A stretch of DNA of 64,000 nucleotides, taken from positions 69,679 to 133,678 of IMG/VR virus record IMGVR_UViG_3300048625_000299, one strand, 5' to 3'. Source of the DNA: a virus. Below, one piece after another: positions 1-64,000 of the stretch (positions within the stretch are counted from its first letter, which is position 1; the number at the start of each line of letters is the position of its first letter). A model generated the notes under the pieces. That model worked only from the letters and a program-made list of their open reading frames with translations. It made no database searches and was not told the DNA's origin. The translations under genes and the position numbers were made by a program.

Positions 1-1
1 C

Positions 2-1132
2 CCAGGATATGCAGTGGCATATTTCAATCAGCAATGCACTAACAACCCACTATACAACCAATCATGTTCTGGTTATGCGGCTGCATACCTGATACAACAA
101 TGCTCGATCAATCCATTATACAGCACGACGTGTTCGGGATACGATACCGCATACTTCAACCAACAATGTGCCGCTGACCCTCTATATAACAGCCGTTGTC
201 CAGGGTATACACAAGCATATCACGATCAACAGTGCTCAATCAATCCACTATATGCCTCAGACTGTATAGGATATACGCAAGCCTATCATACACAACAATG
301 CACAGCCAACGCTTTGTATGCTACTGACTGTCCGGGGTATCAATCTGCATATAAGACACAACAGTGTTCAATTAACGCTCTATATGCTACTGACTGTCCA
401 GGGTATGACCGAGCATACTTGAATTCTCGTTGTATACAAGACTCGCTCTATAGTCCGCTATGTGAGGGGTATAAGACTGCATATGCAATTAAGTACTTGA
501 CGAATCTCAATCCGGCCGTGACTACCGCCGTCAATCAACAACTGACAGAGACTGTAGAAGTACAGAAGGCTGCTGTAGCAGCTGCTGACCCAGTAAGCAC
601 AGCGACGACGAATACACCAAGCACGACTTCTGCATCGTCGATTTCACCTACTGCTACAATCTCCGCAGTTAGACCAGCGCCGCCTCCTGCTACAGGACCA
701 GTGGCGCAAGCAGAACCGAAGAAGGACGAAAAGAAGGCAGACGATAAACCACAGGGTGGTGGGGGCAGCAGTGAGCAGAAAGCCGATGGTCCAAAACCAA
801 AGACTGCTAGAGAAGAGCTTGCAGCCAAGCGTGAAGAAGCTGCTAAAAAGGAAGCTGTTGCTAAAAGTAAAGACCTTGCTAATCAAATGGGTCAGGCTGC
901 CAACTTAGAAGCCCAAAAGGCTATACAGAACGTCGTTATACAGGCAATGGGGTTCACGCCTGGGTTTGATCAGTATGGTAAGAGTGTAATGCCGGACGCG
1001 CAGTTCTATCGTCCGTTTAGTGTGTATGGTGGCCAGAAGAATATTGATAGTCGTACAGGTCTCCGAATGTTCGGAGGCAGTGATATGGTGCATGAGGAAA
1101 TGATCAATTCACAATATCAAATAGGAAAATAA
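2..1132 (+). CDS. 5'-partial Cys-containing tandem-repeat protein (7+ copies of a 22-aa 'AYxxQQCxxNPLYxxxCxGYxx' unit, then a P/T/A linker, a K/E-rich segment and a C-terminal globular tail); possibly structural
   Basis: Open frame runs off the window's 5' edge, and the track start at 14 is an internal GTG. A 66-nt in-frame periodicity is visible at 17-478, with conserved Cys/Tyr/Pro spacing. Low-complexity PTSASS and KKEAVAK segments follow. Confidence 0.6.
   Translation, partial: PGYAVAYFNQQCTNNPLYNQSCSGYAAAYLIQQCSINPLYSTTCSGYDTAYFNQQCAADPLYNSRCPGYTQAYHDQQCSINPLYASDCIGYTQAYHTQQCTANALYATDCPGYQSAYKTQQCSINALYATDCPGYDRAYLNSRCIQDSLYSPLCEGYKTAYAIKYLTNLNPAVTTAVNQQLTETVEVQKAAVAAADPVSTATTNTPSTTSASSISPTATISAVRPAPPPATGPVAQAEPKKDEKKADDKPQGGGGSSEQKADGPKPKTAREELAAKREEAAKKEAVAKSKDLANQMGQAANLEAQKAIQNVVIQAMGFTPGFDQYGKSVMPDAQFYRPFSVYGGQKNIDSRTGLRMFGGSDMVHEEMINSQYQIGK
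17..478 (+). repeat. Seven tandem in-frame 66-nt (22-codon) repeats inside the first CDS
   Basis: Seen directly in the translation: AYFNQQCTNNPLYNQSCSGYAA / AYLIQQCSINPLYSTTCSGYDT / ... / AYLNSRCIQDSLYSPLCEGYKT. Confidence 0.7.
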
Positions 1133-1133
1133 A

Positions 1134-1940
1134 ATGTCAGAAGAAAATAACAAACCAGACGAAGAGCTGGATGATGATGCTGAAGGTACTTCGGAAGATC
1201 AAGTCGAAGATGAAGCTGTAGGAGAAGAGGCTGCTGAAGAAGAGTCGACTACGAGTGAGATTGCTGGCGCATTAGCTGGTATGGCCGCTGCCGGTGCTGC
1301 CGCGCGCAAGGGCGGTAAGAAGCCAACTAAGGCAACTGGCAAGACTACTAAAGGCAAGGCAGTTGCTAAGCCAAAGGCTGCTCCAGTAGCAAAGACAGCA
1401 GTCGCTAAACCTAAGCCGGTGATGCCAGCTGGTACGATCGACGTCAATGCTGAGGTTGAAAAGCTTCAAGGTCTCGCCGACAAGAACAAGGTATGGACTG
1501 TGGCTGGATACAGCTTCACTCCAGCAAAGCTGATGATTCTTGGAACGATTCTATCTACTGCTCTCGGTAGCTTATATGGTGCGTTTGAAGTGTATAAAGA
1601 CTATCAGGATATGAAAGTCAAGATCGCAAAGTATATTGCGCCTGACCTATCTGAAATCTATAAGAAGGTAGAGATTGCAGAGCAGAACTCTGAGAAGTCG
1701 GTTCAGTATACTCAAGATATTAAGAACGACTTGAAGAGTGATATTCGTCGCTTGGAGAGTGTCGTCGATAGCGTTGAGCGTGGTGCGAAACAATCTGCTC
1801 GTGATTCTGATCTTGCTGTGCGTGAAGTTCAACAAGAGCTTCGTAAGAGTGGTAAGGAAACGGATCAATCGATTAAACAAGTACAACGTGAAGTGGATAT
1901 CAAGATCCAAAAGGCTCTTGATAACCCACTCGCCAAATAA
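1134..1940 (+). CDS. Hypothetical protein with a very acidic N-terminus, a K/A-rich basic segment, one TM helix and a C-terminal coiled coil
   Basis: ATG lies 1 nt after the upstream stop. Composition blocks are visible in the translation (EELDDDAEGTSEDQVEDE..., KPKAAPVAKTAVAKPK, LMILGTILSTALGSLYGAF). Confidence 0.6.
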   Translation: MSEENNKPDEELDDDAEGTSEDQVEDEAVGEEAAEEESTTSEIAGALAGMAAAGAAARKGGKKPTKATGKTTKGKAVAKPKAAPVAKTAVAKPKPVMPAGTIDVNAEVEKLQGLADKNKVWTVAGYSFTPAKLMILGTILSTALGSLYGAFEVYKDYQDMKVKIAKYIAPDLSEIYKKVEIAEQNSEKSVQYTQDIKNDLKSDIRRLESVVDSVERGAKQSARDSDLAVREVQQELRKSGKETDQSIKQVQREVDIKIQKALDNPLAK

Positions 1941-2009
1941 GCTACCGCTTTAAGTTGTAGTTGTTGCCGTCAGCCCTAGCATCTAGGTAGTGGCTGTCGC
2001 TTCTATGAT

Positions 2010-2069
2010 AGAGCTGCTTACTCCACTGACTGTCTTCGGATGGTTTGTGGAAGGCAGCTCTCACTTTTT
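2010..2069 (+). terminator. Possible intrinsic terminator (8-bp stem agagctgc/gcagctct with a structured loop, then a T-run)
   Basis: Inverted repeat at 2010-2017 and 2054-2061 followed by cactttttg. The loop is long, so the call is weak. Confidence 0.3.
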
Positions 2070-2089
2070 GCATAATATAACTGATGAAT

Positions 2090-2182
2090 TTATTCATCTT
2101 GACCTTTGTCGATCCACTCTTTTGATTTGATCAATCCATAGAGTATTCCGCCAACGATGATTATGGACACTATATACCCCAT
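2090..2182 (-). CDS. Small hydrophobic peptide (30 aa, MGYIVSIIIVGGILYGLIKSKEWIDKGQDE), antisense to its neighbours
   Basis: On the minus strand the ATG is preceded by a strong SD (caaAGGAGattaacATG). It is below the ORF-track size cut-off. Single predicted TM helix. Confidence 0.35.
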   Translation of the reverse strand: MGYIVSIIIVGGILYGLIKSKEWIDKGQDE

Positions 2183-2209
2183 GTTAATCTCCTTTGAGTT
2201 ATATAGGTA

Positions 2210-2680
2210 ATGAGTGAAAATAATTGGACATATAATGGTGCATTGTTCGAAGAACCAGATCCTGAGCATTACGGATTTGTGTACTTAATCACGAACACCC
2301 AGACGGGTAAGATGTACATTGGTAAGAAAGTGTTCTGGTTCAAAAAGACCAGACAGGTCAATAAAAAGAAGAAGAAATTCCTTGCCCCAAGCGATTGGAA
2401 AGAGTATTATGGTTCTTCGCCTGCTCTGAATAAAGACATCGCCACATTCGGCCAAGATATATTCAAGCGAGAGATTATACACCTATGCGCCAACAAGGGT
2501 CTTGCGTCATATTACGAAGCTTTGGAGCAATTCCAAAGACAAGTTCTCTTCAATCCAGAAATGTATTATAATGACTGGATCATTCTTAGAGTTCACAGGA
2601 AGCACGTATTAAATGAAACAGCAAAGCGGAGTCCCGTACAATCTTCCAACAATTCCTCCAACACGATCGCTGCATCGTGA
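2210..2680 (+). CDS. GIY-YIG homing endonuclease, catalytic domain only; possibly truncated or frameshifted
   Basis: GFVYLITNTQTGKMYIGKK...YYGSS matches the GIY-(x10)-YIG motif. At 156 aa it is short for a complete free-standing homing endonuclease. An adjacent ORF at 2613-2825 lies in another frame. Confidence 0.7.
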   Translation: MSENNWTYNGALFEEPDPEHYGFVYLITNTQTGKMYIGKKVFWFKKTRQVNKKKKKFLAPSDWKEYYGSSPALNKDIATFGQDIFKREIIHLCANKGLASYYEALEQFQRQVLFNPEMYYNDWIILRVHRKHVLNETAKRSPVQSSNNSSNTIAAS

Positions 2681-2824
2681 GGGGACGACGATCGACATAT
2701 ATCAGCGCATGCATGGATATGAGATCTTCCAAAAGACAAACAACGGAATCCCTCAGCGAATGGTGTTGAGCCAGCAACAAGTTGAAGGGTTTCTCAATCT
2801 ACTAGAGCAAGCAGGGTTTCATTG

Positions 2825-3190
2825 ATGGGCGGGATCGATTTACTGGTTGGGGGCCTAGTCGTATGGTTCTTGGTGAGCTTCCTCGTGAAGTTCGTCAATA
2901 GCTATCAAGAAATTAGTGATGAACGTGAGGCTGAGCAAGCATCTGAATATGTCTGCATGCAGATAGATGTTGAACGAGTAAAAGAATTGTGGTATGGTTG
3001 GTTTATTGATCCTGAAACTAAGAAGGAAGTATTCGTCGCTCAAGGCGAATCTTGTCGGGATGCAATAAGTAATTGCGTGGAGCGGATTAGACAACAGAAT
3101 CCAAACTTCACAATATTATTCAAATTCAGAGTGAAATATGATGAACAACCAAGCATACAAAATCAAACAGAACGTAACGATAGTCAATAA
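2825..3190 (+). CDS. Hypothetical protein with an N-terminal TM helix
   Basis: ORF track. ATG at 2825 follows a TTG. Hydrophobic N-terminus LLVGGLVVWFLVSFLV. Confidence 0.45.
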   Translation: MGGIDLLVGGLVVWFLVSFLVKFVNSYQEISDEREAEQASEYVCMQIDVERVKELWYGWFIDPETKKEVFVAQGESCRDAISNCVERIRQQNPNFTILFKFRVKYDEQPSIQNQTERNDSQ

Positions 3191-3336
3191 GCTATCGGGC
3201 GCCACCGTGCGTGGTGATATTATTAACGAAGACACCATCGATAGTAAAAGTTTTTATGTTATGAAAGTTCCTCCACGCACTGTACCACTTCGGTACTTCA
3301 AAGATGCGTGGTCTATTCAAAAAGGAAAGAAGTGAT

Positions 3337-3615
3337 ATGACTCAACCAGCTATAACCGCTCTCGCCTTGCCAGAGGGCCGAGAGTGGATCAAATCTGCGC
3401 TACGTAGCGGCCCAGTCCATGTTGTGTTCACTAAGGCAGATGGCACAGAACGCACGATGAAGTGTACCTTGCAGGAAGGCGTCGTCGTTCCACATGAAAA
3501 TAAAACTGAACGTGTTAAGGAACCAAATCCTGATGTGCTAGCTGTATGGGATCTCGATAAGAGCGCATGGCGATCATTCAAGCTAGCATCGGTCAAAACA
3601 GTGACGCTCATATAA
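3337..3615 (+). CDS. Hypothetical protein
   Basis: ORF track. The internal ATG at 3337 has the SD aaggaaag. No recognisable motif. Confidence 0.4.
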   Translation: MTQPAITALALPEGREWIKSALRSGPVHVVFTKADGTERTMKCTLQEGVVVPHENKTERVKEPNPDVLAVWDLDKSAWRSFKLASVKTVTLI

Positions 3616-3617
3616 GT

Positions 3618-4046
3618 ATGATTGAAAAGAAACGCACAGGCATCACTTTTGGTGCCTTTGACCTTTGCCATGCCGGCCACGTTGTGATGTTCGCTGACTG
3701 TAAGCAACACTGTGATTATTTGATCGTCGGTCTGCAAGTAGATCCTAGCCTCGAACGAGATAATAAGAACACCCCAGTTCAATCTTTGTATGAGCGGTTC
3801 TTACAACTACAAGCGATCAAGTATATCGACGAGATCATACCATACACATACGAATATGAGATTGAACAAATCCTAGCAACGCGGGACATCAACATCCGGT
3901 TTGTTGGCGCCGATTATATTGGCAAGGAATTTACAGGTAAAGAATACTGTTATTCGAACAATATAGATATCTGCTTTAATAATAGAGCGCATCCATTCAG
4001 CACAACTGAATTGCGCAAGCGAATTCAAAACAACCCTTCGAAATAA
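3618..4046 (+). CDS. Cytidylyltransferase-like nucleotidyltransferase (HxGH family; resembles RfaE domain II / TagD)
   Basis: GITFGAFDLCHAGHVVMF carries the (T/H)xGH signature of the Rossmann nucleotidyltransferases that activate sugar or glycerol phosphates. Confidence 0.7.
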   Translation: MIEKKRTGITFGAFDLCHAGHVVMFADCKQHCDYLIVGLQVDPSLERDNKNTPVQSLYERFLQLQAIKYIDEIIPYTYEYEIEQILATRDINIRFVGADYIGKEFTGKEYCYSNNIDICFNNRAHPFSTTELRKRIQNNPSK

Positions 4047-4048
4047 TT

Positions 4049-5005
4049 ATGAGCTTATTTGCTACTGATGAACTGAGTGCCAAAGCTAATGGCGGCACTG
4101 AATTGATGAAACGTGGACTCGAGCAACGACTCGACCCTGAACTACTCAAGCATTTCCATATTACTGCCAGCCGATATCGTGGCGGCGATCCCAATAAGAT
4201 CAATCTATACTGGTTGCATGATCTGCCAGGCGATCCTGAATCGGCACATTTGGCGAATGGTGGTTGGAACAACTTTGAAAAGTTGATCTTTGTATCCAAC
4301 TGGCAATTCCAAGCATACCAGCTGTATTATGGCCTGCCTTGGTATAAGTGTATCGTTCTGCAGAATGCAATCGAACCGATTCCTGTTGTGGAGAAGTCCA
4401 AGGAAAAGATCAAGCTGATTTATAACACTACACCACATCGTGGTTTGGAAATTCTCGTCCCAGTGTTTGATGCGCTGTGTAAGCGATTTGACAATATCGA
4501 GCTTGATGTATACTCGTCATTCGCTGCATATGGTTGGGAAGAACGTGACGAACCATACAAAGAGTTGTTCGAAGTGTGTAAGACGCATCCGAAGATTAAC
4601 TATCATGGGTACCAGCCAAATGATGTAGTCCGTGCAGCTCTCGCAGACGCACATATTCAAGCATACCCGTCGATCTGGTCTGAGACATCATGCATCGCAT
4701 TGATGGAAGCTATGAGTGCAGGTTGCTTGTGTGTTCATCCAAACTTCGCTGCGTTACCAGAGACATCCGCCAACTGGACATGGATGTATCAGTGGCACCA
4801 AGATAAACGCGATCATGCTAACATGCTGTATGGATACCTTGTCAACGCGATTGAAAACTACTGGACAGAAAGCGTACAAACGCGAGTTGCTGGTCAGAAG
4901 TCATATGCCGATGTGTTTTATGGTTGGGAAATGCGCAAGCACCAATGGAATGCTTTGTTGATGAGCATTCTCCAAGACAAGAAGATTGACTACACTCCGC
5001 AATAA
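4049..5005 (+). CDS. Glycosyltransferase, GT-B fold (family 1/4-like)
   Basis: C-terminal half has the GT1 signature ...GYQPNDVVRAALADAHIQAYPS...ETSCIALMEAMSAGCLCVHPN (E-x7-E-like donor-binding motif). ATG lies 2 nt after the upstream stop. Confidence 0.7.
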   Translation: MSLFATDELSAKANGGTELMKRGLEQRLDPELLKHFHITASRYRGGDPNKINLYWLHDLPGDPESAHLANGGWNNFEKLIFVSNWQFQAYQLYYGLPWYKCIVLQNAIEPIPVVEKSKEKIKLIYNTTPHRGLEILVPVFDALCKRFDNIELDVYSSFAAYGWEERDEPYKELFEVCKTHPKINYHGYQPNDVVRAALADAHIQAYPSIWSETSCIALMEAMSAGCLCVHPNFAALPETSANWTWMYQWHQDKRDHANMLYGYLVNAIENYWTESVQTRVAGQKSYADVFYGWEMRKHQWNALLMSILQDKKIDYTPQ

Positions 5006-5043
5006 TAGTTGACTTCGGTCCGCAGCGGTTGTAGAATGATATA

Positions 5044-5913
5044 ATGATTATTGTTGATATAAACCAAACGATGATTGCTAACCTGATGGTTCAGATTGGC
5101 AATCATACCAATATGGAGTTGCATGAAGACCTCATTCGACATATGGTTCTTAATGCGCTCCGTAGTTATAAGCAGATGTATCCGCTCGAGCGAAATATGC
5201 TGATTGCTTGTGATGATAAGAAGTACTGGCGCCGTCAGGTGTTTCCTGCATACAAAGCAAATCGCAAAAAAGCACGCGAAGAATCTGAACTTGACTGGAA
5301 CCAAATCTTTACAATCCTAAATAAGATCAGAGACGAGCTCAAGGCTCACTCACCTTATAAGGTAATCATGGCTCCTGGAGCTGAGGCTGATGATGTGATT
5401 GGTACACTTTGCATTAAGCATGGTACATTCATTCAAACAGCAAAGACTATGGAATCGATCCACATCTTATCTGGTGATAAAGATTTTGGCCAACTACAAG
5501 TTTATTCTAATGTTCACCAATTTGATCCTGTCCGTAAAAAACAGATCAAGACAATCGATCCATACAAATACCTACGTGAGCACATCCTTAAAGGTGACCG
5601 CGGCGATGGTATTCCTAACATCATGTCTCGTGACAATTGCCTTATGGACGGCGAGCGTCAGAAATCCCTCCCAACGAAACGTATCGAATATTTGTCAGGT
5701 TTTGTCGACTTGTCTAAGGTACTTCCGTCTGACCAATATGCGAACTTCAAACGCAACGAACAGCTGATCGATCTCCACATGATTCCAGAAGATATTACGA
5801 ATGCGATTCTGCACGAATATGAAACGCAAACTCCCAAAGACCTCGAGGTGTTTAGACAATACCTACGTGATCATAAATTGAAAACATTAGAAGAAAGAAT
5901 TAGTGAGTTTTAA
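5044..5913 (+). CDS. rnh: 5'-3' exonuclease / flap endonuclease (T4 RNase H-like)
   Basis: FEN-family motifs YKANRKK, PGAEADDVIGTL and SGDKDFGQL. Length 289 aa. Confidence 0.85.
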   Translation: MIIVDINQTMIANLMVQIGNHTNMELHEDLIRHMVLNALRSYKQMYPLERNMLIACDDKKYWRRQVFPAYKANRKKAREESELDWNQIFTILNKIRDELKAHSPYKVIMAPGAEADDVIGTLCIKHGTFIQTAKTMESIHILSGDKDFGQLQVYSNVHQFDPVRKKQIKTIDPYKYLREHILKGDRGDGIPNIMSRDNCLMDGERQKSLPTKRIEYLSGFVDLSKVLPSDQYANFKRNEQLIDLHMIPEDITNAILHEYETQTPKDLEVFRQYLRDHKLKTLEERISEF

Positions 5914-5914
5914 T

Positions 5915-6361
5915 ATGAGACTTGGTATTTTTCAAATCCTTGAAAAGGCAGCAGAGCAAAAAGCAACCGCTGACAAAATAGCTGTACTGCACGCAAACGC
6001 TGGTCCAGCATTGTATACTATATTGAAGTATGCATATGATCCTAGTATTGTATGGGACTTGCCGGAGGGCGTCCCTCCATATAAGCCATGTCCATTCCCA
6101 GCACAGGAAATGAGACTGATGTCTGAGATTCGTAGATTGTACTTGTTCATCAAGGGTGGCAATCCAAACCTCACTAAGCTCCGCCGTGAGACCTTATTCA
6201 TCGAGTTGTTGGAGTCTGTGCATCCAGATGATGCATTAGTGTTGATCAGCATTAAAGATAAGAAGCTGCCATACAAGGGCCTTACTATCAAGCTGATCAA
6301 AGAAGCGTTCCCAGGGCTGGTCGAGGAGCTACCTGCAAATGTTGAAGACACAAAATCATAA
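5915..6361 (+). CDS. Hypothetical protein
   Basis: ORF track. Start is coupled to the rnh stop. No recognisable motif. Confidence 0.5.
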   Translation: MRLGIFQILEKAAEQKATADKIAVLHANAGPALYTILKYAYDPSIVWDLPEGVPPYKPCPFPAQEMRLMSEIRRLYLFIKGGNPNLTKLRRETLFIELLESVHPDDALVLISIKDKKLPYKGLTIKLIKEAFPGLVEELPANVEDTKS

Positions 6362-6544
6362 AGATAAGTATAAGGTGGACTATCAAGAGAAGTCCGAACA
6401 TGGTGGTCATTACTATAGAAGGCTAAGGACTACCAAGCAAAACAAAGCTAATAATGCTCTTGACCGAGCTTTGAGGCAGCGTGACTTTACTAGGATTCGT
6501 GCAGACGATGATGAGTATGATTATTATTAATATATTAAGGAAAG

Positions 6545-6898
6545 ATGAAAATGTGGAATTCTAAATTTATGGCTTGGGTTGAGCAAAAGATGATTGACCT
6601 CACTAGCATGCTCTACATCAAGCGTAGAGAAGTCACCCCACCAGTTGTTGAGCAAACTACGCCTACGATGGAACCAACACCAGTAGCTCCCGCCGAAACG
6701 GTATCCAAGAAGCGTACGTTCGTTAAGCGCACAGAGCCAAAGCTTACCAAAGCTGCTCCAACAAAGAAGGTAGCTATCAAAGCTCCAAAGCCAGCTGTTA
6801 AGAAGCCTGCTGCTACTAAGAAGGTCGCAAAGCCAGCAGCAAAGGCAACTACTAAGAAGCCAGCAGCAACAACAAAGACACGCAAGGCAGCAAAATAA
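6545..6898 (+). CDS. K/A/P-rich histone H1-like basic protein
   Basis: C-terminal two-thirds consists of KKPAATKK / AKPAAKATTKK repeats. Confidence 0.5.
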   Translation: MKMWNSKFMAWVEQKMIDLTSMLYIKRREVTPPVVEQTTPTMEPTPVAPAETVSKKRTFVKRTEPKLTKAAPTKKVAIKAPKPAVKKPAATKKVAKPAAKATTKKPAATTKTRKAAK

Positions 6899-7216
6899 AT
6901 GCCAATGTACACGTTTAGAGATACGAAGTCCAATGAGATCTTTGATATCTTTCTAAGCCTGCGTGAGTATGATCTTTATAAAGAGGAACATCCAGAGCAT
7001 GAGCGGTACTTTGATGCTGCCAGTGCTCCCTCGTTGGTGTCGGGTGTTTCTGTGACTGACAAGACCTCTGATGGGTTCAGGGAGGTCTTGTCAAAGATCT
7101 CCGAAGCCCACCCTGGGTCTGAGTTAGCTGATAATCATGGACGAAAGTCGATTAAGCAAGTTCAGACAGAACGAGCTGTTCGCAAGTGGAAGAGCACCAC
7201 CGGAGGAATAACTTAA
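6899..7216 (+). CDS. Hypothetical protein
   Basis: ORF track. ATG is immediately after the upstream stop. Confidence 0.45.
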   Translation: MPMYTFRDTKSNEIFDIFLSLREYDLYKEEHPEHERYFDAASAPSLVSGVSVTDKTSDGFREVLSKISEAHPGSELADNHGRKSIKQVQTERAVRKWKSTTGGIT

Positions 7217-7232
7217 CACCAAGGGAGACTTA

Positions 7233-8033
7233 ATGGCGACCAAAAGATCGAACAACAATTTGCAGGTAGTATCTTCTTACGATGAATATGACGCAAAGCC
7301 CCAAAAAGAATCGAAGCGTGAGAACCACAATCACAATGCGCTGAAGATTAAACTCGATCATTTAAACACTTTCGATCCGTTAACTGAGAATCAACGGACA
7401 TTTTATGATGCATATAAAAGAGGAGACTATTTCGTTGCGTTGCACGGAGTAGCCGGTACAGGTAAGACCTTCATTGCTTTGTACAAAGCTCTTGAAGAGG
7501 TACTTGATAAGTCGAATCCATTTAAGAAAATCATCATTGTGCGGTCAGCCGTACAGTCGCGCGAGATGGGACACCTTCCAGGCGATGTTGAAGAAAAGAT
7601 GGAAATTTATCAACAACCATATGTTCAGATTTGCGAAACACTTTTCGACCGAAAGGACGCCTATCAAAGATTATCCGAACAAGGATACATCGAATTTATT
7701 TCCACGTCATTCATTAGAGGTATGTCATTCGACGACGCTATTATCATAGTCGACGAAATGCAGAACCTTAACTTTGAAGAAATTGATACCGTGATGACTC
7801 GAGTTGGTTACCGCTCGAAAATTATCTGGTGTGGTGACTACAGACAAACAGACTTGAAGAAGAATACCGACAAGTCTGGCCTACTGAAGTTTTTTGAAGT
7901 AGCGAATAGAATGAATGCTTTCACTAAGATTGAATTCAAGGTGGAAGACATTGTACGCAGTTCGCTCGTACGCGAATACATTATGGCTAAACTAGATTAT
8001 GAAGACTCAACTGGCAAATCGCTTTCTTCGTGA
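7233..8033 (+). CDS. phoH: PhoH-like ATPase
   Basis: LHGVAGTGKTFIALY (Walker A) and IIIVDEMQNL (PhoH Walker B, 'DEaQN'). Size is typical of phage PhoH. Confidence 0.85.
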   Translation: MATKRSNNNLQVVSSYDEYDAKPQKESKRENHNHNALKIKLDHLNTFDPLTENQRTFYDAYKRGDYFVALHGVAGTGKTFIALYKALEEVLDKSNPFKKIIIVRSAVQSREMGHLPGDVEEKMEIYQQPYVQICETLFDRKDAYQRLSEQGYIEFISTSFIRGMSFDDAIIIVDEMQNLNFEEIDTVMTRVGYRSKIIWCGDYRQTDLKKNTDKSGLLKFFEVANRMNAFTKIEFKVEDIVRSSLVREYIMAKLDYEDSTGKSLSS

Positions 8034-8718
8034 AGAACTTGATGTCGTCGACTTGGACACTGTTTCAATCGACGGCAAGCGATACTACAAAACACCGGAC
8101 GGGAGCATCTACCCGTCCGTCACTACCGTAACTTCTTCCACGAAGAAGGACTACATTGAAGCGTGGAAGAAACGCGTTGGGGAAGCAGAGGCCGCAAAGG
8201 TCTCTCGTCGTGCTGCTGCGCGCGGTACTGATCTCCATACTATTTGTGAGCAGTACACACTAAACAATCCACATCACACAAAAGGCATGATGCCAAACAT
8301 CATCGAATTGTTCACTAAGATCAAGCCGATGATTGACGAAAACGTCGGAACAATCTATGCAAATGAAATTGCACTGTTCTCCCACGAGTTGAAGACTGCT
8401 GGTCGTACTGATATGTTCTGTCAGTTCCAAGGGATCAACACAATCGTCGACTTCAAGACTTCTTCGAAGATTAAAAAAGAAGAGGACATCGAAGACTACT
8501 TCATTCAAGCAACGACATATGCTATGATGTTGGAGGAAATGTTTGAGCATAAGTTGGTTGTACCGCAACTTGCGATTATAATGACAGTCGCTGAACACGG
8601 AGCTCCTGGATTGTTATTTGTCAAACCAACTTACCCGTACCGATCAAAAGTACGCAAGTTGTTTGGCGAATATCACGAAAACAATCCAATGCCAAATTAC
8701 AACCTGTTGACAGAATAA
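7999..8718 (+). CDS. PD-(D/E)xK-type nuclease (RecB/Cas4/lambda-exo-like fold)
   Basis: GRTDMF...IVDFKTS...QATTYAMM gives a D...(D/E)xK arrangement. Overlaps the phoH end by 35 nt. Confidence 0.55.
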   Translation: MKTQLANRFLREELDVVDLDTVSIDGKRYYKTPDGSIYPSVTTVTSSTKKDYIEAWKKRVGEAEAAKVSRRAAARGTDLHTICEQYTLNNPHHTKGMMPNIIELFTKIKPMIDENVGTIYANEIALFSHELKTAGRTDMFCQFQGINTIVDFKTSSKIKKEEDIEDYFIQATTYAMMLEEMFEHKLVVPQLAIIMTVAEHGAPGLLFVKPTYPYRSKVRKLFGEYHENNPMPNYNLLTE

Positions 8719-8782
8719 CTCGTTTGTAGTATAGTGGAAAATATCCAACTAGGATATTAACTTTTATTATGAAGGAATGAGC

Positions 8783-8947
8783 ATGACTGCTACAGTTGCG
8801 AAAAGTGAAAAGAAGGCCAAAGCGTTTGATATCTTTGAAGCAAATAAAGATAAAAAGTCGAGTGACATTGCTCGACTGATCCAAGCGGAGCTTGGCATTA
8901 CGCTCGCGAATGCACAGTACTACGTTACACGCGTTTTCAAGAAGTGA
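8783..8947 (+). CDS. Small protein (54 aa) made of a domain that is also found at the C-terminus of the 13769-14305 product
   Basis: Not in the track (<60 aa). SD gaaggaatgagcATG. ...FDIFEANKDKKSSDIARLIQAELGITLANAQYYVTRVFKK is highly similar to ...LEIFNRETSKGLPNSTIAQTIATELEITLSNAQYYVNRVFVK. Confidence 0.45.
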   Translation: MTATVAKSEKKAKAFDIFEANKDKKSSDIARLIQAELGITLANAQYYVTRVFKK

Positions 8948-8981
8948 TTGGACGGTCCGGCGAAAGCCGGACCACCCTTAT

Positions 8982-9194
8982 ATGAAGATTGTTTTAGAAT
9001 ACAACATCCCCGAAGACTTGCATAGCGCATGGTGCGCATATAATGCACATCATCTTCACCACGCGATCACTGAAATCGAACAGCGGGTGCGTGAAGTGCG
9101 TAAGTATAGTGCTGACCCTACTAAATCATTGAAAGCAATCGAAGACTCGATCAAAGAGCTCTACGCTATTGCTGGCCATCCACTGAATGGCTAA
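8982..9194 (+). CDS. Hypothetical protein
   Basis: ORF track. Internal ATG chosen because upstream codons overlap the small ORF. Start uncertain. Confidence 0.35.
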   Translation: MKIVLEYNIPEDLHSAWCAYNAHHLHHAITEIEQRVREVRKYSADPTKSLKAIEDSIKELYAIAGHPLNG

Positions 9195-9387
9195 GAAACC
9201 AACATTCATATCTCCGAACACGGAGGTAGTGACTGACGATTTGCGTATTGCAATCGTAGACAGTTACACTGGCAATAACGAAGTGGTGGTTCGATTTCAC
9301 ACGCCGCCATGGCCATTTCCAGAGATGGAAATAAAACACATCAGTCAGATAACCAAAATACCTTTTACAGAAGAAGCATTGTTATGA
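9187..9387 (+). CDS. Hypothetical protein
   Basis: ORF track. Start is coupled to the upstream stop. Confidence 0.35.
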   Translation: MAKKPTFISPNTEVVTDDLRIAIVDSYTGNNEVVVRFHTPPWPFPEMEIKHISQITKIPFTEEALL

Positions 9388-9668
9388 CATACGCATCCAT
9401 TGAAAAAACAGTAACTGTCGACGTCAAAGAAGAAGACATTGTTGAAATCAATGAGCATGGTGAGATTTCTCTGGAAGTCTATGTGGATGTAGACTTGTGT
9501 GATTTCGACGATGATGATATTCGCACAGAATACTTCGAACGCTTTGATAGCGACCTCGAAGAGAGCGACTGGAGAAAGTTATACGAACAGCGTCGTGCAT
9601 TGCCTGTTGAGGACTTTTTGAAGATCATTGATAATATGATTATGAATAACACAGGACGCATTCTATGA
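9384..9668 (+). CDS. Hypothetical acidic protein
   Basis: ATGA overlap with the upstream stop. D/E-rich (DVDLCDFDDDDIRTEYFERFDSDLEESD). Confidence 0.45.
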   Translation: MTYASIEKTVTVDVKEEDIVEINEHGEISLEVYVDVDLCDFDDDDIRTEYFERFDSDLEESDWRKLYEQRRALPVEDFLKIIDNMIMNNTGRIL

Positions 9669-10819
9669 GCGATGCAGTAAGTATTCCTCCTTCTCTTAGA
9701 AGGATATTTGGTCCTAATCTTTACCGAGGACGGTCGCGTGGTGCTACAGCTCGAAAGCGCCGACGCAGTCAACGAGTAATTAAGAATTGGGTGTGGGATG
9801 TAAGCGAAATGGACAAACGAAAAATGGAACAAGGCAGTAAAGACGTATTTTTAGGTGCAACAGATGTTGCCGATTTCATTACCAGTGAGTTGCACTTTGC
9901 TCGCAACGAGCAACGACTGGAGACATATCACCGTGAAGTCACTGTGCTTGCGCAGCGTACTGAATGGTTGAAGTTCTTGATCAACGACGGCAGTCGTCTA
10001 GTTCAAATGTCGAGCACAAGTGGATTTTTGATTCAGGATGAGCTGATCTCATTCTTGTCATATGACATTCAATCATCTTCGATTGTCCTCAAACTAACAG
10101 GGGACAAAGAGTGCGTAGCAAGATGGTACGAGTCTATCGTCGAGCTGTTTGAGGAAGTTACAAACACAATTGAGTGGATGTACAGTTCAGATGGCAATAG
10201 CATTGAAGTGCCAATCCGCAGCGACCGTAAACCTATCGATGAGATGTATCCGTTCTTGGGTGAACGTACGCTGGAAAGTTACTACACATCCTTCTTGGAA
10301 TCTAGTGCTTCGATTCTGTTGTTGATTGGCCCTCCAGGTACAGGCAAGACTACGTTCATCCGCGGTCTCTTGCAACACGCAGACACAAGCGCCATGGTAA
10401 CATATGATGCTGGTATCCTGGCCAAGGATTACATCTTCGCTCAATTCATCGAAGGTGATAAGAACATCATGGTGATTGAGGATGCTGATAACTTCTTGGG
10501 TGCGCGCTCAGATGGTAACGACATGATGCATAAGTTCCTGAACGTCGGTGATGGTCTGGTGACCACTAAAGGCAAGAAGCTGATCTTCTCGACTAACCTG
10601 CCTTCAATCAAGGACGTCGATCCTGCGCTGATCCGCCCAGGTCGTTGTTTTGATATTGTTCACTTCGGGCAGATGGATGGCGAGCAGGCTGCGAAGCTGG
10701 CTGAAAAGTTGGGCCTCGAGTATGAAATTAAACTAGATGGTAAGTACAGCGTGGCTGACATCTTCCACAAGCAAGTGGAAGCACCGAAGGCACCCAAACG
10801 TCGCCTGGGCTTTGTATGA
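9665..10819 (+). CDS. AAA+ ATPase of the classic AAA clade (Walker A/B plus second region of homology) with an unknown ~200-aa N-domain
   Basis: LLLIGPPGTGKTT (Walker A), IMVIEDADNF (Walker B), and STNLPSIKDVDPALIRPGRCFDIVHF, which matches the SRH 'TN.p..lDpAllRpGRfD'. Confidence 0.75.
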   Translation: MSDAVSIPPSLRRIFGPNLYRGRSRGATARKRRRSQRVIKNWVWDVSEMDKRKMEQGSKDVFLGATDVADFITSELHFARNEQRLETYHREVTVLAQRTEWLKFLINDGSRLVQMSSTSGFLIQDELISFLSYDIQSSSIVLKLTGDKECVARWYESIVELFEEVTNTIEWMYSSDGNSIEVPIRSDRKPIDEMYPFLGERTLESYYTSFLESSASILLLIGPPGTGKTTFIRGLLQHADTSAMVTYDAGILAKDYIFAQFIEGDKNIMVIEDADNFLGARSDGNDMMHKFLNVGDGLVTTKGKKLIFSTNLPSIKDVDPALIRPGRCFDIVHFGQMDGEQAAKLAEKLGLEYEIKLDGKYSVADIFHKQVEAPKAPKRRLGFV

Positions 10820-10983
10820 TGAGCAACACTGGCTGGACCATTGTTCTGGAGGAAGACGAGAGTGGTGAGTTGATCCTCCCACTTCCTCCAGATCTACTCG
10901 AACAAGCCGGCTGGGTCGAGGGTGACACAATTATATGGAGTGTGCAAGAGGATGGGAGCATCCTCTTGTCGAAGAAGCGATGA
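10816..10983 (+). CDS. Small AbrB/MazE-like (swapped-hairpin) protein, 55 aa
   Basis: Not in the track. ATGA-coupled to the AAA gene. GELILPLPPDLLEQAGWVEGDTIIWSVQEDGSILLSKK resembles the SpoVT/AbrB/MazE pattern (v.iP..l....g...Gd.v.....dg.ill). Confidence 0.45.
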   Translation: MMSNTGWTIVLEEDESGELILPLPPDLLEQAGWVEGDTIIWSVQEDGSILLSKKR

Positions 10984-11189
10984 CAGAAGAATTTTTGAAA
11001 GAAGTGTTCGACACTATTAAGCAAGCCCGGTGCAACAGGGCAGTATACACGACCCACGATCAAGGAATCATGCTCAGTGTGAAAGAAGAGCTGCTCAAGG
11101 AGCTAAAACAAAAATGGCCGCAAGAAGCGGCCATGTTAAGTACGACTGTGGTGAGTCGAGATTTTAGTGGTCGCCTAACCAGTCTTTGA
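10980..11189 (+). CDS. Hypothetical protein (69 aa) coupled to the AbrB-like gene
   Basis: ATGA overlap at 10980. Frame is from the track ORF 10935-11189. Confidence 0.4.
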   Translation: MTEEFLKEVFDTIKQARCNRAVYTTHDQGIMLSVKEELLKELKQKWPQEAAMLSTTVVSRDFSGRLTSL

Positions 11190-11493
11190 AAGAGCGGACT
11201 GGAGTAGTAATGGAGACTTCTTCGTTGGTCTTCTTCTTGCTCTTATCGTTGCTATGGATCCAAGAAGTGAAAGCTTTTGTGCGGCCCCACTTATTACCTT
11301 GAGGTAGTTTGGTTTTTGTACGAGTTTCCTGGCCAGTATTCTTATTGATAGACCAGTGCAATCCTTTTGCATTCTTGTGGCCCTCTTGCGACATCGCTAT
11401 CTGAAGTTTCTCAGCATGGGTATGCTTATGGCCTTCGAAGTTCGACTTGCCGGCCATTGTTCTTGAGATCTTTTTACGTGTTGCTAAATCCAT
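11164..11493 (-). CDS. Hypothetical basic protein on the minus strand
   Basis: A 109-aa ORF antisense to its neighbours in a divergent intergenic context. K/H-rich. No confident motif. Confidence 0.4.
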   Translation of the reverse strand: MDLATRKKISRTMAGKSNFEGHKHTHAEKLQIAMSQEGHKNAKGLHWSINKNTGQETRTKTKLPQGNKWGRTKAFTSWIHSNDKSKKKTNEEVSITTPVRSFKDWLGDH

Positions 11494-11512
11494 GGTATTC
11501 GTCCAAAAGTTG

Positions 11513-11540
11513 TTGTCAGTTGTCCTATATTTAGTATAAT
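11513..11540 (+). promoter_or_regulatory. sigma70-type promoter (TTGTCA-N16-TATAAT) placing the TSS at or near the ATG of the 11548 gene (leaderless-like)
   Basis: Hexamers read directly from the sequence. No SD lies between -10 and ATG. Confidence 0.45.
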
Positions 11541-11547
11541 TCGAATC

Positions 11548-12294
11548 ATGGATATCACATCATCATTACTTCAAGCAGCTTTTGCTACGCTCGCTTCTAC
11601 AACTGTCACATTGACGGATACTGATTCCTATCAGTTTAATCCCAGCATGTCGCAAGTTGAGGGGTGTAAGCGCGCAGAAGAAAAGACCAAAGTTAAGCTG
11701 ATCCAAAAGGTATATGGTCAAGATTTTGGATCAGATTCTTCAATGACTTGTCGGGAAACTGACAGACACCAGTGCTCGTCTTTAACTAATACGTACGAGA
11801 ATTCGCGTGGTTACATTCAGGCGATCAAATCACGCACGGAAAAGGTTGAAGGTTGGACGTGTACAGTCAGCATCACTGCGGATGTCAACGTAATCAAGAA
11901 GACTAAGTCGAATATTGATGCATCAGCACAACTCGATCGCGTAGTGTATTTGCCAACGGATGCAGCAGACATCACTGTGAAGACCAACACCAAAGGTTTG
12001 GTTAGTGTATTCCAGTACGATCCAGTTGAAGATGTAGTAACCAAAGTGTTCCCAGCAGGTCGTAGTGGTCGCACGTGGACATACTTCGACCAGCCACTCA
12101 ATGTCCGTGTATCCCTGCAAGGTCTGCAAGAGCGAGACATGCCATATTACTTCTTCATCACAGTCACCGATGTCCCAATCGATATGCTAGACCAATATCG
12201 TTTGCACAATTTCTACCAGATGTGGGATAATCAGCCAAACAAAGACAAATCCCTTGTTCGTAAATCATTTAACATTGCTAGGAGCAAATTGTGA
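11548..12294 (+). CDS. Hypothetical protein
   Basis: ORF track, 248 aa. No recognisable motif. Confidence 0.55.
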   Translation: MDITSSLLQAAFATLASTTVTLTDTDSYQFNPSMSQVEGCKRAEEKTKVKLIQKVYGQDFGSDSSMTCRETDRHQCSSLTNTYENSRGYIQAIKSRTEKVEGWTCTVSITADVNVIKKTKSNIDASAQLDRVVYLPTDAADITVKTNTKGLVSVFQYDPVEDVVTKVFPAGRSGRTWTYFDQPLNVRVSLQGLQERDMPYYFFITVTDVPIDMLDQYRLHNFYQMWDNQPNKDKSLVRKSFNIARSKL

Positions 12295-12995
12295 AGAAAA
12301 TTTTATCATGCCTCGCCCTGATTGCATTAGTCGGTTGTTCATCGACCGGCGTTAAGATCGCAGAAGGCAACAAAACAATCGAAACTACCAAACCACCGAC
12401 GGTCGATATGCCAGCATGGTATCTCGAGGTGCCTCGTGAGGATGGTGCGATCTATGCAACAGCGACTGAGACATCCACAGACTTGCAGTTCAGTATCGAC
12501 CGCGCATTGATGTCTGCTAAGCGTGAGATCGCATTTAAGCTCGAGAACGAAGTTTCTCAAAAGTTCCGCGACTACACTGCTGAGACTGGCAGTGGCGAAT
12601 CTGAAACGATTACCAAGGACACTGAGCGCTTGACAATTTCCAATTCGAAGTTCGTCAACCTCGTTGGAGTTGAACGTATGCGCACTCATGTTGTCCGTGA
12701 AGGCAACCGATATCGTGCATTCGTGATGGTTCGATATGGATTGGATGCATCGAACCGCATTCATGCAAACTATATGGCCAAGCATCGCCAGCGTGATGCG
12801 CGTGAGCGTCTGGACAAGTTCGAAGAAGAGCTGAAGAGCGATAGGGGCAATCCTCAGTCTAAAGCTGAGCCTGCCAAGGCCGATACCAGCACAACATTGA
12901 TCGGTACACAAGTGCAGGATGCTGCAGTACGGGATAGGGTGCAACGCGTCTATAATGATCCTAATGCTGTCGTGATTCGTGATACGGTGCGCTAA
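12291..12995 (+). CDS. Lipoprotein (signal peptide plus lipobox LVGC)
   Basis: MKKILSCLALIALVGCSS. ATGA-coupled to the upstream gene. Confidence 0.6.
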   Translation: MKKILSCLALIALVGCSSTGVKIAEGNKTIETTKPPTVDMPAWYLEVPREDGAIYATATETSTDLQFSIDRALMSAKREIAFKLENEVSQKFRDYTAETGSGESETITKDTERLTISNSKFVNLVGVERMRTHVVREGNRYRAFVMVRYGLDASNRIHANYMAKHRQRDARERLDKFEEELKSDRGNPQSKAEPAKADTSTTLIGTQVQDAAVRDRVQRVYNDPNAVVIRDTVR

Positions 12996-13272
12996 TGGTT
13001 AAAGAGTTCTACTTCTATTTGGACGCGTGGTGGTACTGTAAAGAACACAAGATCAAACCAAGCACAATTCAACGATATGATTGGCGTCGATGGATTGTGG
13101 TGATACCAACCAAACGAAAGAAACCAAATGCAAAACGGGTTTGAGGAATGGGCACATACCTGTATTACTGAGTTGGTAATCAATACAAACTTGACTACCA
13201 ATCAGATTCGTGAATTGTTTTTGAATGCTTTTCCTGAGTATGAATATGTGATGGAAGAGGTCCTTATGGAGA

Positions 13273-13728
13273 ATGGCTATGCTTTGGGAAATTAAAACTG
13301 CTGAGAAAAAGAACGCATATCAACGTACATACTATGATGTACCAGCTGGCCAGCCAGGCGCCGGTAAGCGATTCATCATGGATGAATGGTATCGTTGGGG
13401 TTGGTGTACTGTACGGACGGATGTGGAGCCAAGAGCAGATGGCGACGACCCACATGAGAACCCACTTGACCTAGGCGATTTCGATCTCGAAGACAACAAT
13501 ATGGATGATGGTTGTTCTCTGTCATTTGAGTATCCTGAATCTGAGAATTGGACCGACGAAGAGATTGCATACATCGAAGGCCTGTGGGAACAAGATGGTT
13601 GGCTTGCGTTCGAAGAGAATGGCATTGAGGCTGGCGACTGTGATATTTTATATTACGGCCCTCTCGAAGTTACATGCATCGATGCAACCCCAGAACAACC
13701 AAAGGCCAAAGGCACTTGGCCATTCTAA
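13273..13728 (+). CDS. Highly acidic hypothetical protein (candidate DNA mimic)
   Basis: 151 aa with long D/E runs (ADGDDPHENPLDLGDFDLEDNNMDDG..., ESENWTDEEIAYIEGLWEQDGW). Confidence 0.5.
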   Translation: MAMLWEIKTAEKKNAYQRTYYDVPAGQPGAGKRFIMDEWYRWGWCTVRTDVEPRADGDDPHENPLDLGDFDLEDNNMDDGCSLSFEYPESENWTDEEIAYIEGLWEQDGWLAFEENGIEAGDCDILYYGPLEVTCIDATPEQPKAKGTWPF

Positions 13729-13744
13729 GTTTTTATTGTATAAT
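13716..13744 (+). promoter_or_regulatory. sigma70-type promoter TTGGCC-N17-TATAAT upstream of the 13769 gene
   Basis: Hexamers read directly. Overlaps the end of the upstream CDS. Confidence 0.45.
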
Positions 13745-13768
13745 CGTCGGATTGAATAAAGGAATGCA

Positions 13769-14305
13769 ATGATCGACGCAGTTTATGTTCTTGGTAAGAT
13801 GGGCTTGAAGCCTGGTATGTCTGTTTCACGCGCAATCACGGCTGTCGGGATTGCAATTAATGACAGTTCCGACCAGTTGAAAGCAGCAAACCGAATCATT
13901 GTATCACTTGGTGCGAAGCCAGTCAGCAATACAATCATGGCCGACATCTTTGCCAAGGCATTAGTGGAACAGGCCGTTGTCCAAGGTGCTAGCTATGATG
14001 CTGACGATGCATTTGAGGTTGCGAATGCAAAGTATCTCAAAATCGAACGGACAATGCCATTCGTGTTCGCAGGTAGCGGTGAAAGCACCACGCCAGTATA
14101 TGGCACGCCTGTTGGAAATGGTGGCACTAAGAAGCCAAAACAAACAAACGACAAGAAGACACAAGCTCTTGAAATTTTCAATCGCGAGACCAGTAAGGGG
14201 TTGCCTAATTCCACAATTGCGCAGACAATTGCTACTGAGTTAGAAATCACACTGTCCAACGCCCAATACTACGTCAATCGTGTATTCGTAAAGTACTCCA
14301 AATGA
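13769..14305 (+). CDS. Hypothetical protein whose C-terminal ~45 aa is paralogous to the 8783-8947 product
   Basis: ORF track. Shared C-terminal motif ITLxNAQYYVxRVF. Confidence 0.55.
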   Translation: MIDAVYVLGKMGLKPGMSVSRAITAVGIAINDSSDQLKAANRIIVSLGAKPVSNTIMADIFAKALVEQAVVQGASYDADDAFEVANAKYLKIERTMPFVFAGSGESTTPVYGTPVGNGGTKKPKQTNDKKTQALEIFNRETSKGLPNSTIAQTIATELEITLSNAQYYVNRVFVKYSK

Positions 14306-15642
14306 AAATTCTCAGCATCCTCGACACGTTGGCCAATGATAATGGCCGCAACTTCAAGATTGATTACTTGACAAAGCACAAGGACAATCTCCTGCTCACA
14401 CAAGTAGTGTTCTTGGCACTTGACACATACACACAATTCTTCATTCGCAAGATTCCTGCATATACACGTGGCCCTGACACTGCAAATCTGAAGTGGGCTC
14501 TTGATAAACTATGCGATCTTTCTTCTCGTACTGTGACAGGCAATGCTGCAATCGCTCATCTTGTGAAGATCTTGGAATCTCTTGAACCAGATGATGCTCA
14601 GGTAGTTGAGCGCATCATTGAAAAAGACTTGAAGTGTGGTGTGGCAGCTTCGACCGTCAATAAGGTATGGCCTAATTTGGTCCACGAATACCCATGCATG
14701 CTTGCTAGTCCGTATGAGGAAAAGCTGGTCAACAAGATTCAATTTCCAGCATACGCGCAATTGAAAATGGACGGGATGCGATTCAATGCCATCGTCAAAA
14801 ATGGCAAATGTGAGTTCCGCAGTCGTAATGGTAAATTGATCGACATCCCGTCCGACCTATTCCAACAACCATTCCTCAACATGCATGAGTACTGGGGCAC
14901 CGATATGGTGTTCGATGGTGAGTTGCTTGTTGTCGATGTCGCTGGCAAGCCGCTCGATCGCAAGACTGGCAACGGCATCTTGAACAAAGCTGTTAAGGGC
15001 ACAATGTCTGAGGAAGAAGCTGTTAATGTTCGTGCAACATTGTGGGACGCACTTCCGGTTGAGAATTTTGCGGTTGGCGTATACAAAGAACAGTACATCG
15101 ATCGTATTGCTAAGCTATCTAATGCGTTGTCACATATGCGTAATCAAACGCCTTTTGGTCACTTGGTTGCTCTAGTGAACCACACAGAAGTTCGTACTCC
15201 CGAAGATGCTTCACGTCTATTCCTCCAGTACCTCAAAAAGGGCGAGGAAGGAATCATCTTGAAAGATCGTTTTGGTATTTGGGAAGATAAGCGTGCCAAG
15301 CACCAGATCAAATACAAGGGCGTGTTTGAGTGCGATTTGGTCTGTGTTGGATGGGATGAGGGTACCGGTCAGAACGTAGGTCGCCTTGGTGCATTGCAGC
15401 TGGCTTCGTCATGTGGCAAGCTGACTGTCGGTGTTGGTACTGGTCTTACCGAAGAAGACCGAATCAATATCGGACGTGATGTAATCGGTAAAGTTGTTGC
15501 TGTTGAATTCAACGCAATCATCGACGATAAGAAAAAGGACACTAAGTCGCTATTTCTTCCGGTGTTTATATGTGTGCGACCGGATAAGGACGAAGCAGAC
15601 TCACTCACGACTATCGAGAGTAGTGTAGTAAAACTCCTTTGA
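14302..15642 (+). CDS. ATP-dependent DNA ligase
   Basis: Motif I KMDGMR (KxDG), motif III MVFDGELLV, motif IV EGIILKD, motif V KYKGVFECD. 446 aa. Confidence 0.85.
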   Translation: MKILSILDTLANDNGRNFKIDYLTKHKDNLLLTQVVFLALDTYTQFFIRKIPAYTRGPDTANLKWALDKLCDLSSRTVTGNAAIAHLVKILESLEPDDAQVVERIIEKDLKCGVAASTVNKVWPNLVHEYPCMLASPYEEKLVNKIQFPAYAQLKMDGMRFNAIVKNGKCEFRSRNGKLIDIPSDLFQQPFLNMHEYWGTDMVFDGELLVVDVAGKPLDRKTGNGILNKAVKGTMSEEEAVNVRATLWDALPVENFAVGVYKEQYIDRIAKLSNALSHMRNQTPFGHLVALVNHTEVRTPEDASRLFLQYLKKGEEGIILKDRFGIWEDKRAKHQIKYKGVFECDLVCVGWDEGTGQNVGRLGALQLASSCGKLTVGVGTGLTEEDRINIGRDVIGKVVAVEFNAIIDDKKKDTKSLFLPVFICVRPDKDEADSLTTIESSVVKLL

Positions 15643-16266
15643 TCTAGTCTTGAGCCAGTAGTTCATGGTACCATGCACCACACCATAGTCAATCGCAGCC
15701 GATTTTACTGAGGGATATTTGCCGCGCGGGGTCATTATAGGGCGACGCTTCTTTAAGCCTTCTGATCTAATGTCGTGTCTTGTGAAGGCCTTGGACGATT
15801 TCCGCTTAGCCCATGGTTTTGAAGGGTCCTTCATCCAATTGTGGATTGTTGTTATGTCGACGCCATAATGTTTGGCTGCAGCTTTGCGAGATTCGAACAC
15901 GATACCATCTGGCGAGATGAGTTGTTTTACTGGACCTCTACTACCTAACGCATACCGATTGCCAATTGCTGTTGGTGGCTTAGTTCCACCTTTGTTGATA
16001 TTCCAACCGATGCATGGATGCGGCCTTAGCTGCTCCTCAAACGCATAGCATTCGTGTTCTGGTCCTTCTTTGATATACTCTATAATGAGGTCTTCGTCGA
16101 TATTATATGCTCGTTGAAAGTGAAGGTTGTCATGCTTGCCATTGCGTAGCTTAGTTTTGTGGTTTGCAATCCGTCTGGTTGGATTGTTCGTTACGCCAAT
16201 ATACCCCTCCGTCATAAAATCTGACATATTGGTGTGGCGTATCCAGTATACGTAGTGGTTTGTCAT
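15601..16266 (-). CDS. GIY-YIG homing endonuclease with C-terminal NUMOD/HTH-like repeats (free-standing, antisense to flanking genes)
   Basis: YVYWIRHTNMSDFMTEGYIGVT (GIY-YIG). Two HYGVDITTIHNWMK / IDYGVVHGTMNYWLK repeats. Overlaps the ligase 3' end convergently by 42 nt. Confidence 0.8.
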   Translation of the reverse strand: MTNHYVYWIRHTNMSDFMTEGYIGVTNNPTRRIANHKTKLRNGKHDNLHFQRAYNIDEDLIIEYIKEGPEHECYAFEEQLRPHPCIGWNINKGGTKPPTAIGNRYALGSRGPVKQLISPDGIVFESRKAAAKHYGVDITTIHNWMKDPSKPWAKRKSSKAFTRHDIRSEGLKKRRPIMTPRGKYPSVKSAAIDYGVVHGTMNYWLKTRSKEFYYTTLDSRE

Positions 16267-16284
16267 TGCAGTTCTCCTTGTGAA

Positions 16285-16292
16285 TATTTATA
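16285..16292 (-). promoter_or_regulatory. T4-type late promoter element TATAAATA (minus strand) upstream of the homing endonuclease
   Basis: Minus strand reads ttttATAAATAttcacAAGGAGAactgcaATG, i.e. TATAAATA, then an SD, then ATG. Confidence 0.5.
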
Positions 16293-16365
16293 AAACATAG
16301 AAGTGCGAGAAGACAAGACCACTGCTGATGCGCTAGAAGACATCCAAACATTCAGTCCAAAGATG

Positions 16366-16393
16366 TTGTAATATTTCGTTTTTGTGGTATAAT
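16366..16393 (+). promoter_or_regulatory. sigma70-type promoter TTGTAA-N16-TGgTATAAT (extended -10) restarting + strand transcription after the homing endonuclease insertion
   Basis: Hexamers and the TGn extension read directly. ATG of the next gene is at 16417. Confidence 0.5.
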
Positions 16394-16416
16394 AATCACA
16401 TCGAAAGGAAAACGCA

Positions 16417-16917
16417 ATGTCTCATACACTGTTTAAAGTCTCTGGTCCAAACACGAAGCTCGTATACTACGGCTATGCAAAAACCGGAAACGAACAAGCA
16501 ACGTTCATGGGTGGTTGTTTGCGTACAGACAATGAAAAGCGTGGCGATGCTCGTTTGCTCGAAGCGAATGATAATGATGCTGCGTCTTTGGAATTCACCA
16601 TGCTCTGTGAGTATGAGGAAGAATTCGAAGCGTGGACTGCTCGCAACGACAATCGTGCTGCTGATGCATGTTCGATCACTGGTCCAACAATGTTTCCAAT
16701 CGAAAGCGCTCGCCGTGCCGCCAAAGAGTTCCCAGAAGTACTCAGCGCTTGGAAGCTTCGCATGAAACAAAAGGAAGCGAAGACTGCGTTGGAAGCATAC
16801 CAGCTTGGCGCATATACGTTCCCTCAAATCAAAGAGTTGAACGCAAAGCATGCTGGTGTGATGAAGCAAATGGAAGTACTGACTCCATTGGAATTTGCGA
16901 ATCTCTATGGGATTTAA
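16417..16917 (+). CDS. Hypothetical protein
   Basis: ORF track, 166 aa. Confidence 0.55.
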   Translation: MSHTLFKVSGPNTKLVYYGYAKTGNEQATFMGGCLRTDNEKRGDARLLEANDNDAASLEFTMLCEYEEEFEAWTARNDNRAADACSITGPTMFPIESARRAAKEFPEVLSAWKLRMKQKEAKTALEAYQLGAYTFPQIKELNAKHAGVMKQMEVLTPLEFANLYGI

Positions 16918-17041
16918 GGAATGGTTGGAGTCGCTACAGCCACGCAGAGAACATACGTCAGGCGAAGATCTGGCGGACTCTATCGCGTTGTTTGTGATAT
17001 GTGGTCTGCTGTATTTGTGTATATTTCTATAAGGAATCTGT

Positions 17042-17329
17042 ATGTCAGGATGGCGTAAGAATCAAATCGCTGATCAAGTCAATAAGGACAATGTTGTTGA
17101 CCTCGGCGCGGTGCTGAGAGCGAAGCTTGAGAAGGCTATTGAGGATGAGGAACGCAAGAAGAAGATCCTTCGTCCAAAATACATGACCAAACAACAGATC
17201 ATGGATATGCACCCCCTTGATGTGTATATGAATATACGCAGTGGTGAGTGGGCAATTGAAGATTTTGTTGCTTGGGTTGTTGTTTGTGAAAATGCCGCAT
17301 ACATCGCCGGCGCAGAGGATACATTATGA
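17042..17329 (+). CDS. Hypothetical protein
   Basis: ORF track. Confidence 0.45.
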   Translation: MSGWRKNQIADQVNKDNVVDLGAVLRAKLEKAIEDEERKKKILRPKYMTKQQIMDMHPLDVYMNIRSGEWAIEDFVAWVVVCENAAYIAGAEDTL

Positions 17330-17454
17330 AAACATTCATCATCGGTACAGTGTTTGGGATTGTTCTAACTACTGTTGGATTTTCTGGTCTCGCTCGAATC
17401 TTCGACAATGGTGTCGTTAAAGTCCAACAAGTAACTAAAGAAGCTGCACAATGA
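17326..17454 (+). CDS. Small membrane protein (42 aa)
   Basis: ATGA-coupled. MKTFIIGTVFGIVLTTVGFSGLARIF. Below the track cut-off. Confidence 0.35.
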   Translation: MKTFIIGTVFGIVLTTVGFSGLARIFDNGVVKVQQVTKEAAQ

Positions 17455-17651
17455 AATCTGGAATTGACCTTGAACTGAGCCTGGAACAGACGGGCGTAGT
17501 TGTTGTGGAAGAGTTGAAAGTGACTGTTGAAATCAACAGCACATATGAAGACCAACGATCGAAGGATATCGTCAAAGCAGCTGAGCTGTTGCTCAGCTAT
17601 TATATGGCGCCAGACGAACACCGAAAGTACTTGGAACAAAAATCCAGTTGA
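17451..17651 (+). CDS. Hypothetical protein
   Basis: ORF track. ATGA-coupled. Confidence 0.4.
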   Translation: MKSGIDLELSLEQTGVVVVEELKVTVEINSTYEDQRSKDIVKAAELLLSYYMAPDEHRKYLEQKSS

Positions 17652-17676
17652 CTTCGTAGCACGGACCCTATATAAT
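17648..17676 (+). promoter_or_regulatory. Consensus sigma70 promoter TTGACT-N17-TATAAT upstream of natV
   Basis: Exact hexamers read directly. Confidence 0.55.
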
Positions 17677-17683
17677 TAACCCA

Positions 17684-17706
17684 CTGCTAAAGATAGACTT
17701 TAGCAG
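17684..17706 (+). promoter_or_regulatory. 5'-UTR stem-loop (9-bp stem ctgctaaag/ctttagcag, loop ATAGA) at the predicted transcript 5' end
   Basis: Perfect inverted repeat seen directly. Lies 8 nt after the -10 hexamer. Confidence 0.5.
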
Positions 17707-17730
17707 GCCAACTATTCAAAGGAGCTTTGA

Positions 17731-18750
17731 ATGTCAAAAAAATACGACACTCTCGTCCTCATCGGACGCTTTCAACCGTTTCATAACGCTCACCTTGAGA
17801 TCATCAAGCGTAGCACTGCGCTCTGTAATAAACTGATTGTTATTACGGGCAGCGCAAAACAGCCTCGCACATACAAGAATCCGTTCACCAGCTTTGAACG
17901 CGAGATGATGATCAAGCGTGCGACTGCAGGTCTCGCATTGACTATCAATGTCGTCGAAAACATCGACACAATCTACAACGACCAAGCCTGGGCTGTCCGG
18001 ATACAATCCATCGTGAACACATTGGCATGCGACGGTGATAAGATCGGCATCATCGGCCACAAGAAAGATGACAGCTCATTCTACTTGGATATGTTTCCGC
18101 AATGGGGATATGAGAACGTCGAAGAGATTGCACCGCTGAGTGCTGTCAATATTCGCGACCTGTACTTCAAGCGCAACTGTAATCTCGAATTCATTCGCGG
18201 GGTGGTACCTCAAACTACTTTCGAAATCTTGCTGGACTTCAAGCAAAGCGAAGAGTATGAACAAATCATCCGTGAGCGCGAGTTCGTAGAGAACTACAAA
18301 AAGCAGTACGCATCGCTTCCATATCCTCCAATCTTCAGTACTGCTGATGCTGTAGTGATCCAATCCGGCCATGTGCTGATGATTCGTCGTCGTGCTGAGC
18401 CAGGCAAAGGGTTGTGGGCGCTTCCCGGCGGATATGTGAACGCAAATACCGACAAGTCTGTTGAAGCTGCAATGCTCCGAGAGCTCCGCGAAGAAACAAA
18501 GATCAAAGTTCCCGAGCCAGTCCTGCGTGGTAATATCGTTCGCAGTAAGGTGTTCGATGCTGTCGATCGTAGTCCTCGTGGCCGCATTATCACTCATGCA
18601 TTCCACATTCAGTTGCCAGACGGCGAGCTGCCAAAGGTCAAAGGATCTGATGATGCTGAAAAGGCACGTTGGGTTCCGATTGCTGAAGTGAAGAGCGAAG
18701 ACTGCTTCGAAGACCACTTTGAAATTCTCCAACACTTTTTGGGAGCTTAA
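17731..18750 (+). CDS. natV: Bifunctional NMN adenylyltransferase / Nudix (ADP-ribose pyrophosphatase-type) protein, NadM/NatV-like
   Basis: N-terminal LVLIGRFQPFHNAHLEII (HxGH nucleotidyltransferase). C-terminal Nudix box GGYVNANTDKSVEAAMLRELREETKIKV. Confidence 0.85.
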   Translation: MSKKYDTLVLIGRFQPFHNAHLEIIKRSTALCNKLIVITGSAKQPRTYKNPFTSFEREMMIKRATAGLALTINVVENIDTIYNDQAWAVRIQSIVNTLACDGDKIGIIGHKKDDSSFYLDMFPQWGYENVEEIAPLSAVNIRDLYFKRNCNLEFIRGVVPQTTFEILLDFKQSEEYEQIIREREFVENYKKQYASLPYPPIFSTADAVVIQSGHVLMIRRRAEPGKGLWALPGGYVNANTDKSVEAAMLRELREETKIKVPEPVLRGNIVRSKVFDAVDRSPRGRIITHAFHIQLPDGELPKVKGSDDAEKARWVPIAEVKSEDCFEDHFEILQHFLGA

Positions 18751-18751
18751 A

Positions 18752-18904
18752 ATGTCAGACGGACTAGATCGTTCGGGGCTAGAATGGTTCAATGAACGTG
18801 GCTATTGGGTAATCCGAAAGGTCCCCAATACCAAAGACCAATTCTATGTTGCTAGTACAGCAATTCCACCAGACAATGTTCTGAAAATTTATGGGATATT
18901 GTGA
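18752..18904 (+). CDS. Small hypothetical protein (50 aa)
   Basis: ATG 1 nt after the natV stop. Frame from the track. Confidence 0.3.
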   Translation: MSDGLDRSGLEWFNERGYWVIRKVPNTKDQFYVASTAIPPDNVLKIYGIL

Positions 18905-18906
18905 TG

Positions 18907-19071
18907 GGATGGACTGACTGGAATTGGATTAACGTTGCGCTTGTCTTCGTGAATGGAGCAGTAGCGTATGATTGTTTCGCTGATAAGGACGTCGATCGTT
19001 CTTTCGGTGGTTGGGTGAACGTGGTTGCTAGTTCTATGAACACTGCAATGATTGCAATAAAGGTTTTGTAA
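18907..19071 (+). CDS. Small membrane protein (54 aa)
   Basis: GTGATG at 18904. WNWINVALVFVNGAVAY. Below the track cut-off. Confidence 0.3.
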   Translation, partial: GWTDWNWINVALVFVNGAVAYDCFADKDVDRSFGGWVNVVASSMNTAMIAIKVL

Positions 19072-19265
19072 TGGTACGAATTATCGATGCAACACCACAT
19101 CAGAGTGTGGTCAAAAAGAAGGTCTGCCGTCACTGTGGCGTGACGTTGGAGTATGTTCCTAACGACATTCAAGAACGACGAGTTACTGATTATGATGGCA
19201 GTAGCGAGCTGATCAAGTACATCGAGTGTCCTGCTTGCAAAACACACGTTGATGTGAGGTACTAA
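19071..19265 (+). CDS. Small zinc-ribbon protein (CxxC...CxxC)
   Basis: CRHCGVTLEY...CPACKTHV. Confidence 0.45.
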   Translation: MVRIIDATPHQSVVKKKVCRHCGVTLEYVPNDIQERRVTDYDGSSELIKYIECPACKTHVDVRY

Positions 19266-19266
19266 T

Positions 19267-20211
19267 ATGTGGAAAAATGTAAACGTCTTTGAAGATGAAA
19301 AAGAGCACGTTAAGAAGTATGTTTTCGAGAAAGATGACATCGCTATCGAGTCCGTTCTTTATCGTTATCCTACTTACGATGAACGCACTGTTCTCTGCAT
19401 TAGTACCATGTGCGGATGTCCAATGGGCTGTCGCTTTTGTGGAACTGGTGATTATTTTGTTCGTAGCCTTACTGCGGATGAAATTGTAGGCCAAGCTGAA
19501 TACATCCTCGAAACACAAATCGGCGGACTGAATCCTCGTGACATCAAGAAGTTGCAGATCATGGTGATGAGTATGGGCGAGCCTGCTTTGAACAAAGCTC
19601 TGGAAGAAGCATTCGATCGTCTGTATGCAAAGTACCCAAATGCAGCACTGCTGATTAGCTCAAGCGGTCCTAAGGTTAGCTACCAATGGATCATCGAAAT
19701 GAGCAAGCGGATTCCGACTGTCGGTTTGCAATTCAGCATTCACGAGAGTACAGACGAAGCACGCGACAAGTTGATTCCATTCGATAAGAAGTTGAACCTG
19801 CAAGAGATTGCTGATGTTGGCGTTCGCTGGCACTTGGATACTGGCCGTAAGCCATATTTCAACTATTGCGCTCACGAGGGCAACGATAAAGATGAGGACG
19901 TCCAACGACTACTCAAGTTGTACCATCCACGCATCTGGGAAGCGACTGTCTCTGTCATTTGTGAACGCGATGCTCATGCAGAAGCAACGAACGACAAGCA
20001 ACGCAACTTGGCTATTGAATTTGGTAACAAGCTGCTTGCTGAAGGTTACAACGTCCGTGTGTTCGATCCGGCTGGTCAGGATACAATCGGTGGTGGTTGT
20101 GGTCAGTTGTGGTATGTTCAAGACTGGATGAAGGACCATCCAGAGCACGTCAAGCCATCTGTTGGTTGTGGTATGCAAAAGGTCCACACACCAAAAGAAT
20201 GGAACGTATGA
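19267..20211 (+). CDS. Radical SAM enzyme of the RlmN/Cfr methyltransferase family, minimal form lacking the N-terminal RNA-binding extension
   Basis: VLCISTMCGCPMGCRFCGTG aligns with RlmN LCVSSQVGCALECKFCSTA (CxxxCxxC plus the upstream mechanistic Cys). IMVMSMGEPALN matches VVMMGMGEPLLN. ISSSGP matches LSTSG. FSIHESTDEARDKLIPFDKK matches [20 protein letters not shown]. C-terminal GGGCGQL matches AACGQL (the second mechanistic Cys). Confidence 0.75.
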   Translation: MWKNVNVFEDEKEHVKKYVFEKDDIAIESVLYRYPTYDERTVLCISTMCGCPMGCRFCGTGDYFVRSLTADEIVGQAEYILETQIGGLNPRDIKKLQIMVMSMGEPALNKALEEAFDRLYAKYPNAALLISSSGPKVSYQWIIEMSKRIPTVGLQFSIHESTDEARDKLIPFDKKLNLQEIADVGVRWHLDTGRKPYFNYCAHEGNDKDEDVQRLLKLYHPRIWEATVSVICERDAHAEATNDKQRNLAIEFGNKLLAEGYNVRVFDPAGQDTIGGGCGQLWYVQDWMKDHPEHVKPSVGCGMQKVHTPKEWNV

Positions 20212-20999
20212 AGTTTTTGATCCAATACAATCTAATGGCAGAGTCGCAACTCGAAGCAGTTAAGTCTGCAGCTCTGCCATATCCTCACCAGTATGTTGGA
20301 GTGATTCCGTTTTCAAATGAGATCACCGCAGCAGAGGGTGAAGAGATTGTTGGTACCGATTACATTCCATATGGGTCAACGCTGATGTCGACGATTGGCC
20401 TAGATTTGGGATGGAAGGGATTGCACTTCGATCTCGAACAGTTCAATTACGAAGCTGCAGTCGCCAATCGGGATGATATGCTGAATGATGGCGATATTAT
20501 GACTGTCGAAGAGACTATCGATTTCATGCGCGCCAGCACTCAAGAACAATGGTTCATCCGTCCTTCACTCGATCTGAAGCATTTTGCTGGGCAGGTAATC
20601 GAACGCATAGAGTGTGTGAAGTGGTTAACACAAGCACTCGGTTGTTCATCATCTGAGACGAAACGGATGTACAAAGACATGAAGATTGTCGTTGCAACAC
20701 CACAAAACATTCAAGCCGAATGGCGTTGGTTTGTGGTCGGAGGCAAAGTGGTCGATGGGTCAATGTACCGCTCACATGGTCAATTGATCAAGCTGCATGA
20801 GACTGATCCAAAAGTAATCGCTGAAGCACAAACGTTTGCTGATAAGTGGTTGCCAAACCAAAACGTCGTGATGGACTTGGCGCTTGTCGATGATGAATTG
20901 AAGGTAATTGAATTCAACTGTATCAACTGCAGTGGGTTCTACAATCACGATGTTCGTAAAATATTTGATGCACTGTATATGGAGAGTACAAAATGCTAA
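20208..20999 (+). CDS. ATP-grasp family enzyme
   Basis: ATGA-coupled start, chosen because the track's longer start overlaps the upstream gene. AEWRWFVVGGKVVDGSMYR and LKVIEFNCINCSGF resemble the ATP-grasp central and C-terminal motifs. Confidence 0.55.
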   Translation: MKFLIQYNLMAESQLEAVKSAALPYPHQYVGVIPFSNEITAAEGEEIVGTDYIPYGSTLMSTIGLDLGWKGLHFDLEQFNYEAAVANRDDMLNDGDIMTVEETIDFMRASTQEQWFIRPSLDLKHFAGQVIERIECVKWLTQALGCSSSETKRMYKDMKIVVATPQNIQAEWRWFVVGGKVVDGSMYRSHGQLIKLHETDPKVIAEAQTFADKWLPNQNVVMDLALVDDELKVIEFNCINCSGFYNHDVRKIFDALYMESTKC

Positions 21000-21478
21000 A
21001 GCATGTAAAAGGCAACTTACTCGATCTAGCTGAGGCTGGTCATTTTGATGTGGTTGTTCAAGGCTGCAATTGCTTCAACGCAATGGGCGGAGGGATCGCA
21101 CGTGAGATTCGCGAGCGCTATCCAGTAGCCGCGGCCGCTGACAATAAGACTGTTAAGGGCGATTACAATAAGCTGGGCAATTGGACCAGCTGCCCAATAA
21201 TTGTCGGAGACTTGGGCTATGTTTCTAGCTTCGTTATCATCAACGCATACACTCAATATAATATGAGCACTGGTCAAGATGTGTTCGAGTATGCAGCGTT
21301 TGAGCTGATCCTCCAAAAGCTACTCTACACGTATGGAGATAAGCGAATTGGATTTCCGTTCATTGGTATGGGCCTTGCCCGTGGTGATAAGCAACGAATC
21401 ATCGGAATGCTTGAATGGTTTGCAGATGAAATTGAGAAGCGTGGCGGTAGTGCAACGCTAGTGGAATTCCAGCCATGA
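20993..21478 (+). CDS. Macro domain protein (ADP-ribose-binding/processing)
   Basis: GCNCFNAMGGGIAREIRERYP (Gly-rich ADP-ribose-binding loop) and FPFIGMGLARG (second Macro loop). Confidence 0.7.
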   Translation: MLKHVKGNLLDLAEAGHFDVVVQGCNCFNAMGGGIAREIRERYPVAAAADNKTVKGDYNKLGNWTSCPIIVGDLGYVSSFVIINAYTQYNMSTGQDVFEYAAFELILQKLLYTYGDKRIGFPFIGMGLARGDKQRIIGMLEWFADEIEKRGGSATLVEFQP

Positions 21479-21972
21479 ACATAGTCAAGTCCCCAAACGA
21501 GTATACCACTCGCAATAAATTCTCAATCTTCCTTGCTGGATCAATTGAGATGGGCATGGCGGTAGATTGGCAACAATCGATCGCTGATGCGTTGTATGGC
21601 ATTGATGGAATACAGCTACTGAACCCACGTCGTGATGATTGGGATTCTAGCTGGGCACAAACGATCGAGAATCCACAATTTGCTGAGCAAGTAAGATGGG
21701 AGCTGACAGCACTCGAACGATCTGATTTGATCATCTACTACTTTGCACCAGGCACACAAAGTCCAATCTCGTTGCTTGAGCTGGGACTCTATGCAAACCA
21801 TACAAAGAACATCTGGGTGTGTTGTCCAGAAGGATTCTGGCGTAAGGGCAATATCGAGATCGTCTGCCAACGATACATGATTCCATTCTTTGATGATTTA
21901 GATCACATGGTGGACGATCTGAGGTACTATCTTCCGATTTGGACGGAAGATGGATATGAGCAGTTGACATAA
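21475..21972 (+). CDS. Nucleoside 2-deoxyribosyltransferase-like (SLOG/Rossmann) protein
   Basis: SIFLAGSIE...RSDLIIYYFAPGTQSPISLLELGLYANHTKNIWVCC matches the NDT/Rcl-family pattern (Y.AGP ... D.GT.fElG.a...gKpv). ATGA-coupled. Confidence 0.55.
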   Translation: MNIVKSPNEYTTRNKFSIFLAGSIEMGMAVDWQQSIADALYGIDGIQLLNPRRDDWDSSWAQTIENPQFAEQVRWELTALERSDLIIYYFAPGTQSPISLLELGLYANHTKNIWVCCPEGFWRKGNIEIVCQRYMIPFFDDLDHMVDDLRYYLPIWTEDGYEQLT

Positions 21973-21992
21973 CAATGGGGTTATGCTATACT
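21964..21992 (+). promoter_or_regulatory. Consensus sigma70 promoter TTGACA-N17-TGcTATACT upstream of nadV
   Basis: Hexamers read directly. The -35 overlaps the upstream stop codon. Confidence 0.55.
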
Positions 21993-22002
21993 GTAATCAA
22001 GC

Positions 22003-22021
22003 CCTCGCGATAGACGTGAGG
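22003..22021 (+). promoter_or_regulatory. 5'-UTR stem-loop (cctcgcg/cgtgagg with one G-U pair, loop ATAGA), the same loop as the natV hairpin
   Basis: Seen directly. Lies about 10 nt after the -10 hexamer. Confidence 0.45.
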
Positions 22022-22046
22022 CATTTTAACTGTTAAGGAGATTAAC

Positions 22047-23444
22047 ATGAAACTGAGCAAAAACATTCTACTGAACACAGACAGCTACAAAGTGTCAATG
22101 TGGAAGCAATACCCTGTTGGAACAACTGGCGTATTTTCTTACATCGAATCGCGTGGCGGTCGTTATGATCAAACAGTGATGTTTGGTCTGCAAGCGTTCA
22201 TCAAGGAGTACTTACTTGACCCCATTACACAGTCCGACATCGATATCGCCGAAGAGATTCTTCTCGCACACGGAGAGCCATTTAATCGTAGCGGCTGGCA
22301 GTATATCCTCGACAAGCACGACGGATATCTCCCCGTCGTCATCCGAGCAGTCCCCGAGGGTACTGTGGTACCGGTTAAGAATGTCCTCGCAACCATCGAG
22401 AACACAGATCCCAACGTACCGTGGCTGACTACATGGCTCGAGACTCCCTTGCTTCGTGCGATCTGGTATCCAACTACTGTGGCAACACAGAGCTGGTCGA
22501 TTCGCAAAGTGATTTTGGATTATTTGGAGAAGACTGGTGACCCTGCTCTTATCGATTTTAAGTTACACGACTTTGGTGCTCGCGGTGTTAGTTCCCTTGA
22601 GTCCGCTGGCATTGGCGGCGCCGCGCACCTCGTTAATTTCATGGGTACCGATACTGTTACCGGTTTGTTGTATGCTCGTGAGTATTACAACGCTGGTATT
22701 AGTGGGTTTTCAATTCCTGCAGCCGAGCACAGCACAATCACAAGTTGGGGCCGTGACGGAGAAGTCGACGCCTACCGAAACATGCTTACAAATTTCGCTC
22801 GGCCCGGGTCCATTGTTGCAGTCGTTTCCGACAGCTACGATGTATTCAATGCCGCTAGCAAATTGTGGGGAGAAGAGCTCCGTCAGCAAGTGATTGATAG
22901 CGGTGCTACTGTAGTGATTCGTCCTGATAGTGGTGACCCTGTTGAAGTCAACCGCAAGTTGATTGAGATCTTAGGAGAAAAGTTTGGATACACTACAAAC
23001 GCCAAAGGATTCAAAGTCCTCAATAATGTTCGCCTCATCCAGGGGGACGGTGTCAATGAGTTATCCATCCGCAGTATCCTTGGGGCACTCATGGCAATGG
23101 GATGGTCGGCAGATAATATTGCATTCGGTATGGGCGGTGCCTTGCTCCAGCAAGTTGACCGAGATACCCAGAAGTTTGCAATGAAATGTTCTTCTGCGAA
23201 GATCAATGACGTGTGGGTCGATGTACAAAAAGATCCAGTCACTGATAGTGGCAAGAAGTCGAAGGCAGGTCGAGTGACTCTTTGGAAGAGTGGCGGCGAA
23301 TGGATCAGTAGCGTTGAAAAGCCAGCTGGCTGGCACGATAAAGCAACTGGTGAGTTTGTTGAAGTGCTGGAAACAGTATACGCTAACGGAAAGTTGATTA
23401 ACGAATATACATTCGACAACATCCGAGCAAGAGCTCGCAAATAA
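22047..23444 (+). CDS. nadV: Nicotinamide phosphoribosyltransferase (NAMPT/NadV)
   Basis: HDFGARGVSSLESAGIGGAAHLVNFMGTDTV is the NAMPT signature. 465 aa, typical length. Confidence 0.85.
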   Translation: MKLSKNILLNTDSYKVSMWKQYPVGTTGVFSYIESRGGRYDQTVMFGLQAFIKEYLLDPITQSDIDIAEEILLAHGEPFNRSGWQYILDKHDGYLPVVIRAVPEGTVVPVKNVLATIENTDPNVPWLTTWLETPLLRAIWYPTTVATQSWSIRKVILDYLEKTGDPALIDFKLHDFGARGVSSLESAGIGGAAHLVNFMGTDTVTGLLYAREYYNAGISGFSIPAAEHSTITSWGRDGEVDAYRNMLTNFARPGSIVAVVSDSYDVFNAASKLWGEELRQQVIDSGATVVIRPDSGDPVEVNRKLIEILGEKFGYTTNAKGFKVLNNVRLIQGDGVNELSIRSILGALMAMGWSADNIAFGMGGALLQQVDRDTQKFAMKCSSAKINDVWVDVQKDPVTDSGKKSKAGRVTLWKSGGEWISSVEKPAGWHDKATGEFVEVLETVYANGKLINEYTFDNIRARARK

Positions 23445-23447
23445 GGG

Positions 23448-23474
23448 AAGGCCACTCCGGTGGCCTTTTTCTTT
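23448..23474 (+). terminator. Rho-independent terminator after nadV
   Basis: aggccac-tccg-gtggcct followed by tttttcttt. Confidence 0.65.
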
Positions 23475-23516
23475 GGACTGTTGTATAATTGTTCCTATCA
23501 ACTTAGGAATAACATC

Positions 23517-23978
23517 ATGTTCAAATGGCCTTGGAAACGCGAACGACGAATTGCTTTCATTGATGGTGACCAATCGCTGCCAGATGTACTTCGAGCACAT
23601 CAGAAGTACATCGTTGGCACAAACACCGAAACACACTTGGTTCGACTGATAACTCCTCAGAAGGATAGAGACGCTGAGCCCCGAATCCTACGTAACCTTG
23701 TTGGCATCAACAAGATCTACCTTGGTGGATTCTCTACTGGCAAAGAAGTGACTGATAAGTTTATTGGTGCTTATATCCAAAAAGCAATCAATGATGGTTA
23801 TACACACATCTCTGTCATTTCGAGCGACTACGATTTCATCGACATTTTCAAATTGGCCATTGTGTTGGATGAGCGCGCAAAGCAGTTGACGTTTCGAATG
23901 ATCGTGCCAACGAAAGCAAGCAAGAAATTGAACGAGATGCCAGACCGATTATTGAACATCGAGATTGTGAGAGACTAA
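23517..23978 (+). CDS. Hypothetical protein (possible PIN/NYN-like fold)
   Basis: ATG at 23517 preferred over the track start. RIAFIDGDQ is weakly NYN-like. Fold assignment is low confidence. Confidence 0.45.
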   Translation: MFKWPWKRERRIAFIDGDQSLPDVLRAHQKYIVGTNTETHLVRLITPQKDRDAEPRILRNLVGINKIYLGGFSTGKEVTDKFIGAYIQKAINDGYTHISVISSDYDFIDIFKLAIVLDERAKQLTFRMIVPTKASKKLNEMPDRLLNIEIVRD

Positions 23979-23979
23979 G

Positions 23980-24174
23980 ATGGAATACACATTAGTGATT
24001 TGGACAGTTGTTGCTGCATTTGGTACAGGAGCTGGCACATATAGGCCGCAAGAGTATCGAGATTGGCGACCGCTAGCCGTTTTCAATAACGGTGGCGCTC
24101 AATCAATGAACCAGTGTCAGGCAGCCGCTGAACAATTAAAGCTGCAAAAGTTTGAATGTATCAGAACCAAGTGA
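23980..24174 (+). CDS. Small membrane protein with a C-terminal Cys pair (member of a three-gene family in this window)
   Basis: N-terminal TM helix LVIWTVVAAFGTGAG, then ...QCQAAAEQLK...FECI. Compare 47441-47606 and 47822-47998. Confidence 0.4.
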   Translation: MEYTLVIWTVVAAFGTGAGTYRPQEYRDWRPLAVFNNGGAQSMNQCQAAAEQLKLQKFECIRTK

Positions 24175-24184
24175 AGGAAAGAAA

Positions 24185-25225
24185 ATGCGTAAACTTGCAT
24201 CCATTCGTCGGATCGACGAACTGAACCCTATTGAGGGTGCCGACAAAATCGAAGTAGCAACCGTTGGTGGTTGGAAAGTCGTGTGTCAAAAAGGTCTCTA
24301 TAATGTCGGAGATCTTGCTGTGTACTTCGAGATCGACTCGTGGATTCCATCTGCTGTTGCTCCGTTTCTGACAAAGGACGGCCACTTCCCCAAAGTGTTC
24401 GAGGGTGTTGAAGGTGAACGTCTAAAGACAATCCGCTTGCGCGGACAATTGTCTCAAGGTCTGTTGATGCCTATACACAACGACAAGACTGGCACATATT
24501 TGATGGTCTACACAGATGAAACTGGTGAATATTCGCTGACTGTAGCCGAAGGTGATGATGTATCTGAGCCTCTTGGTATCCTGAAATGGGAGAAGGCAAT
24601 CCCTGCTCAGCTCGCTGGCATTTCTCGTGGCAACTTCCCAACTTTGATTCCAAAGACCGACCAAGAGCGTGTGCAAAACTTGAAGAAAGAGATTGCTGCT
24701 GCTCAAGGACAAGTCTACGAAGTGACGGAAAAGCTGGAAGGCTCATCGATGACTTGCTATGTAATTGATGGTGAGTTCGGAGTATGCTCCCGTAACCTCA
24801 ACCTCAAGGAAACTGAGGGCAACTCATTCTGGAATGCAGCTCGCGACAATGACCTCGAGCAAAAAATGCTTGCTCGTCAGTACGACTTTGCAATCCAAGG
24901 TGAGTTGATTGGTCCTGGCGTTCAAGGTAATATCTACAAATTGACAAAGCCTGAGTTCTATGTGTTTGACATCTATGATGTTAAGGACGGCGAGTATATG
25001 AATCCAGCTGCACGTCGTCAATTGGTTGAGTCTCTTGGCCTGAAGCATGTACCGATTCTGGACGATATGTATGTCCTTAACGATGATGTAGAACAACTGT
25101 TGACGTTAGCCGAAGGCAAGTCTAGAATGTTTGATACAGAACGAGAAGGCATCGTGTTCAAACAGAATGACGGTGGCATGACGTTCAAAGCGATCTCGAA
25201 CAAGTACCTATTAAACGAGAAGTGA
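24185..25225 (+). CDS. ATP-dependent RNA ligase, Rnl2/Rnl5-like (nick-sealing type with an N-terminal OB-like domain)
   Basis: Motif I TEKLEGSS (cf. T4 Rnl2 EKIHGTN), motif IV EGIVFKQ, motif V FKAISNKYL. The N-terminal ~70 aa resembles the OB module of Rnl5-type ligases. SD aaggaaagaaaATG at 24185. Confidence 0.7.
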   Translation: MRKLASIRRIDELNPIEGADKIEVATVGGWKVVCQKGLYNVGDLAVYFEIDSWIPSAVAPFLTKDGHFPKVFEGVEGERLKTIRLRGQLSQGLLMPIHNDKTGTYLMVYTDETGEYSLTVAEGDDVSEPLGILKWEKAIPAQLAGISRGNFPTLIPKTDQERVQNLKKEIAAAQGQVYEVTEKLEGSSMTCYVIDGEFGVCSRNLNLKETEGNSFWNAARDNDLEQKMLARQYDFAIQGELIGPGVQGNIYKLTKPEFYVFDIYDVKDGEYMNPAARRQLVESLGLKHVPILDDMYVLNDDVEQLLTLAEGKSRMFDTEREGIVFKQNDGGMTFKAISNKYLLNEK

Positions 25226-25245
25226 TTTAAGTTTTCTCCCCTTTG

Positions 25246-25270
25246 CGCCGGCTTGACCGGCGTTCTTTTT
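25246..25270 (+). terminator. Rho-independent terminator
   Basis: cgccgg-cttga-ccggcg followed by ttcttttt. Confidence 0.6.
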
Positions 25271-25624
25271 ATGAACAATCCATTACTATTCATCACAGAC
25301 ATGCTCGCCGCAGCAAAGAAGTCGTTTCAGGCTGCTGTGGAAGAGCGTAAAAAGAGAGAGCTCAATGCTGAGCGCAATCTCATCGCAAAGCATTTCAACA
25401 ACTACTACACATACCGCCACCGGTTCGATACATCAAGTAATGAGCGTTTGGATGGAACTGGGATGTGGGGGTTCACACCATTAAAAGGAAATGCGTGGAT
25501 GTGTCCGACGTGCAATAAAATCCACTTGGCATCAAGCTGTAGTGCATTTTCCGGTTTACAATATCCACATTGCTGTGAGTATAGATCACACCACAGGCTA
25601 TACAACGACATCAGAACGCAATGA
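25271..25624 (+). CDS. Hypothetical Cys-rich protein
   Basis: ATG directly after the terminator T-run. CPTCNKIHLASSC...HCCEY. Confidence 0.45.
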   Translation: MNNPLLFITDMLAAAKKSFQAAVEERKKRELNAERNLIAKHFNNYYTYRHRFDTSSNERLDGTGMWGFTPLKGNAWMCPTCNKIHLASSCSAFSGLQYPHCCEYRSHHRLYNDIRTQ

Positions 25625-26148
25625 CGCCACTATCGGAACACCTCAGACGACGACACTTGGATATTGAGCTCCACCGTCCAGTGATAGACGAGGTGGATAG
25701 AATTGCTACGTTCTATTTGTGGAACCTCAGCGGTGCGATTGTAGGATTCCAGCAATACCGTCCAGAGGGCGAAAAGAAGATCAACAACAATCCCAAAGAA
25801 GGCAAGTACTACACCTATAAGAAGCAACCTACGATTGCAGTATGGGGCGTAGAATCGCTTTACCTCTCACCGCACGTAGTGTTTATTACGGAAGGTGTAT
25901 TCGACGCTGCTAGGCTGACTGAACGAGGATATAGCGCGTTGGCAATGTTGACTAATAATCCAACATCAGACTACCGCAATTGGTTGACATTCTTGAACAG
26001 AACTGTTGTTGCAGTATGTGATAATGATAAGGCTGGCAAGAAGCTAGCAGCATTTGGTGATGTTGCAATCTTCACCGAAGACAAAGACCTTGGTGATAGT
26101 GATGATGAATATGTCACCAACTTGCTATTGCCATACAAATTGGACTAA
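25621..26148 (+). CDS. Standalone Toprim-domain protein
   Basis: VVFITEGVFDA (catalytic Glu) ... VVAVCDNDKAGKK (DxD). ATGA-coupled. Confidence 0.65.
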   Translation: MTPLSEHLRRRHLDIELHRPVIDEVDRIATFYLWNLSGAIVGFQQYRPEGEKKINNNPKEGKYYTYKKQPTIAVWGVESLYLSPHVVFITEGVFDAARLTERGYSALAMLTNNPTSDYRNWLTFLNRTVVAVCDNDKAGKKLAAFGDVAIFTEDKDLGDSDDEYVTNLLLPYKLD

Positions 26149-26156
26149 AGGATAAT

Positions 26157-26723
26157 ATGGTTATGAAAACATTTATTACAAGCGATATCCATTTCGGACA
26201 CAAGAACATTATGAGCTTCTGTCCAGTATCACGTGCTCGCTTCAAGGGCGACGTGGACTACATGAACGCTCAGATCATCCAAGACTGGAACAATATGATT
26301 GGTCCAGACGACTTGGTGTATATCTTGGGCGACGTTGCATTCTGCTCATGGGAGAAGGCTGTTGGCTTCTTGCGTTCGATGAACGGTCGCAAGATTTTGA
26401 TCAAGGGTAACCATGACAGCAAGCTCGTCAAGAGTCCAGAGTTCGTTGCCTGCTTCGAAAGCATTCACGACTACTTGACAATCACATACAATGGCACTCG
26501 AGTGTCGATGTTCCACTATCCAATTGCTGAGTGGGATCAGATGCATCGAGGTGCTGTCCACTTCTATGGTCACTTGCATGGTGGCACTAGCGGATTGGAA
26601 AAGTACCGAGCAATCGATGTTGGTATGGATGGCAATATGTGCTACCCACATGACATGGATGTTGCTGTGGCAACTGCATTGAAAGGTGAAATCAAAAAGC
26701 ACCATGACAAATATGGGAACTAA
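26157..26723 (+). CDS. Calcineurin-like metallophosphoesterase (2',3'-phosphoesterase candidate of an RNA repair Pnkp)
   Basis: DIHFGH, ILGDVAF and KGNHDSK match the metallophosphatase motifs I-III. Confidence 0.75.
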   Translation: MVMKTFITSDIHFGHKNIMSFCPVSRARFKGDVDYMNAQIIQDWNNMIGPDDLVYILGDVAFCSWEKAVGFLRSMNGRKILIKGNHDSKLVKSPEFVACFESIHDYLTITYNGTRVSMFHYPIAEWDQMHRGAVHFYGHLHGGTSGLEKYRAIDVGMDGNMCYPHDMDVAVATALKGEIKKHHDKYGN

Positions 26724-26724
26724 T

Positions 26725-27195
26725 ATGAGCAAATTAAAATGCATTCAATTGGTTGGCGTGCCTGGATCAGGAAAGTCAACGTGGATTAAAACACAAACGA
26801 TGATCGACAACTTCGTTGTTGCGTCTACGGACAACTTTGTTGAGCAGCATGCTGCTAGCGAAGGTAAGACGTATAACGAAGTGTTCAAGGATTACATGCC
26901 GATTGCTGTAAGGTTGATGGCGAATCAGGTGTTAGTTGCGCAAGCGAATAACAAGAACATCATCTGGGATCAGACGTCCATGAGCGTTGCATCTCGTAAG
27001 AAGAAGTTCAACACGATTCCTAACTACGAGCACATCGCTGTTGTGTTCCCTGTTCCTGGTGAGGAAGAGCTGGCACGTCGCTTGGCAAGCCGTCCAGGAA
27101 AGTTGATTCCAGATCACGTTATGAAAAGCATGATCGATAGCTTTGAGATGCCGACCCTCGAAGAAGGGTTCACTGAAGTTCACGTGTTGCTGTAA
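26725..27195 (+). CDS. P-loop polynucleotide 5'-kinase (T4 Pnk kinase-domain-like)
   Basis: IQLVGVPGSGKSTWIK resembles the T4 Pnk N-terminal GCPGSGKST. ATG lies 2 nt after the upstream stop (track start 26686 rejected). Confidence 0.65.
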   Translation: MSKLKCIQLVGVPGSGKSTWIKTQTMIDNFVVASTDNFVEQHAASEGKTYNEVFKDYMPIAVRLMANQVLVAQANNKNIIWDQTSMSVASRKKKFNTIPNYEHIAVVFPVPGEEELARRLASRPGKLIPDHVMKSMIDSFEMPTLEEGFTEVHVLL

Positions 27196-27206
27196 GGAGT
27201 ATTGAA

Positions 27207-27467
27207 ATGGTGGTGTTTCCAAAGGAGTTCGTTGCGATTCGTTATCCAGGATACTTCTGGCACACAGTCGAGAAGCGCTTGTACACGATTAAAGTGTCTG
27301 GCGAACTCCGTCCATTGAAATTCTGCCGTGGTGGTACGTTCTATGGCAAAACAATTGAGCCTGGTTATCGTGTAAGTGTGCAAGGTGTACGTAAGAAAGT
27401 ATCGATGACCTATCTGGGTAGCATTGGCAACTCATGGGTACAACAAGAGATTCCATATGAAAGTTAA
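27207..27467 (+). CDS. Hypothetical protein
   Basis: ORF track. Confidence 0.4.
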   Translation: MVVFPKEFVAIRYPGYFWHTVEKRLYTIKVSGELRPLKFCRGGTFYGKTIEPGYRVSVQGVRKKVSMTYLGSIGNSWVQQEIPYES

Positions 27468-28344
27468 TTCAGCATCACTGAAGAAGTTCGTTGAAGAAAA
27501 TCCAAAGCTGGTATCTCGTCGTCCAGCCGGTGATGGCATCTACGTCCTGAAATACAAAAAGACTGTATTCTATGATGGTCTGTGGAACGATTACTTAGAA
27601 GAGTGTCGTGGTACGATTGTGGATGAAGATTACAACATCGTGTCATACCCATTCACGAAGGTATACAACTATGGCGTAGAAGCGAAGTCCCCTGTACTAG
27701 ATGGCAGTACGAAGATCAAAGCATACCGTAAAGTTAATGGCTTTATGGTCGCTGTAACGTGGCATAAAGACGATATCCTTGTGTCAACTACAGGATCAAC
27801 GGACTCCGATTATGTAAAAATGGCTCGTGAGTTTATCGATCGTGATTTGGATCTATACCGTGCTTGGTGTAAGGAATATTCGACATACACATTCATGTTT
27901 GAATGTGTCCATAAGGATGATCCGCACATCATTCCAGAAGTGGAAGGGATGTATTTGCTAGGACACCGTCCAAAGTTCTTTGGTTCACCAATTGGTGTGT
28001 CTGACGATATGCATAAGGCATTCAACTGCCATTCGGTTGAAGCAATTGAGTGTACGTTAGATACACTACGTTCGTTAGCTAAGACAGTGAAACACGAAGG
28101 GTTTGTATTATATACGTTGGACGGCATGATAGGCTCTAAGATCAAGAGTCCACATTACCTAGTGTCTAAGTTTGTTGCTCGTAATCCACGAACTGACAAA
28201 TTGATGCGTCCAGATGTGAAGAAGTCACTCGATGAGGAGTATTATCCATTAATCGATGCCATCCAAGCGAACATCGATGCGTATACTGCTATGGACGAAC
28301 AGACGCGATTAGCGTGGGTGAGGGAGTTTCTTTCAACTCAATGA
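27457..28344 (+). CDS. ATP-dependent RNA ligase, Rnl1-like
   Basis: Motif I RKVNGFMV (KxNG), motif IV EGFVLYT, motif V GSKIKSPHY. ATG with SD aagaga preferred over the track's TTG at 27424. Confidence 0.65.
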   Translation: MKVNSASLKKFVEENPKLVSRRPAGDGIYVLKYKKTVFYDGLWNDYLEECRGTIVDEDYNIVSYPFTKVYNYGVEAKSPVLDGSTKIKAYRKVNGFMVAVTWHKDDILVSTTGSTDSDYVKMAREFIDRDLDLYRAWCKEYSTYTFMFECVHKDDPHIIPEVEGMYLLGHRPKFFGSPIGVSDDMHKAFNCHSVEAIECTLDTLRSLAKTVKHEGFVLYTLDGMIGSKIKSPHYLVSKFVARNPRTDKLMRPDVKKSLDEEYYPLIDAIQANIDAYTAMDEQTRLAWVREFLSTQ

Positions 28345-28993
28345 GGATTCTTCTAGCAAGAGCGTTTCGCGATGCTTTGCTAGGGGAGCCAAGAATCACG
28401 ATGATGTGTTCGTTGGTCGTCATTGCGATACACCAACCTGCAGCATTAGTGAATCCAGTCTTTGACCCAGTAATATGGGTAAACTCTTTTAACAGAGCAT
28501 AGTTGGTATTTTGAATGAGGGCCAGATGAGCCCTCTTTCCTTTGGGCTCTATAACTTGAACAGTGGGTGCTGCTGCCGCTCTTATTTCTGCATACTTGGT
28601 AGCATGTGCTATTAAGATAGCGATGTCGACTGCTGTAGAAGTGTTCATGCCGAGCCCAGACGGATCGACGAACTTTGTATCATTCATTCCAAGCTGCTTT
28701 GCTTTGAAATTCATCAGATGGATGAATTGTGGTCTGCCATAGATTGCAGCCAACTTCTCGGCGGATTTGTTGTTGCTTTGTACGAGCATTGTGTCGATTA
28801 AGTAGCGATCATCGATGCCAAGTTCGATTGCTATGATTGCTGTCATCAGCTTCGTGATACTAGCTAGCGGACGTTGTGATGATTCATCTTGCTTCGCTAC
28901 TACCCGATTGTGCTTCATATCAAACACAAACACTGACTCCTTAGCGAACGCTGGCGCAGCAAGCAGCAGTAGAGTGAGTAGTAGTTTCTTCAT
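28289..28993 (-). CDS. Secreted low-molecular-weight penicillin-binding-protein-like DD-peptidase (PBP7/PbpG-like, peptidase S11 core)
   Basis: Signal peptide MKKLLLTLLLLAAPAFA. Motifs SITK (SxxK), SNN (SxN) and KTGFT (KTG). Confidence 0.75.
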   Translation of the reverse strand: MKKLLLTLLLLAAPAFAKESVFVFDMKHNRVVAKQDESSQRPLASITKLMTAIIAIELGIDDRYLIDTMLVQSNNKSAEKLAAIYGRPQFIHLMNFKAKQLGMNDTKFVDPSGLGMNTSTAVDIAILIAHATKYAEIRAAAAPTVQVIEPKGKRAHLALIQNTNYALLKEFTHITGSKTGFTNAAGWCIAMTTNEHIIVILGSPSKASRNALARRILIELKETPSPTLIASVRP

Positions 28994-29101
28994 ATATTAG
29001 TACCCCGTTTATGTCCTCCCACCTGGCGTAGTGGGATGTAGTAGGACGGGGTCACTCCTTTTACACCTGTCGTAAGTTTAACGGTCCTAAGGCAGGTATG
29101 T

Positions 29102-30766
29102 TTATAGTGCAATCTGCGACACAGTCACAATTACAGACGGAATTGCAGGACAGAAGGCAGTTGCTGCAGGAGCCGCTATGAACGCTCCAAGGTTACTGAC
29201 AGCCCACATAAGCTCAAAGTAATCGTTGGTGTTCATCGATACTTGGAAGTTCCAAGATGGAACCTTATACTCTTCGTTGCCTGTAATGGTGAGTATCGAT
29301 GCTGTGTTGGGAATATCAGCGCCATTCTTTCTCGCCCATATGTATATTTCCTTTTTAGATGCTGTTTGCGAGGTAACCTGCAATGAAAACTTATAGTCGT
29401 AGAATCCAGACGCTTCTGCTACTATTCTCGTTTCATTGATGATGTGGTGTCCATTAGAGATGTCAGGAGTGCGCATCTTCACAGCATATGGAGTGTTTAT
29501 TACGGCTGCTGTCTGGCTGAGTACATCTAAGAAGGTTCCATAATACAAACGTGGATATATCGTTGGGCGAACCAGTAATATACCATCCCCACTACCTACG
29601 TGGAGTACAGCAGCAATGCTTACTACTATATTTGGTGCGTATGGTTTGACCTTTGTTAGTTTGCCAGCCATAGTCGGGTGGACGTAGAGCAAGTCGCCTT
29701 TTACCCATACTTCTCCAACGCTCGAGCCAGTCGTATCCATATCATGCACTTTACCGTTCCATGTAGCACGACCAGTGGTATTGTTTGGTAAATCGTTTGT
29801 CAATACGCCAACAGTATACAATCCATGCACAGTACCGTTAGCGATGTGTGGGACTACGATCGGTTCGTGTGCATTAGCTTCATATACGCCAGCAAACCTA
29901 ACAACAGTACCATTAGGCATAGTAGTACCGCTCTCGTTGCGGACGCGTATGTAGTGCTCCAGACCTGTTTGTAATGTGGATCCATCAGCGTGGTGAATGT
30001 CCAAACAATCCTCATCAGGATTCCAAGCAACTTGACCTGCAACAAGACTGACGTCTGGTCCTATAGTATTGTATCTTGTTGTCTTGATTGGTCCTATATC
30101 TTCGGTGAACTGTACTTTCTTAGTCGCAGCGTCATATTCCAATACCCAGTTATCATTTGTGGTATTCATTGTGCCACGATTAACATCATCGAGGTAGCGG
30201 AATAGTACCTCACCGCCGCCAGGGCCAGCCATGCTGATTTTGCTAACCCATCCTTCAAGCAATTTCAACTTGTTTTGGATTGCCTGGATGTCCCTACCCG
30301 TAGCAGCGGGCTCTGGTTGTACGAACATCGAAGGTGCAGTTGTGTCTGTCAGTCTCTTTGCTGCTGCATCCGCCAACGATGGTGTTTCGGGCGGAGCAAG
30401 TATTGCAGACTTCTCGACCAACTCATCGAACTGTTGATCCTCAACCACTTCTTCAGTTATAGTCACTTGTCGATCATCGGATTCCGGCTTTATGGATTCA
30501 ATGTGTTCTAGGACATTGGTAAAGCGGTCAAGCAGTGCCTGCTCTTCTTCTGTTTTCTTTTTGTCTTCTGCGACGAGCTTATTGATGTCCTTAGCGAGGT
30601 CTGTGAACAGCGATTTGAACGCTGTCTTGCGCTCCTCCTGCATCGCAAGCTGTCTATCCTCTTTCAGCTGCTCTGCAGCGATTTGGTCATAGATTGACTG
30701 CTCAGTTTGTACGCCGAGCTTTTCATTCATCTTGACTATTAATCGTAATTCTTTTAGCTTATTCAT
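29102..30766 (-). CDS. Large protein with an N-terminal coiled coil and a C-terminal beta-rich domain (candidate virion fibre or adhesin)
   Basis: 554 aa. Residues 1-120 are heptad-like and charged. The C-terminal 350 aa are G/T/N/V-rich. No catalytic motif recognised. Confidence 0.5.
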   Translation of the reverse strand: MNKLKELRLIVKMNEKLGVQTEQSIYDQIAAEQLKEDRQLAMQEERKTAFKSLFTDLAKDINKLVAEDKKKTEEEQALLDRFTNVLEHIESIKPESDDRQVTITEEVVEDQQFDELVEKSAILAPPETPSLADAAAKRLTDTTAPSMFVQPEPAATGRDIQAIQNKLKLLEGWVSKISMAGPGGGEVLFRYLDDVNRGTMNTTNDNWVLEYDAATKKVQFTEDIGPIKTTRYNTIGPDVSLVAGQVAWNPDEDCLDIHHADGSTLQTGLEHYIRVRNESGTTMPNGTVVRFAGVYEANAHEPIVVPHIANGTVHGLYTVGVLTNDLPNNTTGRATWNGKVHDMDTTGSSVGEVWVKGDLLYVHPTMAGKLTKVKPYAPNIVVSIAAVLHVGSGDGILLVRPTIYPRLYYGTFLDVLSQTAAVINTPYAVKMRTPDISNGHHIINETRIVAEASGFYDYKFSLQVTSQTASKKEIYIWARKNGADIPNTASILTITGNEEYKVPSWNFQVSMNTNDYFELMWAVSNLGAFIAAPAATAFCPAIPSVIVTVSQIAL

Positions 30767-30823
30767 AGCAATTATTTATCTGTTGCCAAACACACTGGTC
30801 TACGATACAATTATTCCCATCAC

Positions 30824-30831
30824 TATAAATC
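30824..30831 (+). promoter_or_regulatory. Late-promoter-like element TATAAATC, 13 nt upstream of the 30844 ATG
   Basis: cacTATAAATcAAGGAGttttcaATG. One mismatch to the T4 late consensus TATAAATA. Confidence 0.3.
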
Positions 30832-30843
30832 AAGGAGTTTTCA

Positions 30844-31218
30844 ATGTTTTTTTTCAATTGCCGCGCAGAGCTTGATCAAGCGTTGTACGAAAACAAATGT
30901 CTTAAAGAGAAGGTCGAGCGCCTCGAGAACCGAATCATCCAGATCAATAAAGATCTCGCTGATGCTGAGAAGGCTGATGTCACCTCATCGACGTTCACAA
31001 TCGATTTCAACAAGATGGACGTGTTCTCGATCGAACGCCATATTAAAGGCGACAAAGCTGTGACTATCGTTGGCCACTTCTTGCAAGAACCTGTCAAAGT
31101 AAACAACGACGTCTTCACATTGAACAAAATCACACGCGAGTGGAATCTGTCGTGCAGCCAAGAACAGCACGAGCGCTTGGTCAAAGATTTCACTGAATTC
31201 AAGAAGAAGCAAAAATGA
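30844..31218 (+). CDS. Hypothetical coiled-coil protein
   Basis: ORF track. Confidence 0.5.
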   Translation: MFFFNCRAELDQALYENKCLKEKVERLENRIIQINKDLADAEKADVTSSTFTIDFNKMDVFSIERHIKGDKAVTIVGHFLQEPVKVNNDVFTLNKITREWNLSCSQEQHERLVKDFTEFKKKQK

Positions 31219-31391
31219 TTAGAATGATCCTGACCTTCGTGGTCCTGTTTGGTTGTTTCTTCTTCGGAATCAACGCAGTACGCCACATGAGTGGCAAAGA
31301 CCAACTTGAGTTGGCAAAGTTGATCGCACACAGTACAATGTGCTCTGTGCTTACGGTAATGGTCCTTATTGGATTCGTTATCTTGTTTTAA
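31215..31391 (+). CDS. Small two-TM membrane protein (58 aa)
   Basis: ATGA-coupled. MIRMILTFVVLFGCFFFGI ... VLTVMVLIGFVILF. Below the track cut-off. Confidence 0.4.
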   Translation: MIRMILTFVVLFGCFFFGINAVRHMSGKDQLELAKLIAHSTMCSVLTVMVLIGFVILF

Positions 31392-31409
31392 CTACCATAA
31401 AGGTATCAT

Positions 31410-31595
31410 ATGAAATATTTGGTTTTGATTCTCGCTGCAGCAGCTTTGACTGGCTGTGGTAAGATTGACCGCATGTTCGCATCATTCACTGGTGATGCAT
31501 CGAAGACGTGTGTCGATGGTGTTACGTATCTCCAGTTCACATCTGGTGCTGCTCCTCAATACACAATTGACGGCAAACTTGTTTCTTGCAAGTGA
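31410..31595 (+). CDS. Small lipoprotein
   Basis: MKYLVLILAAAALTGCGK (lipobox). Confidence 0.5.
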   Translation: MKYLVLILAAAALTGCGKIDRMFASFTGDASKTCVDGVTYLQFTSGAAPQYTIDGKLVSCK

Positions 31596-31606
31596 AAGGC
31601 AAATAA

Positions 31607-32398
31607 ATGAAACGCATTTTTATTTTGGCTACGATTTTGTTCGGGATGTTCCTGACAGGTTGTACACGTATCGAAACTGGTACAGTCGGCTTGCGTGTCG
31701 ATATGTCACGCCAGATTCAAGGCAACGAGCTGCAGCCTGGCACTTGGAACCAAACATTGATCGGTAGTGTGCTTGAATTTCAAGTACGATCGATTCCAAC
31801 AGGTTGGGAAAACCTAACCCCACAAACTGCAGACAACTCTACATTGAAAGATTTCGACGTCAACATTGTGTATGAGATCAATCCATCATCTGTCTCTGAA
31901 TTGTGGACTACACAATCACGAAGCTTTCACACATATGAGCATGGCGATTATATGTTGATGCGCAATTATATGTCTCAAGTACTGAGCTCTGCTGCAGCTA
32001 AAGCTGTCCGCAAGTACAAAGCATTGGAAGTTGCTGACAATCGTGAGAACATCGAGAAGTCGATTCACGACATCATGGTCAACATGCTAACGGAAGAAAA
32101 GCTCGAGAAAGCTCTTACTATTAGTCAGGTTCGTGTGACGAGCGCAACGCCAGCTGATGACATTGTGGCATCTGCTAATAACGCTGTCCGTGCTCAGAAC
32201 GACTTGAAGACAAAGCAAGTTGAAGTACAGATCGCTCAACAAGAAGCGATTCGTATCCAGACTCTGAACAGCAATTCGCAAGCTATTCCATACATGAACG
32301 CAATGGCTCAGATGGAAATCGCTAAAGCTATCCGTGAAGGAAAGGTACACACAATCGTCGTACCTCAAGACTTCAAGGGTATCGTGAACGTCAAGTAA
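31607..32398 (+). CDS. SPFH/band-7 (stomatin/prohibitin-like) lipoprotein
   Basis: Lipobox FLTGC. GTVGLRVDMSR...TADNSTLKDFDVNIVYEI matches the SPFH core (TkDn..v.vd..v.y.i). C-terminal coiled coil. Confidence 0.6.
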   Translation: MKRIFILATILFGMFLTGCTRIETGTVGLRVDMSRQIQGNELQPGTWNQTLIGSVLEFQVRSIPTGWENLTPQTADNSTLKDFDVNIVYEINPSSVSELWTTQSRSFHTYEHGDYMLMRNYMSQVLSSAAAKAVRKYKALEVADNRENIEKSIHDIMVNMLTEEKLEKALTISQVRVTSATPADDIVASANNAVRAQNDLKTKQVEVQIAQQEAIRIQTLNSNSQAIPYMNAMAQMEIAKAIREGKVHTIVVPQDFKGIVNVK

Positions 32399-32415
32399 AC
32401 AACAACGAGGTCGAT

Positions 32416-33150
32416 ATGAATCAAAATGTATTCCGTGCGGTATTTGGTCTGGGGGCAGTTGCAATTCTTGCAATCCTTGCTCCAATCATCTGGGCCGCGG
32501 CAAGCGCTGGCGTTGGACTGATTGCACTCGGTGTTATCGGCCTCGTTGGTATGGGCTTCATCCAAGCAATCCCATTGTTTGGACAGAAGATTGAAAACCG
32601 AATCCTTAAAGCTCGCAAGGCTGAGGCTCGTGAGAATCCGATCGAACAGTTACAAAACTTCTTGCGCCAAAAGGCTCAACAGGTTGCAGACTTTAAAACT
32701 GCAGTGACGTCGATTAACGCTCAGATCAAATCGTTGCAAGACATGGTTGCGCAGCGTAAGAAGGAACGTCCTGGATATGACGCATCTGCTCAAGAGAAGT
32801 CAATCCAAGCGATGATCGAAGCATACAATGCATTGAAACAAAAGTACGTTAACGCTGAGAATGCTCTTGCTGAATTGAAGATTGCAATTCAGGATAAGGA
32901 ATTTGAATGGAAGTTTAGCCAAGCTGGCCAAGCAGCAATGCAAAGCCTGAGTGCTTCGTCCGGTAAGGACTTGATGGAAGCGATGTTGGCAGACGAAGCA
33001 TTGAGCTCTGTGACGTCTAACTTCAACCAAGTATTCGCTGAATTAGAAATGGAAGCGCAAAACTTGACCAGTGCAAAGCAACTGAGCTTTGATTCTGGAA
33101 TGACGATCGATGTATCCGCAATTAACCTGTCAGCAAAGGTGCCAGCATGA
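32416..33150 (+). CDS. Inner-membrane protein (two N-terminal TM helices) with a long coiled-coil domain
   Basis: AVFGLGAVAILAILAPIIWAAASAGVGLIALGVIGLVGMGFIQAI, then heptad-rich sequence. Confidence 0.55.
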   Translation: MNQNVFRAVFGLGAVAILAILAPIIWAAASAGVGLIALGVIGLVGMGFIQAIPLFGQKIENRILKARKAEARENPIEQLQNFLRQKAQQVADFKTAVTSINAQIKSLQDMVAQRKKERPGYDASAQEKSIQAMIEAYNALKQKYVNAENALAELKIAIQDKEFEWKFSQAGQAAMQSLSASSGKDLMEAMLADEALSSVTSNFNQVFAELEMEAQNLTSAKQLSFDSGMTIDVSAINLSAKVPA

Positions 33151-33434
33151 ACGTATTGAAACCATTCTTAGTATTTTGGGTCCTAGTTGCCTTGTCCGTT
33201 GCTGCCTTCGCTAAAGGCGGAGGTGGCGGAGGTGGTCATGGGGGTGGTGGGCATAGTAGTGGCAGCCACGCAAGCAGCCATTCATCTAGCAGCCACACGA
33301 CATCTACAGCAAAGTCAGCACCCGCTCCAGCTCCTGTTGTAGTTCAACCAGTCCGTCCAACTCCGGTTGCCGTTCCACCAGCACGTGGGGGACAATCGGA
33401 AGAAGAAAAACGCAAGAAGCAACAAGCAAAGTAA
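33147..33434 (+). CDS. Secreted Gly/His/Ser-rich, Pro-rich low-complexity protein
   Basis: Signal/TM LVFWVLVALSVAAFA, then GGGGGGGHGGGGHSSGSHASSHSSSSH and PAPAPVVVQPVRPTPVAVPP. ATGA-coupled. Confidence 0.5.
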   Translation: MNVLKPFLVFWVLVALSVAAFAKGGGGGGGHGGGGHSSGSHASSHSSSSHTTSTAKSAPAPAPVVVQPVRPTPVAVPPARGGQSEEEKRKKQQAK

Positions 33435-33587
33435 AGGTGTAGCATGGACTTCTATAAAGTGTTAAAATATACGCTGTCGGTAGTGTTCATCATTATCGTT
33501 GGCTTAGCGATGGCAAGCATCGACGATGGCGCATCGCAACCAGTTTCTCAACAACCTCAAACCAAGTTCAACTTCTAAGGAACAAAC

Positions 33588-34508
33588 ATGAAAAAGTATG
33601 TAATTGCAACATTGCTCGCTTTGAGCACACTTGGTGCATGTGCCGCACCAGCCAACGACGCTCCTGCTGCTGATTGCGATGGCGTCAAGTTCGCGACTGG
33701 TCCTAAGGGCAAAGGCTACTCCACTCTGTATGCAGACTTGAATAAGCTGCTTGGTGGCAAGGTCGCGATGTGTGAATTGAACACAACTGGTGGTCTGGAC
33801 AACTTGAACGCATTGTCGACCAAAGATGCTGACATCGGCATCGTTCAAATCGATACATGGAACGACATGAAGAATGGCGACGAAAACATCGCCAACCTGC
33901 AAGCAGTGATGCCATTGAATAGCAACTACTTGCACATCGTTACATCAGTTAATGGTATCCAAGGTGAAAAGAAATTCGGCTTGATCAAGGGCGACGTCAA
34001 GATGATCAACCGCTTCAGCGATCTTCGCGGTCAACGAGTAGCAGTTGTTGGTTCTGCCCAATTGCTTGGCCGTAAGCTCGAGAAATCTGTTGGCTATGGT
34101 ATGCAGTTCATTGACTCTAAGTCTGATGCTGAAGCGTTCGACATGGTCCGCAAGGGTCAAGTTGCGGCAGCAATGACCGTCAGCGGCTGGCCTTCTGGCA
34201 CCGTCAAGCAACTGAGCCAAGCTGATGGTCTGACTCTGGTACCGTTTGATGCTCCTATCGGTGAGCCATACAAAGTGAAAGCGCTGAACTACAAGAACAT
34301 CGCTGTGTATAACAACAACTCACTGGCAATCCCTAACGTGTTGGTTTCTCGTTCATTCTCTGGTCAACGTGCAGCAAATGTTGCAGCAATCCAAGCTGGC
34401 ATCGTACGTAACCTGACTGAATTGAAAGAAGGCAACTACCAACCAGCTTGGAACGAAGTCAACCCGAATGCAGCCATCAACGGTATGGCTAAGTTCAAGG
34501 CAAAGTAA
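33588..34508 (+). CDS. TAXI-family (TRAP-associated) periplasmic solute-binding lipoprotein
   Basis: Lipobox TLGAC. CELNTTGGLDNLNALSTKDADIGIVQIDTW resembles the TAXI signature (TGGtgG.y...g.....ADla.vQ.D). Confidence 0.55.
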   Translation: MKKYVIATLLALSTLGACAAPANDAPAADCDGVKFATGPKGKGYSTLYADLNKLLGGKVAMCELNTTGGLDNLNALSTKDADIGIVQIDTWNDMKNGDENIANLQAVMPLNSNYLHIVTSVNGIQGEKKFGLIKGDVKMINRFSDLRGQRVAVVGSAQLLGRKLEKSVGYGMQFIDSKSDAEAFDMVRKGQVAAAMTVSGWPSGTVKQLSQADGLTLVPFDAPIGEPYKVKALNYKNIAVYNNNSLAIPNVLVSRSFSGQRAANVAAIQAGIVRNLTELKEGNYQPAWNEVNPNAAINGMAKFKAK

Positions 34509-34682
34509 GATAACCCCCGCAGTGTGCGTAAGGGCAACGTCAATAAGTCCCTTCCGATAATATGCAAGGAATCTTAATCTCAATTGGTCTGATCACGTTT
34601 GCAACCGTATTCGTGATTTCCGCATATAAGTCAGTCGCTAAGCTGACTGAACAACACAACCAAAGCACAAGAGCAGAATAAC

Positions 34683-35639
34683 ATGGAACAAAAAGTGAAA
34701 CGTGGCTTCAAGCGCAAGACGATCGAACAAACAATCCGCAACAAAATGAAGGGTTGGTTTGCATCGATTGACGATATTGAGTTGCGTGACGAATTGAAGA
34801 AGCACTACATCGTCACTGGTGGCGCAATCACTTCGATGTTGCTTGGTGATTTGCCTAACGACTACGATGTGTATATCGATAATGTCGACACAGCAGCAAA
34901 GCTCGCAAACTACTACGTCAGCCGTTTGCCATCGTCTGACAACGAATGCACGAAGACTCCAATCGTCTCTGTTCCACCAGAAGGTGGTCGTGTCGAGATT
35001 AAGGTCCAATCTGCTGGCATTGCTGGTGAAGAAATCGACCAAGATGGATATGAGTACTTCGAGATGTATCCAGACGCGACTAGTCGCACCATGGCATACC
35101 TGGAAGGCGCTGCAGCGAAGAGCACAGGCAAATATACTGCACTTGCAATCACAACAAACGCAATTACGCTGTCTGATCAAGTTCAAGTGATCTTGCGGTT
35201 CGTTGGTCCTGCAAATGAGATCCACAAGAACTACGACTTTGTCCATACGACAAACTACTTCACTGAAGAAGAAGGCGTTATGTTCCAACAGGATGCATTG
35301 GAATCTATCCTTGCTCGTGAATTGAAGTATGTTGGTAGCCGCTATCCAATCTGCTCATTGTTCCGCATCAAGAAGTTCATCAAGCGTGGTTGGACAATCA
35401 CTGCTGGTGAAATGTTGAAGATCGCATATGATGTTGCGAAGCTCGACCTCGACAATCCAGTTGTGTTGCAAGATCAACTGACTGGCGTTGATGCTGCATA
35501 CTTTAATCAGATCCTCCGACTGATCAAAGAAGAGAACAAGCCGATCGAACGTACATACTTGTTCGAATTGATTAACCGTGTATTCGATGAAGACGACGAC
35601 ATCGATGCAGCTGCAGAAGGAACGACAGATGTTCAATAA
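34683..35639 (+). CDS. Pol-beta-superfamily nucleotidyltransferase of the CCA-adding / poly(A)-polymerase head-domain type (PF01743-like)
   Basis: IVTGGAITSMLLGDLPNDYDVYI matches the class-II tRNA-NT motif (vGGaVRD.LLG....D.D). ALAITTNAI resembles the RRDFTINA motif. Confidence 0.6.
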   Translation: MEQKVKRGFKRKTIEQTIRNKMKGWFASIDDIELRDELKKHYIVTGGAITSMLLGDLPNDYDVYIDNVDTAAKLANYYVSRLPSSDNECTKTPIVSVPPEGGRVEIKVQSAGIAGEEIDQDGYEYFEMYPDATSRTMAYLEGAAAKSTGKYTALAITTNAITLSDQVQVILRFVGPANEIHKNYDFVHTTNYFTEEEGVMFQQDALESILARELKYVGSRYPICSLFRIKKFIKRGWTITAGEMLKIAYDVAKLDLDNPVVLQDQLTGVDAAYFNQILRLIKEENKPIERTYLFELINRVFDEDDDIDAAAEGTTDVQ

Positions 35640-36102
35640 GAACCTAGCACCGATCGTCGACTTGATGATCAATTCGTTGGGTGAGCATAGCAATGAGTTC
35701 CGTGCTCAATTTGGTCGCGATCGATACTCATCGTTCATTCGTGAGTATCGGACGGTCGATCTCCGCGTGCCCCGTCAAACGGGCAAGACGTCAATCCTGA
35801 TCAATAAGATGATGGAGCAGCCATCGATCATGTTTGTCCATAACGTCATGGCGCGCGAACGCCTGCGTCCAATCGAGCACCTCTGGGGAAGCAATGTCCA
35901 TACTCGTCCAGAGTTGGATTACCTCGATCGCATCCGAGCGAAGTATTATTCTAGACTTGAACTGCAGTTTGAATGCTTGATGGTAGATGAGCCCGCTTTC
36001 CACACCAAAGCGCAAGAAAGCAACTTGAACGAATTCATCGATTTCTTACACGGCCGTCAATTGGTCGCAGATAAATTTTATGTATTGAAGCTCGGCACAT
36101 GA
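35629..36102 (+). CDS. Hypothetical protein
   Basis: Internal ATG with SD gaagga. Overlaps the upstream stop by 11 nt. Confidence 0.5.
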   Translation: MFNKNLAPIVDLMINSLGEHSNEFRAQFGRDRYSSFIREYRTVDLRVPRQTGKTSILINKMMEQPSIMFVHNVMARERLRPIEHLWGSNVHTRPELDYLDRIRAKYYSRLELQFECLMVDEPAFHTKAQESNLNEFIDFLHGRQLVADKFYVLKLGT

Positions 36103-36383
36103 ACATTTCCTTAGACTACGACAACACATACACGCGCGATCCTGTGATGTGGGATGCGATCGTCGATATGATGAAGCGCTATGGCCACACTGTGTATGTT
36201 GTCACGATGCGTTACCCAAGCGAAGGTGCAGAGGTAGAGAAGTATCTTGCCGATAAGGTCGAGCGAATCATCTATACATCGCGCAAAGGTAAGATGGACT
36301 ATGTCCAACAACAGTTGCTGTCAATCGACATTTGGATAGATGATATGCCATGGTTCATTGTTAATGATGCAAAGATGGCATGA
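36099..36383 (+). CDS. Hypothetical protein
   Basis: ORF track. ATGA-coupled. Confidence 0.45.
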   Translation: MNISLDYDNTYTRDPVMWDAIVDMMKRYGHTVYVVTMRYPSEGAEVEKYLADKVERIIYTSRKGKMDYVQQQLLSIDIWIDDMPWFIVNDAKMA

Positions 36384-36664
36384 AGTACTTTTACTACTGT
36401 AATAGCTGGGAAAAGTCCGAGCCTGACGGTGGAGAGTATCTGTTCAGCGTCGAACATGCAGCATGTGATGATCAATGGGAATATGATTGGTTAGTCGAGA
36501 AATGTGCTGAGGACTACTATAGTAACCACGATGGATGGGAGCACCGGTCGTGGCCCAATAACTATATTGAATTCTGGTTGTATGATGAAAACAAAAAGAT
36601 GATTGGCACATATAATGTATACCTCGAATATGAGCCGTCATTCTCAGCACATAAACAAAAATGA
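36380..36664 (+). CDS. Hypothetical protein
   Basis: ORF track. ATGA-coupled. Confidence 0.45.
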   Translation: MKYFYYCNSWEKSEPDGGEYLFSVEHAACDDQWEYDWLVEKCAEDYYSNHDGWEHRSWPNNYIEFWLYDENKKMIGTYNVYLEYEPSFSAHKQK

Positions 36665-36882
36665 AAACACGATTGTTAGAAAAATGGAATGCAATCCCAG
36701 TTCATCTGAAGCTGTGGACAGTATTACTAGCTCAGATCTGGTTCTGGCCACAGTGCTACGACCAACACATGCCCGGAGGTATTGGTATTTCATTATTCAT
36801 TACTAACTGCATATTCGTAATTGCTAATGTGATCAAGTTGGTAAATTCATACGATGAGCCTGTGAAAGACGATCGTTGGTAA
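36661..36882 (+). CDS. Small membrane protein
   Basis: ORF track. Hydrophobic core. Confidence 0.45.
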   Translation: MKTRLLEKWNAIPVHLKLWTVLLAQIWFWPQCYDQHMPGGIGISLFITNCIFVIANVIKLVNSYDEPVKDDRW

Positions 36883-36883
36883 T

Positions 36884-37243
36884 ATGAAAGCATTCTTACA
36901 TGGAAAGATTCATGCCAAGAAGTACGGTGGGCATCCAGACGATTATGCAGACATCGATGACTTCATCGACTCGACCAAACAAGCAGTTGCTGATGTTAGA
37001 CACCGAGCAATCCTACACTCAGCTTTTGGGTGCTTTCTTGTTGAACGAATGTTTGGACGAACTCGTATTAACTCAGAGGGTAAGGAATACTCCCCCCGAG
37101 ATGTGGCTGAAGACCACATTCAGCAAGACCTAGGATTCATTCCTACGATGGAGCAGTACCTGAACTGTATGAGCATCGAGCCATGGATGTCGGGTACCGA
37201 AAAGAAGAACAACGCACGCAAATATATTTCACTTGAGGACTAA
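36884..37243 (+). CDS. Hypothetical protein
   Basis: ORF track. Confidence 0.45.
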   Translation: MKAFLHGKIHAKKYGGHPDDYADIDDFIDSTKQAVADVRHRAILHSAFGCFLVERMFGRTRINSEGKEYSPRDVAEDHIQQDLGFIPTMEQYLNCMSIEPWMSGTEKKNNARKYISLED

Positions 37244-37673
37244 TATGAAAATTGAAAGCATTAGCATCATTCCTATGATTAAGGAAACAATTTTTGAAGA
37301 GCCAACACTACCAACGCCTGATGAGACGTTCAATGTTGTCGATACTTTTGAAGAGTGGGTTGAGCAGTATGCGAAAGTCACTAATGCGATGATCGGCAAC
37401 GATCATGTTGTCAACATTGATTTGGCCGCAGTTATCAGCCCATATGCAGCGCGCTACATGATGGCTCCTGTTGCTTTGTATAAGGGTCAATCGCTGATGG
37501 CCAAGTCGCGTGGGTGCGCAGATGTCCAAGAAGCGATTGATGAGTTCAAAAAACTTAACGAAGAAGGATATGATGTAGTATTATACACGTGCTCTAATAT
37601 GAGAGTTGATACACACGCTGGCGATCACAAGACATCGCACATTGTCCGTTACGCAGAATTGAAAAGAGATTAA
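37233..37673 (+). CDS. Hypothetical protein
   Basis: ORF track. Confidence 0.45.
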   Translation: MRTNMKIESISIIPMIKETIFEEPTLPTPDETFNVVDTFEEWVEQYAKVTNAMIGNDHVVNIDLAAVISPYAARYMMAPVALYKGQSLMAKSRGCADVQEAIDEFKKLNEEGYDVVLYTCSNMRVDTHAGDHKTSHIVRYAELKRD

Positions 37674-37674
37674 T

Positions 37675-38091
37675 ATGAACACAATCATTCCAGCTGGCTA
37701 TCGCATCGAATGTAATACATGGGAAAATGACGCCGACAACTACCGAACGAATTACGCAGAGGGGTTGACGAAAGAAGAAGCCAAGCTCACCGTCGACTTG
37801 CTGTTGTTGCTAGACGGAGAGCACGGCAATATGTACGAGCCATCTGAAACTGAGCTTGACAACTTTGCAGACGCTATCAAGAAAGTGCTCGCCAAGCATG
37901 CTGGCCATGCTGATCTTGGGGATCTGGACCTGGACAACAATGATGAGGTCACCGACTTCTTCCATGAGTATACGTACGATCTTACTGGTAGCAGCGAGCA
38001 CTACTATACGCGTGTGTTGGACTCTTTCAAAGTCAACTACATTCCACAACAAATCGAGATGATCGATGTAACAGGAGAATTTGGTGTCTAA
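37675..38091 (+). CDS. Hypothetical acidic protein
   Basis: ORF track. Confidence 0.45.
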   Translation: MNTIIPAGYRIECNTWENDADNYRTNYAEGLTKEEAKLTVDLLLLLDGEHGNMYEPSETELDNFADAIKKVLAKHAGHADLGDLDLDNNDEVTDFFHEYTYDLTGSSEHYYTRVLDSFKVNYIPQQIEMIDVTGEFGV

Positions 38092-38323
38092 GATTACAAG
38101 CGAACAACTGAAGAAGCTCGATGATGCATACATTAACATCATGATGAGTGCTGAACTTGGCTGGGAAGTTACCATTGGAGGTAATGGCTACAATTCACAT
38201 GAAGCTGCTGGGGTGATCAGTGGCGTATATGACCTTCTTGGATTAACAGAGCCGGAATATTCCGAAGAAGAATTGAAACAATTCGTCATTGATTGTGGCG
38301 AAGATCCAGATGATTATCTTTAA
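38081..38323 (+). CDS. Hypothetical protein
   Basis: ORF track (non-ATG start possible). Confidence 0.35.
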   Translation: MVSKITSEQLKKLDDAYINIMMSAELGWEVTIGGNGYNSHEAAGVISGVYDLLGLTEPEYSEEELKQFVIDCGEDPDDYL

Positions 38324-38338
38324 ACTGAAAGGCAAACT

Positions 38339-38845
38339 ATGAGCGACCTCCAAACAGCATTCGATAAATTGATCGAAGAACAAAACGAATTGACCAAGCG
38401 TTTCCAAGAAACAGCACAAAGTCTGTTCAAGGAAACAACGAAAGAATTCTTTGCGAAGAACCCAGGCGTCACTGCAGTCGTGTGGACACAATATACGCCA
38501 TACTTCAATGATGGTGAGGCTTGTGAATTCAGCGTACATGAACCATACTTCACAAACGCTACTGCTGAGCAATTTGAAGACATCAGCAATTGGGGTGAGT
38601 ATGACGGCGACGATGAAACTGTGTGGTCTGAAACAGATTGGATCTTGTGTGGTGAATCCGACTACTGCAAAGAGCGTCGTGGCAATATGAAGCTGGACGG
38701 TATCGACTCGTCAACAATCCAACACTTCTCAAAGATGATCCAATCGTCTGAAATGGAAGACGTGATGGAAGCTATGTTTGGCGATCACGTACGAATCGTT
38801 GCTACACGCGAAGGATTCGAAGTCGACGACTACAGCCACGATTGA
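38339..38845 (+). CDS. Hypothetical protein
   Basis: ORF track. Confidence 0.5.
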   Translation: MSDLQTAFDKLIEEQNELTKRFQETAQSLFKETTKEFFAKNPGVTAVVWTQYTPYFNDGEACEFSVHEPYFTNATAEQFEDISNWGEYDGDDETVWSETDWILCGESDYCKERRGNMKLDGIDSSTIQHFSKMIQSSEMEDVMEAMFGDHVRIVATREGFEVDDYSHD

Positions 38846-38876
38846 TATTTTGGCTGGACAGTAGTATACTCGGCGT

Positions 38877-39149
38877 ATGAAAACATTTCACCGCGAAACA
38901 ATTGAACAAGGCACGATGCTGACACCAGCACGTATTGGATTCCATAAGATCATGGACCGATATGTTGAGGATTGTCCAGTTGGATATGTCCTTGCCATTC
39001 GTCTTCCTATCAACCGATGGAAGACGTGGTATTGTGTTGAAACGCACCAAGAGAAGCAAGGAATGGCCGAGTATACTGCATACTTCATTTACTATAATTG
39101 GCCGCGAAAGTTTGTACGTAAGGTGTACTGGGAGCCAGTAGGTGTGTGA
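38877..39149 (+). CDS. Hypothetical protein
   Basis: ORF track. Confidence 0.4.
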   Translation: MKTFHRETIEQGTMLTPARIGFHKIMDRYVEDCPVGYVLAIRLPINRWKTWYCVETHQEKQGMAEYTAYFIYYNWPRKFVRKVYWEPVGV

Positions 39150-39286
39150 GCCATTTGTTGATGATATGGGTAGTTTGATATATCCATACACTCTAGGTGT
39201 AGGAACATTTCGTTCACGATTGTTCTTCCACCGATCACTAGAAGGCGCTTGCTCAATGGCAACTGCATATATGTTGGAATTTGGAA

Positions 39287-39808
39287 ATGACTAAAAGAAT
39301 TTTCGTTGATATGGATGGAGTGTTGACCAACTTCAACCTCCGCTATACAGAACGATTTGGTATCACGCCGGCCGAAGTGCGTAAGTCCGCTGACCGTAAG
39401 CTGTATTCCAAATATTGGAATCAGTTTGTCGATGGACGAGAGTTTACAACACTTGACAGCTTTCCGGGCGTCAACGATATGCTCAACTTTATTCGCGATC
39501 AGCGCGATAAGCACAAAGCACAAGTAATGATCCTCACTTCGAGTGGTGGATATGAGCGTCACACCGATGTGCAAGAGCAAAAGCTGATATGGCTTAAAAA
39601 GCACGGAATTGAATTTCCAGCCATCGTTGTGCCTGGCCGTGGATTTAAGTCTGGCTTTGCAAGCTCATCATCATTCATCATTGATGATACTACAGATGTC
39701 GTTGAGAACTTCATTGCAAAGGGTGGGTTCGGCATCATCCACACCACAACGGAAAAATGGAACACATGCTATACGCTAGAGCGTTGGTTGGAAGGCAAAC
39801 ATGAGTGA
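39287..39808 (+). CDS. HAD-superfamily 5'(3')-deoxyribonucleotidase-like phosphatase
   Basis: RIFVDMDGVLTNFN matches the NT5C-type HAD motif I (vlvDmDGVladf). Confidence 0.6.
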   Translation: MTKRIFVDMDGVLTNFNLRYTERFGITPAEVRKSADRKLYSKYWNQFVDGREFTTLDSFPGVNDMLNFIRDQRDKHKAQVMILTSSGGYERHTDVQEQKLIWLKKHGIEFPAIVVPGRGFKSGFASSSSFIIDDTTDVVENFIAKGGFGIIHTTTEKWNTCYTLERWLEGKHE

Positions 39809-40241
39809 TGAGTATGATGACAATTTTGATGAAAACGGCTCGTTCATTGTCAACCTAGAGCAGATCATCGCGAGTAAGGATATCCTTGCAGTCACTAAGA
39901 TGACTGCGTTGGAAATCAAAGCAGATGGATACCTTACCGTAGGTAGATACTTGCAACGTCTGTCGGACTTCGACCTGCACGACTTGATGTCAATATGTGA
40001 GAATGTTAAAGATGAGCAGAATGATCAAATTGGCGATGTGTTGTTGATTGCTGAAATGCTCGCAACTGCTGAAGGTCTCGAGCCAGGTACGCCAGCAGGG
40101 ATTGCTCAACGAATGAATGCATTTATTATGCTACTGACAATCGAATCGCTCCATCGCAAAGGTCTCGTGAAAGCACACCACAACAATATGTCGCTCGGCG
40201 AAGATGCTGGTAATAAAGTGATCGTGGAGAAAATCAAATGA
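39801..40241 (+). CDS. Hypothetical protein
   Basis: ORF track. Confidence 0.45.
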   Translation: MSDEYDDNFDENGSFIVNLEQIIASKDILAVTKMTALEIKADGYLTVGRYLQRLSDFDLHDLMSICENVKDEQNDQIGDVLLIAEMLATAEGLEPGTPAGIAQRMNAFIMLLTIESLHRKGLVKAHHNNMSLGEDAGNKVIVEKIK

Positions 40242-40468
40242 GCATCCTAGAATTCCTTAATAGAGCAGTGTCGTTCCTTGGATCGATCCTGCCATATGGA
40301 TTTGGATTGCTTATGATACTGACTATCTGGGGGTATATGTCCCAAGAAGAATATAACGACGACGAAATTACATTTACTGTATCTTGTAAGACTGTGTTGA
40401 GTGATATGGATCACTATCCGAATTATGTGTTGAATTATTGTATGGATCGAAGGAGTGAGTTGAAATGA
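40238..40468 (+). CDS. Small membrane protein
   Basis: ORF track. ATGA-coupled. Confidence 0.4.
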   Translation: MSILEFLNRAVSFLGSILPYGFGLLMILTIWGYMSQEEYNDDEITFTVSCKTVLSDMDHYPNYVLNYCMDRRSELK

Positions 40469-40650
40469 GTAACGCTTGGAATTATATGGTGGATCAGTTG
40501 TCTGGGGACCTCGACTTCCTCAAAGAAAAAGATGACAAATATGTATCGGATGCCACGTCGATTATCGTAGAGAGCGTATTGTTGTCGCCCGACTCAATCA
40601 TCTCATATACTCCTATTCAGTGGAGCAAGACACAGTCAGAAGGTGTTTGA
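40465..40650 (+). CDS. Hypothetical protein
   Basis: ORF track. ATGA-coupled. Confidence 0.35.
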   Translation: MSNAWNYMVDQLSGDLDFLKEKDDKYVSDATSIIVESVLLSPDSIISYTPIQWSKTQSEGV

Positions 40651-41015
40651 TGAGTGTACTAACATCTGCTGCTAAGAAGACAGCTAAAGAGATTGGACAA
40701 GCGGTATTGTTCTTGTCTGCGATTGCATCATTCATTGTGGTTTCATTAGTATCGCCTGGATGGGCTGCAATCTTATTGATAACAGTATTAGTACTAGGAA
40801 CATTCTATGGCAACTACAAAGAAGCCCGCCGTGAAGAAGAGCTCGAAGAAGCCCGCGCCCACAACAAAAAGCGTATCGAAGACATCTGGGCCCGCGTCGA
40901 AGAAACTGGCAACGTCTTCGAAACCGGTAGCTCCCCCAAAGCCGGCAGTGAAGTCAAAATCAGCTGCACCGGTACCGGTGGTCGTTCCGGATGTGGAGAT
41001 AAGTCCACCGTTTGA
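40650..41015 (+). CDS. Membrane protein (2-3 TM); its 3' half overlaps the next ORF out of frame
   Basis: TGATG-coupled start. LFLSAIASFIVVSLVSPGWAAILLITVLVLGTF. Confidence 0.4.
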   Translation: MSVLTSAAKKTAKEIGQAVLFLSAIASFIVVSLVSPGWAAILLITVLVLGTFYGNYKEARREEELEEARAHNKKRIEDIWARVEETGNVFETGSSPKAGSEVKISCTGTGGRSGCGDKSTV

Positions 41016-41172
41016 AATCACGGCCAAGTGGACGTTCAAAAGCAATGATGAACTGGTGACACAGGCCGTATATGAGTCTATAATGAAGGACCATGATGCA
41101 TGGATCATCGAGCAAGCAACTGCTGCTAAGATCGCTGACATGCCTGAGAAGAAGACAAGGAAAAAGAAATGA
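40807..41172 (+). CDS. K/P/A-rich histone-H1-like protein with a C-terminal globular tail
   Basis: TTKKPAVKKSSKKPAPTTK... with SD aggaa. Overlaps 40650-41015 by ~200 nt in another frame. Confidence 0.45.
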   Translation: MATTKKPAVKKSSKKPAPTTKSVSKTSGPASKKLATSSKPVAPPKPAVKSKSAAPVPVVVPDVEISPPFEITAKWTFKSNDELVTQAVYESIMKDHDAWIIEQATAAKIADMPEKKTRKKK

Positions 41173-41411
41173 CAAAGTTGTATACAGTGCGCGTATCGTA
41201 TGATTATGTTGTACTTGCTGATAGTGTCAATGATGCATATGCCGTAGGTCAGAGCTACATCAAAGAAGCATTGAGCGATATGCCAATCCATGATGTTGAT
41301 GTTGACATTATCGAAGGCGTAAGTGCATATGGTTGGGATAATGAATGTATCCCATATGGCGGCGACGGTAACACTCGCACAGGCGAATATTTGAAGGAGC
41401 AAGTAAAATGA
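41169..41411 (+). CDS. Hypothetical protein
   Basis: ORF track. ATGA-coupled. Confidence 0.4.
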   Translation: MTKLYTVRVSYDYVVLADSVNDAYAVGQSYIKEALSDMPIHDVDVDIIEGVSAYGWDNECIPYGGDGNTRTGEYLKEQVK

Positions 41412-41713
41412 AATCTATTACTATTATTTTTGGAACGATCGCTTTTGTCGTTGCAAGCATTCTCTTCCGCGCATGGGCATTAACTGTGTTGTGGGCATGG
41501 TTCCTCGTACCGCTTGGTATGGTTGCGTTGTCAATCTCGAGCGCAATCGGCATCTCGATCATTGTCGGCATGTTTACACAGCATCTTGCAAAAGAATCGA
41601 AGGATGAGAAGGCAAAAGACACATATGAATTGATCGGCGATATTGCTGGTCGTGCAATCGGTGCGCCTCTGCTGTCGTTGTTCTTTGGTTGGATCGTAAC
41701 TCTGTTCATGTAA
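41408..41713 (+). CDS. Membrane protein
   Basis: ORF track. Three hydrophobic helices. Confidence 0.45.
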   Translation: MKSITIIFGTIAFVVASILFRAWALTVLWAWFLVPLGMVALSISSAIGISIIVGMFTQHLAKESKDEKAKDTYELIGDIAGRAIGAPLLSLFFGWIVTLFM

Positions 41714-41714
41714 T

Positions 41715-41924
41715 ATGTGCGAATGTTCTGTCTGCAAGTATAGCAAATTGGTTAGGCCAATGCTATTGCAACTCGACGAAGAGCAACGGCAGTTCTTCGA
41801 ACAGATGTATGAATCATTGATCGAGACTCAATACGATCTCGACTACTACAAAGCAATCGTAGATGGTTCATGGCCGATGGCAGATGAAATTATCGCACGC
41901 AAACGCAGGAAAGAAACTGAATGA
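41715..41924 (+). CDS. Hypothetical protein
   Basis: ORF track. Confidence 0.4.
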   Translation: MCECSVCKYSKLVRPMLLQLDEEQRQFFEQMYESLIETQYDLDYYKAIVDGSWPMADEIIARKRRKETE

Positions 41925-42436
41925 AAGTAATTATTGCAGGCGGACGCGATGTGTTTGACTTTGATGTTGTAAGTGAAGCAGTAAAGAAGTCGCACTATGC
42001 AATTTCTGAGGTTGTATCGGGTGGCGCTCAGGGCGCTGACCATCTCGGTGAGATATATGCTGCTGAAAACAATATCCCTGTCAAGGTGTTTCCTGCCAAC
42101 TGGGATAAGCATGGCCGCTCAGCTGGGCCGATTCGTAATGGCGAGATGGCTGAGTATGCAGATGCACTGATCGCAATTTGGGATGGTCAGTCTCGTGGCA
42201 CGAAGAATATGATTGAACAGGCGACCGAAAGGGGGTTGCAGGTCTACGTCTATCCTGTATCTAAGCCTCGGTGGTTTGTTGGTGTGACTGCAGATAACAG
42301 AACATACATCCAAGACGAAGACTTCAAGCATGATGCTAGATTATATGTCGATGGAGACTTCTACACCGGCAAGCAAAAGATGGCATACGTCAGAATGATA
42401 TGTGAGATATTAAATGAACACAACGACAGAAAATGA
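41921..42436 (+). CDS. SLOG-superfamily Rossmann protein (DprA/LOG/YpsA-like; DUF2493-like)
   Basis: KVIIAGGRD...VVSGGAQGADHLGEIYA...GPIRNGEMAEYADALIAIWDGQSRGT matches the SLOG glycine-rich pattern. Confidence 0.5.
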   Translation: MKVIIAGGRDVFDFDVVSEAVKKSHYAISEVVSGGAQGADHLGEIYAAENNIPVKVFPANWDKHGRSAGPIRNGEMAEYADALIAIWDGQSRGTKNMIEQATERGLQVYVYPVSKPRWFVGVTADNRTYIQDEDFKHDARLYVDGDFYTGKQKMAYVRMICEILNEHNDRK

Positions 42437-42558
42437 TTTGTTAGCCGTCGACAAGACAGCATTCGATATTGCAATTATGAAAGCAATGGTGCTTTCAGTG
42501 CAAAATCTTGCACGCCAGGTTGAGCAGTTGACTAAACGTGTTGAGCGTCTAGAAGGAA

Positions 42559-43317
42559 ATGATGATGGAAAAGATATTTCGCAGTAAGTGGGCCAAGCTG
42601 ACCATCAGCCGGTACACACACTGGACTGTTAAGTATGAAGTGCCTTCCGACGATTGTGATTCGTGGGAATGGGACAACGAGCGACCCCACGGCCAACGTG
42701 CAATTCATCGCGCATGGATTATCATTGGCATCAGGCGTTTGTTTTTCCAACTGTACTTGTGGAAGGTAACACCATTCGAAGGCAGCTGGGATGGTGATAA
42801 TACGAAGCAATATGGCATTACATACTTCGAACGATCGCTCCATGTTCATTGGGGCCGCACTAAGGTTTATTGGTTGCCTTGGGATTGGAAGATCGTCCGT
42901 CACGACTTGCTCCATATGGATGGCAGTCTCTACTATCGCAACTCATACCCAATCAAGAAGAGATCATATTCTTGGTATGAAGTATTGGAGATGAAAGAAT
43001 CGCCATTCCCTAAGTCGGATGTTCAAACACAAGTTGCAGATTACGTTGAACTCACTCACTACACTAAGGATGGTCGCAAGCAAGTAGCAAAGATCCGACT
43101 CGTCGGTGAAGAGCGCGAATGGAGATGGCGTTGGTTTAGCTGGCTGCCATGGCCAAGACAAATCAGTCGAGTTGTTGATTGTTCGTCTGACGTTGAGCTC
43201 GGCGAAAGGGCTGGCTCGTGGAAGGGTGGAATGATGGGTTGGAGTGCCCCCTTAGAAAAGGGACAGTCTTTGAGAGAAGCATTCTATGCATGGTACAGGA
43301 AGTGGGACGGCCGATGA
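42559..43317 (+). CDS. Hypothetical Trp-rich protein
   Basis: ORF track, 252 aa. Confidence 0.5.
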   Translation: MMMEKIFRSKWAKLTISRYTHWTVKYEVPSDDCDSWEWDNERPHGQRAIHRAWIIIGIRRLFFQLYLWKVTPFEGSWDGDNTKQYGITYFERSLHVHWGRTKVYWLPWDWKIVRHDLLHMDGSLYYRNSYPIKKRSYSWYEVLEMKESPFPKSDVQTQVADYVELTHYTKDGRKQVAKIRLVGEEREWRWRWFSWLPWPRQISRVVDCSSDVELGERAGSWKGGMMGWSAPLEKGQSLREAFYAWYRKWDGR

Positions 43318-43700
43318 AACTGGATAAAGAAGGAAACCGAGCATTCTGGATGGATGTATATCCAGATGGTTGGACTGCCGAGCGCCTCGAAAATGAGATG
43401 CATGATTATATGCAGCTGCTTGACGGATTGGATGTGTTGTATATGCACATTACTAATGGCCAGTGCTCAAAACCAATGACAAGCAAGTCTGTCGTAATGG
43501 CTTTGCATGATGATGCTGTTACAGAAATAGTTGACCAAGCAATCAAAGACCACTTCGATGATCGCTATGGTTTCAACGAAGACCTGCGTAAGTTGACTAT
43601 CTCTGTATTATCGGAGAAAGTGGTGTCGCTAAAAGGTAAGAATGGAACTGAGTTTACCCAAGCTCAGTTGTGTAAGATTATTGACTTATTGGATGTGTGA
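43314..43700 (+). CDS. Hypothetical protein
   Basis: ATGA-coupled start (track N-extension rejected). Confidence 0.45.
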   Translation: MKLDKEGNRAFWMDVYPDGWTAERLENEMHDYMQLLDGLDVLYMHITNGQCSKPMTSKSVVMALHDDAVTEIVDQAIKDHFDDRYGFNEDLRKLTISVLSEKVVSLKGKNGTEFTQAQLCKIIDLLDV

Positions 43701-43701
43701 T

Positions 43702-43926
43702 ATGAACAAGACTCAAAAACGTGTAGTTAAAGTGCTCGAGCGAATGATCGATCTCGCCAAAGAGAATGAAGATGACGCAGATATGTTCAGTGAAGAACTC
43801 GAATACATGCTCGACGGCATCGCAGAGAATGATGGTTTTGGCACTGAGCGTACAACCGATCCACGAGGCGACTTCCGCGACTATGGTGGTTGGTCTATGA
43901 CACGTGTCCAAGGGGTGGACAAATGA
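43702..43926 (+). CDS. Hypothetical protein
   Basis: ATG 1 nt after the upstream stop. Confidence 0.4.
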   Translation: MNKTQKRVVKVLERMIDLAKENEDDADMFSEELEYMLDGIAENDGFGTERTTDPRGDFRDYGGWSMTRVQGVDK

Positions 43927-44183
43927 GTATCAGTTGGGAAGTTGAAGAGCTTGCAGCAGTAATGACTGGCGCAAAGGATGATGATGCTGTTGAGAAAGTA
44001 ATCAACGAAGGGACTGCCGATCGACGCTTGTATGACAAATACGAAATCTCGTTGGAGCAGTTCGAGCACATCGTCGAAGACTTGATGAAGTTTGTTCCCA
44101 AACTAACATCCCCACTCACAAAGAAGCAATATCATGCTTTGATGTGGAATGACTCCGCAATTGTTAAGGTAGAAGCAAAATGA
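43923..44183 (+). CDS. Hypothetical protein
   Basis: ATGA-coupled. Confidence 0.4.
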   Translation: MSISWEVEELAAVMTGAKDDDAVEKVINEGTADRRLYDKYEISLEQFEHIVEDLMKFVPKLTSPLTKKQYHALMWNDSAIVKVEAK

Positions 44184-44476
44184 AACACAAAGTCCGCGTC
44201 ACGATGCATTATGTGGTTGAAGTAGAATTCAACCCATCACAAGATATGCAAGAAACACTCAAAGAATTTAACGAGTGTATGTTCTCATGTGAGAGTGAAG
44301 AAGAACTCGCAAAGTTTACTGCTACGCAAGTAGCTCGTAATGGTGGCAGCGGCTTTGTTGAGGGCGTTGGCAAATGTGGTGAAGCGTATTGGGATACGTT
44401 CGCTGATGATCCCGCTCCTGATGCACTGGTCAGCATCGAAGTTGAAGAAGTAGAATCGGAGATTGTAAATGAATGA
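44180..44476 (+). CDS. Hypothetical acidic protein
   Basis: ORF track. ATGA-coupled. Confidence 0.4.
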   Translation: MKHKVRVTMHYVVEVEFNPSQDMQETLKEFNECMFSCESEEELAKFTATQVARNGGSGFVEGVGKCGEAYWDTFADDPAPDALVSIEVEEVESEIVNE

Positions 44477-44834
44477 TACTCTACTATTAGTCACGTTGCT
44501 TTTCACTAAGCATTTCATCGTTGACTTCCCGTTGCAGGGACCATTTCAATGGATGAATAAGGGGACGTATATGCACCCAGGCGGGTTGTTACATGCCGCC
44601 CTGCACGGACTTACTACGATGTTGTGTTTCTGGTGGTATGCGCCGTTAGCATGCGTCTGGATCGGCTTCTTCGATGCATTGATCCACTACCACATCGATT
44701 GGGCTAAGATGAATCTCAATGCGTGGTATGGTTGGAAACCAGACACCAGCGAAAAGTTCTGGTGGTTGCTCGGACTCGACCAGTACCTCCATGCATTGAC
44801 GTACATCGGTTTGATAGCACTGGTGACAGCATGA
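44469..44834 (+). CDS. Membrane protein (Trp-rich)
   Basis: ORF track. Confidence 0.45.
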   Translation: MNDTLLLVTLLFTKHFIVDFPLQGPFQWMNKGTYMHPGGLLHAALHGLTTMLCFWWYAPLACVWIGFFDALIHYHIDWAKMNLNAWYGWKPDTSEKFWWLLGLDQYLHALTYIGLIALVTA

Positions 44835-45082
44835 AGTATTTGATTATTATTGCTGCGCTGTTTCTTACAGCATGCGATGTGAAGGAGCGGACTGTTGATA
44901 ATCCTCCACCAAAACCTAACTGGCAGAACGCTGCAACCGAATACAAGTGCACGGCCGACCAAATGACAAAGGTACAGGCTGAGCATGTATTCTGTAAAGA
45001 GAATACATCTTATTTTACTAGCTATTGTTATAACAGTGCGATCATCCGCAACTGTGCTAAGATTGTTGGAGATACAAAATAA
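44831..45082 (+). CDS. Small lipoprotein
   Basis: ATGA-coupled. MKYLIIIAALFLTACDVK (lipobox). Confidence 0.45.
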   Translation: MKYLIIIAALFLTACDVKERTVDNPPPKPNWQNAATEYKCTADQMTKVQAEHVFCKENTSYFTSYCYNSAIIRNCAKIVGDTK

Positions 45083-45315
45083 TGTTCTACGGAAAAACTG
45101 AAGAAGAAGCAATCGCCGCTGGCGTCAAGCATTGTGAAGAGTATGGTTCAATCGACTTTGATGGTATGAATTGTGCTGATGCTTGGGACGAAGGCGAACA
45201 CTGTATGGGCTGGGATGGCGTCGAACGTCGTTGCGACTGCGGCAATCGTCGCGTCAGTTGGGAAACGACTCAGATGGCAGATGGCACATTCATGGCTTAC
45301 GGATCGGCATACTAA
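45082..45315 (+). CDS. Small Cys-rich protein
   Basis: CEEYGSIDFDGMNCADAWDEGEHCMGWDGVERRCDCGNRR. Confidence 0.4.
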   Translation: MFYGKTEEEAIAAGVKHCEEYGSIDFDGMNCADAWDEGEHCMGWDGVERRCDCGNRRVSWETTQMADGTFMAYGSAY

Positions 45316-45662
45316 TGAAGCCATACTTTGAAAAATTTCAACTGACAGAAGACCACATCAAGCTGTTGCAGAAGATGTACTGCAGCTTCCGCACCGATGC
45401 ATATGATGGCGCACCTGAGATCGATGCCAAACGTCCATATGGCAATTCGGATGTTGCTGGTGATGTCAATGAGATCGTCTTCCAAGAAGAGTTCGACGAA
45501 GATGATGATATGCCTGAAGAGTTGTATGAGCGTTGTATGGCTCTTCACAAAGAGACTGGCAAGGCATTGCAGATCTGCTTGTCTACAACATCATTCAAGC
45601 CTGGATTGTATGGACGACCAACATCATATAACACACAAACGTGGGAATGGATTTCAGAATGA
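45315..45662 (+). CDS. Hypothetical protein
   Basis: ATGA-coupled start (track N-extension rejected). Confidence 0.45.
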   Translation: MKPYFEKFQLTEDHIKLLQKMYCSFRTDAYDGAPEIDAKRPYGNSDVAGDVNEIVFQEEFDEDDDMPEELYERCMALHKETGKALQICLSTTSFKPGLYGRPTSYNTQTWEWISE

Positions 45663-45913
45663 CATACGATGTACAGATGCTACAAAAGCATATGGAGCAG
45701 CTGCAGGACACTGTTGATACGATCGCTCGTGCGGTTGATGTGAAGTCTGCAGACGGTGTGGTTTGGGATGATCTCAGACGCATTGCACAACAAGCAGTCA
45801 AGCGACAAAGCGTTCGACGCAACTTTAATCAAGCAGCTCATAAGCATACAGAGCTCCGTGCTGCTCTTGCAGAACTGGAAGCCGACTATCCAAAGTTAAG
45901 GAACCTACCATGA
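45641..45913 (+). CDS. Hypothetical protein
   Basis: ORF track. Confidence 0.4.
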   Translation: MGMDFRMTYDVQMLQKHMEQLQDTVDTIARAVDVKSADGVVWDDLRRIAQQAVKRQSVRRNFNQAAHKHTELRAALAELEADYPKLRNLP

Positions 45914-46317
45914 GATGTGATAATACAGATGTAGCATCGGTCGGATTGCAGCCAAGTGGTCGCACATATACAGCTGAATGCTTGAAAGAAGCAGTCGACA
46001 AGATCAATGCTGGGTCGGGGGAGCTGCTAGGATCATTCCAGGGGGTCGAAGAACCATTTGTTATTGAGCGAGCAACACACATCTGTCGTAACTTTACATT
46101 CAAGGACGGGTACATTAAGTGTGATGTTGAAATTCTCAACACGCCGGATGGCGAGCACCTGAAGATGATACTAGAAGACGGCCGTGTACCGATGAAGATG
46201 AACGTATCTGGGAGAGGGTATGTTGATGAAAATGGCATCGTGTCTGATTTTGAAATTTTATATGTGAATGCGGGGTTGTCTGATGGACCAGTATCAGAAC
46301 GTATTGACGCTAATTGA
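45910..46317 (+). CDS. Hypothetical protein
   Basis: ORF track. ATGA-coupled. Confidence 0.45.
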   Translation: MRCDNTDVASVGLQPSGRTYTAECLKEAVDKINAGSGELLGSFQGVEEPFVIERATHICRNFTFKDGYIKCDVEILNTPDGEHLKMILEDGRVPMKMNVSGRGYVDENGIVSDFEILYVNAGLSDGPVSERIDAN

Positions 46318-46633
46318 TAAGCGAATTGCAGAGAAGCAAGCTATCATGGATAGCATGGCACCTTCCGGTAAGGAAGGTTTTGCTATTTTAAACTTCATGC
46401 TTAGCATGTATATCGTTGAGATGACAGAAGTCAAAGAACAACTGATTGAAGCAGCTAAAATGGCTCCAGTCGTTTGCAAAGACGATGATGGACACACATA
46501 CGAAGTGCCGTCCATCCTTGTTGCCAGATTCAATCAACTGATGGATGATATCTGGAATTCAGAACCACGATCAGATGAACGATATGATGCCTACGATAGG
46601 CTCAATGAGGAGTTTGGTCAGTATCAACGATAG
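46283..46633 (+). CDS. Hypothetical protein
   Basis: ORF track frame. Start uncertain (46268 or 46283). Confidence 0.4.
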   Translation: MDQYQNVLTLIDKRIAEKQAIMDSMAPSGKEGFAILNFMLSMYIVEMTEVKEQLIEAAKMAPVVCKDDDGHTYEVPSILVARFNQLMDDIWNSEPRSDERYDAYDRLNEEFGQYQR

Positions 46634-46641
46634 GAGTTGCT

Positions 46642-46875
46642 ATGGCGATCAAGAAAAAGCAAGCAAAGAAATTCGTCTACGGTGTTGGGCATTACTGGGA
46701 AGGCGAAAGCGGTTCAGTGGGCTTGTATGCCTATGGCAACGAGCTATTCCATGGTACAATGGAACAAGCACGAAGTTTCCGTGAGTACATACGAGGGTGT
46801 GAAGTTCGAGACAAGAAAAAGAAAGCCGATCGTCGTGATTGGCGCATCTTCCAATTGATCGAGGTTCCAGAATGA
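46642..46875 (+). CDS. Hypothetical basic protein
   Basis: ORF track. Confidence 0.4.
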   Translation: MAIKKKQAKKFVYGVGHYWEGESGSVGLYAYGNELFHGTMEQARSFREYIRGCEVRDKKKKADRRDWRIFQLIEVPE

Positions 46876-47216
46876 CCGAAAATGAAGAACGCTATTTGTG
46901 GTTGCGTGACAATAGGTCTCGATATCACGACGCGCCATATGTGCTGAATCAACGAAAGTCGGTTCTATATGCAATGGCACGTTTACGTGATGAGGAGTTA
47001 GATATTGCACTCGATCACGACATCTTCGATAACAAGTTGCAAGAGCTTCACGATGCAAATGAAATCGTCGAGCGTGGATTGTTGCCCGAAGGCGCATCAC
47101 GTTGGGATTTTGAAGGTCCGTATGTTGAAGCGCTGATAAAGCTAACTCACCAAGAGTTGGGGTGGAGCGATGAGCGAGTAGCAAGGATAATGCCAGATGA
47201 AAGGTATGGAGTATGA
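46872..47216 (+). CDS. Hypothetical protein
   Basis: ATGA-coupled start. Confidence 0.45.
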   Translation: MTENEERYLWLRDNRSRYHDAPYVLNQRKSVLYAMARLRDEELDIALDHDIFDNKLQELHDANEIVERGLLPEGASRWDFEGPYVEALIKLTHQELGWSDERVARIMPDERYGV

Positions 47217-47440
47217 GTAAGGTAACAAATTCTTATTGGTTTAACAGCAATGGCCGCACAATCGGTATCATTGAAGTTGAAACCGAGTATGATGGATTGA
47301 AGTACTACATCGGTATTCCGAAGCGTGAAGGTGGTTCTCAGAAGGACGATGAGCTTGAGATTTCTGAATGGGGATCTATGTTCCCTAAAGCAGCAGCTCA
47401 GACGTTGTTCTATGGTGCACCCTTGAAGGAATCAACGTAA
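47213..47440 (+). CDS. Hypothetical protein
   Basis: ORF track. ATGA-coupled. Confidence 0.4.
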   Translation: MSKVTNSYWFNSNGRTIGIIEVETEYDGLKYYIGIPKREGGSQKDDELEISEWGSMFPKAAAQTLFYGAPLKEST

Positions 47441-47606
47441 TGTGGTATTACTTAATCATAATCCAGCTGACTGCAAACGCACATGCTATTGCATCAAACC
47501 TCGGTGAGTATAAGGGCAAAGAAGCATGCATGGCTGCAGCTACAGCAGTCACTCAATCATCCAACAACTTGAATGGCAAGGCTCTTTGTGTGCCTAAGGG
47601 AAGCTG
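47441..47606 (+). CDS. Small membrane protein with a C-terminal Cys pair (family member)
   Basis: TAATG-coupled. MWYYLIIIQLTANAHAIA...KEACMAAATAV...KALCVPKGS. Below the track cut-off. Confidence 0.35.
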
Positions 47607-47825
47607 ATGAAATTCTTTGCAATGGCACATAGCGACGGCTCGTTTCATGCCGTCTATAAGATTCCTGGCAGCGAGATGCTATCGAGCGTCGCTCGTTGTT
47701 TGACACTTCGCGCAGCTCAAGAGATTGCAAGGGAAGAGAACAGAGCTCGACCAGAAACCAAGTACGTCGATCCATACGATCGAGCGATTCCGAAAGGATT
47801 CTATACAGATGAGGATGCAGCATGA
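47607..47825 (+). CDS. Hypothetical protein
   Basis: ORF track. Confidence 0.4.
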   Translation: MKFFAMAHSDGSFHAVYKIPGSEMLSSVARCLTLRAAQEIAREENRARPETKYVDPYDRAIPKGFYTDEDAA

Positions 47826-47998
47826 CTGAGTGGATTTTGTTTGTAATGATGTGTACACGTGGTTGTGCACCGCAGTATGCTGTTGTGTATCCGTCCAAGG
47901 CTGCATGCGAGCAAGCTGCTAAGCCGACTGTCAACAACTGGACAAGCTCAACGTCTGTGTATTGTGTACCGAGAGTGATGTTGGAGGACAAGCGATGA
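47822..47998 (+). CDS. Small membrane protein with a C-terminal Cys pair (family member)
   Basis: ATGA-coupled. MTEWILFVMMCTRGCA...KAACEQAAKPTV...VYCVPRVM. Below the track cut-off. Confidence 0.35.
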   Translation: MTEWILFVMMCTRGCAPQYAVVYPSKAACEQAAKPTVNNWTSSTSVYCVPRVMLEDKR

Positions 47999-48087
47999 GA
48001 GAAGGATTCTTGTGGGCTGTTGCTAACTTTGCTGTTGGTGCACTATTTGCCATCGTTATATTATTGCTGCAGAAAGCATTCGCATGA
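47995..48087 (+). CDS. Small TM peptide (30 aa)
   Basis: ATGA-coupled. FLWAVANFAVGALFAIVILLL. Confidence 0.3.
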   Translation: MREGFLWAVANFAVGALFAIVILLLQKAFA

Positions 48088-48260
48088 ATGAAGAAGATTT
48101 GGTCTATCGCCTAAGAAAGCGAGCAGAGATCAGAAGACAAATCCCTGGACGCAAAAGCGTAGAAGAAGGGACACCCGACCGCATTGCTAATATTTTAGAA
48201 GAAGCTGCGGACGAGATTGAACAATTAAGAAAGAAATTAGATGGCAACACCCAGTCCTGA
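48084..48260 (+). CDS. Small hypothetical protein (58 aa)
   Basis: ATGA-coupled. Charged and helical. Confidence 0.3.
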   Translation: MNEEDLVYRLRKRAEIRRQIPGRKSVEEGTPDRIANILEEAADEIEQLRKKLDGNTQS

Positions 48261-48705
48261 GATTACAAAAGAGATGCGCGAGCAGTGGCGAGTGGAACAT
48301 GCACGCAAGCGTGCCGCTGAAAAGGTTATCGTCGATACTCTGCTTGCTAAGGGCGACTTCACCGATGATGATGGATACCCTACCGACGATGCTCTAACGA
48401 TCGTTGAGCTGTGGCCATGGGAAGATGAAAAAGGTTGGTTCAAATTCATCGAAAGCATTTGGTGGATGAAGAGTTGGGGCTTCAATGAAGGCTGGACTGC
48501 GCACGATTGGGACGAGACGAAAGAAGTATACATCTACGAGATCTCAACTGCTGGATGGTCTGGCAATGAGAGCGTAATTCGATCAATGCAAAAGAATGAC
48601 ATGCTATGGAACACAACATGGGTACAGAGTCGACGTGGTGGACACTTTATTTTCGAATTAAGAGACGAATTGAGGGACAAGAATGGATCGGAACAAAGCC
48701 AATGA
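48241..48705 (+). CDS. Hypothetical protein
   Basis: ORF track. Confidence 0.45.
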   Translation: MATPSPEITKEMREQWRVEHARKRAAEKVIVDTLLAKGDFTDDDGYPTDDALTIVELWPWEDEKGWFKFIESIWWMKSWGFNEGWTAHDWDETKEVYIYEISTAGWSGNESVIRSMQKNDMLWNTTWVQSRRGGHFIFELRDELRDKNGSEQSQ

Positions 48706-49175
48706 GTGAAGGTTTTAATTGGAGAGAGTTTGTTGGGTTGCAGCCACTCCCTGCACAGGCAGGAATGTGTTTCTATATGGAAGCACGAGTAGATGGTGCT
48801 GTACAGGATGAGCCTGCTGCCAACCAAATCACAATTAGCGTTCTCAAGTGTGCAATTGAATGTACGATGACTGAACAAGAGGTCAGCGAAAAGGTCGAAG
48901 ACATGCTTCAACAATTTCCGATCGCCCGAAGCAAGTGCACACAATACAACACAACCGACATAGAACAAGCACATAAGATCGAAATTCAAATGCACAGCAA
49001 CAACGTCGCGCGGCTGACGCATCGTGGTTTTGCCAACAAGCAGCATGGCAATACACATCTATATGTTGGTACATCAGCAATGGATGCTCCTATCATTGTT
49101 GCTCAATTTGAGGATAAATTTGGTATCTTCAAACATCCCAAATTTGATAACTATGGATTCAATTTCAAACCATGA
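48702..49175 (+). CDS. Hypothetical protein
   Basis: ATGA-coupled start. Confidence 0.45.
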   Translation: MSEGFNWREFVGLQPLPAQAGMCFYMEARVDGAVQDEPAANQITISVLKCAIECTMTEQEVSEKVEDMLQQFPIARSKCTQYNTTDIEQAHKIEIQMHSNNVARLTHRGFANKQHGNTHLYVGTSAMDAPIIVAQFEDKFGIFKHPKFDNYGFNFKP

Positions 49176-49474
49176 GAATGTACATCGCGATTAAAGAACA
49201 TCTGCCAATCGGCCACGTTCTTAATACTGCTGCACATGCAGGGCTTGCTTGCTACCTGAAGTATAAGCATTTGCCTGACATGCAGATCTGGACTATGAAG
49301 AGCTTCAAGAAAGTGACATGCTCCGTTACTGATGAAGAGTTCGAAGCCTTAAAGGCAATTCCAAACCATGTTGTTCTAACTGAAAGTCGGTTAGATAATA
49401 TGGAGACAGCTATTGTATTGGCTCCTCGTCCCGAGTGGCCATCTAACGTAAAAGCATTGAGGCTATGGAAATGA
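49172..49474 (+). CDS. Hypothetical protein
   Basis: ORF track. ATGA-coupled. Confidence 0.4.
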   Translation: MRMYIAIKEHLPIGHVLNTAAHAGLACYLKYKHLPDMQIWTMKSFKKVTCSVTDEEFEALKAIPNHVVLTESRLDNMETAIVLAPRPEWPSNVKALRLWK

Positions 49475-49878
49475 TGACAATCAAATTAAACAAGTCGTGG
49501 CACTTCTGGTTGGCCAATTTTGGCGACAAGCGGATCTACGCTGAGTGCACCACAAACATCTGCGAATATACGCGCGCCGTGATGATTGGTTCATTTTGGG
49601 CATTCGTGTCGTTGTTCTTCGCTTGCGTATTTGGTGGCTGGGTTCTTGCCTCGCTGATCAACATTGTTCAGTGGGTGTTCATGGACGTTGAGATTGAAAA
49701 GTACACCGTGATGTTCCTGGGCATTGTGTTGTTGTTCGGTGGTGCCATCGCGATCTTTATGTATAAAGAGTGGCTGGCCAATCGACCGAAGAAAGATACG
49801 CCACCAACATTTGTCGGCAGTGCATATCGTAAGTTCAAGGACAAGACCTGCTTCCGTGTCGAATTTAACCAAGAGTAA
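49465..49878 (+). CDS. Membrane protein
   Basis: ORF track. Two or more TM helices. Confidence 0.45.
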   Translation: MEMMTIKLNKSWHFWLANFGDKRIYAECTTNICEYTRAVMIGSFWAFVSLFFACVFGGWVLASLINIVQWVFMDVEIEKYTVMFLGIVLLFGGAIAIFMYKEWLANRPKKDTPPTFVGSAYRKFKDKTCFRVEFNQE

Positions 49879-49881
49879 TAC

Positions 49882-50082
49882 ATGATTACAATTGAACTGC
49901 TGAGTAAAGTGCTGATGACGGAGTCGGCATGGGTACTGTTCCTTGCATTATTGTCGGCTATGTTGTATAAGGATGTGTCACTACAACCTCGTTGGTTTTA
50001 CCGTCTCGGTGTTGGTAGTATCTTCGCAATGCTAGCCACACTTCTTGGCGCAGCGTTCTATACAATCTGGTACATAGTGTAA
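49882..50082 (+). CDS. Small membrane protein
   Basis: ORF track. Confidence 0.4.
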   Translation: MITIELLSKVLMTESAWVLFLALLSAMLYKDVSLQPRWFYRLGVGSIFAMLATLLGAAFYTIWYIV

Positions 50083-50474
50083 TGTTTGATCGAGTACAAG
50101 TAACGCATCTCACGCCTCCCGGCTATCAGTATGTCAATGTGACGGAGAAGCGTGCACCTACTGATGAGTCTGTCCGTCTTCTGAAAGAGATGGAGCAGAA
50201 GGCACGCGACAATATCATTGCGTCGATCGAGCTCGACTCTAACCTAGTGAAGGGTCGAGTATTTGTGATGAAAGAATGGTTGTCTGGTAAGAACAACTTC
50301 GCTGTGTTGATGGATATCAATGGCAAGCGCGTTGAAATCAAAGTATCGACTGATGAGTACAACTCTGTGGAATCACAAATGCAACGGATCTACGAAGAAA
50401 TCGGCAAGCGAATCGCTGTCGAAGTGATGCCAGCCGTATTTGATGAAGCAAAGAAAGCTGCGTTGTTCAAATGA
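50082..50474 (+). CDS. Hypothetical protein
   Basis: ORF track. Confidence 0.45.
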   Translation: MFDRVQVTHLTPPGYQYVNVTEKRAPTDESVRLLKEMEQKARDNIIASIELDSNLVKGRVFVMKEWLSGKNNFAVLMDINGKRVEIKVSTDEYNSVESQMQRIYEEIGKRIAVEVMPAVFDEAKKAALFK

Positions 50475-50665
50475 CACCAGAGATGATCAGTTCGATTGTT
50501 AACAAGGCAAGTAGCATCGCTACAAACCATGCGATGCACGGAACACCATTGGCTGCTATGGCATGGATTCCTCCTCGCACACCGACTGACGACCCAGAAG
50601 GAATGTTTGCTATTAAGTATGCCGAACCATTTTCAGCTGCAGATACACCACCATGGCTAAAATAA
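50471..50665 (+). CDS. Hypothetical protein
   Basis: ORF track. ATGA-coupled. Confidence 0.35.
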   Translation: MTPEMISSIVNKASSIATNHAMHGTPLAAMAWIPPRTPTDDPEGMFAIKYAEPFSAADTPPWLK

Positions 50666-50964
50666 GTTTAAAAGACCAAGCATTGATTGAAGCACGCGAG
50701 TCGCTTGCTATTATGTTCGATAATGCTCGGTATGAAGAAGACATTGAAATAATCGCAGAGCGAATTGAGATGATCGATCGTGCTCTGGCTGAGAAGCCAA
50801 AGTATGAGACATTCGAAGACTGGCTCAATGAGATTGAGAACTATGGCACTCGTGCTGAGCGTTTTTATGAGTCGCTAGAAGGTTTCCAATCGGAGCTTGG
50901 AAAGATATCAAACGGCTTGTTGTGGCTGAAGGCTGCATTTGATGTTGGTAGGAACGATTTATAA
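50653..50964 (+). CDS. Hypothetical protein
   Basis: ORF track. Confidence 0.4.
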   Translation: MAKISLKDQALIEARESLAIMFDNARYEEDIEIIAERIEMIDRALAEKPKYETFEDWLNEIENYGTRAERFYESLEGFQSELGKISNGLLWLKAAFDVGRNDL

Positions 50965-51392
50965 TGGCGAAATTGATAGCACCTGGTCCGCTCGACTTCA
51001 ACGAAGAAGCGACGTTCCACTTTAAAGAGCGAGTACTCGACCGTCAGGCGTTCTCTGTCGACTTTACTCTTCCTCCTGAAGCAATCCGATACAATACTGA
51101 TGAATTGTTTGGCGAGGGCCTTGCGAGAGTGACGGCTTATGTATATGGTGAAGACTTAGGCACACGCAGAGTCGTGTTGTCGCAGCCAGCTACATGGTGG
51201 GATCACTTCAAGAAAGATCATATGCCAGAATGGTTCTGTGAGCGATTCCCAATCAAATGGCACTATCAAAGATATGTGTTTGATGCGAAAGCATTGTATC
51301 CACACTACAGGCCGCTTAATGGGTATAGCCAACCAAGATATGTTGTCCGAGAAATTGGATTAGAGGAATATGATGATGAATTCGATTCGTAA
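50964..51392 (+). CDS. Hypothetical protein
   Basis: ORF track. Confidence 0.45.
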   Translation: MAKLIAPGPLDFNEEATFHFKERVLDRQAFSVDFTLPPEAIRYNTDELFGEGLARVTAYVYGEDLGTRRVVLSQPATWWDHFKKDHMPEWFCERFPIKWHYQRYVFDAKALYPHYRPLNGYSQPRYVVREIGLEEYDDEFDS

Positions 51393-51726
51393 TTGGTTTC
51401 GTGGCTCGCCAACAAAAGATGCATACTACGGTCTGCTTAGTGACTATGAGACGCTCGTTCGTCTTGCTCGTCGATGTGCATATGATCTGAGACATACGGT
51501 CGACCAAATACCAGCTGACCACTTCTACATCAAAAAGATGAAGATGGACGAAGCAGCTCAGTATTGGGTAGGTCTGTTTGCAAAGGGCAATCCTGGCAAA
51601 GACTATCGCCTGAAGTTGCATAGCCAGATCGTGGACCTTGAAACAAAGAACGAAAAGCTCAAGCAGCTTTGTCTGGATAATGGCATCAGCATTTCAGAGG
51701 TATACAAAGATGATATCCCATTTTAA
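51370..51726 (+). CDS. Hypothetical protein
   Basis: ORF track. Confidence 0.45.
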   Translation: MMMNSIRNWFRGSPTKDAYYGLLSDYETLVRLARRCAYDLRHTVDQIPADHFYIKKMKMDEAAQYWVGLFAKGNPGKDYRLKLHSQIVDLETKNEKLKQLCLDNGISISEVYKDDIPF

Positions 51727-51919
51727 ATTTTTGGAATTCAATCCTATCCGCCATTCGCGCGGTGCTCCTGCAGCACGCGTTGAAGTGTGGGAGAACGATC
51801 GTGGCGTTATCAGCGCATGTGATTGGTTGTGGATGACTAAGAGCGACATCAAGAAGAATATTCTTGAATGGGGTGAAGATCCTGGACTGTTAGAGGCATT
51901 GAGTCATTATGAGCGATAA
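51710..51919 (+). CDS. Hypothetical protein
   Basis: Internal ATG overlapping the upstream stop (track N-extension rejected). Confidence 0.35.
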   Translation: MISHFKFLEFNPIRHSRGAPAARVEVWENDRGVISACDWLWMTKSDIKKNILEWGEDPGLLEALSHYER

Positions 51920-52088
51920 ACTAACGCCATGCGCATGCGTCGGTCCGCTCGGTAGCGGCCCACACTGCCCTTGCGTAATGAAACAAATGGGCCTCACGCC
52001 GACTGATATTTGGACAGATGAAGCGAAACAACAATTCGCAGAAGCACTCAATAAGATATTCAAGAAAGATGACAATGAGAACAAATAA
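51909..52088 (+). CDS. Small Cys-rich protein (59 aa)
   Basis: PCACVGPLGSGPHCPCVM. Below the track cut-off. Confidence 0.35.
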   Translation: MSDKLTPCACVGPLGSGPHCPCVMKQMGLTPTDIWTDEAKQQFAEALNKIFKKDDNENK

Positions 52089-52308
52089 TCCAATTCCATA
52101 CACTGGTTTGTATGTGACTCCTACAGATCAAACACATTTGGTTGATATTATCAGTGGTATGTACTCTGGTCCCGAGCGTGCAGCAGCAATGGCTGGAGCA
52201 TGTATGGCTTTGAACCTAGCATACACATTGGTCGAGGAGAACTACGACACATCAGTATTTGCTGTTCCTAATGCCGTAGACGAAGCACGAGCAGCTGCAC
52301 GAGCATGA
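52069..52308 (+). CDS. Hypothetical protein
   Basis: ORF track frame. Internal ATG. Confidence 0.35.
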   Translation: MTMRTNNPIPYTGLYVTPTDQTHLVDIISGMYSGPERAAAMAGACMALNLAYTLVEENYDTSVFAVPNAVDEARAAARA

Positions 52309-52694
52309 GAACAAAAGACGCTGGCGTAGTCTTCCTGTTTGAAGGTGACAGCGCTCTGTGGATTACACGCTTGAAATATGGTGATAGCGGAATCCGCGGA
52401 TATGTCATCAACGGCAATTGGTATTTTGAATATGATGGCACGCATGTAAAGGCATGTAGGGCAACCACCACAATGGTTGACGACCCAACACAATGGGGTG
52501 GGTGGAACTGGAAGCAAACGATTCATTGGGACGATCCTGTTTCAGTAGTAGAGAAGAAAATCGTTGCACAGATTCCCATTCCTCAGAGCATGGTCGAACA
52601 CTACTCTGAGGAATATTATTGGCACCATTATAATGAAATGATTGAATATGCAAGAAATGAATACAAGCATACTGGACAAGCGGTTGGTGTCTGA
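52305..52694 (+). CDS. Hypothetical protein
   Basis: ORF track. ATGA-coupled. Confidence 0.45.
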   Translation: MRTKDAGVVFLFEGDSALWITRLKYGDSGIRGYVINGNWYFEYDGTHVKACRATTTMVDDPTQWGGWNWKQTIHWDDPVSVVEKKIVAQIPIPQSMVEHYSEEYYWHHYNEMIEYARNEYKHTGQAVGV

Positions 52695-52956
52695 TACCAA
52701 CCTGTCGGAAGAAACACGAGCACGGATCGAAGCAATCCAACGTCGAATGGAAGAGCAAGGTGTGACGAATGTCCGCTTCTCCTGGAATTACGAGAAGCTA
52801 TTGGAAGATAAGCCAATGCTGGAGACAGTAGCACGCACATTGTGTGATGTTATGGAGAAGGATCTCAGTGGTGAGGACTTTGAAGAAGTTGTGTTCGACG
52901 ATACGCCAGACATCCCAACAGACGTACAAGAGATCATCAACAATACAACACTATGA
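52642..52956 (+). CDS. Hypothetical acidic protein
   Basis: ORF track. True start uncertain (possibly GTG near 52686). Confidence 0.35.
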   Translation: MNMQEMNTSILDKRLVSDTNLSEETRARIEAIQRRMEEQGVTNVRFSWNYEKLLEDKPMLETVARTLCDVMEKDLSGEDFEEVVFDDTPDIPTDVQEIINNTTL

Positions 52957-53156
52957 GCAAAACATATTTCCTCACAAATGCTGATGATGACATCATGTGC
53001 TGTTGGAGCGGCGATGCGTCACGTACAAACATCATCGAATTCAAACGCAACCACCCATACTCACCACAGGACGTCGTTCGTCTCATGAACAAGGCATTCC
53101 GTCTTGGCTGTGAAGATAAGGCAGAAGAAATTAGAAACGTATTGGGGGTCAAATGA
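52953..53156 (+). CDS. Hypothetical protein
   Basis: ORF track. ATGA-coupled. Confidence 0.4.
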   Translation: MSKTYFLTNADDDIMCCWSGDASRTNIIEFKRNHPYSPQDVVRLMNKAFRLGCEDKAEEIRNVLGVK

Positions 53157-53386
53157 TTAAGTATGTTGTTGGTTTATTTGTACTGGTTGCTATGATCGGT
53201 TGCTCACCCAGTGCGCGTCGCAAGGAATATCCTATACTGCCAGTTGAATTGAAGGATTGTGTATTCTTCCGTCTGATGGACGAAGATGGTGCAAGTATTA
53301 CTGTTGCACGGTGTCCTAACAGTACAACGACCGTACGCCAGAGCGATAAGCCTGGAACCACAGCAGTGGTTATCGACGGCAAGTAA
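53153..53386 (+). CDS. Small lipoprotein
   Basis: MIKYVVGLFVLVAMIGCSPS (lipobox). Confidence 0.45.
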   Translation: MIKYVVGLFVLVAMIGCSPSARRKEYPILPVELKDCVFFRLMDEDGASITVARCPNSTTTVRQSDKPGTTAVVIDGK

Positions 53387-53393
53387 TAGCTAG

Positions 53394-53422
53394 TTGGCCG
53401 AATGATTGGACTGTCTTATAAT
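53394..53422 (+). promoter_or_regulatory. sigma70-type promoter TTGGCC-N17-TATAAT embedded in an 11-bp-arm inverted repeat (ccgaatgattg ... caatcattcgg, 53398-53444)
   Basis: Hexamers and the perfect 11-bp inverted repeat read directly. Confidence 0.45.
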
Positions 53423-53451
53423 AGAGGCATAAACAATCATTCGGAGTAGTT

Positions 53452-53673
53452 ATGGAAATCATTGGATTTATAGCCTGCGTTGTCATTTTGATATATGTGA
53501 CATTCGTATGGTTTTTCTGCGCTCCATTCACGATGGGGAAGTGGAATATGGGCGGCGTTCCTAACACATGGACGGATCGCCTAATGATGTTGGTGTTCCT
53601 TGCTGTCATCGCCATGGGGTGGTATATGGCATTCGCTAACGCTCCGTTCACAATTGTGGTGACAAAGGTATGA
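53452..53673 (+). CDS. Small membrane protein
   Basis: ORF track. Confidence 0.4.
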   Translation: MEIIGFIACVVILIYVTFVWFFCAPFTMGKWNMGGVPNTWTDRLMMLVFLAVIAMGWYMAFANAPFTIVVTKV

Positions 53674-53843
53674 GTGATGTTATTGTAGGTAGCACACCAG
53701 GCATGCCCACCGAAGCATTGAATGAGTTGAAAGATCTAATCGCTCGGCTGAATGAGCAGTTCTATTTCAAGAATGGTGCTACTGCTGCGTACTGGCATTT
53801 GGCTATTGCATTGAGCGAACACATCGGAGAGGGACGAGAATGA
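53670..53843 (+). CDS. Small hypothetical protein (57 aa)
   Basis: ATGA-coupled. Below the track cut-off. Confidence 0.3.
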   Translation: MSDVIVGSTPGMPTEALNELKDLIARLNEQFYFKNGATAAYWHLAIALSEHIGEGRE

Positions 53844-54118
53844 ACTTAGATACGTTACGTGACAATCTGAAGAACACGATTGCTGGCAAGGAAAGATTGT
53901 ATCAATCCTACTGCAGCGATAAGGACTATGCTTCAATGGCAGAAGTGTTTGTTATCAATGCCAAGTTGGAGTTCATCCAAATCAACATCGACGAACTCAA
54001 GAAGATCTTGGCTGATGTTGAGCTGTGTATCAACCACGCTGCAGCAAATAGCTGGGCTGGCTGCGTAGACCGCCAAAGTGGCGCATTCGATGAATCTGAA
54101 ATGCCTGTATGGAGATGA
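53840..54118 (+). CDS. Hypothetical protein
   Basis: ORF track. ATGA-coupled. Confidence 0.4.
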   Translation: MNLDTLRDNLKNTIAGKERLYQSYCSDKDYASMAEVFVINAKLEFIQINIDELKKILADVELCINHAAANSWAGCVDRQSGAFDESEMPVWR

Positions 54119-54119
54119 C

Positions 54120-54320
54120 ATGACGACACAATCTGCATTGGTTCGTAACTTTCTGGTAGTAGAGAGTCGTGCTGAAGAACATGACCATACAATTTCAGCC
54201 CTAGGCGATTCGTTCTATGTCTATGATGAGAATGGCGCTACTGTATGTGGTACCACCTCGATTGAAGGATTGGCTTGCTACTTCGATGCGCTCGACAACG
54301 TAAAGAGGAAATCCAAATGA
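54120..54320 (+). CDS. Hypothetical protein
   Basis: ATG 1 nt after the upstream stop. Confidence 0.35.
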   Translation: MTTQSALVRNFLVVESRAEEHDHTISALGDSFYVYDENGATVCGTTSIEGLACYFDALDNVKRKSK

Positions 54321-54454
54321 CAATCGAATGCTGGGACAACCCACTTTACACAACTGAAGATCGACTTGAGATGGCAAAGGGTAGAATCAAATTCCGTGAT
54401 GGTGGTGTAAGATTATCACTTCAAGAATGGAAGATTAAAAATGGCAAGAGTTGA
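54317..54454 (+). CDS. Small hypothetical protein (45 aa)
   Basis: ATGA-coupled. Below the track cut-off. Confidence 0.25.
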   Translation: MTIECWDNPLYTTEDRLEMAKGRIKFRDGGVRLSLQEWKIKNGKS

Positions 54455-54659
54455 GCATAAAACTACCTATCGCGTAGACATCATTGAGAGTGAGCGTGGT
54501 TGGGGCCAAAAGGTTGACGAGAGTGTATACTTCGATAATGCTGAAGAGGCGATCGAGTATGCAAACGCGTATAACGAAAAGTTTAACCCACCTTTAAAAG
54601 CAGGCGAAGGTGTGCCAGATTGGTACATGGTCGCACGATACGCAGGAGCAGTACGATAA
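54441..54659 (+). CDS. Hypothetical protein
   Basis: ORF track. Confidence 0.4.
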   Translation: MARVEHKTTYRVDIIESERGWGQKVDESVYFDNAEEAIEYANAYNEKFNPPLKAGEGVPDWYMVARYAGAVR

Positions 54660-54826
54660 TGGAATACAAATGGATTTGCATCATGGCCGCCGTTGTCATG
54701 GGATCAGCATCGATCGGACATATGTTCGAAGAACGAGCAAGATCAGAATGCCGCATCGAAGCAATTAAAGCCGCTGGTGCTGCCAAACTCAACGTTGATG
54801 AAATTGCAAAGGTATGTGACAAATGA
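54659..54826 (+). CDS. Small membrane protein (55 aa)
   Basis: TAATG-coupled. WICIMAAVVMGSASIG. Confidence 0.3.
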   Translation: MEYKWICIMAAVVMGSASIGHMFEERARSECRIEAIKAAGAAKLNVDEIAKVCDK

Positions 54827-54978
54827 TGCAAGAAAAGATTGAAATTCCTAGAAAAGAATATGACCAGTTGCTGCGCGACGCTCATTTGTTGAACTGCTTG
54901 CGCAATGCTGGCGTTGATAATTGGGATGGCTGGGACTTCGCGATTGAAGAATTCATGTCACAATACGGCGACGAGTAA
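54823..54978 (+). CDS. Small hypothetical protein (51 aa)
   Basis: ATGA-coupled. Confidence 0.3.
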   Translation: MMQEKIEIPRKEYDQLLRDAHLLNCLRNAGVDNWDGWDFAIEEFMSQYGDE

Positions 54979-55211
54979 TGTTCTTCGGTGGCCTCAATGG
55001 AGACGGGTTCGCTGACGAGTCGGACTATGACTATGGCAGCTACAGTGAAGGACCACAATACAACCGCACTGGTCCGAGCAAGATAATTCGGTGCCATGGA
55101 TGTGGTTGCTATGACTTTATGTGGAAACACACCAAATTCGGTTGGCGTTTGGCATATAGTGGTGGTATACTAGAAGGCAAGATTCACGCATGCCCGTCTG
55201 AAGGAGAATGA
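54978..55211 (+). CDS. Small Cys-containing protein
   Basis: ORF track. CHGCGCYDF...HACPSEGE. Confidence 0.4.
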   Translation: MFFGGLNGDGFADESDYDYGSYSEGPQYNRTGPSKIIRCHGCGCYDFMWKHTKFGWRLAYSGGILEGKIHACPSEGE

Positions 55212-55432
55212 AAATGGGATTCGCAAATAGCACTGAGATTACTGTCTATGCAGATGATGCATACCATTACAGCGTCGTCGCAGAAGACATGGGTTGCTGT
55301 ATTAACTACTACGAGCAAGGCAAGCCTGCACCATTCACGCATATTACCTTCGGCAATATGAAGGAGATGGAAGCAGTCGCAAAAGCAATGTTGCAAGCTG
55401 TCAACACGTACCGCACGATGTTGAATGGCTGA
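55208..55432 (+). CDS. Hypothetical protein
   Basis: ORF track. ATGA-coupled. Confidence 0.4.
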   Translation: MKMGFANSTEITVYADDAYHYSVVAEDMGCCINYYEQGKPAPFTHITFGNMKEMEAVAKAMLQAVNTYRTMLNG

Positions 55433-55622
55433 TACTGAACAAACGTGGCGAGGAACGGAGATTGAGCTAGAGTATCTCAAATCCGTTTTCGTTCGCCTAC
55501 ACGAAATCGGCGAGAAGAATTGGAACGACTCACAACGTCAGCGGGCAAAAGATACTCGCAGGCGTTGTGTTGAGTTGTGTGAGTATCGCTACTACCTATT
55601 GAGAAAAAAGACCGATGTTTAG
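55425..55622 (+). CDS. Hypothetical protein
   Basis: ORF track. Confidence 0.4.
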   Translation: MADTEQTWRGTEIELEYLKSVFVRLHEIGEKNWNDSQRQRAKDTRRRCVELCEYRYYLLRKKTDV

Positions 55623-55772
55623 GACAGTCAAATCATACCTGACGCTCAAGTACGTCAGACATGCATTCAACGATCCGATTGGAGGTTGTGCAGTCAATGT
55701 GTACGTCGACTGTTATGGCGAACAATGGTTGAAGGATAGTCGCTGGGCATTTTTTAGAGTGAGGACAGGTGG

Positions 55773-56018
55773 ATGAGATCGCATGAATTAGCAAAACTCC
55801 TATTGGAGAATCCAGACGTTGAGCTGGTCCTTCAGGATGACCCTGAAGGTAATGGGTATCGTGCATTGCAAGGAGCAGACTTCGATGTCTTGTGGGATGA
55901 GTGTCAAGAGACAGTGCTCAGCACAGACTGGTCAGCTGATGATGCTGATATGGACGATGATGAGTGGGAAAAATTGAAAGCTCAACAGTCTGGTAAGATC
56001 GCCGTATTGTATCCATAA
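55773..56018 (+). CDS. Hypothetical acidic protein
   Basis: ORF track. Confidence 0.4.
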   Translation: MRSHELAKLLLENPDVELVLQDDPEGNGYRALQGADFDVLWDECQETVLSTDWSADDADMDDDEWEKLKAQQSGKIAVLYP

Positions 56019-56027
56019 GGAACTGCA

Positions 56028-56219
56028 ATGCCATGGTTCGATAACATGCGCAATGCTGGTGAATATCCTCGTAAAGGGTATGGCTGGCAGAGCGAAGAAC
56101 AACAACGTGAAGAGATCCAACGCAAGATCAACAAGGGTTGGGATGAGCCTTGGGTGTTGAAAGAAGCTGCTAAGTTTGGCATCACTCGCCAAGAAGTAGA
56201 CACGACTCAAGGTTATTGA
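56028..56219 (+). CDS. Hypothetical protein
   Basis: ORF track. Confidence 0.4.
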   Translation: MPWFDNMRNAGEYPRKGYGWQSEEQQREEIQRKINKGWDEPWVLKEAAKFGITRQEVDTTQGY

Positions 56220-56220
56220 T

Positions 56221-56490
56221 ATGACACCATATGACCGTCTAGTCGCGTTGCAGGATAGGGAGATTGCGGCCGCCCAAGCTGCAGGGGAAGAGTTCTTCCT
56301 CGATCTTCCTGATGCATGGTATGAACCACGACCAACTTATGGTTGCGAAAGCGGTCACATATCGCACAGATACCTCAAGAGCGAAGCTCAAATGAGAAGT
56401 CTATGTCTAGACTGTCACAAACCGCTTGTGTTGTTGCCTGGACGATATACAGACGAAACACTAACAGCTGCGCTAGCAGTAATAGAGTAA
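56221..56490 (+). CDS. Hypothetical protein (possible zinc-binding: CxSGH...CLDCH)
   Basis: ORF track. Confidence 0.4.
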   Translation: MTPYDRLVALQDREIAAAQAAGEEFFLDLPDAWYEPRPTYGCESGHISHRYLKSEAQMRSLCLDCHKPLVLLPGRYTDETLTAALAVIE

Positions 56491-56493
56491 GAT

Positions 56494-56883
56494 ATGACAG
56501 AAGAACAAAAGGCACTAGAACTAGCACGTGATGTGCTCGAGCGTACACGCAACGGTCTCGAATGGTACCAAGATAGCTATCCAGAAACGTGTGATGGTAG
56601 CGATGATGAGACATTAGCAGAGATTGAAAAAGCAATCCGTGCGATCAATGTAATACTGACATCACGTAAAGACCCAATCACAGGACTAGCAATCAAGGCT
56701 GGATTGATTTCAGATCAACAAAACGGGTTCGACCGTACACGGCTAGCTCCTACCGAACAGCGATTTGCTGAGCTGATTATTGAGCGTTGCGTAGAGGTTG
56801 TGATGGAAGGCGATCGCTATCGTCGCGACTACTTCGCTGCTAAGATTAAACAACACTTTGGAGTAGAAGATGGCAAGAGTTAG
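56494..56883 (+). CDS. Hypothetical protein
   Basis: ORF track. Confidence 0.45.
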   Translation: MTEEQKALELARDVLERTRNGLEWYQDSYPETCDGSDDETLAEIEKAIRAINVILTSRKDPITGLAIKAGLISDQQNGFDRTRLAPTEQRFAELIIERCVEVVMEGDRYRRDYFAAKIKQHFGVEDGKS

Positions 56884-57256
56884 AGAAGGATGCGACTGTG
56901 GTTGCAACGATCCAGTCGCGCGCACACCAGAAAAGATGTTGCGGTTCCTCAAATATCGCTTCGAGATGGCTGGTGTGGCGGAATCTGTTGCTGACATCTA
57001 CGCCCATGATATTGGTCTGATCCTCGATGAGTACTACGACACTCCAAAGGAGTTGATTCTCTACGCCGTCGAATATACAGATTGCATCTATGAGTCTGGA
57101 TACTCTGTCGTGTCGTTGCACAGAACAGAAGAAGGTGCAAACAAGGCACTAGAAGAAGGTAAGGCCAAGAAGCTTGCCGAATGGAAAGAATTGGATCACG
57201 ATGGACCACCTGATTGGGAGCTGTGGCGAATCCGCAATGTCGAAGTCCTGAAATAA
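56870..57256 (+). CDS. Hypothetical protein
   Basis: ORF track. Confidence 0.45.
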   Translation: MARVREGCDCGCNDPVARTPEKMLRFLKYRFEMAGVAESVADIYAHDIGLILDEYYDTPKELILYAVEYTDCIYESGYSVVSLHRTEEGANKALEEGKAKKLAEWKELDHDGPPDWELWRIRNVEVLK

Positions 57257-57316
57257 GTTGTTGTAAACGTGGTTTGGATGTACAATCTATTCATAGCAAT
57301 AGATCGGAGTATGTCG

Positions 57317-57546
57317 TGAACAAGCAAGTTAAAGAACTAGCAATTGAAGCTGGTGCCACGGAACGCAGTATGTGTTACGGTCATGGCGACTATCGCACTG
57401 AGCTCGTGATGACCGGCGAAGCAATCGAATTATTTGCCAAGTTGGTTGCTGGCGAATGTGCTTCGCTATTTCCACATCAGTTCACCGATGAGCAGTACCA
57501 ACGCAGAATCGATAAGACTATTATGAACCACTTCGAGGCCGAATAA
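57317..57546 (+). CDS. Hypothetical protein (GTG start proposed)
   Basis: The track's longer start crosses an AT-rich intergenic stretch. A GTG with SD gatcggag lies at 57317. Confidence 0.35.
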
Positions 57547-57557
57547 AGGAAACACCA

Positions 57558-57974
57558 ATGACACTAATGGAACAAATTAAAGTACAACAGATCGCTGCTC
57601 GTAAGGCTGGTGCACTACAGTCGCGCGAGGCGAGCTTGCTGACGACGTTGCTCGGTGAGGCTGCAATTGTTGGCAAGAATGCTGGCCGTGAAACTTCCGA
57701 CCAAGAGGTTGTTGCTGTCATCAAGAAGTTCATCAAGAACATCGATGAGACTGAAAAGGCATTGCATGCACGCAATCTCGAAACAAGTACTTGCATGTAT
57801 GAACGTGGTATCTTGGAGAAATTCCTACCAGCACAACTGTCTGGCGAGGATCTCGGTAAGATTGCGCTGGAATTCACATCGATGCCAGAGTACATGAAGC
57901 ACTTGAAAGAGAACTATACTGGTCAATATGACGGCAAAGTCGCTTCTACAATCGCTAAGACGGTGTTCCAGTAA
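57558..57974 (+). CDS. GatB/YqeY-domain protein
   Basis: 138 aa. The overall pattern (helical, ...LLGEAAIVGKNAGRE...VVAVIKKFIKN...) resembles the YqeY family. Motif match is moderate. Confidence 0.5.
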   Translation: MTLMEQIKVQQIAARKAGALQSREASLLTTLLGEAAIVGKNAGRETSDQEVVAVIKKFIKNIDETEKALHARNLETSTCMYERGILEKFLPAQLSGEDLGKIALEFTSMPEYMKHLKENYTGQYDGKVASTIAKTVFQ

Positions 57975-58462
57975 TGTTACTCCGCGACGAAAGCGATTTC
58001 ATTCGCGCTGCGAATATGTCATATGATCTAGCTGCGATCGTAACGACATATTTGAAGTTGTTCCGCAAACATACCAACGGGTGGGGTGATGTGTGGATGC
58101 CGGACGATTCGTTCGCGGTTGTCCACATCCCATCAAAGATCGAAGGTATGGTTTGCGTTGACGTGTTGTGGAAGCACAACTACTCTGTGACCACACCAAC
58201 ATACTATGATGTCGATGACGACAATTTCAGCGAGAGCTGGGGGTCGTCAAACGTCAGCGGTGAGGAAACGAGTTTTCACGAATCGAATCAGTGCAAGCGA
58301 ATTCATATTCCGATACGCCAATTAATGATGGCGGAGCAGACGATGATCGACTTCTTCGTCAATAAAGAAAAAGAACTCAAGCGTGCCAAGGCAATGGCTG
58401 AAACTGCAGAAGAGATTGCACAGCTAGAGAAACGTCTGACGGAGCTTAAAAATGGAAGTTAA
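57974..58462 (+). CDS. Hypothetical protein
   Basis: ORF track. TAATG-coupled. Confidence 0.45.
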   Translation: MLLRDESDFIRAANMSYDLAAIVTTYLKLFRKHTNGWGDVWMPDDSFAVVHIPSKIEGMVCVDVLWKHNYSVTTPTYYDVDDDNFSESWGSSNVSGEETSFHESNQCKRIHIPIRQLMMAEQTMIDFFVNKEKELKRAKAMAETAEEIAQLEKRLTELKNGS

Positions 58463-58697
58463 AGAACTAAAGCTGACACCTAGCTGCAAGCTCACTTATA
58501 CTAACTACGAAAACATCTTCGTAAAGGACGTATGCTTGGAGTATGTTGAGCACTCATCTGATCATTGGCACAGCGATAGCGAGACGAGCATCGATATTGA
58601 TCGAAAGATGGCGATCGATATCATTAAGTTTTTGATGATGGCACACGAAATTAGAGGAACGATATCATGGAAAAGTCAGAGTTGTTCGCAGGAATGA
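58452..58697 (+). CDS. Hypothetical protein
   Basis: ORF track. Confidence 0.4.
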   Translation: MEVKELKLTPSCKLTYTNYENIFVKDVCLEYVEHSSDHWHSDSETSIDIDRKMAIDIIKFLMMAHEIRGTISWKSQSCSQE

Positions 58698-58829
58698 CGA
58701 TTGGAGGACTAATTGTCCTTATCATTACAGCATTGCCATTTTCAGACGCAGCAAGATATCGTAAAGCAATCGATGAATGTGAGCGCACACTACCCCGTAA
58801 CGTCCAATGTAAAGTGGTAGGAGTACCAA

Positions 58830-59084
58830 ATGTCTGAACAATACTTCAAAGCAAATCGTGCATTGATGCAGCGATTCAAGATCAATGACAATGTCGTGGT
58901 GATGTGGCCAGCTGGAACTGATGAATTCGAAAGAGAGTTCGCAAAGCCCCCACAACTCGGTACTGTGGTTGGATACCAGCAGTATGGTGAGGGTAAGTTT
59001 GCACTGAAGATTTACATCATCGATAAAGATACGCACTACGTCATCGATCCAAATAATCGAATGTCTCCTGTGGAGCATGTATGA
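58830..59084 (+). CDS. Hypothetical protein
   Basis: ORF track. Confidence 0.4.
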   Translation: MSEQYFKANRALMQRFKINDNVVVMWPAGTDEFEREFAKPPQLGTVVGYQQYGEGKFALKIYIIDKDTHYVIDPNNRMSPVEHV

Positions 59085-59329
59085 CGTGCAAGAGATGTGG
59101 GAAAGACCACTCTAACGATCCTCCATACAATGAGGAGGAAGCGTTATCGCGTGCAGGCGATGAGATAGCACGTGAAATTGATAAGGAAGTGTTACTCCAA
59201 GCTGGTGCCATGATGTCAGATAAGGGGTATAGTGAAGGATCATATGATCATCCAGGTTATAAAGAAACTCAAGCTCGCTGGCATGCGCTTTTTGCTCAGC
59301 TGGCCAAGGAAAGTAGAAATGGCAAATGA
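59081..59329 (+). CDS. Hypothetical protein
   Basis: ORF track. ATGA-coupled. Confidence 0.4.
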   Translation: MTCKRCGKDHSNDPPYNEEEALSRAGDEIAREIDKEVLLQAGAMMSDKGYSEGSYDHPGYKETQARWHALFAQLAKESRNGK

Positions 59330-59591
59330 AAATCTAGTTGGATTGAGGAAATTGTTTCTCGATGCGCCCGCAGAACAACTCGACCCTGCGTTGGTTGAAC
59401 TGGTCAAGAAGTGGGACGACGCTCCTACTGCATTGCAGATCTTGGAAGTGCTTGATAAGGCAATCTTCTGGGGTGCTGCTAGTGGGTTTGCTGTAACAGC
59501 ACTGCAAGTGATGCTCGGAGCTGCAATGACAGACGAAGGAGTCACACTTGAGCAGTTAACGGAGAAAGCAGTATGGCGAAACGTGCCCTAA
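59319..59591 (+). CDS. Hypothetical protein
   Basis: Internal ATG with SD aaggaaag (track N-extension rejected). Confidence 0.4.
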   Translation: MANENLVGLRKLFLDAPAEQLDPALVELVKKWDDAPTALQILEVLDKAIFWGAASGFAVTALQVMLGAAMTDEGVTLEQLTEKAVWRNVP

Positions 59592-59773
59592 CACTCGACT
59601 TTGATATTGCCGATCAGACTACCGTCCTTAGCCTCAAGGATGCTCGCAAGCTATTGAAAGAGCAACTGAAGGAACATAAGAATGGAAAGTACTTACATCC
59701 AGAAGATGTTGGTGAAAACTACATTATCTTGGATGCTATCACTAAAGTACTGAACTACTATGGACATAAGTGA
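59573..59773 (+). CDS. Hypothetical protein
   Basis: ORF track. Confidence 0.4.
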   Translation: MAKRALTLDFDIADQTTVLSLKDARKLLKEQLKEHKNGKYLHPEDVGENYIILDAITKVLNYYGHK

Positions 59774-60000
59774 TGCAAATATTCGAACAACAGGTTGAAC
59801 GTAAGCGCAAATTAATCGCTAAGCACAACAAAGAGTTGCGAGAGTTGCTTGCAACTTGTCCCCACGAACGTGTAGAAGAGAAGTCTCGTTACTTTAGCGG
59901 CAGCTATTACGATCAAGCACACACGACCTATTGGAATGAGTGCATGGTATGTGGAGCGAAGTCGGAAGACACAGTCAAAGAACATAGTTGGTATGGATAA
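59770..60000 (+). CDS. Hypothetical protein (Cys pairs: CPHE...CMVCG)
   Basis: ORF track. ATGA-coupled. Confidence 0.4.
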   Translation: MMQIFEQQVERKRKLIAKHNKELRELLATCPHERVEEKSRYFSGSYYDQAHTTYWNECMVCGAKSEDTVKEHSWYG

Positions 60001-60392
60001 TGAGAAAATCAAAACTGATTGAGTTGCTCAATGCAATTGAGGGCAATCCAGACATTAAGTTGTGGAACGGATATGTCGGCGATTATATGGACATCGAATC
60101 TGAACTGGTTCCCACACGTCTTGTTAAGATGACAGAAGCCCATATGTTGGAGATGGTCCGTCTTGAGCAAGCGTTGCACGGTGGCGCTGACCCAAAGACG
60201 TTCAAAATGTCGAGTGACGAAGAAGAACATACGCGCGCTTGCTATAAGAAGTACCATGAGTGGGAACATAATCAGTTTGTTACTGATGGAGATATCAAAG
60301 CAAAGCGGTATATGAAGAAAGACATTTGGATTTTGTCTGCTAAGCTGCGTGGCAAGACATTCGGCGATCGTGTTGGTACAATGGGCTACTAG
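60000..60392 (+). CDS. Hypothetical protein
   Basis: ATGA-coupled start. Confidence 0.45.
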   Translation: MRKSKLIELLNAIEGNPDIKLWNGYVGDYMDIESELVPTRLVKMTEAHMLEMVRLEQALHGGADPKTFKMSSDEEEHTRACYKKYHEWEHNQFVTDGDIKAKRYMKKDIWILSAKLRGKTFGDRVGTMGY

Positions 60393-60401
60393 GAGTATTA
60401 A

Positions 60402-60614
60402 ATGGATTGGTTATCTTGGGCGTTGTTGTTTATCGGTACGTGCAGCTGGGCAGGGCTCGTTGATTGGCGTGGTGATCAGGATTGTGTACGTTGGCCGCCA
60501 TCATACTGCGCATTTGTGTTGCTCGTTGCTGCAGCTTGTTTGGGGCTCGTAATGGCAGAGATCGTCGTTCGGCTGGTTTCGCTTGGTGGCCTTGGTGTTA
60601 GAGATTTGGACTGA
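60402..60614 (+). CDS. Small membrane protein
   Basis: ORF track. Confidence 0.4.
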   Translation: MDWLSWALLFIGTCSWAGLVDWRGDQDCVRWPPSYCAFVLLVAAACLGLVMAEIVVRLVSLGGLGVRDLD

Positions 60615-60616
60615 TT

Positions 60617-60853
60617 ATGAGTGAACATGGACATTGCCCGAATTGTGGTGTAGACTTCGATGGTGGGTCTATTTGGGAACACTTCTTCAAAGAGACAGGA
60701 AGTGAGAGTGAGGCTGACCGCATTGCTGAGCAGTATGGAGCTACGCGAGAGAAAGGCCAATGGGGCAGACAGATCGGCATCTATGATATGGAAACCGATC
60801 GCATACGTCAATGGCAATGTCCAGACTGCAATCACATCTGGGGTAGAAAATGA
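60617..60853 (+). CDS. Small zinc-ribbon protein
   Basis: CPNCGVDF...CPDCNHIW. Confidence 0.4.
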   Translation: MSEHGHCPNCGVDFDGGSIWEHFFKETGSESEADRIAEQYGATREKGQWGRQIGIYDMETDRIRQWQCPDCNHIWGRK

Positions 60854-61086
60854 ACGAACGAATTACAGAACTCATCGAACAACACAGTATCAACATCACT
60901 ATTGATGGGCTTGGCTATGGCGAAGGCAACGTCGAAGGTCTCGCTGAGGCGATTGTGTTAGAATGCATCAAAGTATTCAGCAAAGATATGCCAGACCCAA
61001 TAAGCCCAAACTACACAATCGGCAGTCTCGTGGAGATTGTCAATCGTACGTGCAATGTTGCAGATCATTTCGGAGTTGAGCAATGA
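60850..61086 (+). CDS. Hypothetical protein
   Basis: ORF track. ATGA-coupled. Confidence 0.4.
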   Translation: MNERITELIEQHSINITIDGLGYGEGNVEGLAEAIVLECIKVFSKDMPDPISPNYTIGSLVEIVNRTCNVADHFGVEQ

Positions 61087-61604
61087 ACGTCAAACAGTCA
61101 GTTGAGTACAGCTTAGTTGCTGCTCATTATGGCAAACGTCATGCTCAGCGGAGCCAAGTGCCGTTGATTAATCATATCGATGAAGGACTGACTGTACTTG
61201 ATCACATCGGCGCGACGAATGAAGCTAAGTTGGCGTTCTGCATCCACCCATTGGTGCAGAATGATACTGATCTAATGTTCTTCCATGATATTGTTGTCAA
61301 TATGTGTTATCCACGCGTCATTATGTTGGCAATGGAGTACCGTAGTGTAGCAAATGAGTATCTCAGCGAAGATGTTTGGGATGGTGGCGATATTCGTCTG
61401 AGCCCATTGAAAGATGTCAATGATATGTTGATCGCTGACAAGGTACAGAACCGTAAAGATTACATCACATACCACCAAGGGACACACTCGAAGTCTAACA
61501 TTTTGGACATATACTTCGGCGAATGGTTGGATGTGCTGGGCGTAACAGAAGAAGCATATCAAGCATACTGTAGGATTATCGATGACGGAAAAGGAACTGA
61601 TTGA
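61083..61604 (+). CDS. HD-domain phosphohydrolase of the SpoT/MESH1 (alarmone hydrolase) type
   Basis: AAHYGKRHAQRSQVPLINHIDEG resembles A..aH.gQ.RksGePYi.H. FFHDIVVNM supplies the HD dyad. Confidence 0.55.
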   Translation: MNVKQSVEYSLVAAHYGKRHAQRSQVPLINHIDEGLTVLDHIGATNEAKLAFCIHPLVQNDTDLMFFHDIVVNMCYPRVIMLAMEYRSVANEYLSEDVWDGGDIRLSPLKDVNDMLIADKVQNRKDYITYHQGTHSKSNILDIYFGEWLDVLGVTEEAYQAYCRIIDDGKGTD

Positions 61605-61833
61605 GTATTGGCAGCAGAAGAAGGCTGAGCTCCCAGTCGAGCGTCCTGTCGAGCGTCCTGCTGTGTGGACAAAAGAAGAAGCGATGTGTAAGATCCTCAC
61701 ATACCTGGCATACTACCACAACCGCAGTGAGGACTTCAATACACTAATGAAGTGCAGTATGATCATCACAAAAGGTCACACAATCCCTGCATGGGTGAAA
61801 GAAGCCGTCGAGGCTTGGAAAGAAGCAACATGA
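61582..61833 (+). CDS. Hypothetical protein
   Basis: ORF track. Confidence 0.4.
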   Translation: MTEKELIEYWQQKKAELPVERPVERPAVWTKEEAMCKILTYLAYYHNRSEDFNTLMKCSMIITKGHTIPAWVKEAVEAWKEAT

Positions 61834-62219
61834 AAATTTATCTAACTGGTGACCAATTCGTTAATCTGTTTTGGGAACTATATGGGCGGAAGATGGATAG
61901 CATCCACACCAAGACTGCTAGTCAGTGTGATCATGTCCTGTGGAGCTTGTTTGAAGTGTATGAGAAAGACGTGAAGGAAACGCTCGAAGGGGCGATGTGG
62001 GGGATCGAGGATTTCAATAGCGAAAGACCTAGTGAACTGATTGGATACCAATTCCACAAGAGCTTCCGCCAAGTTGATGTGATTCCAACCAAGCACATTG
62101 ACCAAATTATCTGGATGTGTTTGCAAGATGCGCCAGTGTTCTGGAAGTGTATGGACAAGGCTTGCATGATTCTCGCAAATGAGAAAGCAGCTGAACTTTA
62201 TGATGATGAGGTGTGGTAA
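61830..62219 (+). CDS. Hypothetical protein
   Basis: ATGA-coupled start. Confidence 0.45.
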   Translation: MKIYLTGDQFVNLFWELYGRKMDSIHTKTASQCDHVLWSLFEVYEKDVKETLEGAMWGIEDFNSERPSELIGYQFHKSFRQVDVIPTKHIDQIIWMCLQDAPVFWKCMDKACMILANEKAAELYDDEVW

Positions 62220-62425
62220 TGAAAATGATCAGATATCAAACACTAAACAAACGATTCGGCCATGAAGCTGGAACGATCGTATATCAGGCTCGTGGACACG
62301 ATTATGGCCTCGCGCGCGACGATACACACTTCACCGGTATAGATCACGTCTCTGTATCTCTGAAGGAAGATGGTGATTATCCATTCTTCACTATTCCTGT
62401 TGACCACTTGGTACAAATAGAATGA
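62213..62425 (+). CDS. Hypothetical protein
   Basis: ORF track. Confidence 0.4.
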   Translation: MVMKMIRYQTLNKRFGHEAGTIVYQARGHDYGLARDDTHFTGIDHVSVSLKEDGDYPFFTIPVDHLVQIE

Positions 62426-62640
62426 GTAAACACTTCGATGATTTGATGTACAATGCCGGACTGACGGCATCTGGCTGCTGGGATCAATTTGATGAGTATG
62501 ATAAGGAAGCAATCATGCGATACAGCAAATTGATAGTACAAGAATGCATCCGTGTTGGCAGAAATGCATTTATCCATGATAATAGCATCCTGCCAGTGTT
62601 CCCTGTGGAACAGATTAAACAACACTTCGGAGTAGAGTAG
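62422..62640 (+). CDS. Hypothetical protein
   Basis: ORF track. ATGA-coupled. Confidence 0.4.
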   Translation: MSKHFDDLMYNAGLTASGCWDQFDEYDKEAIMRYSKLIVQECIRVGRNAFIHDNSILPVFPVEQIKQHFGVE

Positions 62641-62773
62641 TGTATACCGTTATTCCTTTTCTATTTGGTGTCATAGGATGCCTTCTCGCCATCTTGGTCG
62701 TCTTCCTGATGGACGACCTAATCCTCAAGGGACACCTTGCACGTAAGCTACGTCAACGATTAGGGATTGAGTG

Positions 62774-63022
62774 ATGTGGCCATTCAATAAGCCTGAAGTT
62801 AGAGTGTCGCGCAGAAAGTCGATCGACATTACAAAGTTCGATACGCTGGAGCAGCTGACATATTTCCTCAGCAAGGTCAACCTTTTCAGGAATGCTGCTG
62901 TCGATGAAGAGTTTTGGGACGATCCAATGATCAAATGTGCACTAGGTGACAAGATTATCGAAACAACCTATAAGAATGGGTTGTGGGACTCAGAGAAAGA
63001 ATACAATGCATCCAAAGATTAA
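62774..63022 (+). CDS. Hypothetical protein
   Basis: ORF track frame. ATG follows a GTG. Confidence 0.4.
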   Translation: MWPFNKPEVRVSRRKSIDITKFDTLEQLTYFLSKVNLFRNAAVDEEFWDDPMIKCALGDKIIETTYKNGLWDSEKEYNASKD

Positions 63023-63431
63023 ACAAATCGTCGAGAGCCTTGGTGGCGCTGGACGTAATGAAGACGGCGAACAGCTGATTCCTGCGCTTATAGGCAAACA
63101 GATTCAACAGTTTGCTGATATCATTATGAGTGATGCAATCGATGCTGTGTTGTGGACCGATGAGTGCAACACCAGCGATCTTGCTTTTGAACAATTCCGC
63201 GAGAAGAAGCACGCAGCGATCGCCAGGTTTATACAGTTCCGCATGTGGCCCAAACACAAGCCAGGCACACCATTACATCAAATTATCAGAGATGGTGTCT
63301 ATCGCGATTTCACCGACGAACAGATCATGGAAGAAACAAACTATCTCGCCACTCGTGAGATGATTGCCGAAGCACGCTTCGAATGTGACCAAGCAATGGA
63401 GCGAGCCAACTTAATGGATGGAACACTATGA
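63006..63431 (+). CDS. Hypothetical protein
   Basis: Internal ATG overlapping the upstream stop. Confidence 0.4.
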   Translation: MHPKIKQIVESLGGAGRNEDGEQLIPALIGKQIQQFADIIMSDAIDAVLWTDECNTSDLAFEQFREKKHAAIARFIQFRMWPKHKPGTPLHQIIRDGVYRDFTDEQIMEETNYLATREMIAEARFECDQAMERANLMDGTL

Positions 63432-63781
63432 TACCACTACCACCGGTCGAAGGCGACTTGCTGCCGCCAGTCGGATCCAAGGTATTGATCCATCTCAACA
63501 GCCTAAGCAAATGGGTTGAACATGAGGTCGTTGGATACTATGTTTGGGGCAACCTCGGTGATGAGGAGAACCTCCATCGTGTGTTCGTTCGCGTCGTCGA
63601 TGCTGATGGTATCCTGAACGCTCGCTTGTTGTCTGACGTGATACCAGTAACTCGAACATGGGTAGACTTAACAGATCGTGAGCTTCGCGCAATCATCCAT
63701 GACCAAGCCCCAGAAGGTGGTTGGAGAGAGAAAGATCTGTGCTTGCATGTCGCAGGTGCACTACGTAGAAAGAATGCATAA
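63428..63781 (+). CDS. Hypothetical protein
   Basis: ORF track. ATGA-coupled. Confidence 0.45.
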   Translation: MIPLPPVEGDLLPPVGSKVLIHLNSLSKWVEHEVVGYYVWGNLGDEENLHRVFVRVVDADGILNARLLSDVIPVTRTWVDLTDRELRAIIHDQAPEGGWREKDLCLHVAGALRRKNA

Positions 63782-64000
63782 TGAATTTGATTATCGATGA
63801 TGAGATGAAAGAGTTCGGTCGCCAGATGGCGATGATCTTGCGCGACAGCGATGATCGTGAGCTGAAAGCTGTTGGCGATTGGATGCTTGCTGCAGTGGTC
63901 GATCTGACCAACCTGACGGCAGGCCCTGTCGGTGATGGAATGTATTTCATTCAAGACACTCGTTCATATGTCGGCAACTGTGTTGTGTGGTGGGGTAAGG
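63781..64000 (+). CDS. Hypothetical protein, 3'-partial (runs off the window)
   Basis: TAATG-coupled ATG at 63781. Open to the window end. Confidence 0.4.
   Translation, partial: MNLIIDDEMKEFGRQMAMILRDSDDRELKAVGDWMLAAVVDLTNLTAGPVGDGMYFIQDTRSYVGNCVVWWGK

Follow-up and report, generated by a model that had tools for sequence, protein, structure and literature searches.

The window, a stretch of 64,000 nucleotides from IMG/VR record IMGVR_UViG_3300048625_000299, belongs to a large, uncultivated phage and carries on its plus strand an open reading frame for a radical-SAM protein at 19267..20211, exactly where the original prediction had placed it. The frame starts with ATG and encodes 314 amino acids, stop codon included in the coordinates; its start has a GAGG about 8 nt ahead of it, and the stop codon of the preceding frame ends 1 nt before it. 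That preceding frame (19071..19265, plus strand) specifies a 64-residue zinc-ribbon protein with four cysteines (CRHCG...CPAC) and is translationally coupled to the radical-SAM frame. It precedes the radical-SAM gene in 10-13 related loci and is present, too, in one locus where no such gene was detected. On the other side, an ATP-grasp protein of the R2K clade (20208..20999, plus strand; PF14243 and PF18299), a neighbour found in 3 loci only, overlaps the radical-SAM stop codon by 4 nt. It is followed on the same strand by a Macro-domain protein for ADP-ribose binding or hydrolysis (20993..21478), recognized through weak matches to Pfam Macro and to the DarG macro domain, by a nucleoside 2-deoxyribosyltransferase-like (NDT-like) protein (21475..21972; PF15891) and by a nicotinamide phosphoribosyltransferase, NAMPT/NadV (22047..23444; Pfam NAMPT_N and NAPRTase). 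The first gene of this NAD module, at 17731..18750 on the plus strand, is a Pfam-defined fusion of an NMNAT (CTP_transf_like) and a NUDIX domain of the NadM/NatV type. Together, the NAMPT and NMNAT-Nudix genes flanking the radical-SAM gene constitute a NARP2-type NAD+ reconstitution pair (NARP2 as defined in bioRxiv 10.1101/2024.02.11.579819). Two RNA ligases and one phosphoesterase are also encoded within 8 kb. A sigma-70-like, near-consensus promoter (TTGACT-17-TATAAT; 17648..17676, plus strand) upstream of the NMNAT-Nudix gene is suggestive of a transcription unit that might include the radical-SAM frame; a promoter and terminator scan of the region gave site numbers not above those of shuffled controls.

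The family of the protein is readily recognized. Its Pfam content is PF04055 alone, and among NCBIfam profiles the RlmN model TIGR00048 matches with E=9e-29 and 100.4 bits over profile positions 71-342 of 355. The best eight NCBIfam models are RlmN or Cfr throughout, the next subfamily following at E=0.006 and NrdG2 at E=0.018. A sequence search of the PDB returned Cfr (9p0p, E=2.5e-21) and RlmN (3rf9, E=1.5e-15). The AlphaFold2 model (pLDDT 94.8, pTM 0.92) follows the RlmN fold along its full length in Foldseek, where RlmN entries 6fz6, 3rfa and 5hr6 and Cfr 9p0p match with E=1e-17 to 6e-13; the top 11 PDB entries are RlmN or Cfr only, and the next fold is viperin at 2e-6. A likeness to RlmN/Cfr well above chance is confirmed, and membership in the RlmN/Cfr class-A radical-SAM methyltransferase superfamily is supported. 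The assignment to this family, as opposed to NrdG or QueE, was therefore borne out by profile, PDB sequence and fold matches alike. The profile alignment (TIGR00048, PF04055, PF21016) and structure prediction that had been proposed as checks returned the RlmN/Cfr core and fold, with PF21016 missing. Against PADLOC-DB the protein matched no defence-system model at E<=0.01.

The gene is not an isolated curiosity. An identical sequence is present in IMG/VR UViG_3300023700_000899, while an INPHARED megablast with the 5.8-kb region around it gave no match. The surrounding clade comprises 302 IMG/VR contigs and 77 loci in GTDB genomes, with thousands of database proteins, and is restricted to phages and loci that resemble prophages. 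Cultured carriers infect Stenotrophomonas, Xanthomonas, Vibrio, Salmonella and Aeromonas, and include Stenotrophomonas phage ANB28, Vibrio phage 166E36-1 and Salmonella phage Arash. Database entries label the members as 23S rRNA methyltransferase or hypothetical protein. A literature search found no description of the clade, in keeping with the earlier view of an uncharacterized phage function. The contigs of three distant members (P0124, P0130 and P0155) are too short or too poorly annotated for use of their context.

Residues were mapped by aligning the protein to E. coli RlmN, in a sequence verified as 100% identical to 3rf9. All the motifs quoted in the original prediction (LCISTMCGCPMGCRFCGTG, MGEPALN, SSSGP, SIHESTDEARD and GGGCGQL) are found in the frame. 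The first, at residues 43-61 (19393..19449, plus strand), holds the resolving cysteine Cys44 and the CX3CX2C motif for the [4Fe-4S] cluster, Cys51/55/58, which align with C118 and C125/129/132 of RlmN. GGGCGQL (residues 275-281; 20089..20109, plus strand) forms the loop with Cys278, the counterpart of the methyl carriers C355 of RlmN and C338 of Cfr, and Glu28 corresponds to E105. The presence of both mechanistic cysteines, including that of the CGQL motif, thus stands, and both are invariant in the clade. Cys44, seven residues ahead of the cluster motif like C118 of RlmN and C105 of Cfr, is conserved in 153/153 unique clade sequences; the cluster cysteines Cys51, Cys55 and Cys58 in 153, 152 and 153 of the 153; and Cys278 in 150, the remaining 3 being truncated. 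Glu28 and Lys17 are likewise invariant across about 150 unique sequences with identities down to about 41%. The carrier loop has its own clade signature, FxPAGQDxIGGGCGQL, at the place where RlmN and Cfr have R-x-x-x-G-x-D-I-D-A-A-CGQL.

Invariance of the cysteines, the cluster motif, Glu28 and Lys17 amounts to a selection signature for a complete methyl-transfer cycle, and the RlmN/Cfr mechanism has very probably been retained. It also weighs, as does the confident model that matches RlmN along its length, against a degenerate or repurposed protein that does not methylate and serves instead as a SAM- or iron-sulfur-binding factor or in other radical chemistry. What lends that idea some substance is found further afield: a 318-kb contig (L229) carries, in the slot between NMNAT-Nudix and NAMPT, a second and more divergent RlmN-like frame without the C-terminal loop or either mechanistic cysteine, and equivalents of C118 or C355 are missing in some distant cluster representatives. 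A search for relatives of the cysteine-less protein returned itself alone. Loss of methylation in the clade seems very unlikely.

If the chemistry appears preserved, the parts that dock RNA do not. No RlmN_N domain (PF21016) was detected by Pfam at E<=1, while the same model scored 110 bits on residues 18-77 of E. coli RlmN and was also positive for the canonical proteins P0218 and P0245. The N-terminal domain had correctly been said to be missing, at an overestimated size of about 100 residues; the absent part is the 60-residue RlmN_N, or about 77 residues by E. coli numbering and about 65-70 by TIGR00048 and Cfr. Scores also fall below the equivalog cutoffs for RlmN (100.4 against 290 bits for TIGR00048; 67.9 against 633 for PRK11194) and for Cfr (about 90-91 against 468-550 bits for NF000424, TIGR04432 and PRK14453), and the protein is neither an RlmN nor a Cfr orthologue. 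Four of ten canonical core lysine or arginine positions are lost, R206 being replaced by Ala126, R207 by Ala127, K300 by His220 and R344 by Phe266, and only 0-15% of clade sequences have a basic residue at these positions. Lys17, Arg66 and Arg166, equivalent to K94, R141 and R242 of RlmN, are kept. In RlmN, R206 contacts tRNA G29, and a 17-mer anticodon stem-loop is not a substrate because extended tRNA contacts are required (PMC5130265). The pocket differs as well, with switches from canonical to clade residues at A231Q, E278N, N307T and I309S. Clade proteins are acidic, with a median pI of 5.66 (n=125) compared to 8.2 (n=12) for canonical enzymes (Mann-Whitney p=3e-6, not corrected for phylogeny) and a net charge of -6 compared to +2.5. 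E. coli RlmN and Cfr, at pI 6.6 and 7.0, provide no discrimination by themselves, and given the value for E. coli RlmN this acidity is not decisive. The lack of RlmN_N and the loss of several basic RNA-contact residues nevertheless cast doubt on canonical methylation of 23S A2503 or tRNA A37, and we think, judging by sequence, that the enzyme would not carry it out. A specificity unlike that of RlmN and Cfr is probable.

For clues to that specificity, all open reading frames within 5 kb of the radical-SAM gene were clustered with no families preset, across 165 loci in 49 lineages (70% identity). The recurrent neighbours are mostly NAD+/ADP-ribose genes. NMNAT-Nudix is the commonest, in 14 lineages (40 loci), followed by NAMPT in 11, Prs in 7, NadE, NDT-like and PncA-like isochorismatase genes in 6 each, and Macro and NADAR in 4 each. 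An NAD or ADP-ribose gene is present in 19/49 lineages and in 41/108 loci with full flanks; chance would be expected to yield an estimated 3% or less, a figure drawn from NadV frequencies (PMC9503650) and from the presence of NARP2 in 1.1% of phages (bioRxiv 10.1101/2024.02.11.579819). The radical-SAM gene sits repeatedly between NMNAT-Nudix and NAMPT, at 11-12 nt from NMNAT-Nudix in three loci (L011, L012 and L044) and with flanking gaps of 4 nt and 12 nt in a fourth (L037). Macro, zinc-ribbon and NDT-like genes are other recurrent occupants of this slot. Two loci (L058 and L062) have the order radical-SAM, Macro, NADAR, and no NAD synthesis gene was detected within 8 kb of them. One contig (P0138) encodes a fusion of the radical-SAM protein to a Nudix domain, followed by NAMPT and NMNAT genes. 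As a Rosetta-stone proof this fusion was down-weighted, a dedicated search having shown it to be a singleton (one contig, two member sequences).

The association is facultative, as the gene is missing from most NARP2 loci and many of its copies lie outside NAD clusters. In the reverse direction, a radical-SAM gene was found within 8 kb in 3/80 NAMPT loci (2/41 with full flanks), while 71 of those 80 related loci also hold an NMNAT gene, and a role as a core or regular NARP2 component was rejected on that count. The papers on NARP and NAD networks do not mention the gene. At about 60% of its loci no NAD gene was found within 5-8 kb, and HMMs detected none in phage ANB28 over the first 100 kb of its 108-kb genome, which counts against the notion that carriers always encode NAD salvage elsewhere. 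The NAD/ADP-ribose cluster of the original prediction thus holds locally, for NMNAT-Nudix, ATP-grasp, Macro, NDT-like and NAMPT, and becomes an optional link across the clade. Even so, the sole strong genomic signal of the clade leads to the NAD+/ADP-ribose counter-defence modules of phages. These neighbours, the lost RNA-contact arginines and the acidic pI lend weight, short of proof, to the idea of a different substrate.

The reading that we tentatively favour, at somewhat less than even confidence, is that of an active class-A radical-SAM C-methyltransferase with the RlmN/Cfr mechanism, acting within the phage NAD+/ADP-ribose counter-defence network. The predicted fold, the catalytic residues and their invariance are observed, and the chemistry is deduced from them. 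One SAM would methylate Cys278, and a second would be cleaved at the [4Fe-4S] cluster on Cys51/55/58 to yield a 5'-deoxyadenosyl radical, which would take a hydrogen from methyl-Cys278. The resulting methylene radical would add to C2 or C8 of an adenine ring, an sp2 carbon in either case, and Cys44 would resolve the enzyme-substrate adduct. RlmN/Cfr-type enzymes are slow and spend two SAM per turnover, and it is therefore implausible that a millimolar NAD pool is modified in bulk. The target could rather be the adenine of a low-abundance nucleotide derived from NAD or ADP-ribose, such as an ADP-ribose-type immune signal, an ADP-ribose conjugate or an NAD-capped RNA end. The enzyme would then supplement, as an optional component, the NARP2 genes (NAMPT and NMNAT-Nudix) and the Macro, NADAR and NDT-like genes that process ADP-ribose. 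A substrate from the NAD/ADP-ribose network is plausible, if a little short of an even bet. Ring-carbon methylation of an NAD+/ADP-ribose-derived nucleotide as such, be it an NAD cap, a Thoeris-type cyclic ADP-ribose signal or a macromolecule-bound ADP-ribose, is possible but doubtful. Methylation of the pyridinium ring of NMN or NAD, following a Minisci-like logic, is conceivable. To our knowledge, no class-A radical-SAM methylase acts on a free nucleotide, and those we know of (RlmN, Cfr and, presumably, MrmA) are solely RNA modifiers. Co-location might simply mark an accessory or anti-defence island; the link is one-sided (3/80 NAMPT loci), the Nudix fusion is unique and the equivalents of K94, R141 and R242 persist.

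It is nearly as likely that the enzyme is an RNA adenine C-methyltransferase that has acquired a new RNA target, for instance a tRNA of host or phage, a different adenine in rRNA, or RNA that is unstructured or has been repaired, a proposal we regard as credible without favouring it. It might confer tRNA immunity to anticodon nucleases or tune translation, and the NAD neighbours would reflect a shared early accessory or anti-defence region or a link via NAD-consuming RNA repair. Family precedent speaks for RNA, in RlmN, Cfr and the transposon-borne MrmA, as do the complete catalytic set and the retained basic residues. So does part of the genomic context: tRNA genes lie within 5 kb in 15/165 loci and 8/49 lineages, directly adjacent in four loci (L051, L117, L128 and L146); in ANB28, with no NAD gene in its first 100 kb, the gene resides inside a tRNA cluster, some 10 kb from RtcB; another locus (L024) has an RNA ligase 62 nt downstream of the gene; PTH2 is a neighbour in 4 lineages; the window has its two RNA ligases and phosphoesterase; and only about 4% of NAMPT loci contain the gene. 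On the other hand, RlmN_N and four basic positions are gone although RlmN needs extended tRNA contacts (PMC5130265), the clade is acidic, and the canonical sites already carry m2A placed by the host RlmN, which would make methylation at these targets redundant. Neighbours with RNA-related functions are less numerous than NAD/ADP-ribose ones, none coming near NMNAT-Nudix or NAMPT in the unbiased ranking, and tRNA proximity (9% of loci) is, by estimate, close to the baseline for large phages. The tRNA-cluster association of ANB28 was rejected as a general pattern, being confined to a minority of lineages (8/49).

Methylation of adenine carbons in DNA or in a deoxyadenine nucleotide would amount to a new DNA modification against restriction or DNA-sensing defences. 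Such a role could suit a high-GC lineage of 26 loci, where the gene lies beside frames read from their sequence as recombination and replication genes, and four lineages with an N6/N4 DNA methylase neighbour; deoxynucleotides are, in principle, possible substrates of the NDT-like and Nudix neighbours. In a distant branch, a bacterial relative, P0209, carries a fused HD domain of the dGTPase type, a hint at dNTP chemistry, but this protein is equally distant from the window protein (31%) and from RlmN (32%). The recurrent neighbours are NAD enzymes and not DNA-precursor enzymes, and the neighbour analysis found no dNMP kinase, dATPase or polymerase that co-varies with the gene. We know of no C2- or C8-methyl-deoxyadenosine in any phage DNA, which further counts against this improbable alternative.

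A large phage clade has thus kept the full catalytic apparatus of these methylases but lost the RNA-docking domain, and the results speak against labels such as RlmN or Cfr-like resistance determinant for its genes. Phage NAD+/ADP-ribose counter-defence is being studied very actively, with no report so far of a radical-SAM component. Were the target indeed derived from NAD+ or ADP-ribose, the enzyme would be the first class-A radical-SAM methylase with a non-RNA substrate and would represent a new chemical mode of counter-defence beside NAD+ reconstitution, widening the known scope both of radical methylation and of phage anti-immunity. Should the target instead be a new RNA, it would offer a rare example of RNA C-methylation directed by a phage. 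Small and confidently modelled, the enzyme has a built-in trapping mutant, C44A, the counterpart of RlmN C118A, in which the substrate becomes cross-linked to C355; C44A should likewise expose the substrate.

Among known systems, RlmN of E. coli (PDB 3RF9/3RFA, 5HR6/5HR7) is a dual-specificity C2-methyltransferase of 23S rRNA A2503 and tRNA A37. The phage protein has in common with it the radical-SAM partial barrel with an N-terminal beta extension (Foldseek TM-score 0.71-0.75), the MGEP and CGQL motifs, the E105 equivalent and all the cysteines. It differs in its low identity (23%), the absence of RlmN_N (residues 18-77) and of the basic C-terminal tail, several switched barrel-lining residues, and its phage origin, often inside NAD/ADP-ribose modules. 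Cfr of S. aureus (PDB 9P0P), a C8-methyltransferase of 23S rRNA A2503 that confers PhLOPSA resistance, is the best PDB sequence match (27% identity) and shares the cysteines (C105, C112/116/119, C338) and the motifs of the 5'-dA pocket, but has an N-terminal helical lobe that the phage protein lacks. Five residues, Y97, W101, S103, Q329 and F330, are reported as Cfr-specific for C8 selectivity (PMC12887959). In our own mapping Y97 is identical in the phage protein (Tyr34), while W101, S103, Q329 and F330 become Asp38, Arg40, Pro268 and Ala269 in the PDB-match alignment. There is no sign of a role in resistance. MrmA, encoded on C. difficile Tn6110/Tn7806, is an RlmN-like radical-SAM methyltransferase that confers macrolide and streptogramin B resistance, presumably through 23S rRNA at a target thought to be other than A2503 (PMC11983580). 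It is another family member borne on a mobile element and shows that specificity in the family can change, but it has no NAD context. Both NARP2 enzymes (NAMPT and NMNAT, for example NadV/NatV of Vibrio phage KVP40) are present in the window, in an arrangement that recurs in independent lineages, while in KVP40 NARP2 functions as a two-gene pathway (bioRxiv 10.1101/2024.02.11.579819). Viperin-type enzymes (for example PDB 6Q2P) are the next-best structural neighbours (Foldseek E about 2e-6, 14-17% identity); unlike the phage protein they dehydrate CTP and have neither a methyl-carrier nor a resolving cysteine, yet they set an example, from the conflict between virus and host, of radical-SAM chemistry applied to free nucleotides.

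The radical-SAM gene occupies positions 19267-20211 on the plus strand and encodes 314 aa from an ATG start, with a GAGG motif ~8 nt 5' and the stop of a 64-aa zinc-ribbon ORF 1 nt before it. Every sequence motif quoted in the original prediction, that of a minimal phage RlmN/Cfr methylase, was found in the ORF. In Pfam, the generic Radical_SAM domain is the sole match. In NCBIfam, the best eight matches are exclusively RlmN or Cfr models, led by TIGR00048 (E=9e-29, 100 bits, profile positions 71-342 of 355); beyond these models, E rises to 0.006 for the next subfamily and to 0.018 for NrdG2. Another radical-SAM subfamily as the best profile, the refutation test fixed in advance, is thus ruled out by a comparison of 9e-29 with 0.006. 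A sequence search of the PDB returned Cfr (9P0P, E=2.5e-21) as well as RlmN (6FZ6 and 3RF9). An AlphaFold2 model, for which 58 sequences were aligned, has high confidence (pLDDT 94.8, pTM 0.92), and its best 11 Foldseek matches in the PDB are RlmN or Cfr throughout (E 1e-17 to 6e-13, TM-score <=0.75), followed by the viperin fold at E=2e-6.

The catalytic residues were mapped by aligning E. coli RlmN (reference sequence 100% identical to 3RF9), the window protein, Cfr and 77 database relatives. RlmN E105 corresponds to E28, C118 to C44, the cluster ligands C125/129/132 to C51/55/58 and C355 to C278. Conservation was counted over 153 unique sequences, from 165 loci, of the phage clade formed by relatives of the window protein that lack the RlmN-type N-terminal domain. 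C44, C51 and C58 are each present in 153/153 and C55 in 152/153; C278 is found in 150/153, the remaining three being truncated, and K17 and E28 in 151/153 and 150/153, respectively. Such near-total conservation points to a full RlmN/Cfr ping-pong methylation apparatus under strong purifying selection, and the clade very likely keeps this mechanism, judging from these residues. That the clade protein has lost methylation altogether is correspondingly hard to credit.

The gene sits within a co-directional plus-strand run with overlaps or tiny gaps. NMNAT-Nudix (17731-18750) is followed by small ORFs, the zinc ribbon (19071-19265; CRHCG...CPAC knuckles with zinc-ribbon or rubredoxin-like spacing), the radical-SAM gene, an ATP-grasp R2K gene (20208-20999) overlapping the radical-SAM stop codon by 4 nt, Macro (20993-21478), NDT-like (21475-21972) and NAMPT (22047-23444). 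NAMPT and NMNAT constitute the NARP2 pathway of NAD+ reconstitution (bioRxiv 10.1101/2024.02.11.579819). Translational coupling links the zinc-ribbon ORF to the radical-SAM ORF; the zinc-ribbon protein is conserved at 10-13 related loci and also occurs in one NAD locus (L186) where the radical-SAM gene was not detected. The ATP-grasp R2K gene occurs in only three loci of the whole set and is thus an insert of the NAD slot specific to its lineage. Just 5' of NAMPT (21964-21992, plus strand) is a second sigma-70-like promoter close to consensus (TTGACA-17-TATACT, extended TG), and a GC-rich terminator-like hairpin (25245-25263, plus strand) follows the first RNA ligase gene, the counts of both kinds of element not exceeding those in shuffled controls. 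Directly 3' of the NAD module, also on the plus strand, are two different RNA ligases, one an RNA_ligase protein with a PHA02142 OB domain and the other T4 Rnl1-type, with a calcineurin-like phosphoesterase between them (24152-25225, 26157-26723 and 27424-28344); the three genes resemble a set for RNA repair. Farther along is a 554-aa minus-strand ORF (29102-30766). Its C-terminal half shares 53% identity with a Limnohabitans phage DC31 protein and resembles tail-fibre proteins of other phages, a hint that this uncultivated phage infects a freshwater betaproteobacterium.

Across the clade, every ORF lying up to 5 kb from the radical-SAM gene was clustered without preselecting families, using the 165 loci with flanks of up to 8 kb, and the clusters were counted over 49 lineages defined at 70% radical-SAM identity, with representatives checked by Pfam. 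NMNAT-Nudix was a neighbour in 14/49 lineages, NAMPT in 11/49 and ribose-phosphate pyrophosphokinase (Prs) in 7/49; glutamine-dependent NAD synthetase (NadE), NDT-like and isochorismatase (PncA-like) followed at 6/49 each, and Macro, NADAR, N6/N4 DNA methylase, Band 7 and PTH2 at 4/49 each. An NAD/ADP-ribose gene lies within 5 kb in 19/49 lineages and in 41 of the 108 loci having full flanks. By a rough estimate, a random gene would have such a neighbour by chance in <=3% of cases, taking a 10-kb window in 100-300 kb genomes and the frequencies of NadV (22-33% of medium and jumbo phages; PMC9503650) and NARP2 (1.1% of phages; bioRxiv 10.1101/2024.02.11.579819). Often NMNAT-Nudix and NAMPT flank the gene, one on each side; the gap to NMNAT-Nudix is 11-12 nt in three loci (L011, L012, L044), and in another (L037) the gaps to the two neighbours are 4 nt and 12 nt. 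Among 97 loci with both enzymes, a set biased by the way it was gathered, the slot between them holds Macro in 30, the radical-SAM gene in 23, the zinc ribbon in 13 and NDT-like in 12. Two loci (L058, L062) have a radical-SAM-Macro-NADAR arrangement, and the search of their 8-kb surroundings detected no gene for NAD synthesis.

Several side observations concern these loci. In two related phage contigs (L005 and L006; radical-SAM protein 76% identical), a ribosomal protein S21 homologue adjoins a ClpX-like AAA+ protein (2546-2752 and 1332-2543) ~5 kb 5' of the NAD module. The NMNAT-Nudix/NAMPT slot of a 318-kb contig (L229, IMG/VR UViG_3300025015_000009; 6779-7699) holds a more divergent second RlmN-like ORF, with 26% identity to the window protein and TIGR00048 as best model (65 bits), that lacks both mechanistic cysteines and the entire C-terminal CGQL loop; a search for its close relatives returned itself alone.

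The NAD linkage is nonetheless facultative. One contig carries a radical-SAM-Nudix fusion followed directly by NAMPT and NMNAT genes, but a dedicated search showed this fusion to be a singleton. Among the 80 NAMPT loci nearest the window's, 71 have NMNAT and 3 the radical-SAM gene (2/41 with full flanks), and in ~60% of radical-SAM loci an NAD gene was not found nearby. A 26-locus high-GC lineage has the gene beside ORFs judged from their sequences to be recombination genes, with no NAD gene nearby. In phage ANB28 it lies inside a tRNA cluster with RtcB ~10 kb away, and HMM searches over the first 100 of the genome's 108 kb found no NAD gene; tRNA genes occur within 5 kb in 15/165 loci and 8/49 lineages. 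Mouse-gut phage contigs (L178-L181) of an abundant gut lineage (P0274, 114 contigs) encode a DUF2828/DUF7788 protein ~1.5 kb 3' of the gene, and no NAD genes were found around it. A role as a core step in NAD+ reconstitution was rejected on the 3/80 figure, and the singleton fusion, the rarity in NAMPT loci and the many NAD-free loci therefore mark the gene as an autonomous, facultative accessory. The predicted NAD-cluster setting thus holds for the window and only facultatively for the clade.

Relatives of the window protein number ~5,000 at E<=1e-5, of which the best 120 are all ~310-330 aa with 69-91% identity. A library clustered at 50% identity gave 71 clusters at E<1e-30, the full-length ones without the RlmN-type N-terminal domain, and canonical 340-365-aa enzymes first appear at ~E=1e-22. 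In IMG/VR, 302 contigs carry a relative, many of them spanning 100-430 kb; GTDB genomes contain 77 loci spread across many phyla, a patchiness that would be expected of genes borne on putative prophages. Cultured carriers, at <=56% identity, are Stenotrophomonas phages ANB28 and BUCTxx99, Xanthomonas phage JGB6, seven Vibrio phages, Salmonella phage Arash and Aeromonas phage Ahp1, annotated as RlmN, 'prohibitin family protein', partial radical SAM protein or hypothetical protein. The prohibitin name, at the match in BUCTxx99 (INPHARED OR529408.1) and JGB6 (OQ436456.1), looks like a naming error, which may be because a Band 7/SPFH gene neighbours the radical-SAM gene in four lineages. The best phage-family match, PHROG 24834, carries no functional assignment. 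No published description of the clade was found in the literature on RlmN/Cfr, radical SAM, phage NAD genes, anti-defence and methyladenine; the word 'radical' is absent from the viral NAD-ADPR survey (PMC9503650), the NARP1/2 preprint, the NARP3 paper and the large-Vibrio-phage paper, and a review of tRNA modification in viruses does not mention RlmN.

What sets the clade apart is its presumptive substrate recognition. The RlmN_N profile PF21016, which scores 110 bits on E. coli RlmN (residues 18-77) and also matches two canonical database proteins, was not found in the window protein or in clade members with unrelated N-terminal extensions. The missing piece is thus a 60-aa domain, ~77 residues in E. 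coli numbering, and not the ~100 aa first proposed; with this and the facultative NAD linkage as its two corrections, the original observation is confirmed and its interpretation supported. Ten core positions carry K/R in >=70% of a set of twelve canonical enzymes; among them, the equivalents of R206, R207, K300 and R344 are practically never basic in the clade, and those of K94, R141 and R242 are retained. In RlmN, R206 makes a bidentate contact to tRNA G29, and the enzyme does not accept an anticodon stem-loop 17-mer as substrate (PMC5130265). Barrel-lining switches (A231Q, E278N, N307T, I309S, G177S) run throughout the clade, and the loop preceding the methyl-carrier Cys reads FxPAGQDxIGGGCGQL. 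Median pI is 5.66 (n=125) versus 8.2 in canonical enzymes (n=12; Mann-Whitney p=3e-6, kinship not corrected for; E. coli RlmN alone, 6.6), and net charge -6 versus +2.5, a gap that remains with the canonical N-terminal domain removed.

Loss of the docking domain and contact residues, together with a host RlmN that would already cover the canonical function, makes a specificity other than A2503 and A37 very likely. RlmN/Cfr-type enzymes work slowly and consume two SAM per catalytic cycle, and a bulk metabolite is therefore an unlikely substrate. We tentatively propose a nucleotide-type ligand of the NAD/ADP-ribose network, on the basis of the recurrent neighbours, the acidic character and the missing RNA-contact residues; a low-abundance ADP-ribose-derived signal, an ADP-ribose conjugate or an NAD-capped RNA end would fit better than a bulk metabolite. 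A new RNA target, weighed almost equally, is possible if somewhat doubtful: RlmN, Cfr and MrmA provide family precedent, the recently described MrmA being thought to hit another rRNA adenine (PMC11983580). Modification of DNA or a deoxynucleotide appears improbable. Separately, a bacterial metagenome contig that also carries genes for aconitase and histidinol dehydrogenase encodes a 759-aa protein (P0209; L032, 724-3003) in which an RlmN-like core, without the N-terminal domain and with both cysteines, is fused to an HD domain matching the PADLOC dGTPase defence model (E=4e-46), followed by a DUF7768 gene; it may be a defence gene joining radical-SAM chemistry to dNTP hydrolysis. Measured against the known enzymes, the window protein scores 100 bits where the curated RlmN orthologue cutoff is 290, and ~90 bits where those for Cfr are 468-550.

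What the first reader, a model, noticed from the sequence alone, without database searches (positions are those of the whole stretch)
24185..28344. Expanded RNA healing-and-sealing module: Rnl5-like ligase, standalone Toprim, metallophosphoesterase, P-loop kinase and Rnl1-like ligase in one run
T4 counters anticodon nucleases with Pnk (a kinase fused to a HAD phosphatase) plus Rnl1. Here the end-healing functions are split into a calcineurin-type phosphoesterase (26157-26723) and a separate P-loop kinase (26725-27195). This composition resembles bacterial and Clostridium Pnkp rather than T4 Pnk. The split pair is flanked by two different ATP-dependent RNA ligases. An unexplained standalone Toprim protein (25621-26148) with a Cys-rich ORF just upstream sits between the first ligase and the phosphoesterase. 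The assortment suggests repair of a broader range of RNA breaks (for example PrrC-, RloC- or colicin-like tRNA cleavage) than in T4. The Toprim component is unprecedented in such modules as far as I know.
Basis: partly seen in the sequence, partly recalled or inferred. Interest (0 to 1): 0.65.

Follow-up and report, generated by a model that had tools for sequence, protein, structure and literature searches.

The report
Phage RNA-repair cassette with primase-like enzyme
A large uncultured phage carries a cluster of RNA end-healing and RNA-joining enzymes, and the odd gene among them is a stripped-down DNA-primase core that in many unrelated phages sits beside, or is fused to, enzymes that mend transfer RNAs, which suggests an undescribed step in viral tRNA repair.

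Summary
Window 24185-28344 carries, on the + strand, an Rnl5 RNA ligase, a small Cys-rich gene, a 175-aa Toprim protein, a metallophosphoesterase (MPE), a Pnk-like P-loop kinase, an 86-aa ORF and a short Rnl1-like ligase. All are under purifying selection, and a 196-kb relative has the same order.

The RNA healing-and-sealing reading is supported by family classification, but the MPE + kinase + Rnl1 triad is common in cultured phages, so that part is ordinary.

The Toprim protein is not OLD-, topoisomerase- or RNase M5-like. It is a complete minimal DnaG/T7-type primase catalytic core with no zinc-binding or helicase-binding domain, from a phage-specific family that includes T5.076.

Across Toprim clades down to about 39% identity this family lies next to tRNA arrays, CCA-adding enzymes, Rnl5/Rnl1, kinase and MPE genes. 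It is fused to full CCA-adding enzymes in both orders and to a Pnk-type HAD phosphatase. T5 and one metagenomic phage also carry a separate canonical primase.

My best reading is a tRNA/RNA repair cassette with a primase-derived enzyme acting on RNA ends; whether it polymerises or cleaves is unresolved. I found no paper describing this link.

The parts
24185..25225 (+). Rnl5-type ATP-dependent RNA ligase: N-terminal OB fold plus C-terminal nucleotidyltransferase, with the motif I Lys in KLEGSS
   Evidence: Pfam PF21189 and PF09414. phrog_968 2.8e-96. 5cot NgrRnl E 9.4e-85 over residues 1-344. TIGR02306 189 bits, above the 151 cut-off.
25245..25272 (+). Terminator-like hairpin (GCGCCGG-CTTGA-CCGGCGT) followed by a T-run, immediately after the Rnl5 stop codon
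   Evidence: Consensus scan. The sequence is identical in three relatives. Function is inferred only.
25271..25624 (+). Cys-rich 117-aa protein with the invariant motif WMCPxCNKIH...CC, probably zinc-binding. Function unknown. It is not a conserved partner of the Toprim gene.
   Evidence: Codon differences 11 synonymous: 1 non-synonymous against L005. Small family of 13 clusters. Invariant Cys and His residues. Found elsewhere next to Band_7 or in anti-defence islands. AF2 pLDDT 85 with no PDB fold match.
25621..26148 (+). Standalone DnaG/T7-type primase catalytic core (N-terminal subdomain plus Toprim fold), lacking the zinc-binding and helicase-binding domains. It belongs to the T5.076 family. 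Metal ligands are E91, D95, D134, D136 and D156.
26157..26723 (+). Calcineurin-type metallophosphoesterase of the aq_1665-like subfamily. It is the candidate 2',3'-cyclic-phosphate / 3'-phosphate end-healing enzyme.
   Evidence: phrog_547 3.6e-50. Profile against PDB: 1xm7 6.5e-25, no Mre11/SbcD or Pnkp hit. DxH, GD, GNH, H and GHxH motifs are invariant. The end-healing role is inferred from linkage to kinase and ligase genes.
26725..27195 (+). Pnk-like P-loop kinase (AAA_33), the candidate RNA 5'-OH kinase
   Evidence: AAA_33 7.6e-18. phrog_505 'polynucleotide kinase' 2.3e-11. Pnkp1 4xrp 1.7e-6 and T4 Pnk 1ly1 3.3e-4, with the P-loop, catalytic Asp (STDNF vs NRDDY) and lid Arg aligned. Weak NCBIfam hits to bacterial Pnkp and PNK-3'Pase.
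27207..27467 (+). 86-aa ORF of unknown function, restricted to the closest relatives
   Evidence: No family hits. Codon differences 16 synonymous: 2 non-synonymous against relatives. Found only in L005, L006 and L012.
27457..28344 (+). Short Rnl1-like ATP-dependent RNA ligase (295 aa), with motif I in KVNG, motif IV in EGFVLY and motif V in KIKS. It does not cover the C-terminal ~80 profile positions of the T4 Rnl1 family.
   Evidence: PF09511 45.5 bits against GA 28.3. phrog_562 5.8e-47, profile positions 26-297 of 377. 675 phage records carry homologs annotated as RNA ligase. No PDB hit by single-sequence search.

Best explanation
This is a counter-defence RNA (chiefly tRNA) repair cassette of a large uncultured phage. 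It lies directly downstream of an NAD+ salvage pair.

Inferred pathway:
1. The metallophosphoesterase removes 2',3'-cyclic or 3'-phosphates.
2. The Pnk-like kinase phosphorylates 5'-OH ends left by metal-independent tRNA nucleases.
3. The short Rnl1-like ligase seals the healed breaks.
4. The Rnl5 ligase, which may be transcribed separately, seals 3'-OH/5'-phosphate nicks in duplex RNA. Such nicks are left in tRNA stems by metal-dependent (Toprim-type) nucleases.

The Toprim protein is a primase catalytic core that has lost its zinc-binding and helicase-binding domains. It belongs to a phage-specific family (T5.076-like) whose members recurrently travel with tRNA gene arrays, CCA-adding enzymes and healing/sealing enzymes, and are sometimes fused to them.

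I therefore propose that it works on RNA ends in the same pathway, not in DNA replication. Most likely it performs a metal-dependent nucleotidyl-transfer step that restores nucleotides lost from a damaged tRNA end before CCA addition or ligation. Alternatively it trims the end.

Shown here: the gene content, the family assignments, the fold, conservation of the catalytic residues, the linkage and the fusions. Inferred: every enzymatic activity and every substrate.
For: Family assignments.

Toprim fold and catalytic residues:
- The fold is a primase RNA-polymerase domain over 150-164 of 175 residues.
- All five T7/DnaG metal ligands align.
- E91, Y63 and G42 are invariant in 145 family members, [KR]62 is present in 143, and D134/D136/D156 in 128-137.

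Linkage across divergent Toprim clades:
- T5.076 sits inside the T5 tRNA cluster.
- The Vibrio phage eugene gene overlaps the tRNA nucleotidyltransferase gene, with MPE and ATPase genes upstream.
- L157: CCA enzyme then Toprim, 4 bp apart.
- L115: CCA gene overlaps the Toprim gene.
- L123: 22 tRNAs, then Toprim, MPE, CCA, kinase.
- L219: Rnl5, kinase, Toprim.
- L225 and L057: MPE next to Toprim.
- A CCA enzyme lies within 5 kb in 7 independent 60%-identity clusters.

Fusions:
- Toprim plus a complete CCA-adding enzyme in both orders: P0157, P0226, P0185/P0285.
- Toprim plus a Pnk-type HAD phosphatase: P0174, seen as three sequences on several contigs.

The family is not the replicative primase:
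- T5 has a separate pri gene next to its DnaB-like helicase.
- L215 has a canonical DNAG_N+Toprim primase as well as the small Toprim.

Control: 1 of 80 PhoH-anchored loci have such neighbours, against 47 of 74 Toprim-anchored loci.

The family is phage-specific: only 5 hits, all on MAG contigs, in 185,579 species genomes.

P2 OLD, a Toprim nuclease, leaves 5'-phosphate/3'-OH ends in tRNA stems, and single nicks there are sealed by RNA ligases (PMC12445682).
Against: - No activity has been measured for any of these proteins or their close homologs.
- The MPE's nearest solved relative has no known function.
- The window has no tRNA gene and no CCA-adding enzyme.
- Many Toprim loci have no repair or tRNA neighbour within 5-8 kb: 30 of 48 clusters, and L008 and L009.
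- Some homologs lie beside replication-type genes: pf16 after SSB, SYP near DNA ligase.
- One clade has members with an N-terminal zinc-finger domain (P0261), as a real primase would.
- Some fusions (GNAT, Arr-like, ParB, Mom) look like polyvalent proteins, in which Iyer et al. 2017 read Toprim as a primase (PMC5512222).
- Within the window's own lineage, synteny could reflect common descent rather than function.
- A terminator-like hairpin separates Rnl5 from the other genes.
Confidence: 0.55

Rival explanations
1. The Toprim protein is an accessory or early DNA primase, or a primase subunit that borrows a zinc-binding partner. It would prime phage DNA synthesis. Its position among RNA-repair genes would only reflect the habit of large phages of pooling non-essential early genes in one region.
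For: - The fold and all catalytic residues are those of DnaG/T7 primases.
- PHROG and RefSeq call it 'DNA primase'.
- The pf16 homolog follows the SSB gene, and the SYP homolog lies near DNA ligase.
- P0261 has an N-terminal zinc-finger domain.
- Toprim_2/3/4 domains in polyvalent proteins are interpreted as primases (PMC5512222).
Against: - There is no zinc-binding or helicase-binding domain.
- The upstream Cys-rich ORF is not a conserved partner and has no primase-like fold.
- T5 and L215 already have canonical primases.
- Fusions to CCA-adding enzymes in both orders and to a Pnk-type HAD phosphatase are hard to explain for a replication primase.
- Linkage to tRNA and repair genes recurs across clades with shuffled gene orders.
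Confidence: 0.2
2. The Toprim protein is a ribonuclease, as RNase M5, OLD and AriB are Toprim nucleases. It would mature phage tRNA precursors, for example by cutting 3' trailers ahead of CCA addition, or degrade host tRNAs. It would not repair damage.
For: - It sits inside or beside tRNA arrays in T5, L123, L074 and L151.
- Fusion or adjacency to CCA-adding enzymes fits a trim-then-add pathway.
- Toprim nucleases that cut RNA are well documented (PMC12445682; RNase M5 Toprim).
Against: - In this window and its closest relatives there is no tRNA gene nearby, yet the gene stays with the kinase, MPE and ligases.
- It is linked to Rnl5 and kinase genes in loci with no tRNA genes detected in the fetched flanks (L219).
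Confidence: 0.17
3. The kinase and phosphoesterase serve the neighbouring NAD+/nucleotide counter-defence genes rather than RNA repair. Examples would be a nicotinamide-riboside or nucleoside kinase and a phosphodiesterase that destroys cyclic-nucleotide immune signals. The ligases would then be independent.
For: - NAMPT and NMNAT-Nudix lie just upstream, and the same adjacency is seen in Vibrio phage Achelous.
- The kinase hits to Pnk-type proteins are weak (E 1.7e-6 at best).
- The MPE subfamily has no characterised member.
- P-loop kinase fusions to NMNAT are known in phages (PMC7824862).
Against: - MPE, kinase and Rnl1 stay tightly packed, often overlapping, in many loci with no NAMPT gene detected in the fetched flanks.
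- The kinase aligns with the catalytic Asp and lid Arg of T4 Pnk and Pnkp1.
- Its PHROG relatives include 'polynucleotide kinase' and an RNA ligase fusion family.
Confidence: 0.08

Closest known systems
Phage T4 tRNA repair (Pnk + Rnl1, with Rnl2)
   Same: It uses the same logic: heal the 3' and 5' ends, then seal with an Rnl1-family ligase. The kinase aligns with T4 Pnk over the P-loop, catalytic Asp and lid Arg. The ligase passes the Pfam Rnl1 threshold.
   Different: - The 3' healing enzyme is a separate calcineurin-type MPE, not a HAD domain fused to the kinase.
- The Rnl1-like ligase is short and does not cover the C-terminal part of the T4 family profile.
- The second ligase is Rnl5, not Rnl2.
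- There is an extra primase-like gene.
Bacterial Pnkp/Hen1 and Pnkp1-Rnl-Hen1 RNA repair systems
   Same: They also combine a P-loop polynucleotide kinase, a metallophosphoesterase and an ATP-dependent ligase. The best solved match of the kinase is Pnkp1 (4xrp).
   Different: - Here the three activities are separate small proteins.
- No Hen1 methyltransferase was seen.
- The MPE is of the aq_1665 type and shows no detectable relationship to the Pnkp phosphatase.
Rnl5 ligases (Naegleria NgrRnl, Deinococcus DraRnl)
   Same: Full-length homology with the same N-terminal OB plus NTase architecture.
   Different: The window copy has a roughly 13-residue insertion between the two domains relative to NgrRnl. 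That segment is replaced in the closest relative. Its substrate in the phage context is unknown.
DnaG / T7 gp4 / T4 gp61 primase RNA-polymerase domain, including phage T5 pri (T5.121)
   Different: - No zinc-binding domain and no helicase-binding domain.
- 175 aa in total.
- It occurs as an extra copy in phages that have a canonical primase.
- Its genomic partners are tRNA and RNA-repair genes rather than helicase and polymerase genes.
RNA-ligase-associated nucleotide-restoring enzymes (RlaP Pol-beta NTase, CCA-adding enzyme, Thg1) as described for phages by Iyer et al. 2021 (PMC7824862)
   Same: It fills the same genomic niche: a putative nucleotidyl-transfer enzyme encoded beside RNA ligases and end-healing enzymes. 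It is directly fused or adjacent to CCA-adding enzymes.
   Different: The fold is unrelated (Toprim/primase rather than Pol-beta or Thg1 palm). No activity has been shown. It is not listed among phage RNA-repair components in that survey.
Toprim ribonucleases (RNase M5; OLD/AriB tRNA nucleases) and archaeal exosome-associated DnaG (the latter from my own knowledge)
   Same: They show that Toprim proteins can act on RNA, tRNA included.

Membership tests
Rnl5 RNA ligase (DraRnl/NgrRnl) | N-terminal OB domain followed by an NTase domain, with full-length similarity to the prototype | tested here: met
   PF21189 plus PF09414. 5cot E 9.4e-85 over residues 1-344.
Rnl5 RNA ligase (DraRnl/NgrRnl) | Score above the curated equivalog cut-off (TIGR02306) | tested here: met
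   189.3 bits against a cut-off of 151.15.
Rnl5 RNA ligase (DraRnl/NgrRnl) | Seals 3'-OH/5'-phosphate nicks in duplex RNA | not testable with these tools
   Needs a biochemical assay.
Rnl1 RNA ligase (T4 gp63 type) | Pfam RNA_lig_T4_1 above the gathering score, with nucleotidyltransferase motifs I, IV and V | tested here: met
   45.5 bits against 28.3. KVNG, EGFVLY and KIKS are read directly from the sequence.
Rnl1 RNA ligase (T4 gp63 type) | C-terminal domain that gives T4 Rnl1 its tRNA specificity | tested here: inconclusive
   The match covers phrog_562 positions 26-297 of 377 only, and the protein is 295 aa. No structure comparison was run.
Polynucleotide 5'-kinase (T4 Pnk / bacterial Pnkp kinase domain) | P-loop, catalytic Asp after strand 2, and lid Arg | tested here: met
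   Alignments to 4xrp and 1ly1: GVPGSGKST, STDNF aligned with NRDDY/NRDDF, RLASRPGK aligned with KRNSKRGTK.
Polynucleotide 5'-kinase (T4 Pnk / bacterial Pnkp kinase domain) | Score above a curated family cut-off | tested here: not met
   TIGR04075 scores 28.3 bits against a cut-off of 750. That model covers an 851-residue multidomain protein. TIGR01663 scores 23.2 against 502.8. Only the generic AAA_33 model passes.
Calcineurin-type metallophosphoesterase superfamily | DxH, GD, GNH[DE], H and GHxH metal-binding motifs | tested here: met
   D10, H12, D59, N85, H86, H120, H139 and H141 are invariant in 11 homologs.
Calcineurin-type metallophosphoesterase superfamily | Pfam gathering score | tested here: not met
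   Metallophos_2 scores 25.2 bits against 27. However, phrog_547 gives 3.6e-50 and the profile against 1xm7 gives 6.5e-25.
Pnkp-type (lambda-phosphatase-like) RNA 3' end-healing phosphatase | Detectable sequence relationship to the Pnkp phosphatase domain | tested here: not met
   No such chain was found with the single sequence or with the profile at E<=0.01.
Mre11/SbcD nuclease | Sequence relationship to Mre11/SbcD | tested here: not met
   No Mre11/SbcD hit in PDB, Pfam or NCBIfam.
DnaG-type primase | RNA-polymerase domain fold (N-terminal subdomain plus Toprim) with E, DxD and D metal ligands | tested here: met
DnaG-type primase | N-terminal zinc-binding domain | tested here: not met
   The protein begins with a short helix directly before the N-terminal subdomain. 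T5 pri and T7 gp4 carry about 100 extra N-terminal residues with Cys/His clusters.
DnaG-type primase | Helicase-binding C-terminal domain or fused helicase | tested here: not met
   The protein ends about 20 residues after the last Toprim motif.
DnaG-type primase | Curated equivalog score (TIGR01391) | tested here: not met
   20.5 bits against 283.6.
OLD / topoisomerase / RNase M5 Toprim proteins | Family-specific partner domains (ABC ATPase, topoisomerase domains, RNase M5 C-terminal domain) | tested here: not met

The most novel reading that the evidence does not exclude
A primase catalytic core has been repurposed as an RNA-repair polymerase. Freed of its zinc finger, it would use the intact strand of a tRNA stem (or another RNA) as template to rebuild nucleotides removed from the 3' side by defence nucleases. 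It would then hand the end to the CCA-adding enzyme or to an RNA ligase. This would be a 5'-to-3' counterpart of Thg1-type repair and a new class of RNA-ligase-associated nucleotidyltransferase. It is present in model phage T5 as T5.076.
Probability: 0.25. Interest if true: 0.85.

Novelty: new variant of a known kind. Interest (0 to 1): 0.6.

Why it matters
tRNA cleavage is now recognised as a major anti-phage strategy (PrrC, RloC, PARIS, retron effectors, OLD, Schlafen-type and Cas12a3 nucleases). Phage answers known so far are spare tRNAs, end-healing enzymes, ligases and a few nucleotidyltransferases.

A widespread, phage-specific, primase-derived enzyme that tracks tRNA genes, CCA-adding enzymes and ligases would add a component to that repertoire. 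It would also correct a common annotation, since hundreds of phage records call it 'DNA primase'.

The family is present in T5, so the question is directly testable by genetics and simple biochemistry. The rest of the cassette (MPE + kinase + Rnl1, plus Rnl5) is an ordinary example of a common but biochemically uncharacterised phage module.

Tried and rejected
1. Split primase hypothesis: the Cys-rich ORF as the zinc-binding domain for the Toprim ORF. Rejected.
- The ORFs upstream of Toprim genes in other phages are unrelated.
- Cys-rich homologs occur away from Toprim genes.
- The AF2 model has no primase zinc-ribbon match, or any other match, in the PDB.

2. OLD-, topoisomerase- or RNase M5-type Toprim. 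Rejected on fold and domain content.

3. tRNA genes or known RNA families in the window. None were found.

4. Close DNA relatives among cultured phages. None were found.

5. Searches that led nowhere.
- A single-sequence scan of viral contigs with the Vibrio phage eugene homolog found nothing.
- The key review of RNA repair systems (Burroughs and Aravind 2016) is not held in the library. Whether it mentions this family could not be checked.
- P0174 against the PDB gave no hit.

6. A second Toprim or primase, a CCA enzyme, or a replicative helicase or polymerase in the 64-kb window. None were found. Whether this phage has a canonical primase elsewhere is therefore unknown.

7. Caveat on the neighbourhood counts. 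The iterated Toprim profile may have pulled in a few true primases among the lowest-identity loci (L227-L251). The cluster-level counts are therefore conservative for the family proper.

Full report
**What is there**

The window is an early or accessory region of a large phage with no close DNA relative among 50,697 cultured-phage records. Its nearest relatives are metagenomic contigs, including a 196-kb contig with the same gene order.

Between 24185 and 28344 the + strand carries:
- Rnl5 ligase, 24185-25225
- a terminator-like hairpin, 25245-25263
- a Cys-rich 117-aa gene, 25271-25624
- a 175-aa Toprim protein, 25621-26148
- a metallophosphoesterase (MPE), 26157-26723
- a P-loop kinase, 26725-27195
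- an 86-aa ORF, 27207-27467
- a 295-aa Rnl1-like ligase, 27457-28344

A Peptidase_S11 gene converges on the module from the other strand. Every ORF shows a large excess of synonymous over non-synonymous codon differences against two relatives, so all are real genes. The window contains no tRNA gene and no Rfam family.

**Classification of the healing and sealing enzymes**

- *First ligase.* It is an unambiguous Rnl5. It aligns full length to Naegleria RNA ligase (E 9.4e-85). It has the PHA02142 OB fold plus the RNA_ligase domain. It scores above the curated TIGR02306 cut-off.
- *Kinase.* It hits AAA_33. Its best solved relatives are Pnkp1 of a bacterial RNA repair complex, T4 Pnk, and seryl-tRNA(Sec) kinase. 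The alignments place its P-loop, an Asp equivalent to the T4 Pnk catalytic Asp, and the lid Arg in register. No thymidylate or adenylate kinase model appears.
- *Phosphoesterase.* It has every calcineurin-type metal-binding motif, invariant in homologs. Its nearest solved relative is the uncharacterised Aquifex aq_1665 (profile E 6.5e-25). It has no relationship to Mre11/SbcD or to the Pnkp phosphatase.
- *Last ligase.* It passes the Pfam Rnl1 threshold. It is short, covering profile positions 26-297 of 377 in the T4 gp63 PHROG.

**How unusual the cassette is**

It is not unusual. MPE homologs occur in 1586 cultured-phage records and Rnl1-like homologs in 675. Vibrio phage Achelous has RNA ligase, ATPase and phosphoesterase genes side by side a few kb from NAMPT. 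This mirrors the window, where NMNAT-Nudix and NAMPT lie just upstream. Iyer et al. 2021 already describe phages with several RNA ligases and with calcineurin-like phosphatases in place of HAD domains (PMC7824862). This part is a new member of a known kind.

**What the Toprim protein is**

- By sequence it matches only primase models: phrog_849 at 2.5e-39, and weakly TIGR01391 dnaG. A family profile finds only DnaG chains in the PDB.
- Aligned with T7 gp4 and the T5 replicative primase, it has all five acidic metal ligands and the EGxxD and DxDxAG motifs. It lacks the roughly 100-residue zinc-binding N-terminus, and it ends just after the Toprim fold.
- Across 145 family members, E91, G42 and Y63 are invariant. 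A [KR]-Y pair resembling DnaG's PKY motif is kept in 143. The DxD and final Asp are kept in about 90%.

It is therefore a catalytically intact-looking, minimal primase core.

**Where the family occurs**

It is large and phage-specific.
- It comprises 503 clusters at 50% identity, mostly 170-190 aa standalone proteins.
- It is present in 417 cultured-phage records, dominated by T5-like phages.
- It has only five hits, all on MAG contigs, in 185,579 species genomes.

The T5 member, T5.076, lies inside the T5 tRNA gene cluster. T5's replicative primase (pri, T5.121) sits beside the DnaB-like helicase and the polymerase. A metagenomic phage (L215) likewise carries both a canonical DNAG_N+Toprim primase and the small Toprim. 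The family is therefore an extra paralog, not the replicative primase.

**Linkage to tRNA and RNA-repair genes**

I collected 147 unique Toprim loci, forming 48 clusters at 60% identity. I scored neighbours with profiles built from the window's proteins and from phage CCA-adding enzymes, and scored tRNAs with ARAGORN.

In the window's own clade, 47 of 74 loci have an MPE, kinase, Rnl1, Rnl5, CCA enzyme or tRNA within 5 kb. The usual layout is tRNA array, MPE, kinase, Rnl1, peptidase, Toprim, but with many rearrangements. Of 80 control loci anchored on PhoH from the same lineage, only one has such a neighbour.

The pattern recurs in divergent clades:

| Locus | Toprim identity to window | Arrangement |
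|---|---|---|
| L157 | 61% | CCA enzyme then Toprim, 4 bp apart |
| L115 | 44% | CCA gene overlaps Toprim |
| L224 | 39% | tRNAs, CCA, Toprim, NAMPT |
| L123 | 63% | 22 tRNAs, Toprim, MPE, CCA, kinase |
| L219 | 45% | Rnl5, kinase, Toprim |
| L225 | 47% | MPE then Toprim |
| Vibrio phage eugene | 39% | MPE, ATPase, tRNA nucleotidyltransferase overlapping Toprim |
| Cyanophage B3 | 57% | CCA enzyme 2.7 kb upstream |

A CCA enzyme lies within 5 kb in seven independent clusters.

**Gene fusions**

Fusions give the same message.
- Toprim is fused to a complete CCA-adding enzyme (PolyA_pol head, RNA-binding, HD, tRNA_NucTran2_2) in both orders: P0157, P0226 and P0185/P0285, on several contigs.
- Toprim is fused to a HAD domain that matches the 'polynucleotide kinase' PHROG: P0174, seen as three sequences on several contigs.

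**Counter-evidence**

- Thirty of the 48 clusters show no such neighbour in the 5-8 kb available.
- The pf16 homolog follows SSB, and the SYP homolog lies near DNA ligase.
- One clade includes a member with an N-terminal zinc-finger domain (P0261).
- Some fusions (GNAT, Arr-like, ParB, Mom) look like polyvalent proteins, in which Toprim domains have been read as primases (PMC5512222).

An accessory-primase role therefore remains possible for part or all of the family.

**The Cys-rich ORF**

It is a real gene with an invariant WMCPxCNKIH...CC motif. It is not tied to the Toprim gene. It occurs next to Band_7/SPFH genes or in anti-defence islands elsewhere. Other Toprim genes have unrelated upstream ORFs. 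Its confident model, a long helix plus a small Cys-rich beta domain, matches nothing solved. Its function is unknown.

**Most likely mechanism**

All steps are inferred from family membership and linkage.
1. The MPE and kinase heal 2',3'-cyclic-phosphate and 5'-OH ends made by metal-independent tRNA nucleases.
2. The Rnl1-like ligase seals them.
3. Rnl5 seals 3'-OH/5'-phosphate nicks in duplex RNA. P2 OLD, a Toprim nuclease, leaves such ends in tRNA stems, and RNA ligases can seal single nicks there (PMC12445682).
4. The primase-derived protein acts on RNA ends in the same pathway.

For the primase-derived protein, the retained primase N-terminal subdomain and the partnership with CCA-adding enzymes favour nucleotide addition, that is, restoring lost nucleotides. 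End-trimming nuclease activity is the main alternative.

I put about 0.55 on the overall picture (repair cassette with the Toprim as a functional member), 0.2 on an unrelated accessory primase, and 0.17 on a tRNA maturation or degradation nuclease.

**Novelty and literature**

Full-text searches combining Toprim, DnaG-like or primase with RNA ligase, RNA repair, tRNA repair, CCA-adding, tRNA nucleotidyltransferase and T5 found no paper describing this family or its link to tRNA repair. The 2016 survey of RNA repair systems could not be read, so prior mention there cannot be excluded.

I rate the finding as a new variant of a known kind. The cassette is ordinary. The primase-like component and its cross-phage linkage are the interesting, testable part.

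Noticed in passing
window 17731-23444: An NAD+ salvage and nucleotide island lies directly upstream of the repair genes. It contains NMNAT-Nudix (17731-18750), radical SAM (19267-20211), R2K ATP-grasp (20097-20999), a nucleoside 2-deoxyribosyltransferase-like gene (21475-21972) and NAMPT (22047-23444). A strong sigma-70-like promoter sits at 21964-21992. The same NAMPT / repair-cassette adjacency occurs in Vibrio phage Achelous.
   Followed up: partly
window 24470-24600 (Rnl5 residues ~97-135): The linker between the OB and NTase domains of Rnl5 is an insertion relative to Naegleria RNA ligase. In the otherwise closely related contig L005 it is replaced by an unrelated segment. It looks like a local hypervariable or swapped segment.
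   Followed up: no
window 28289-28993 (- strand): A D-Ala-D-Ala carboxypeptidase (Peptidase_S11) gene with a signal-peptide-like N-terminus converges on the Rnl1-like gene and overlaps it by 56 nt. In many relatives it travels between Rnl1 and the Toprim gene.
   Followed up: partly
window 25271-25624; L169 6001-6327; L171 6001-6327; L011 5905-6255: The Cys-rich family (invariant WMCPxCNKIH...CC) is a mobile small gene. It is found next to Band_7/SPFH genes and in an island with Acb1, YAcAr, NMNAT-Nudix and NAMPT. Its confident AF2 model has no solved structural relative.
   Followed up: partly
alignment A6 (Toprim clade containing P0157 and P0226): In one Toprim clade, the one containing two of the CCA-enzyme fusions, the first Asp of the DxD motif is replaced by Gln (QGD). 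This hints at an altered metal site or activity.
   Followed up: no
L215 231-1286 and 7986-8561: One metagenomic phage locus carries both a canonical DnaG-like primase (DNAG_N + Toprim_2, 352 aa) and the small Toprim, which lies about 750 bp downstream of a CCA-adding enzyme gene.
   Followed up: yes
window 31607-33150 and 34683-35639: A Band_7/SPFH gene and a following 244-aa ORF lie downstream of the module. The homolog of 34683-35639 in relative L005 carries a precomputed Pfam Gad2 (anti-Gabija) hit. My own Pfam scan of the window copy did not reproduce it at E<=1e-5.
   Followed up: no
window 7233-8718 and 14302-15642: PhoH-like ATPase, two exonucleases and an ATP-dependent DNA ligase lie upstream. 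No polymerase, helicase or canonical primase is present anywhere in the 64-kb window.
   Followed up: partly
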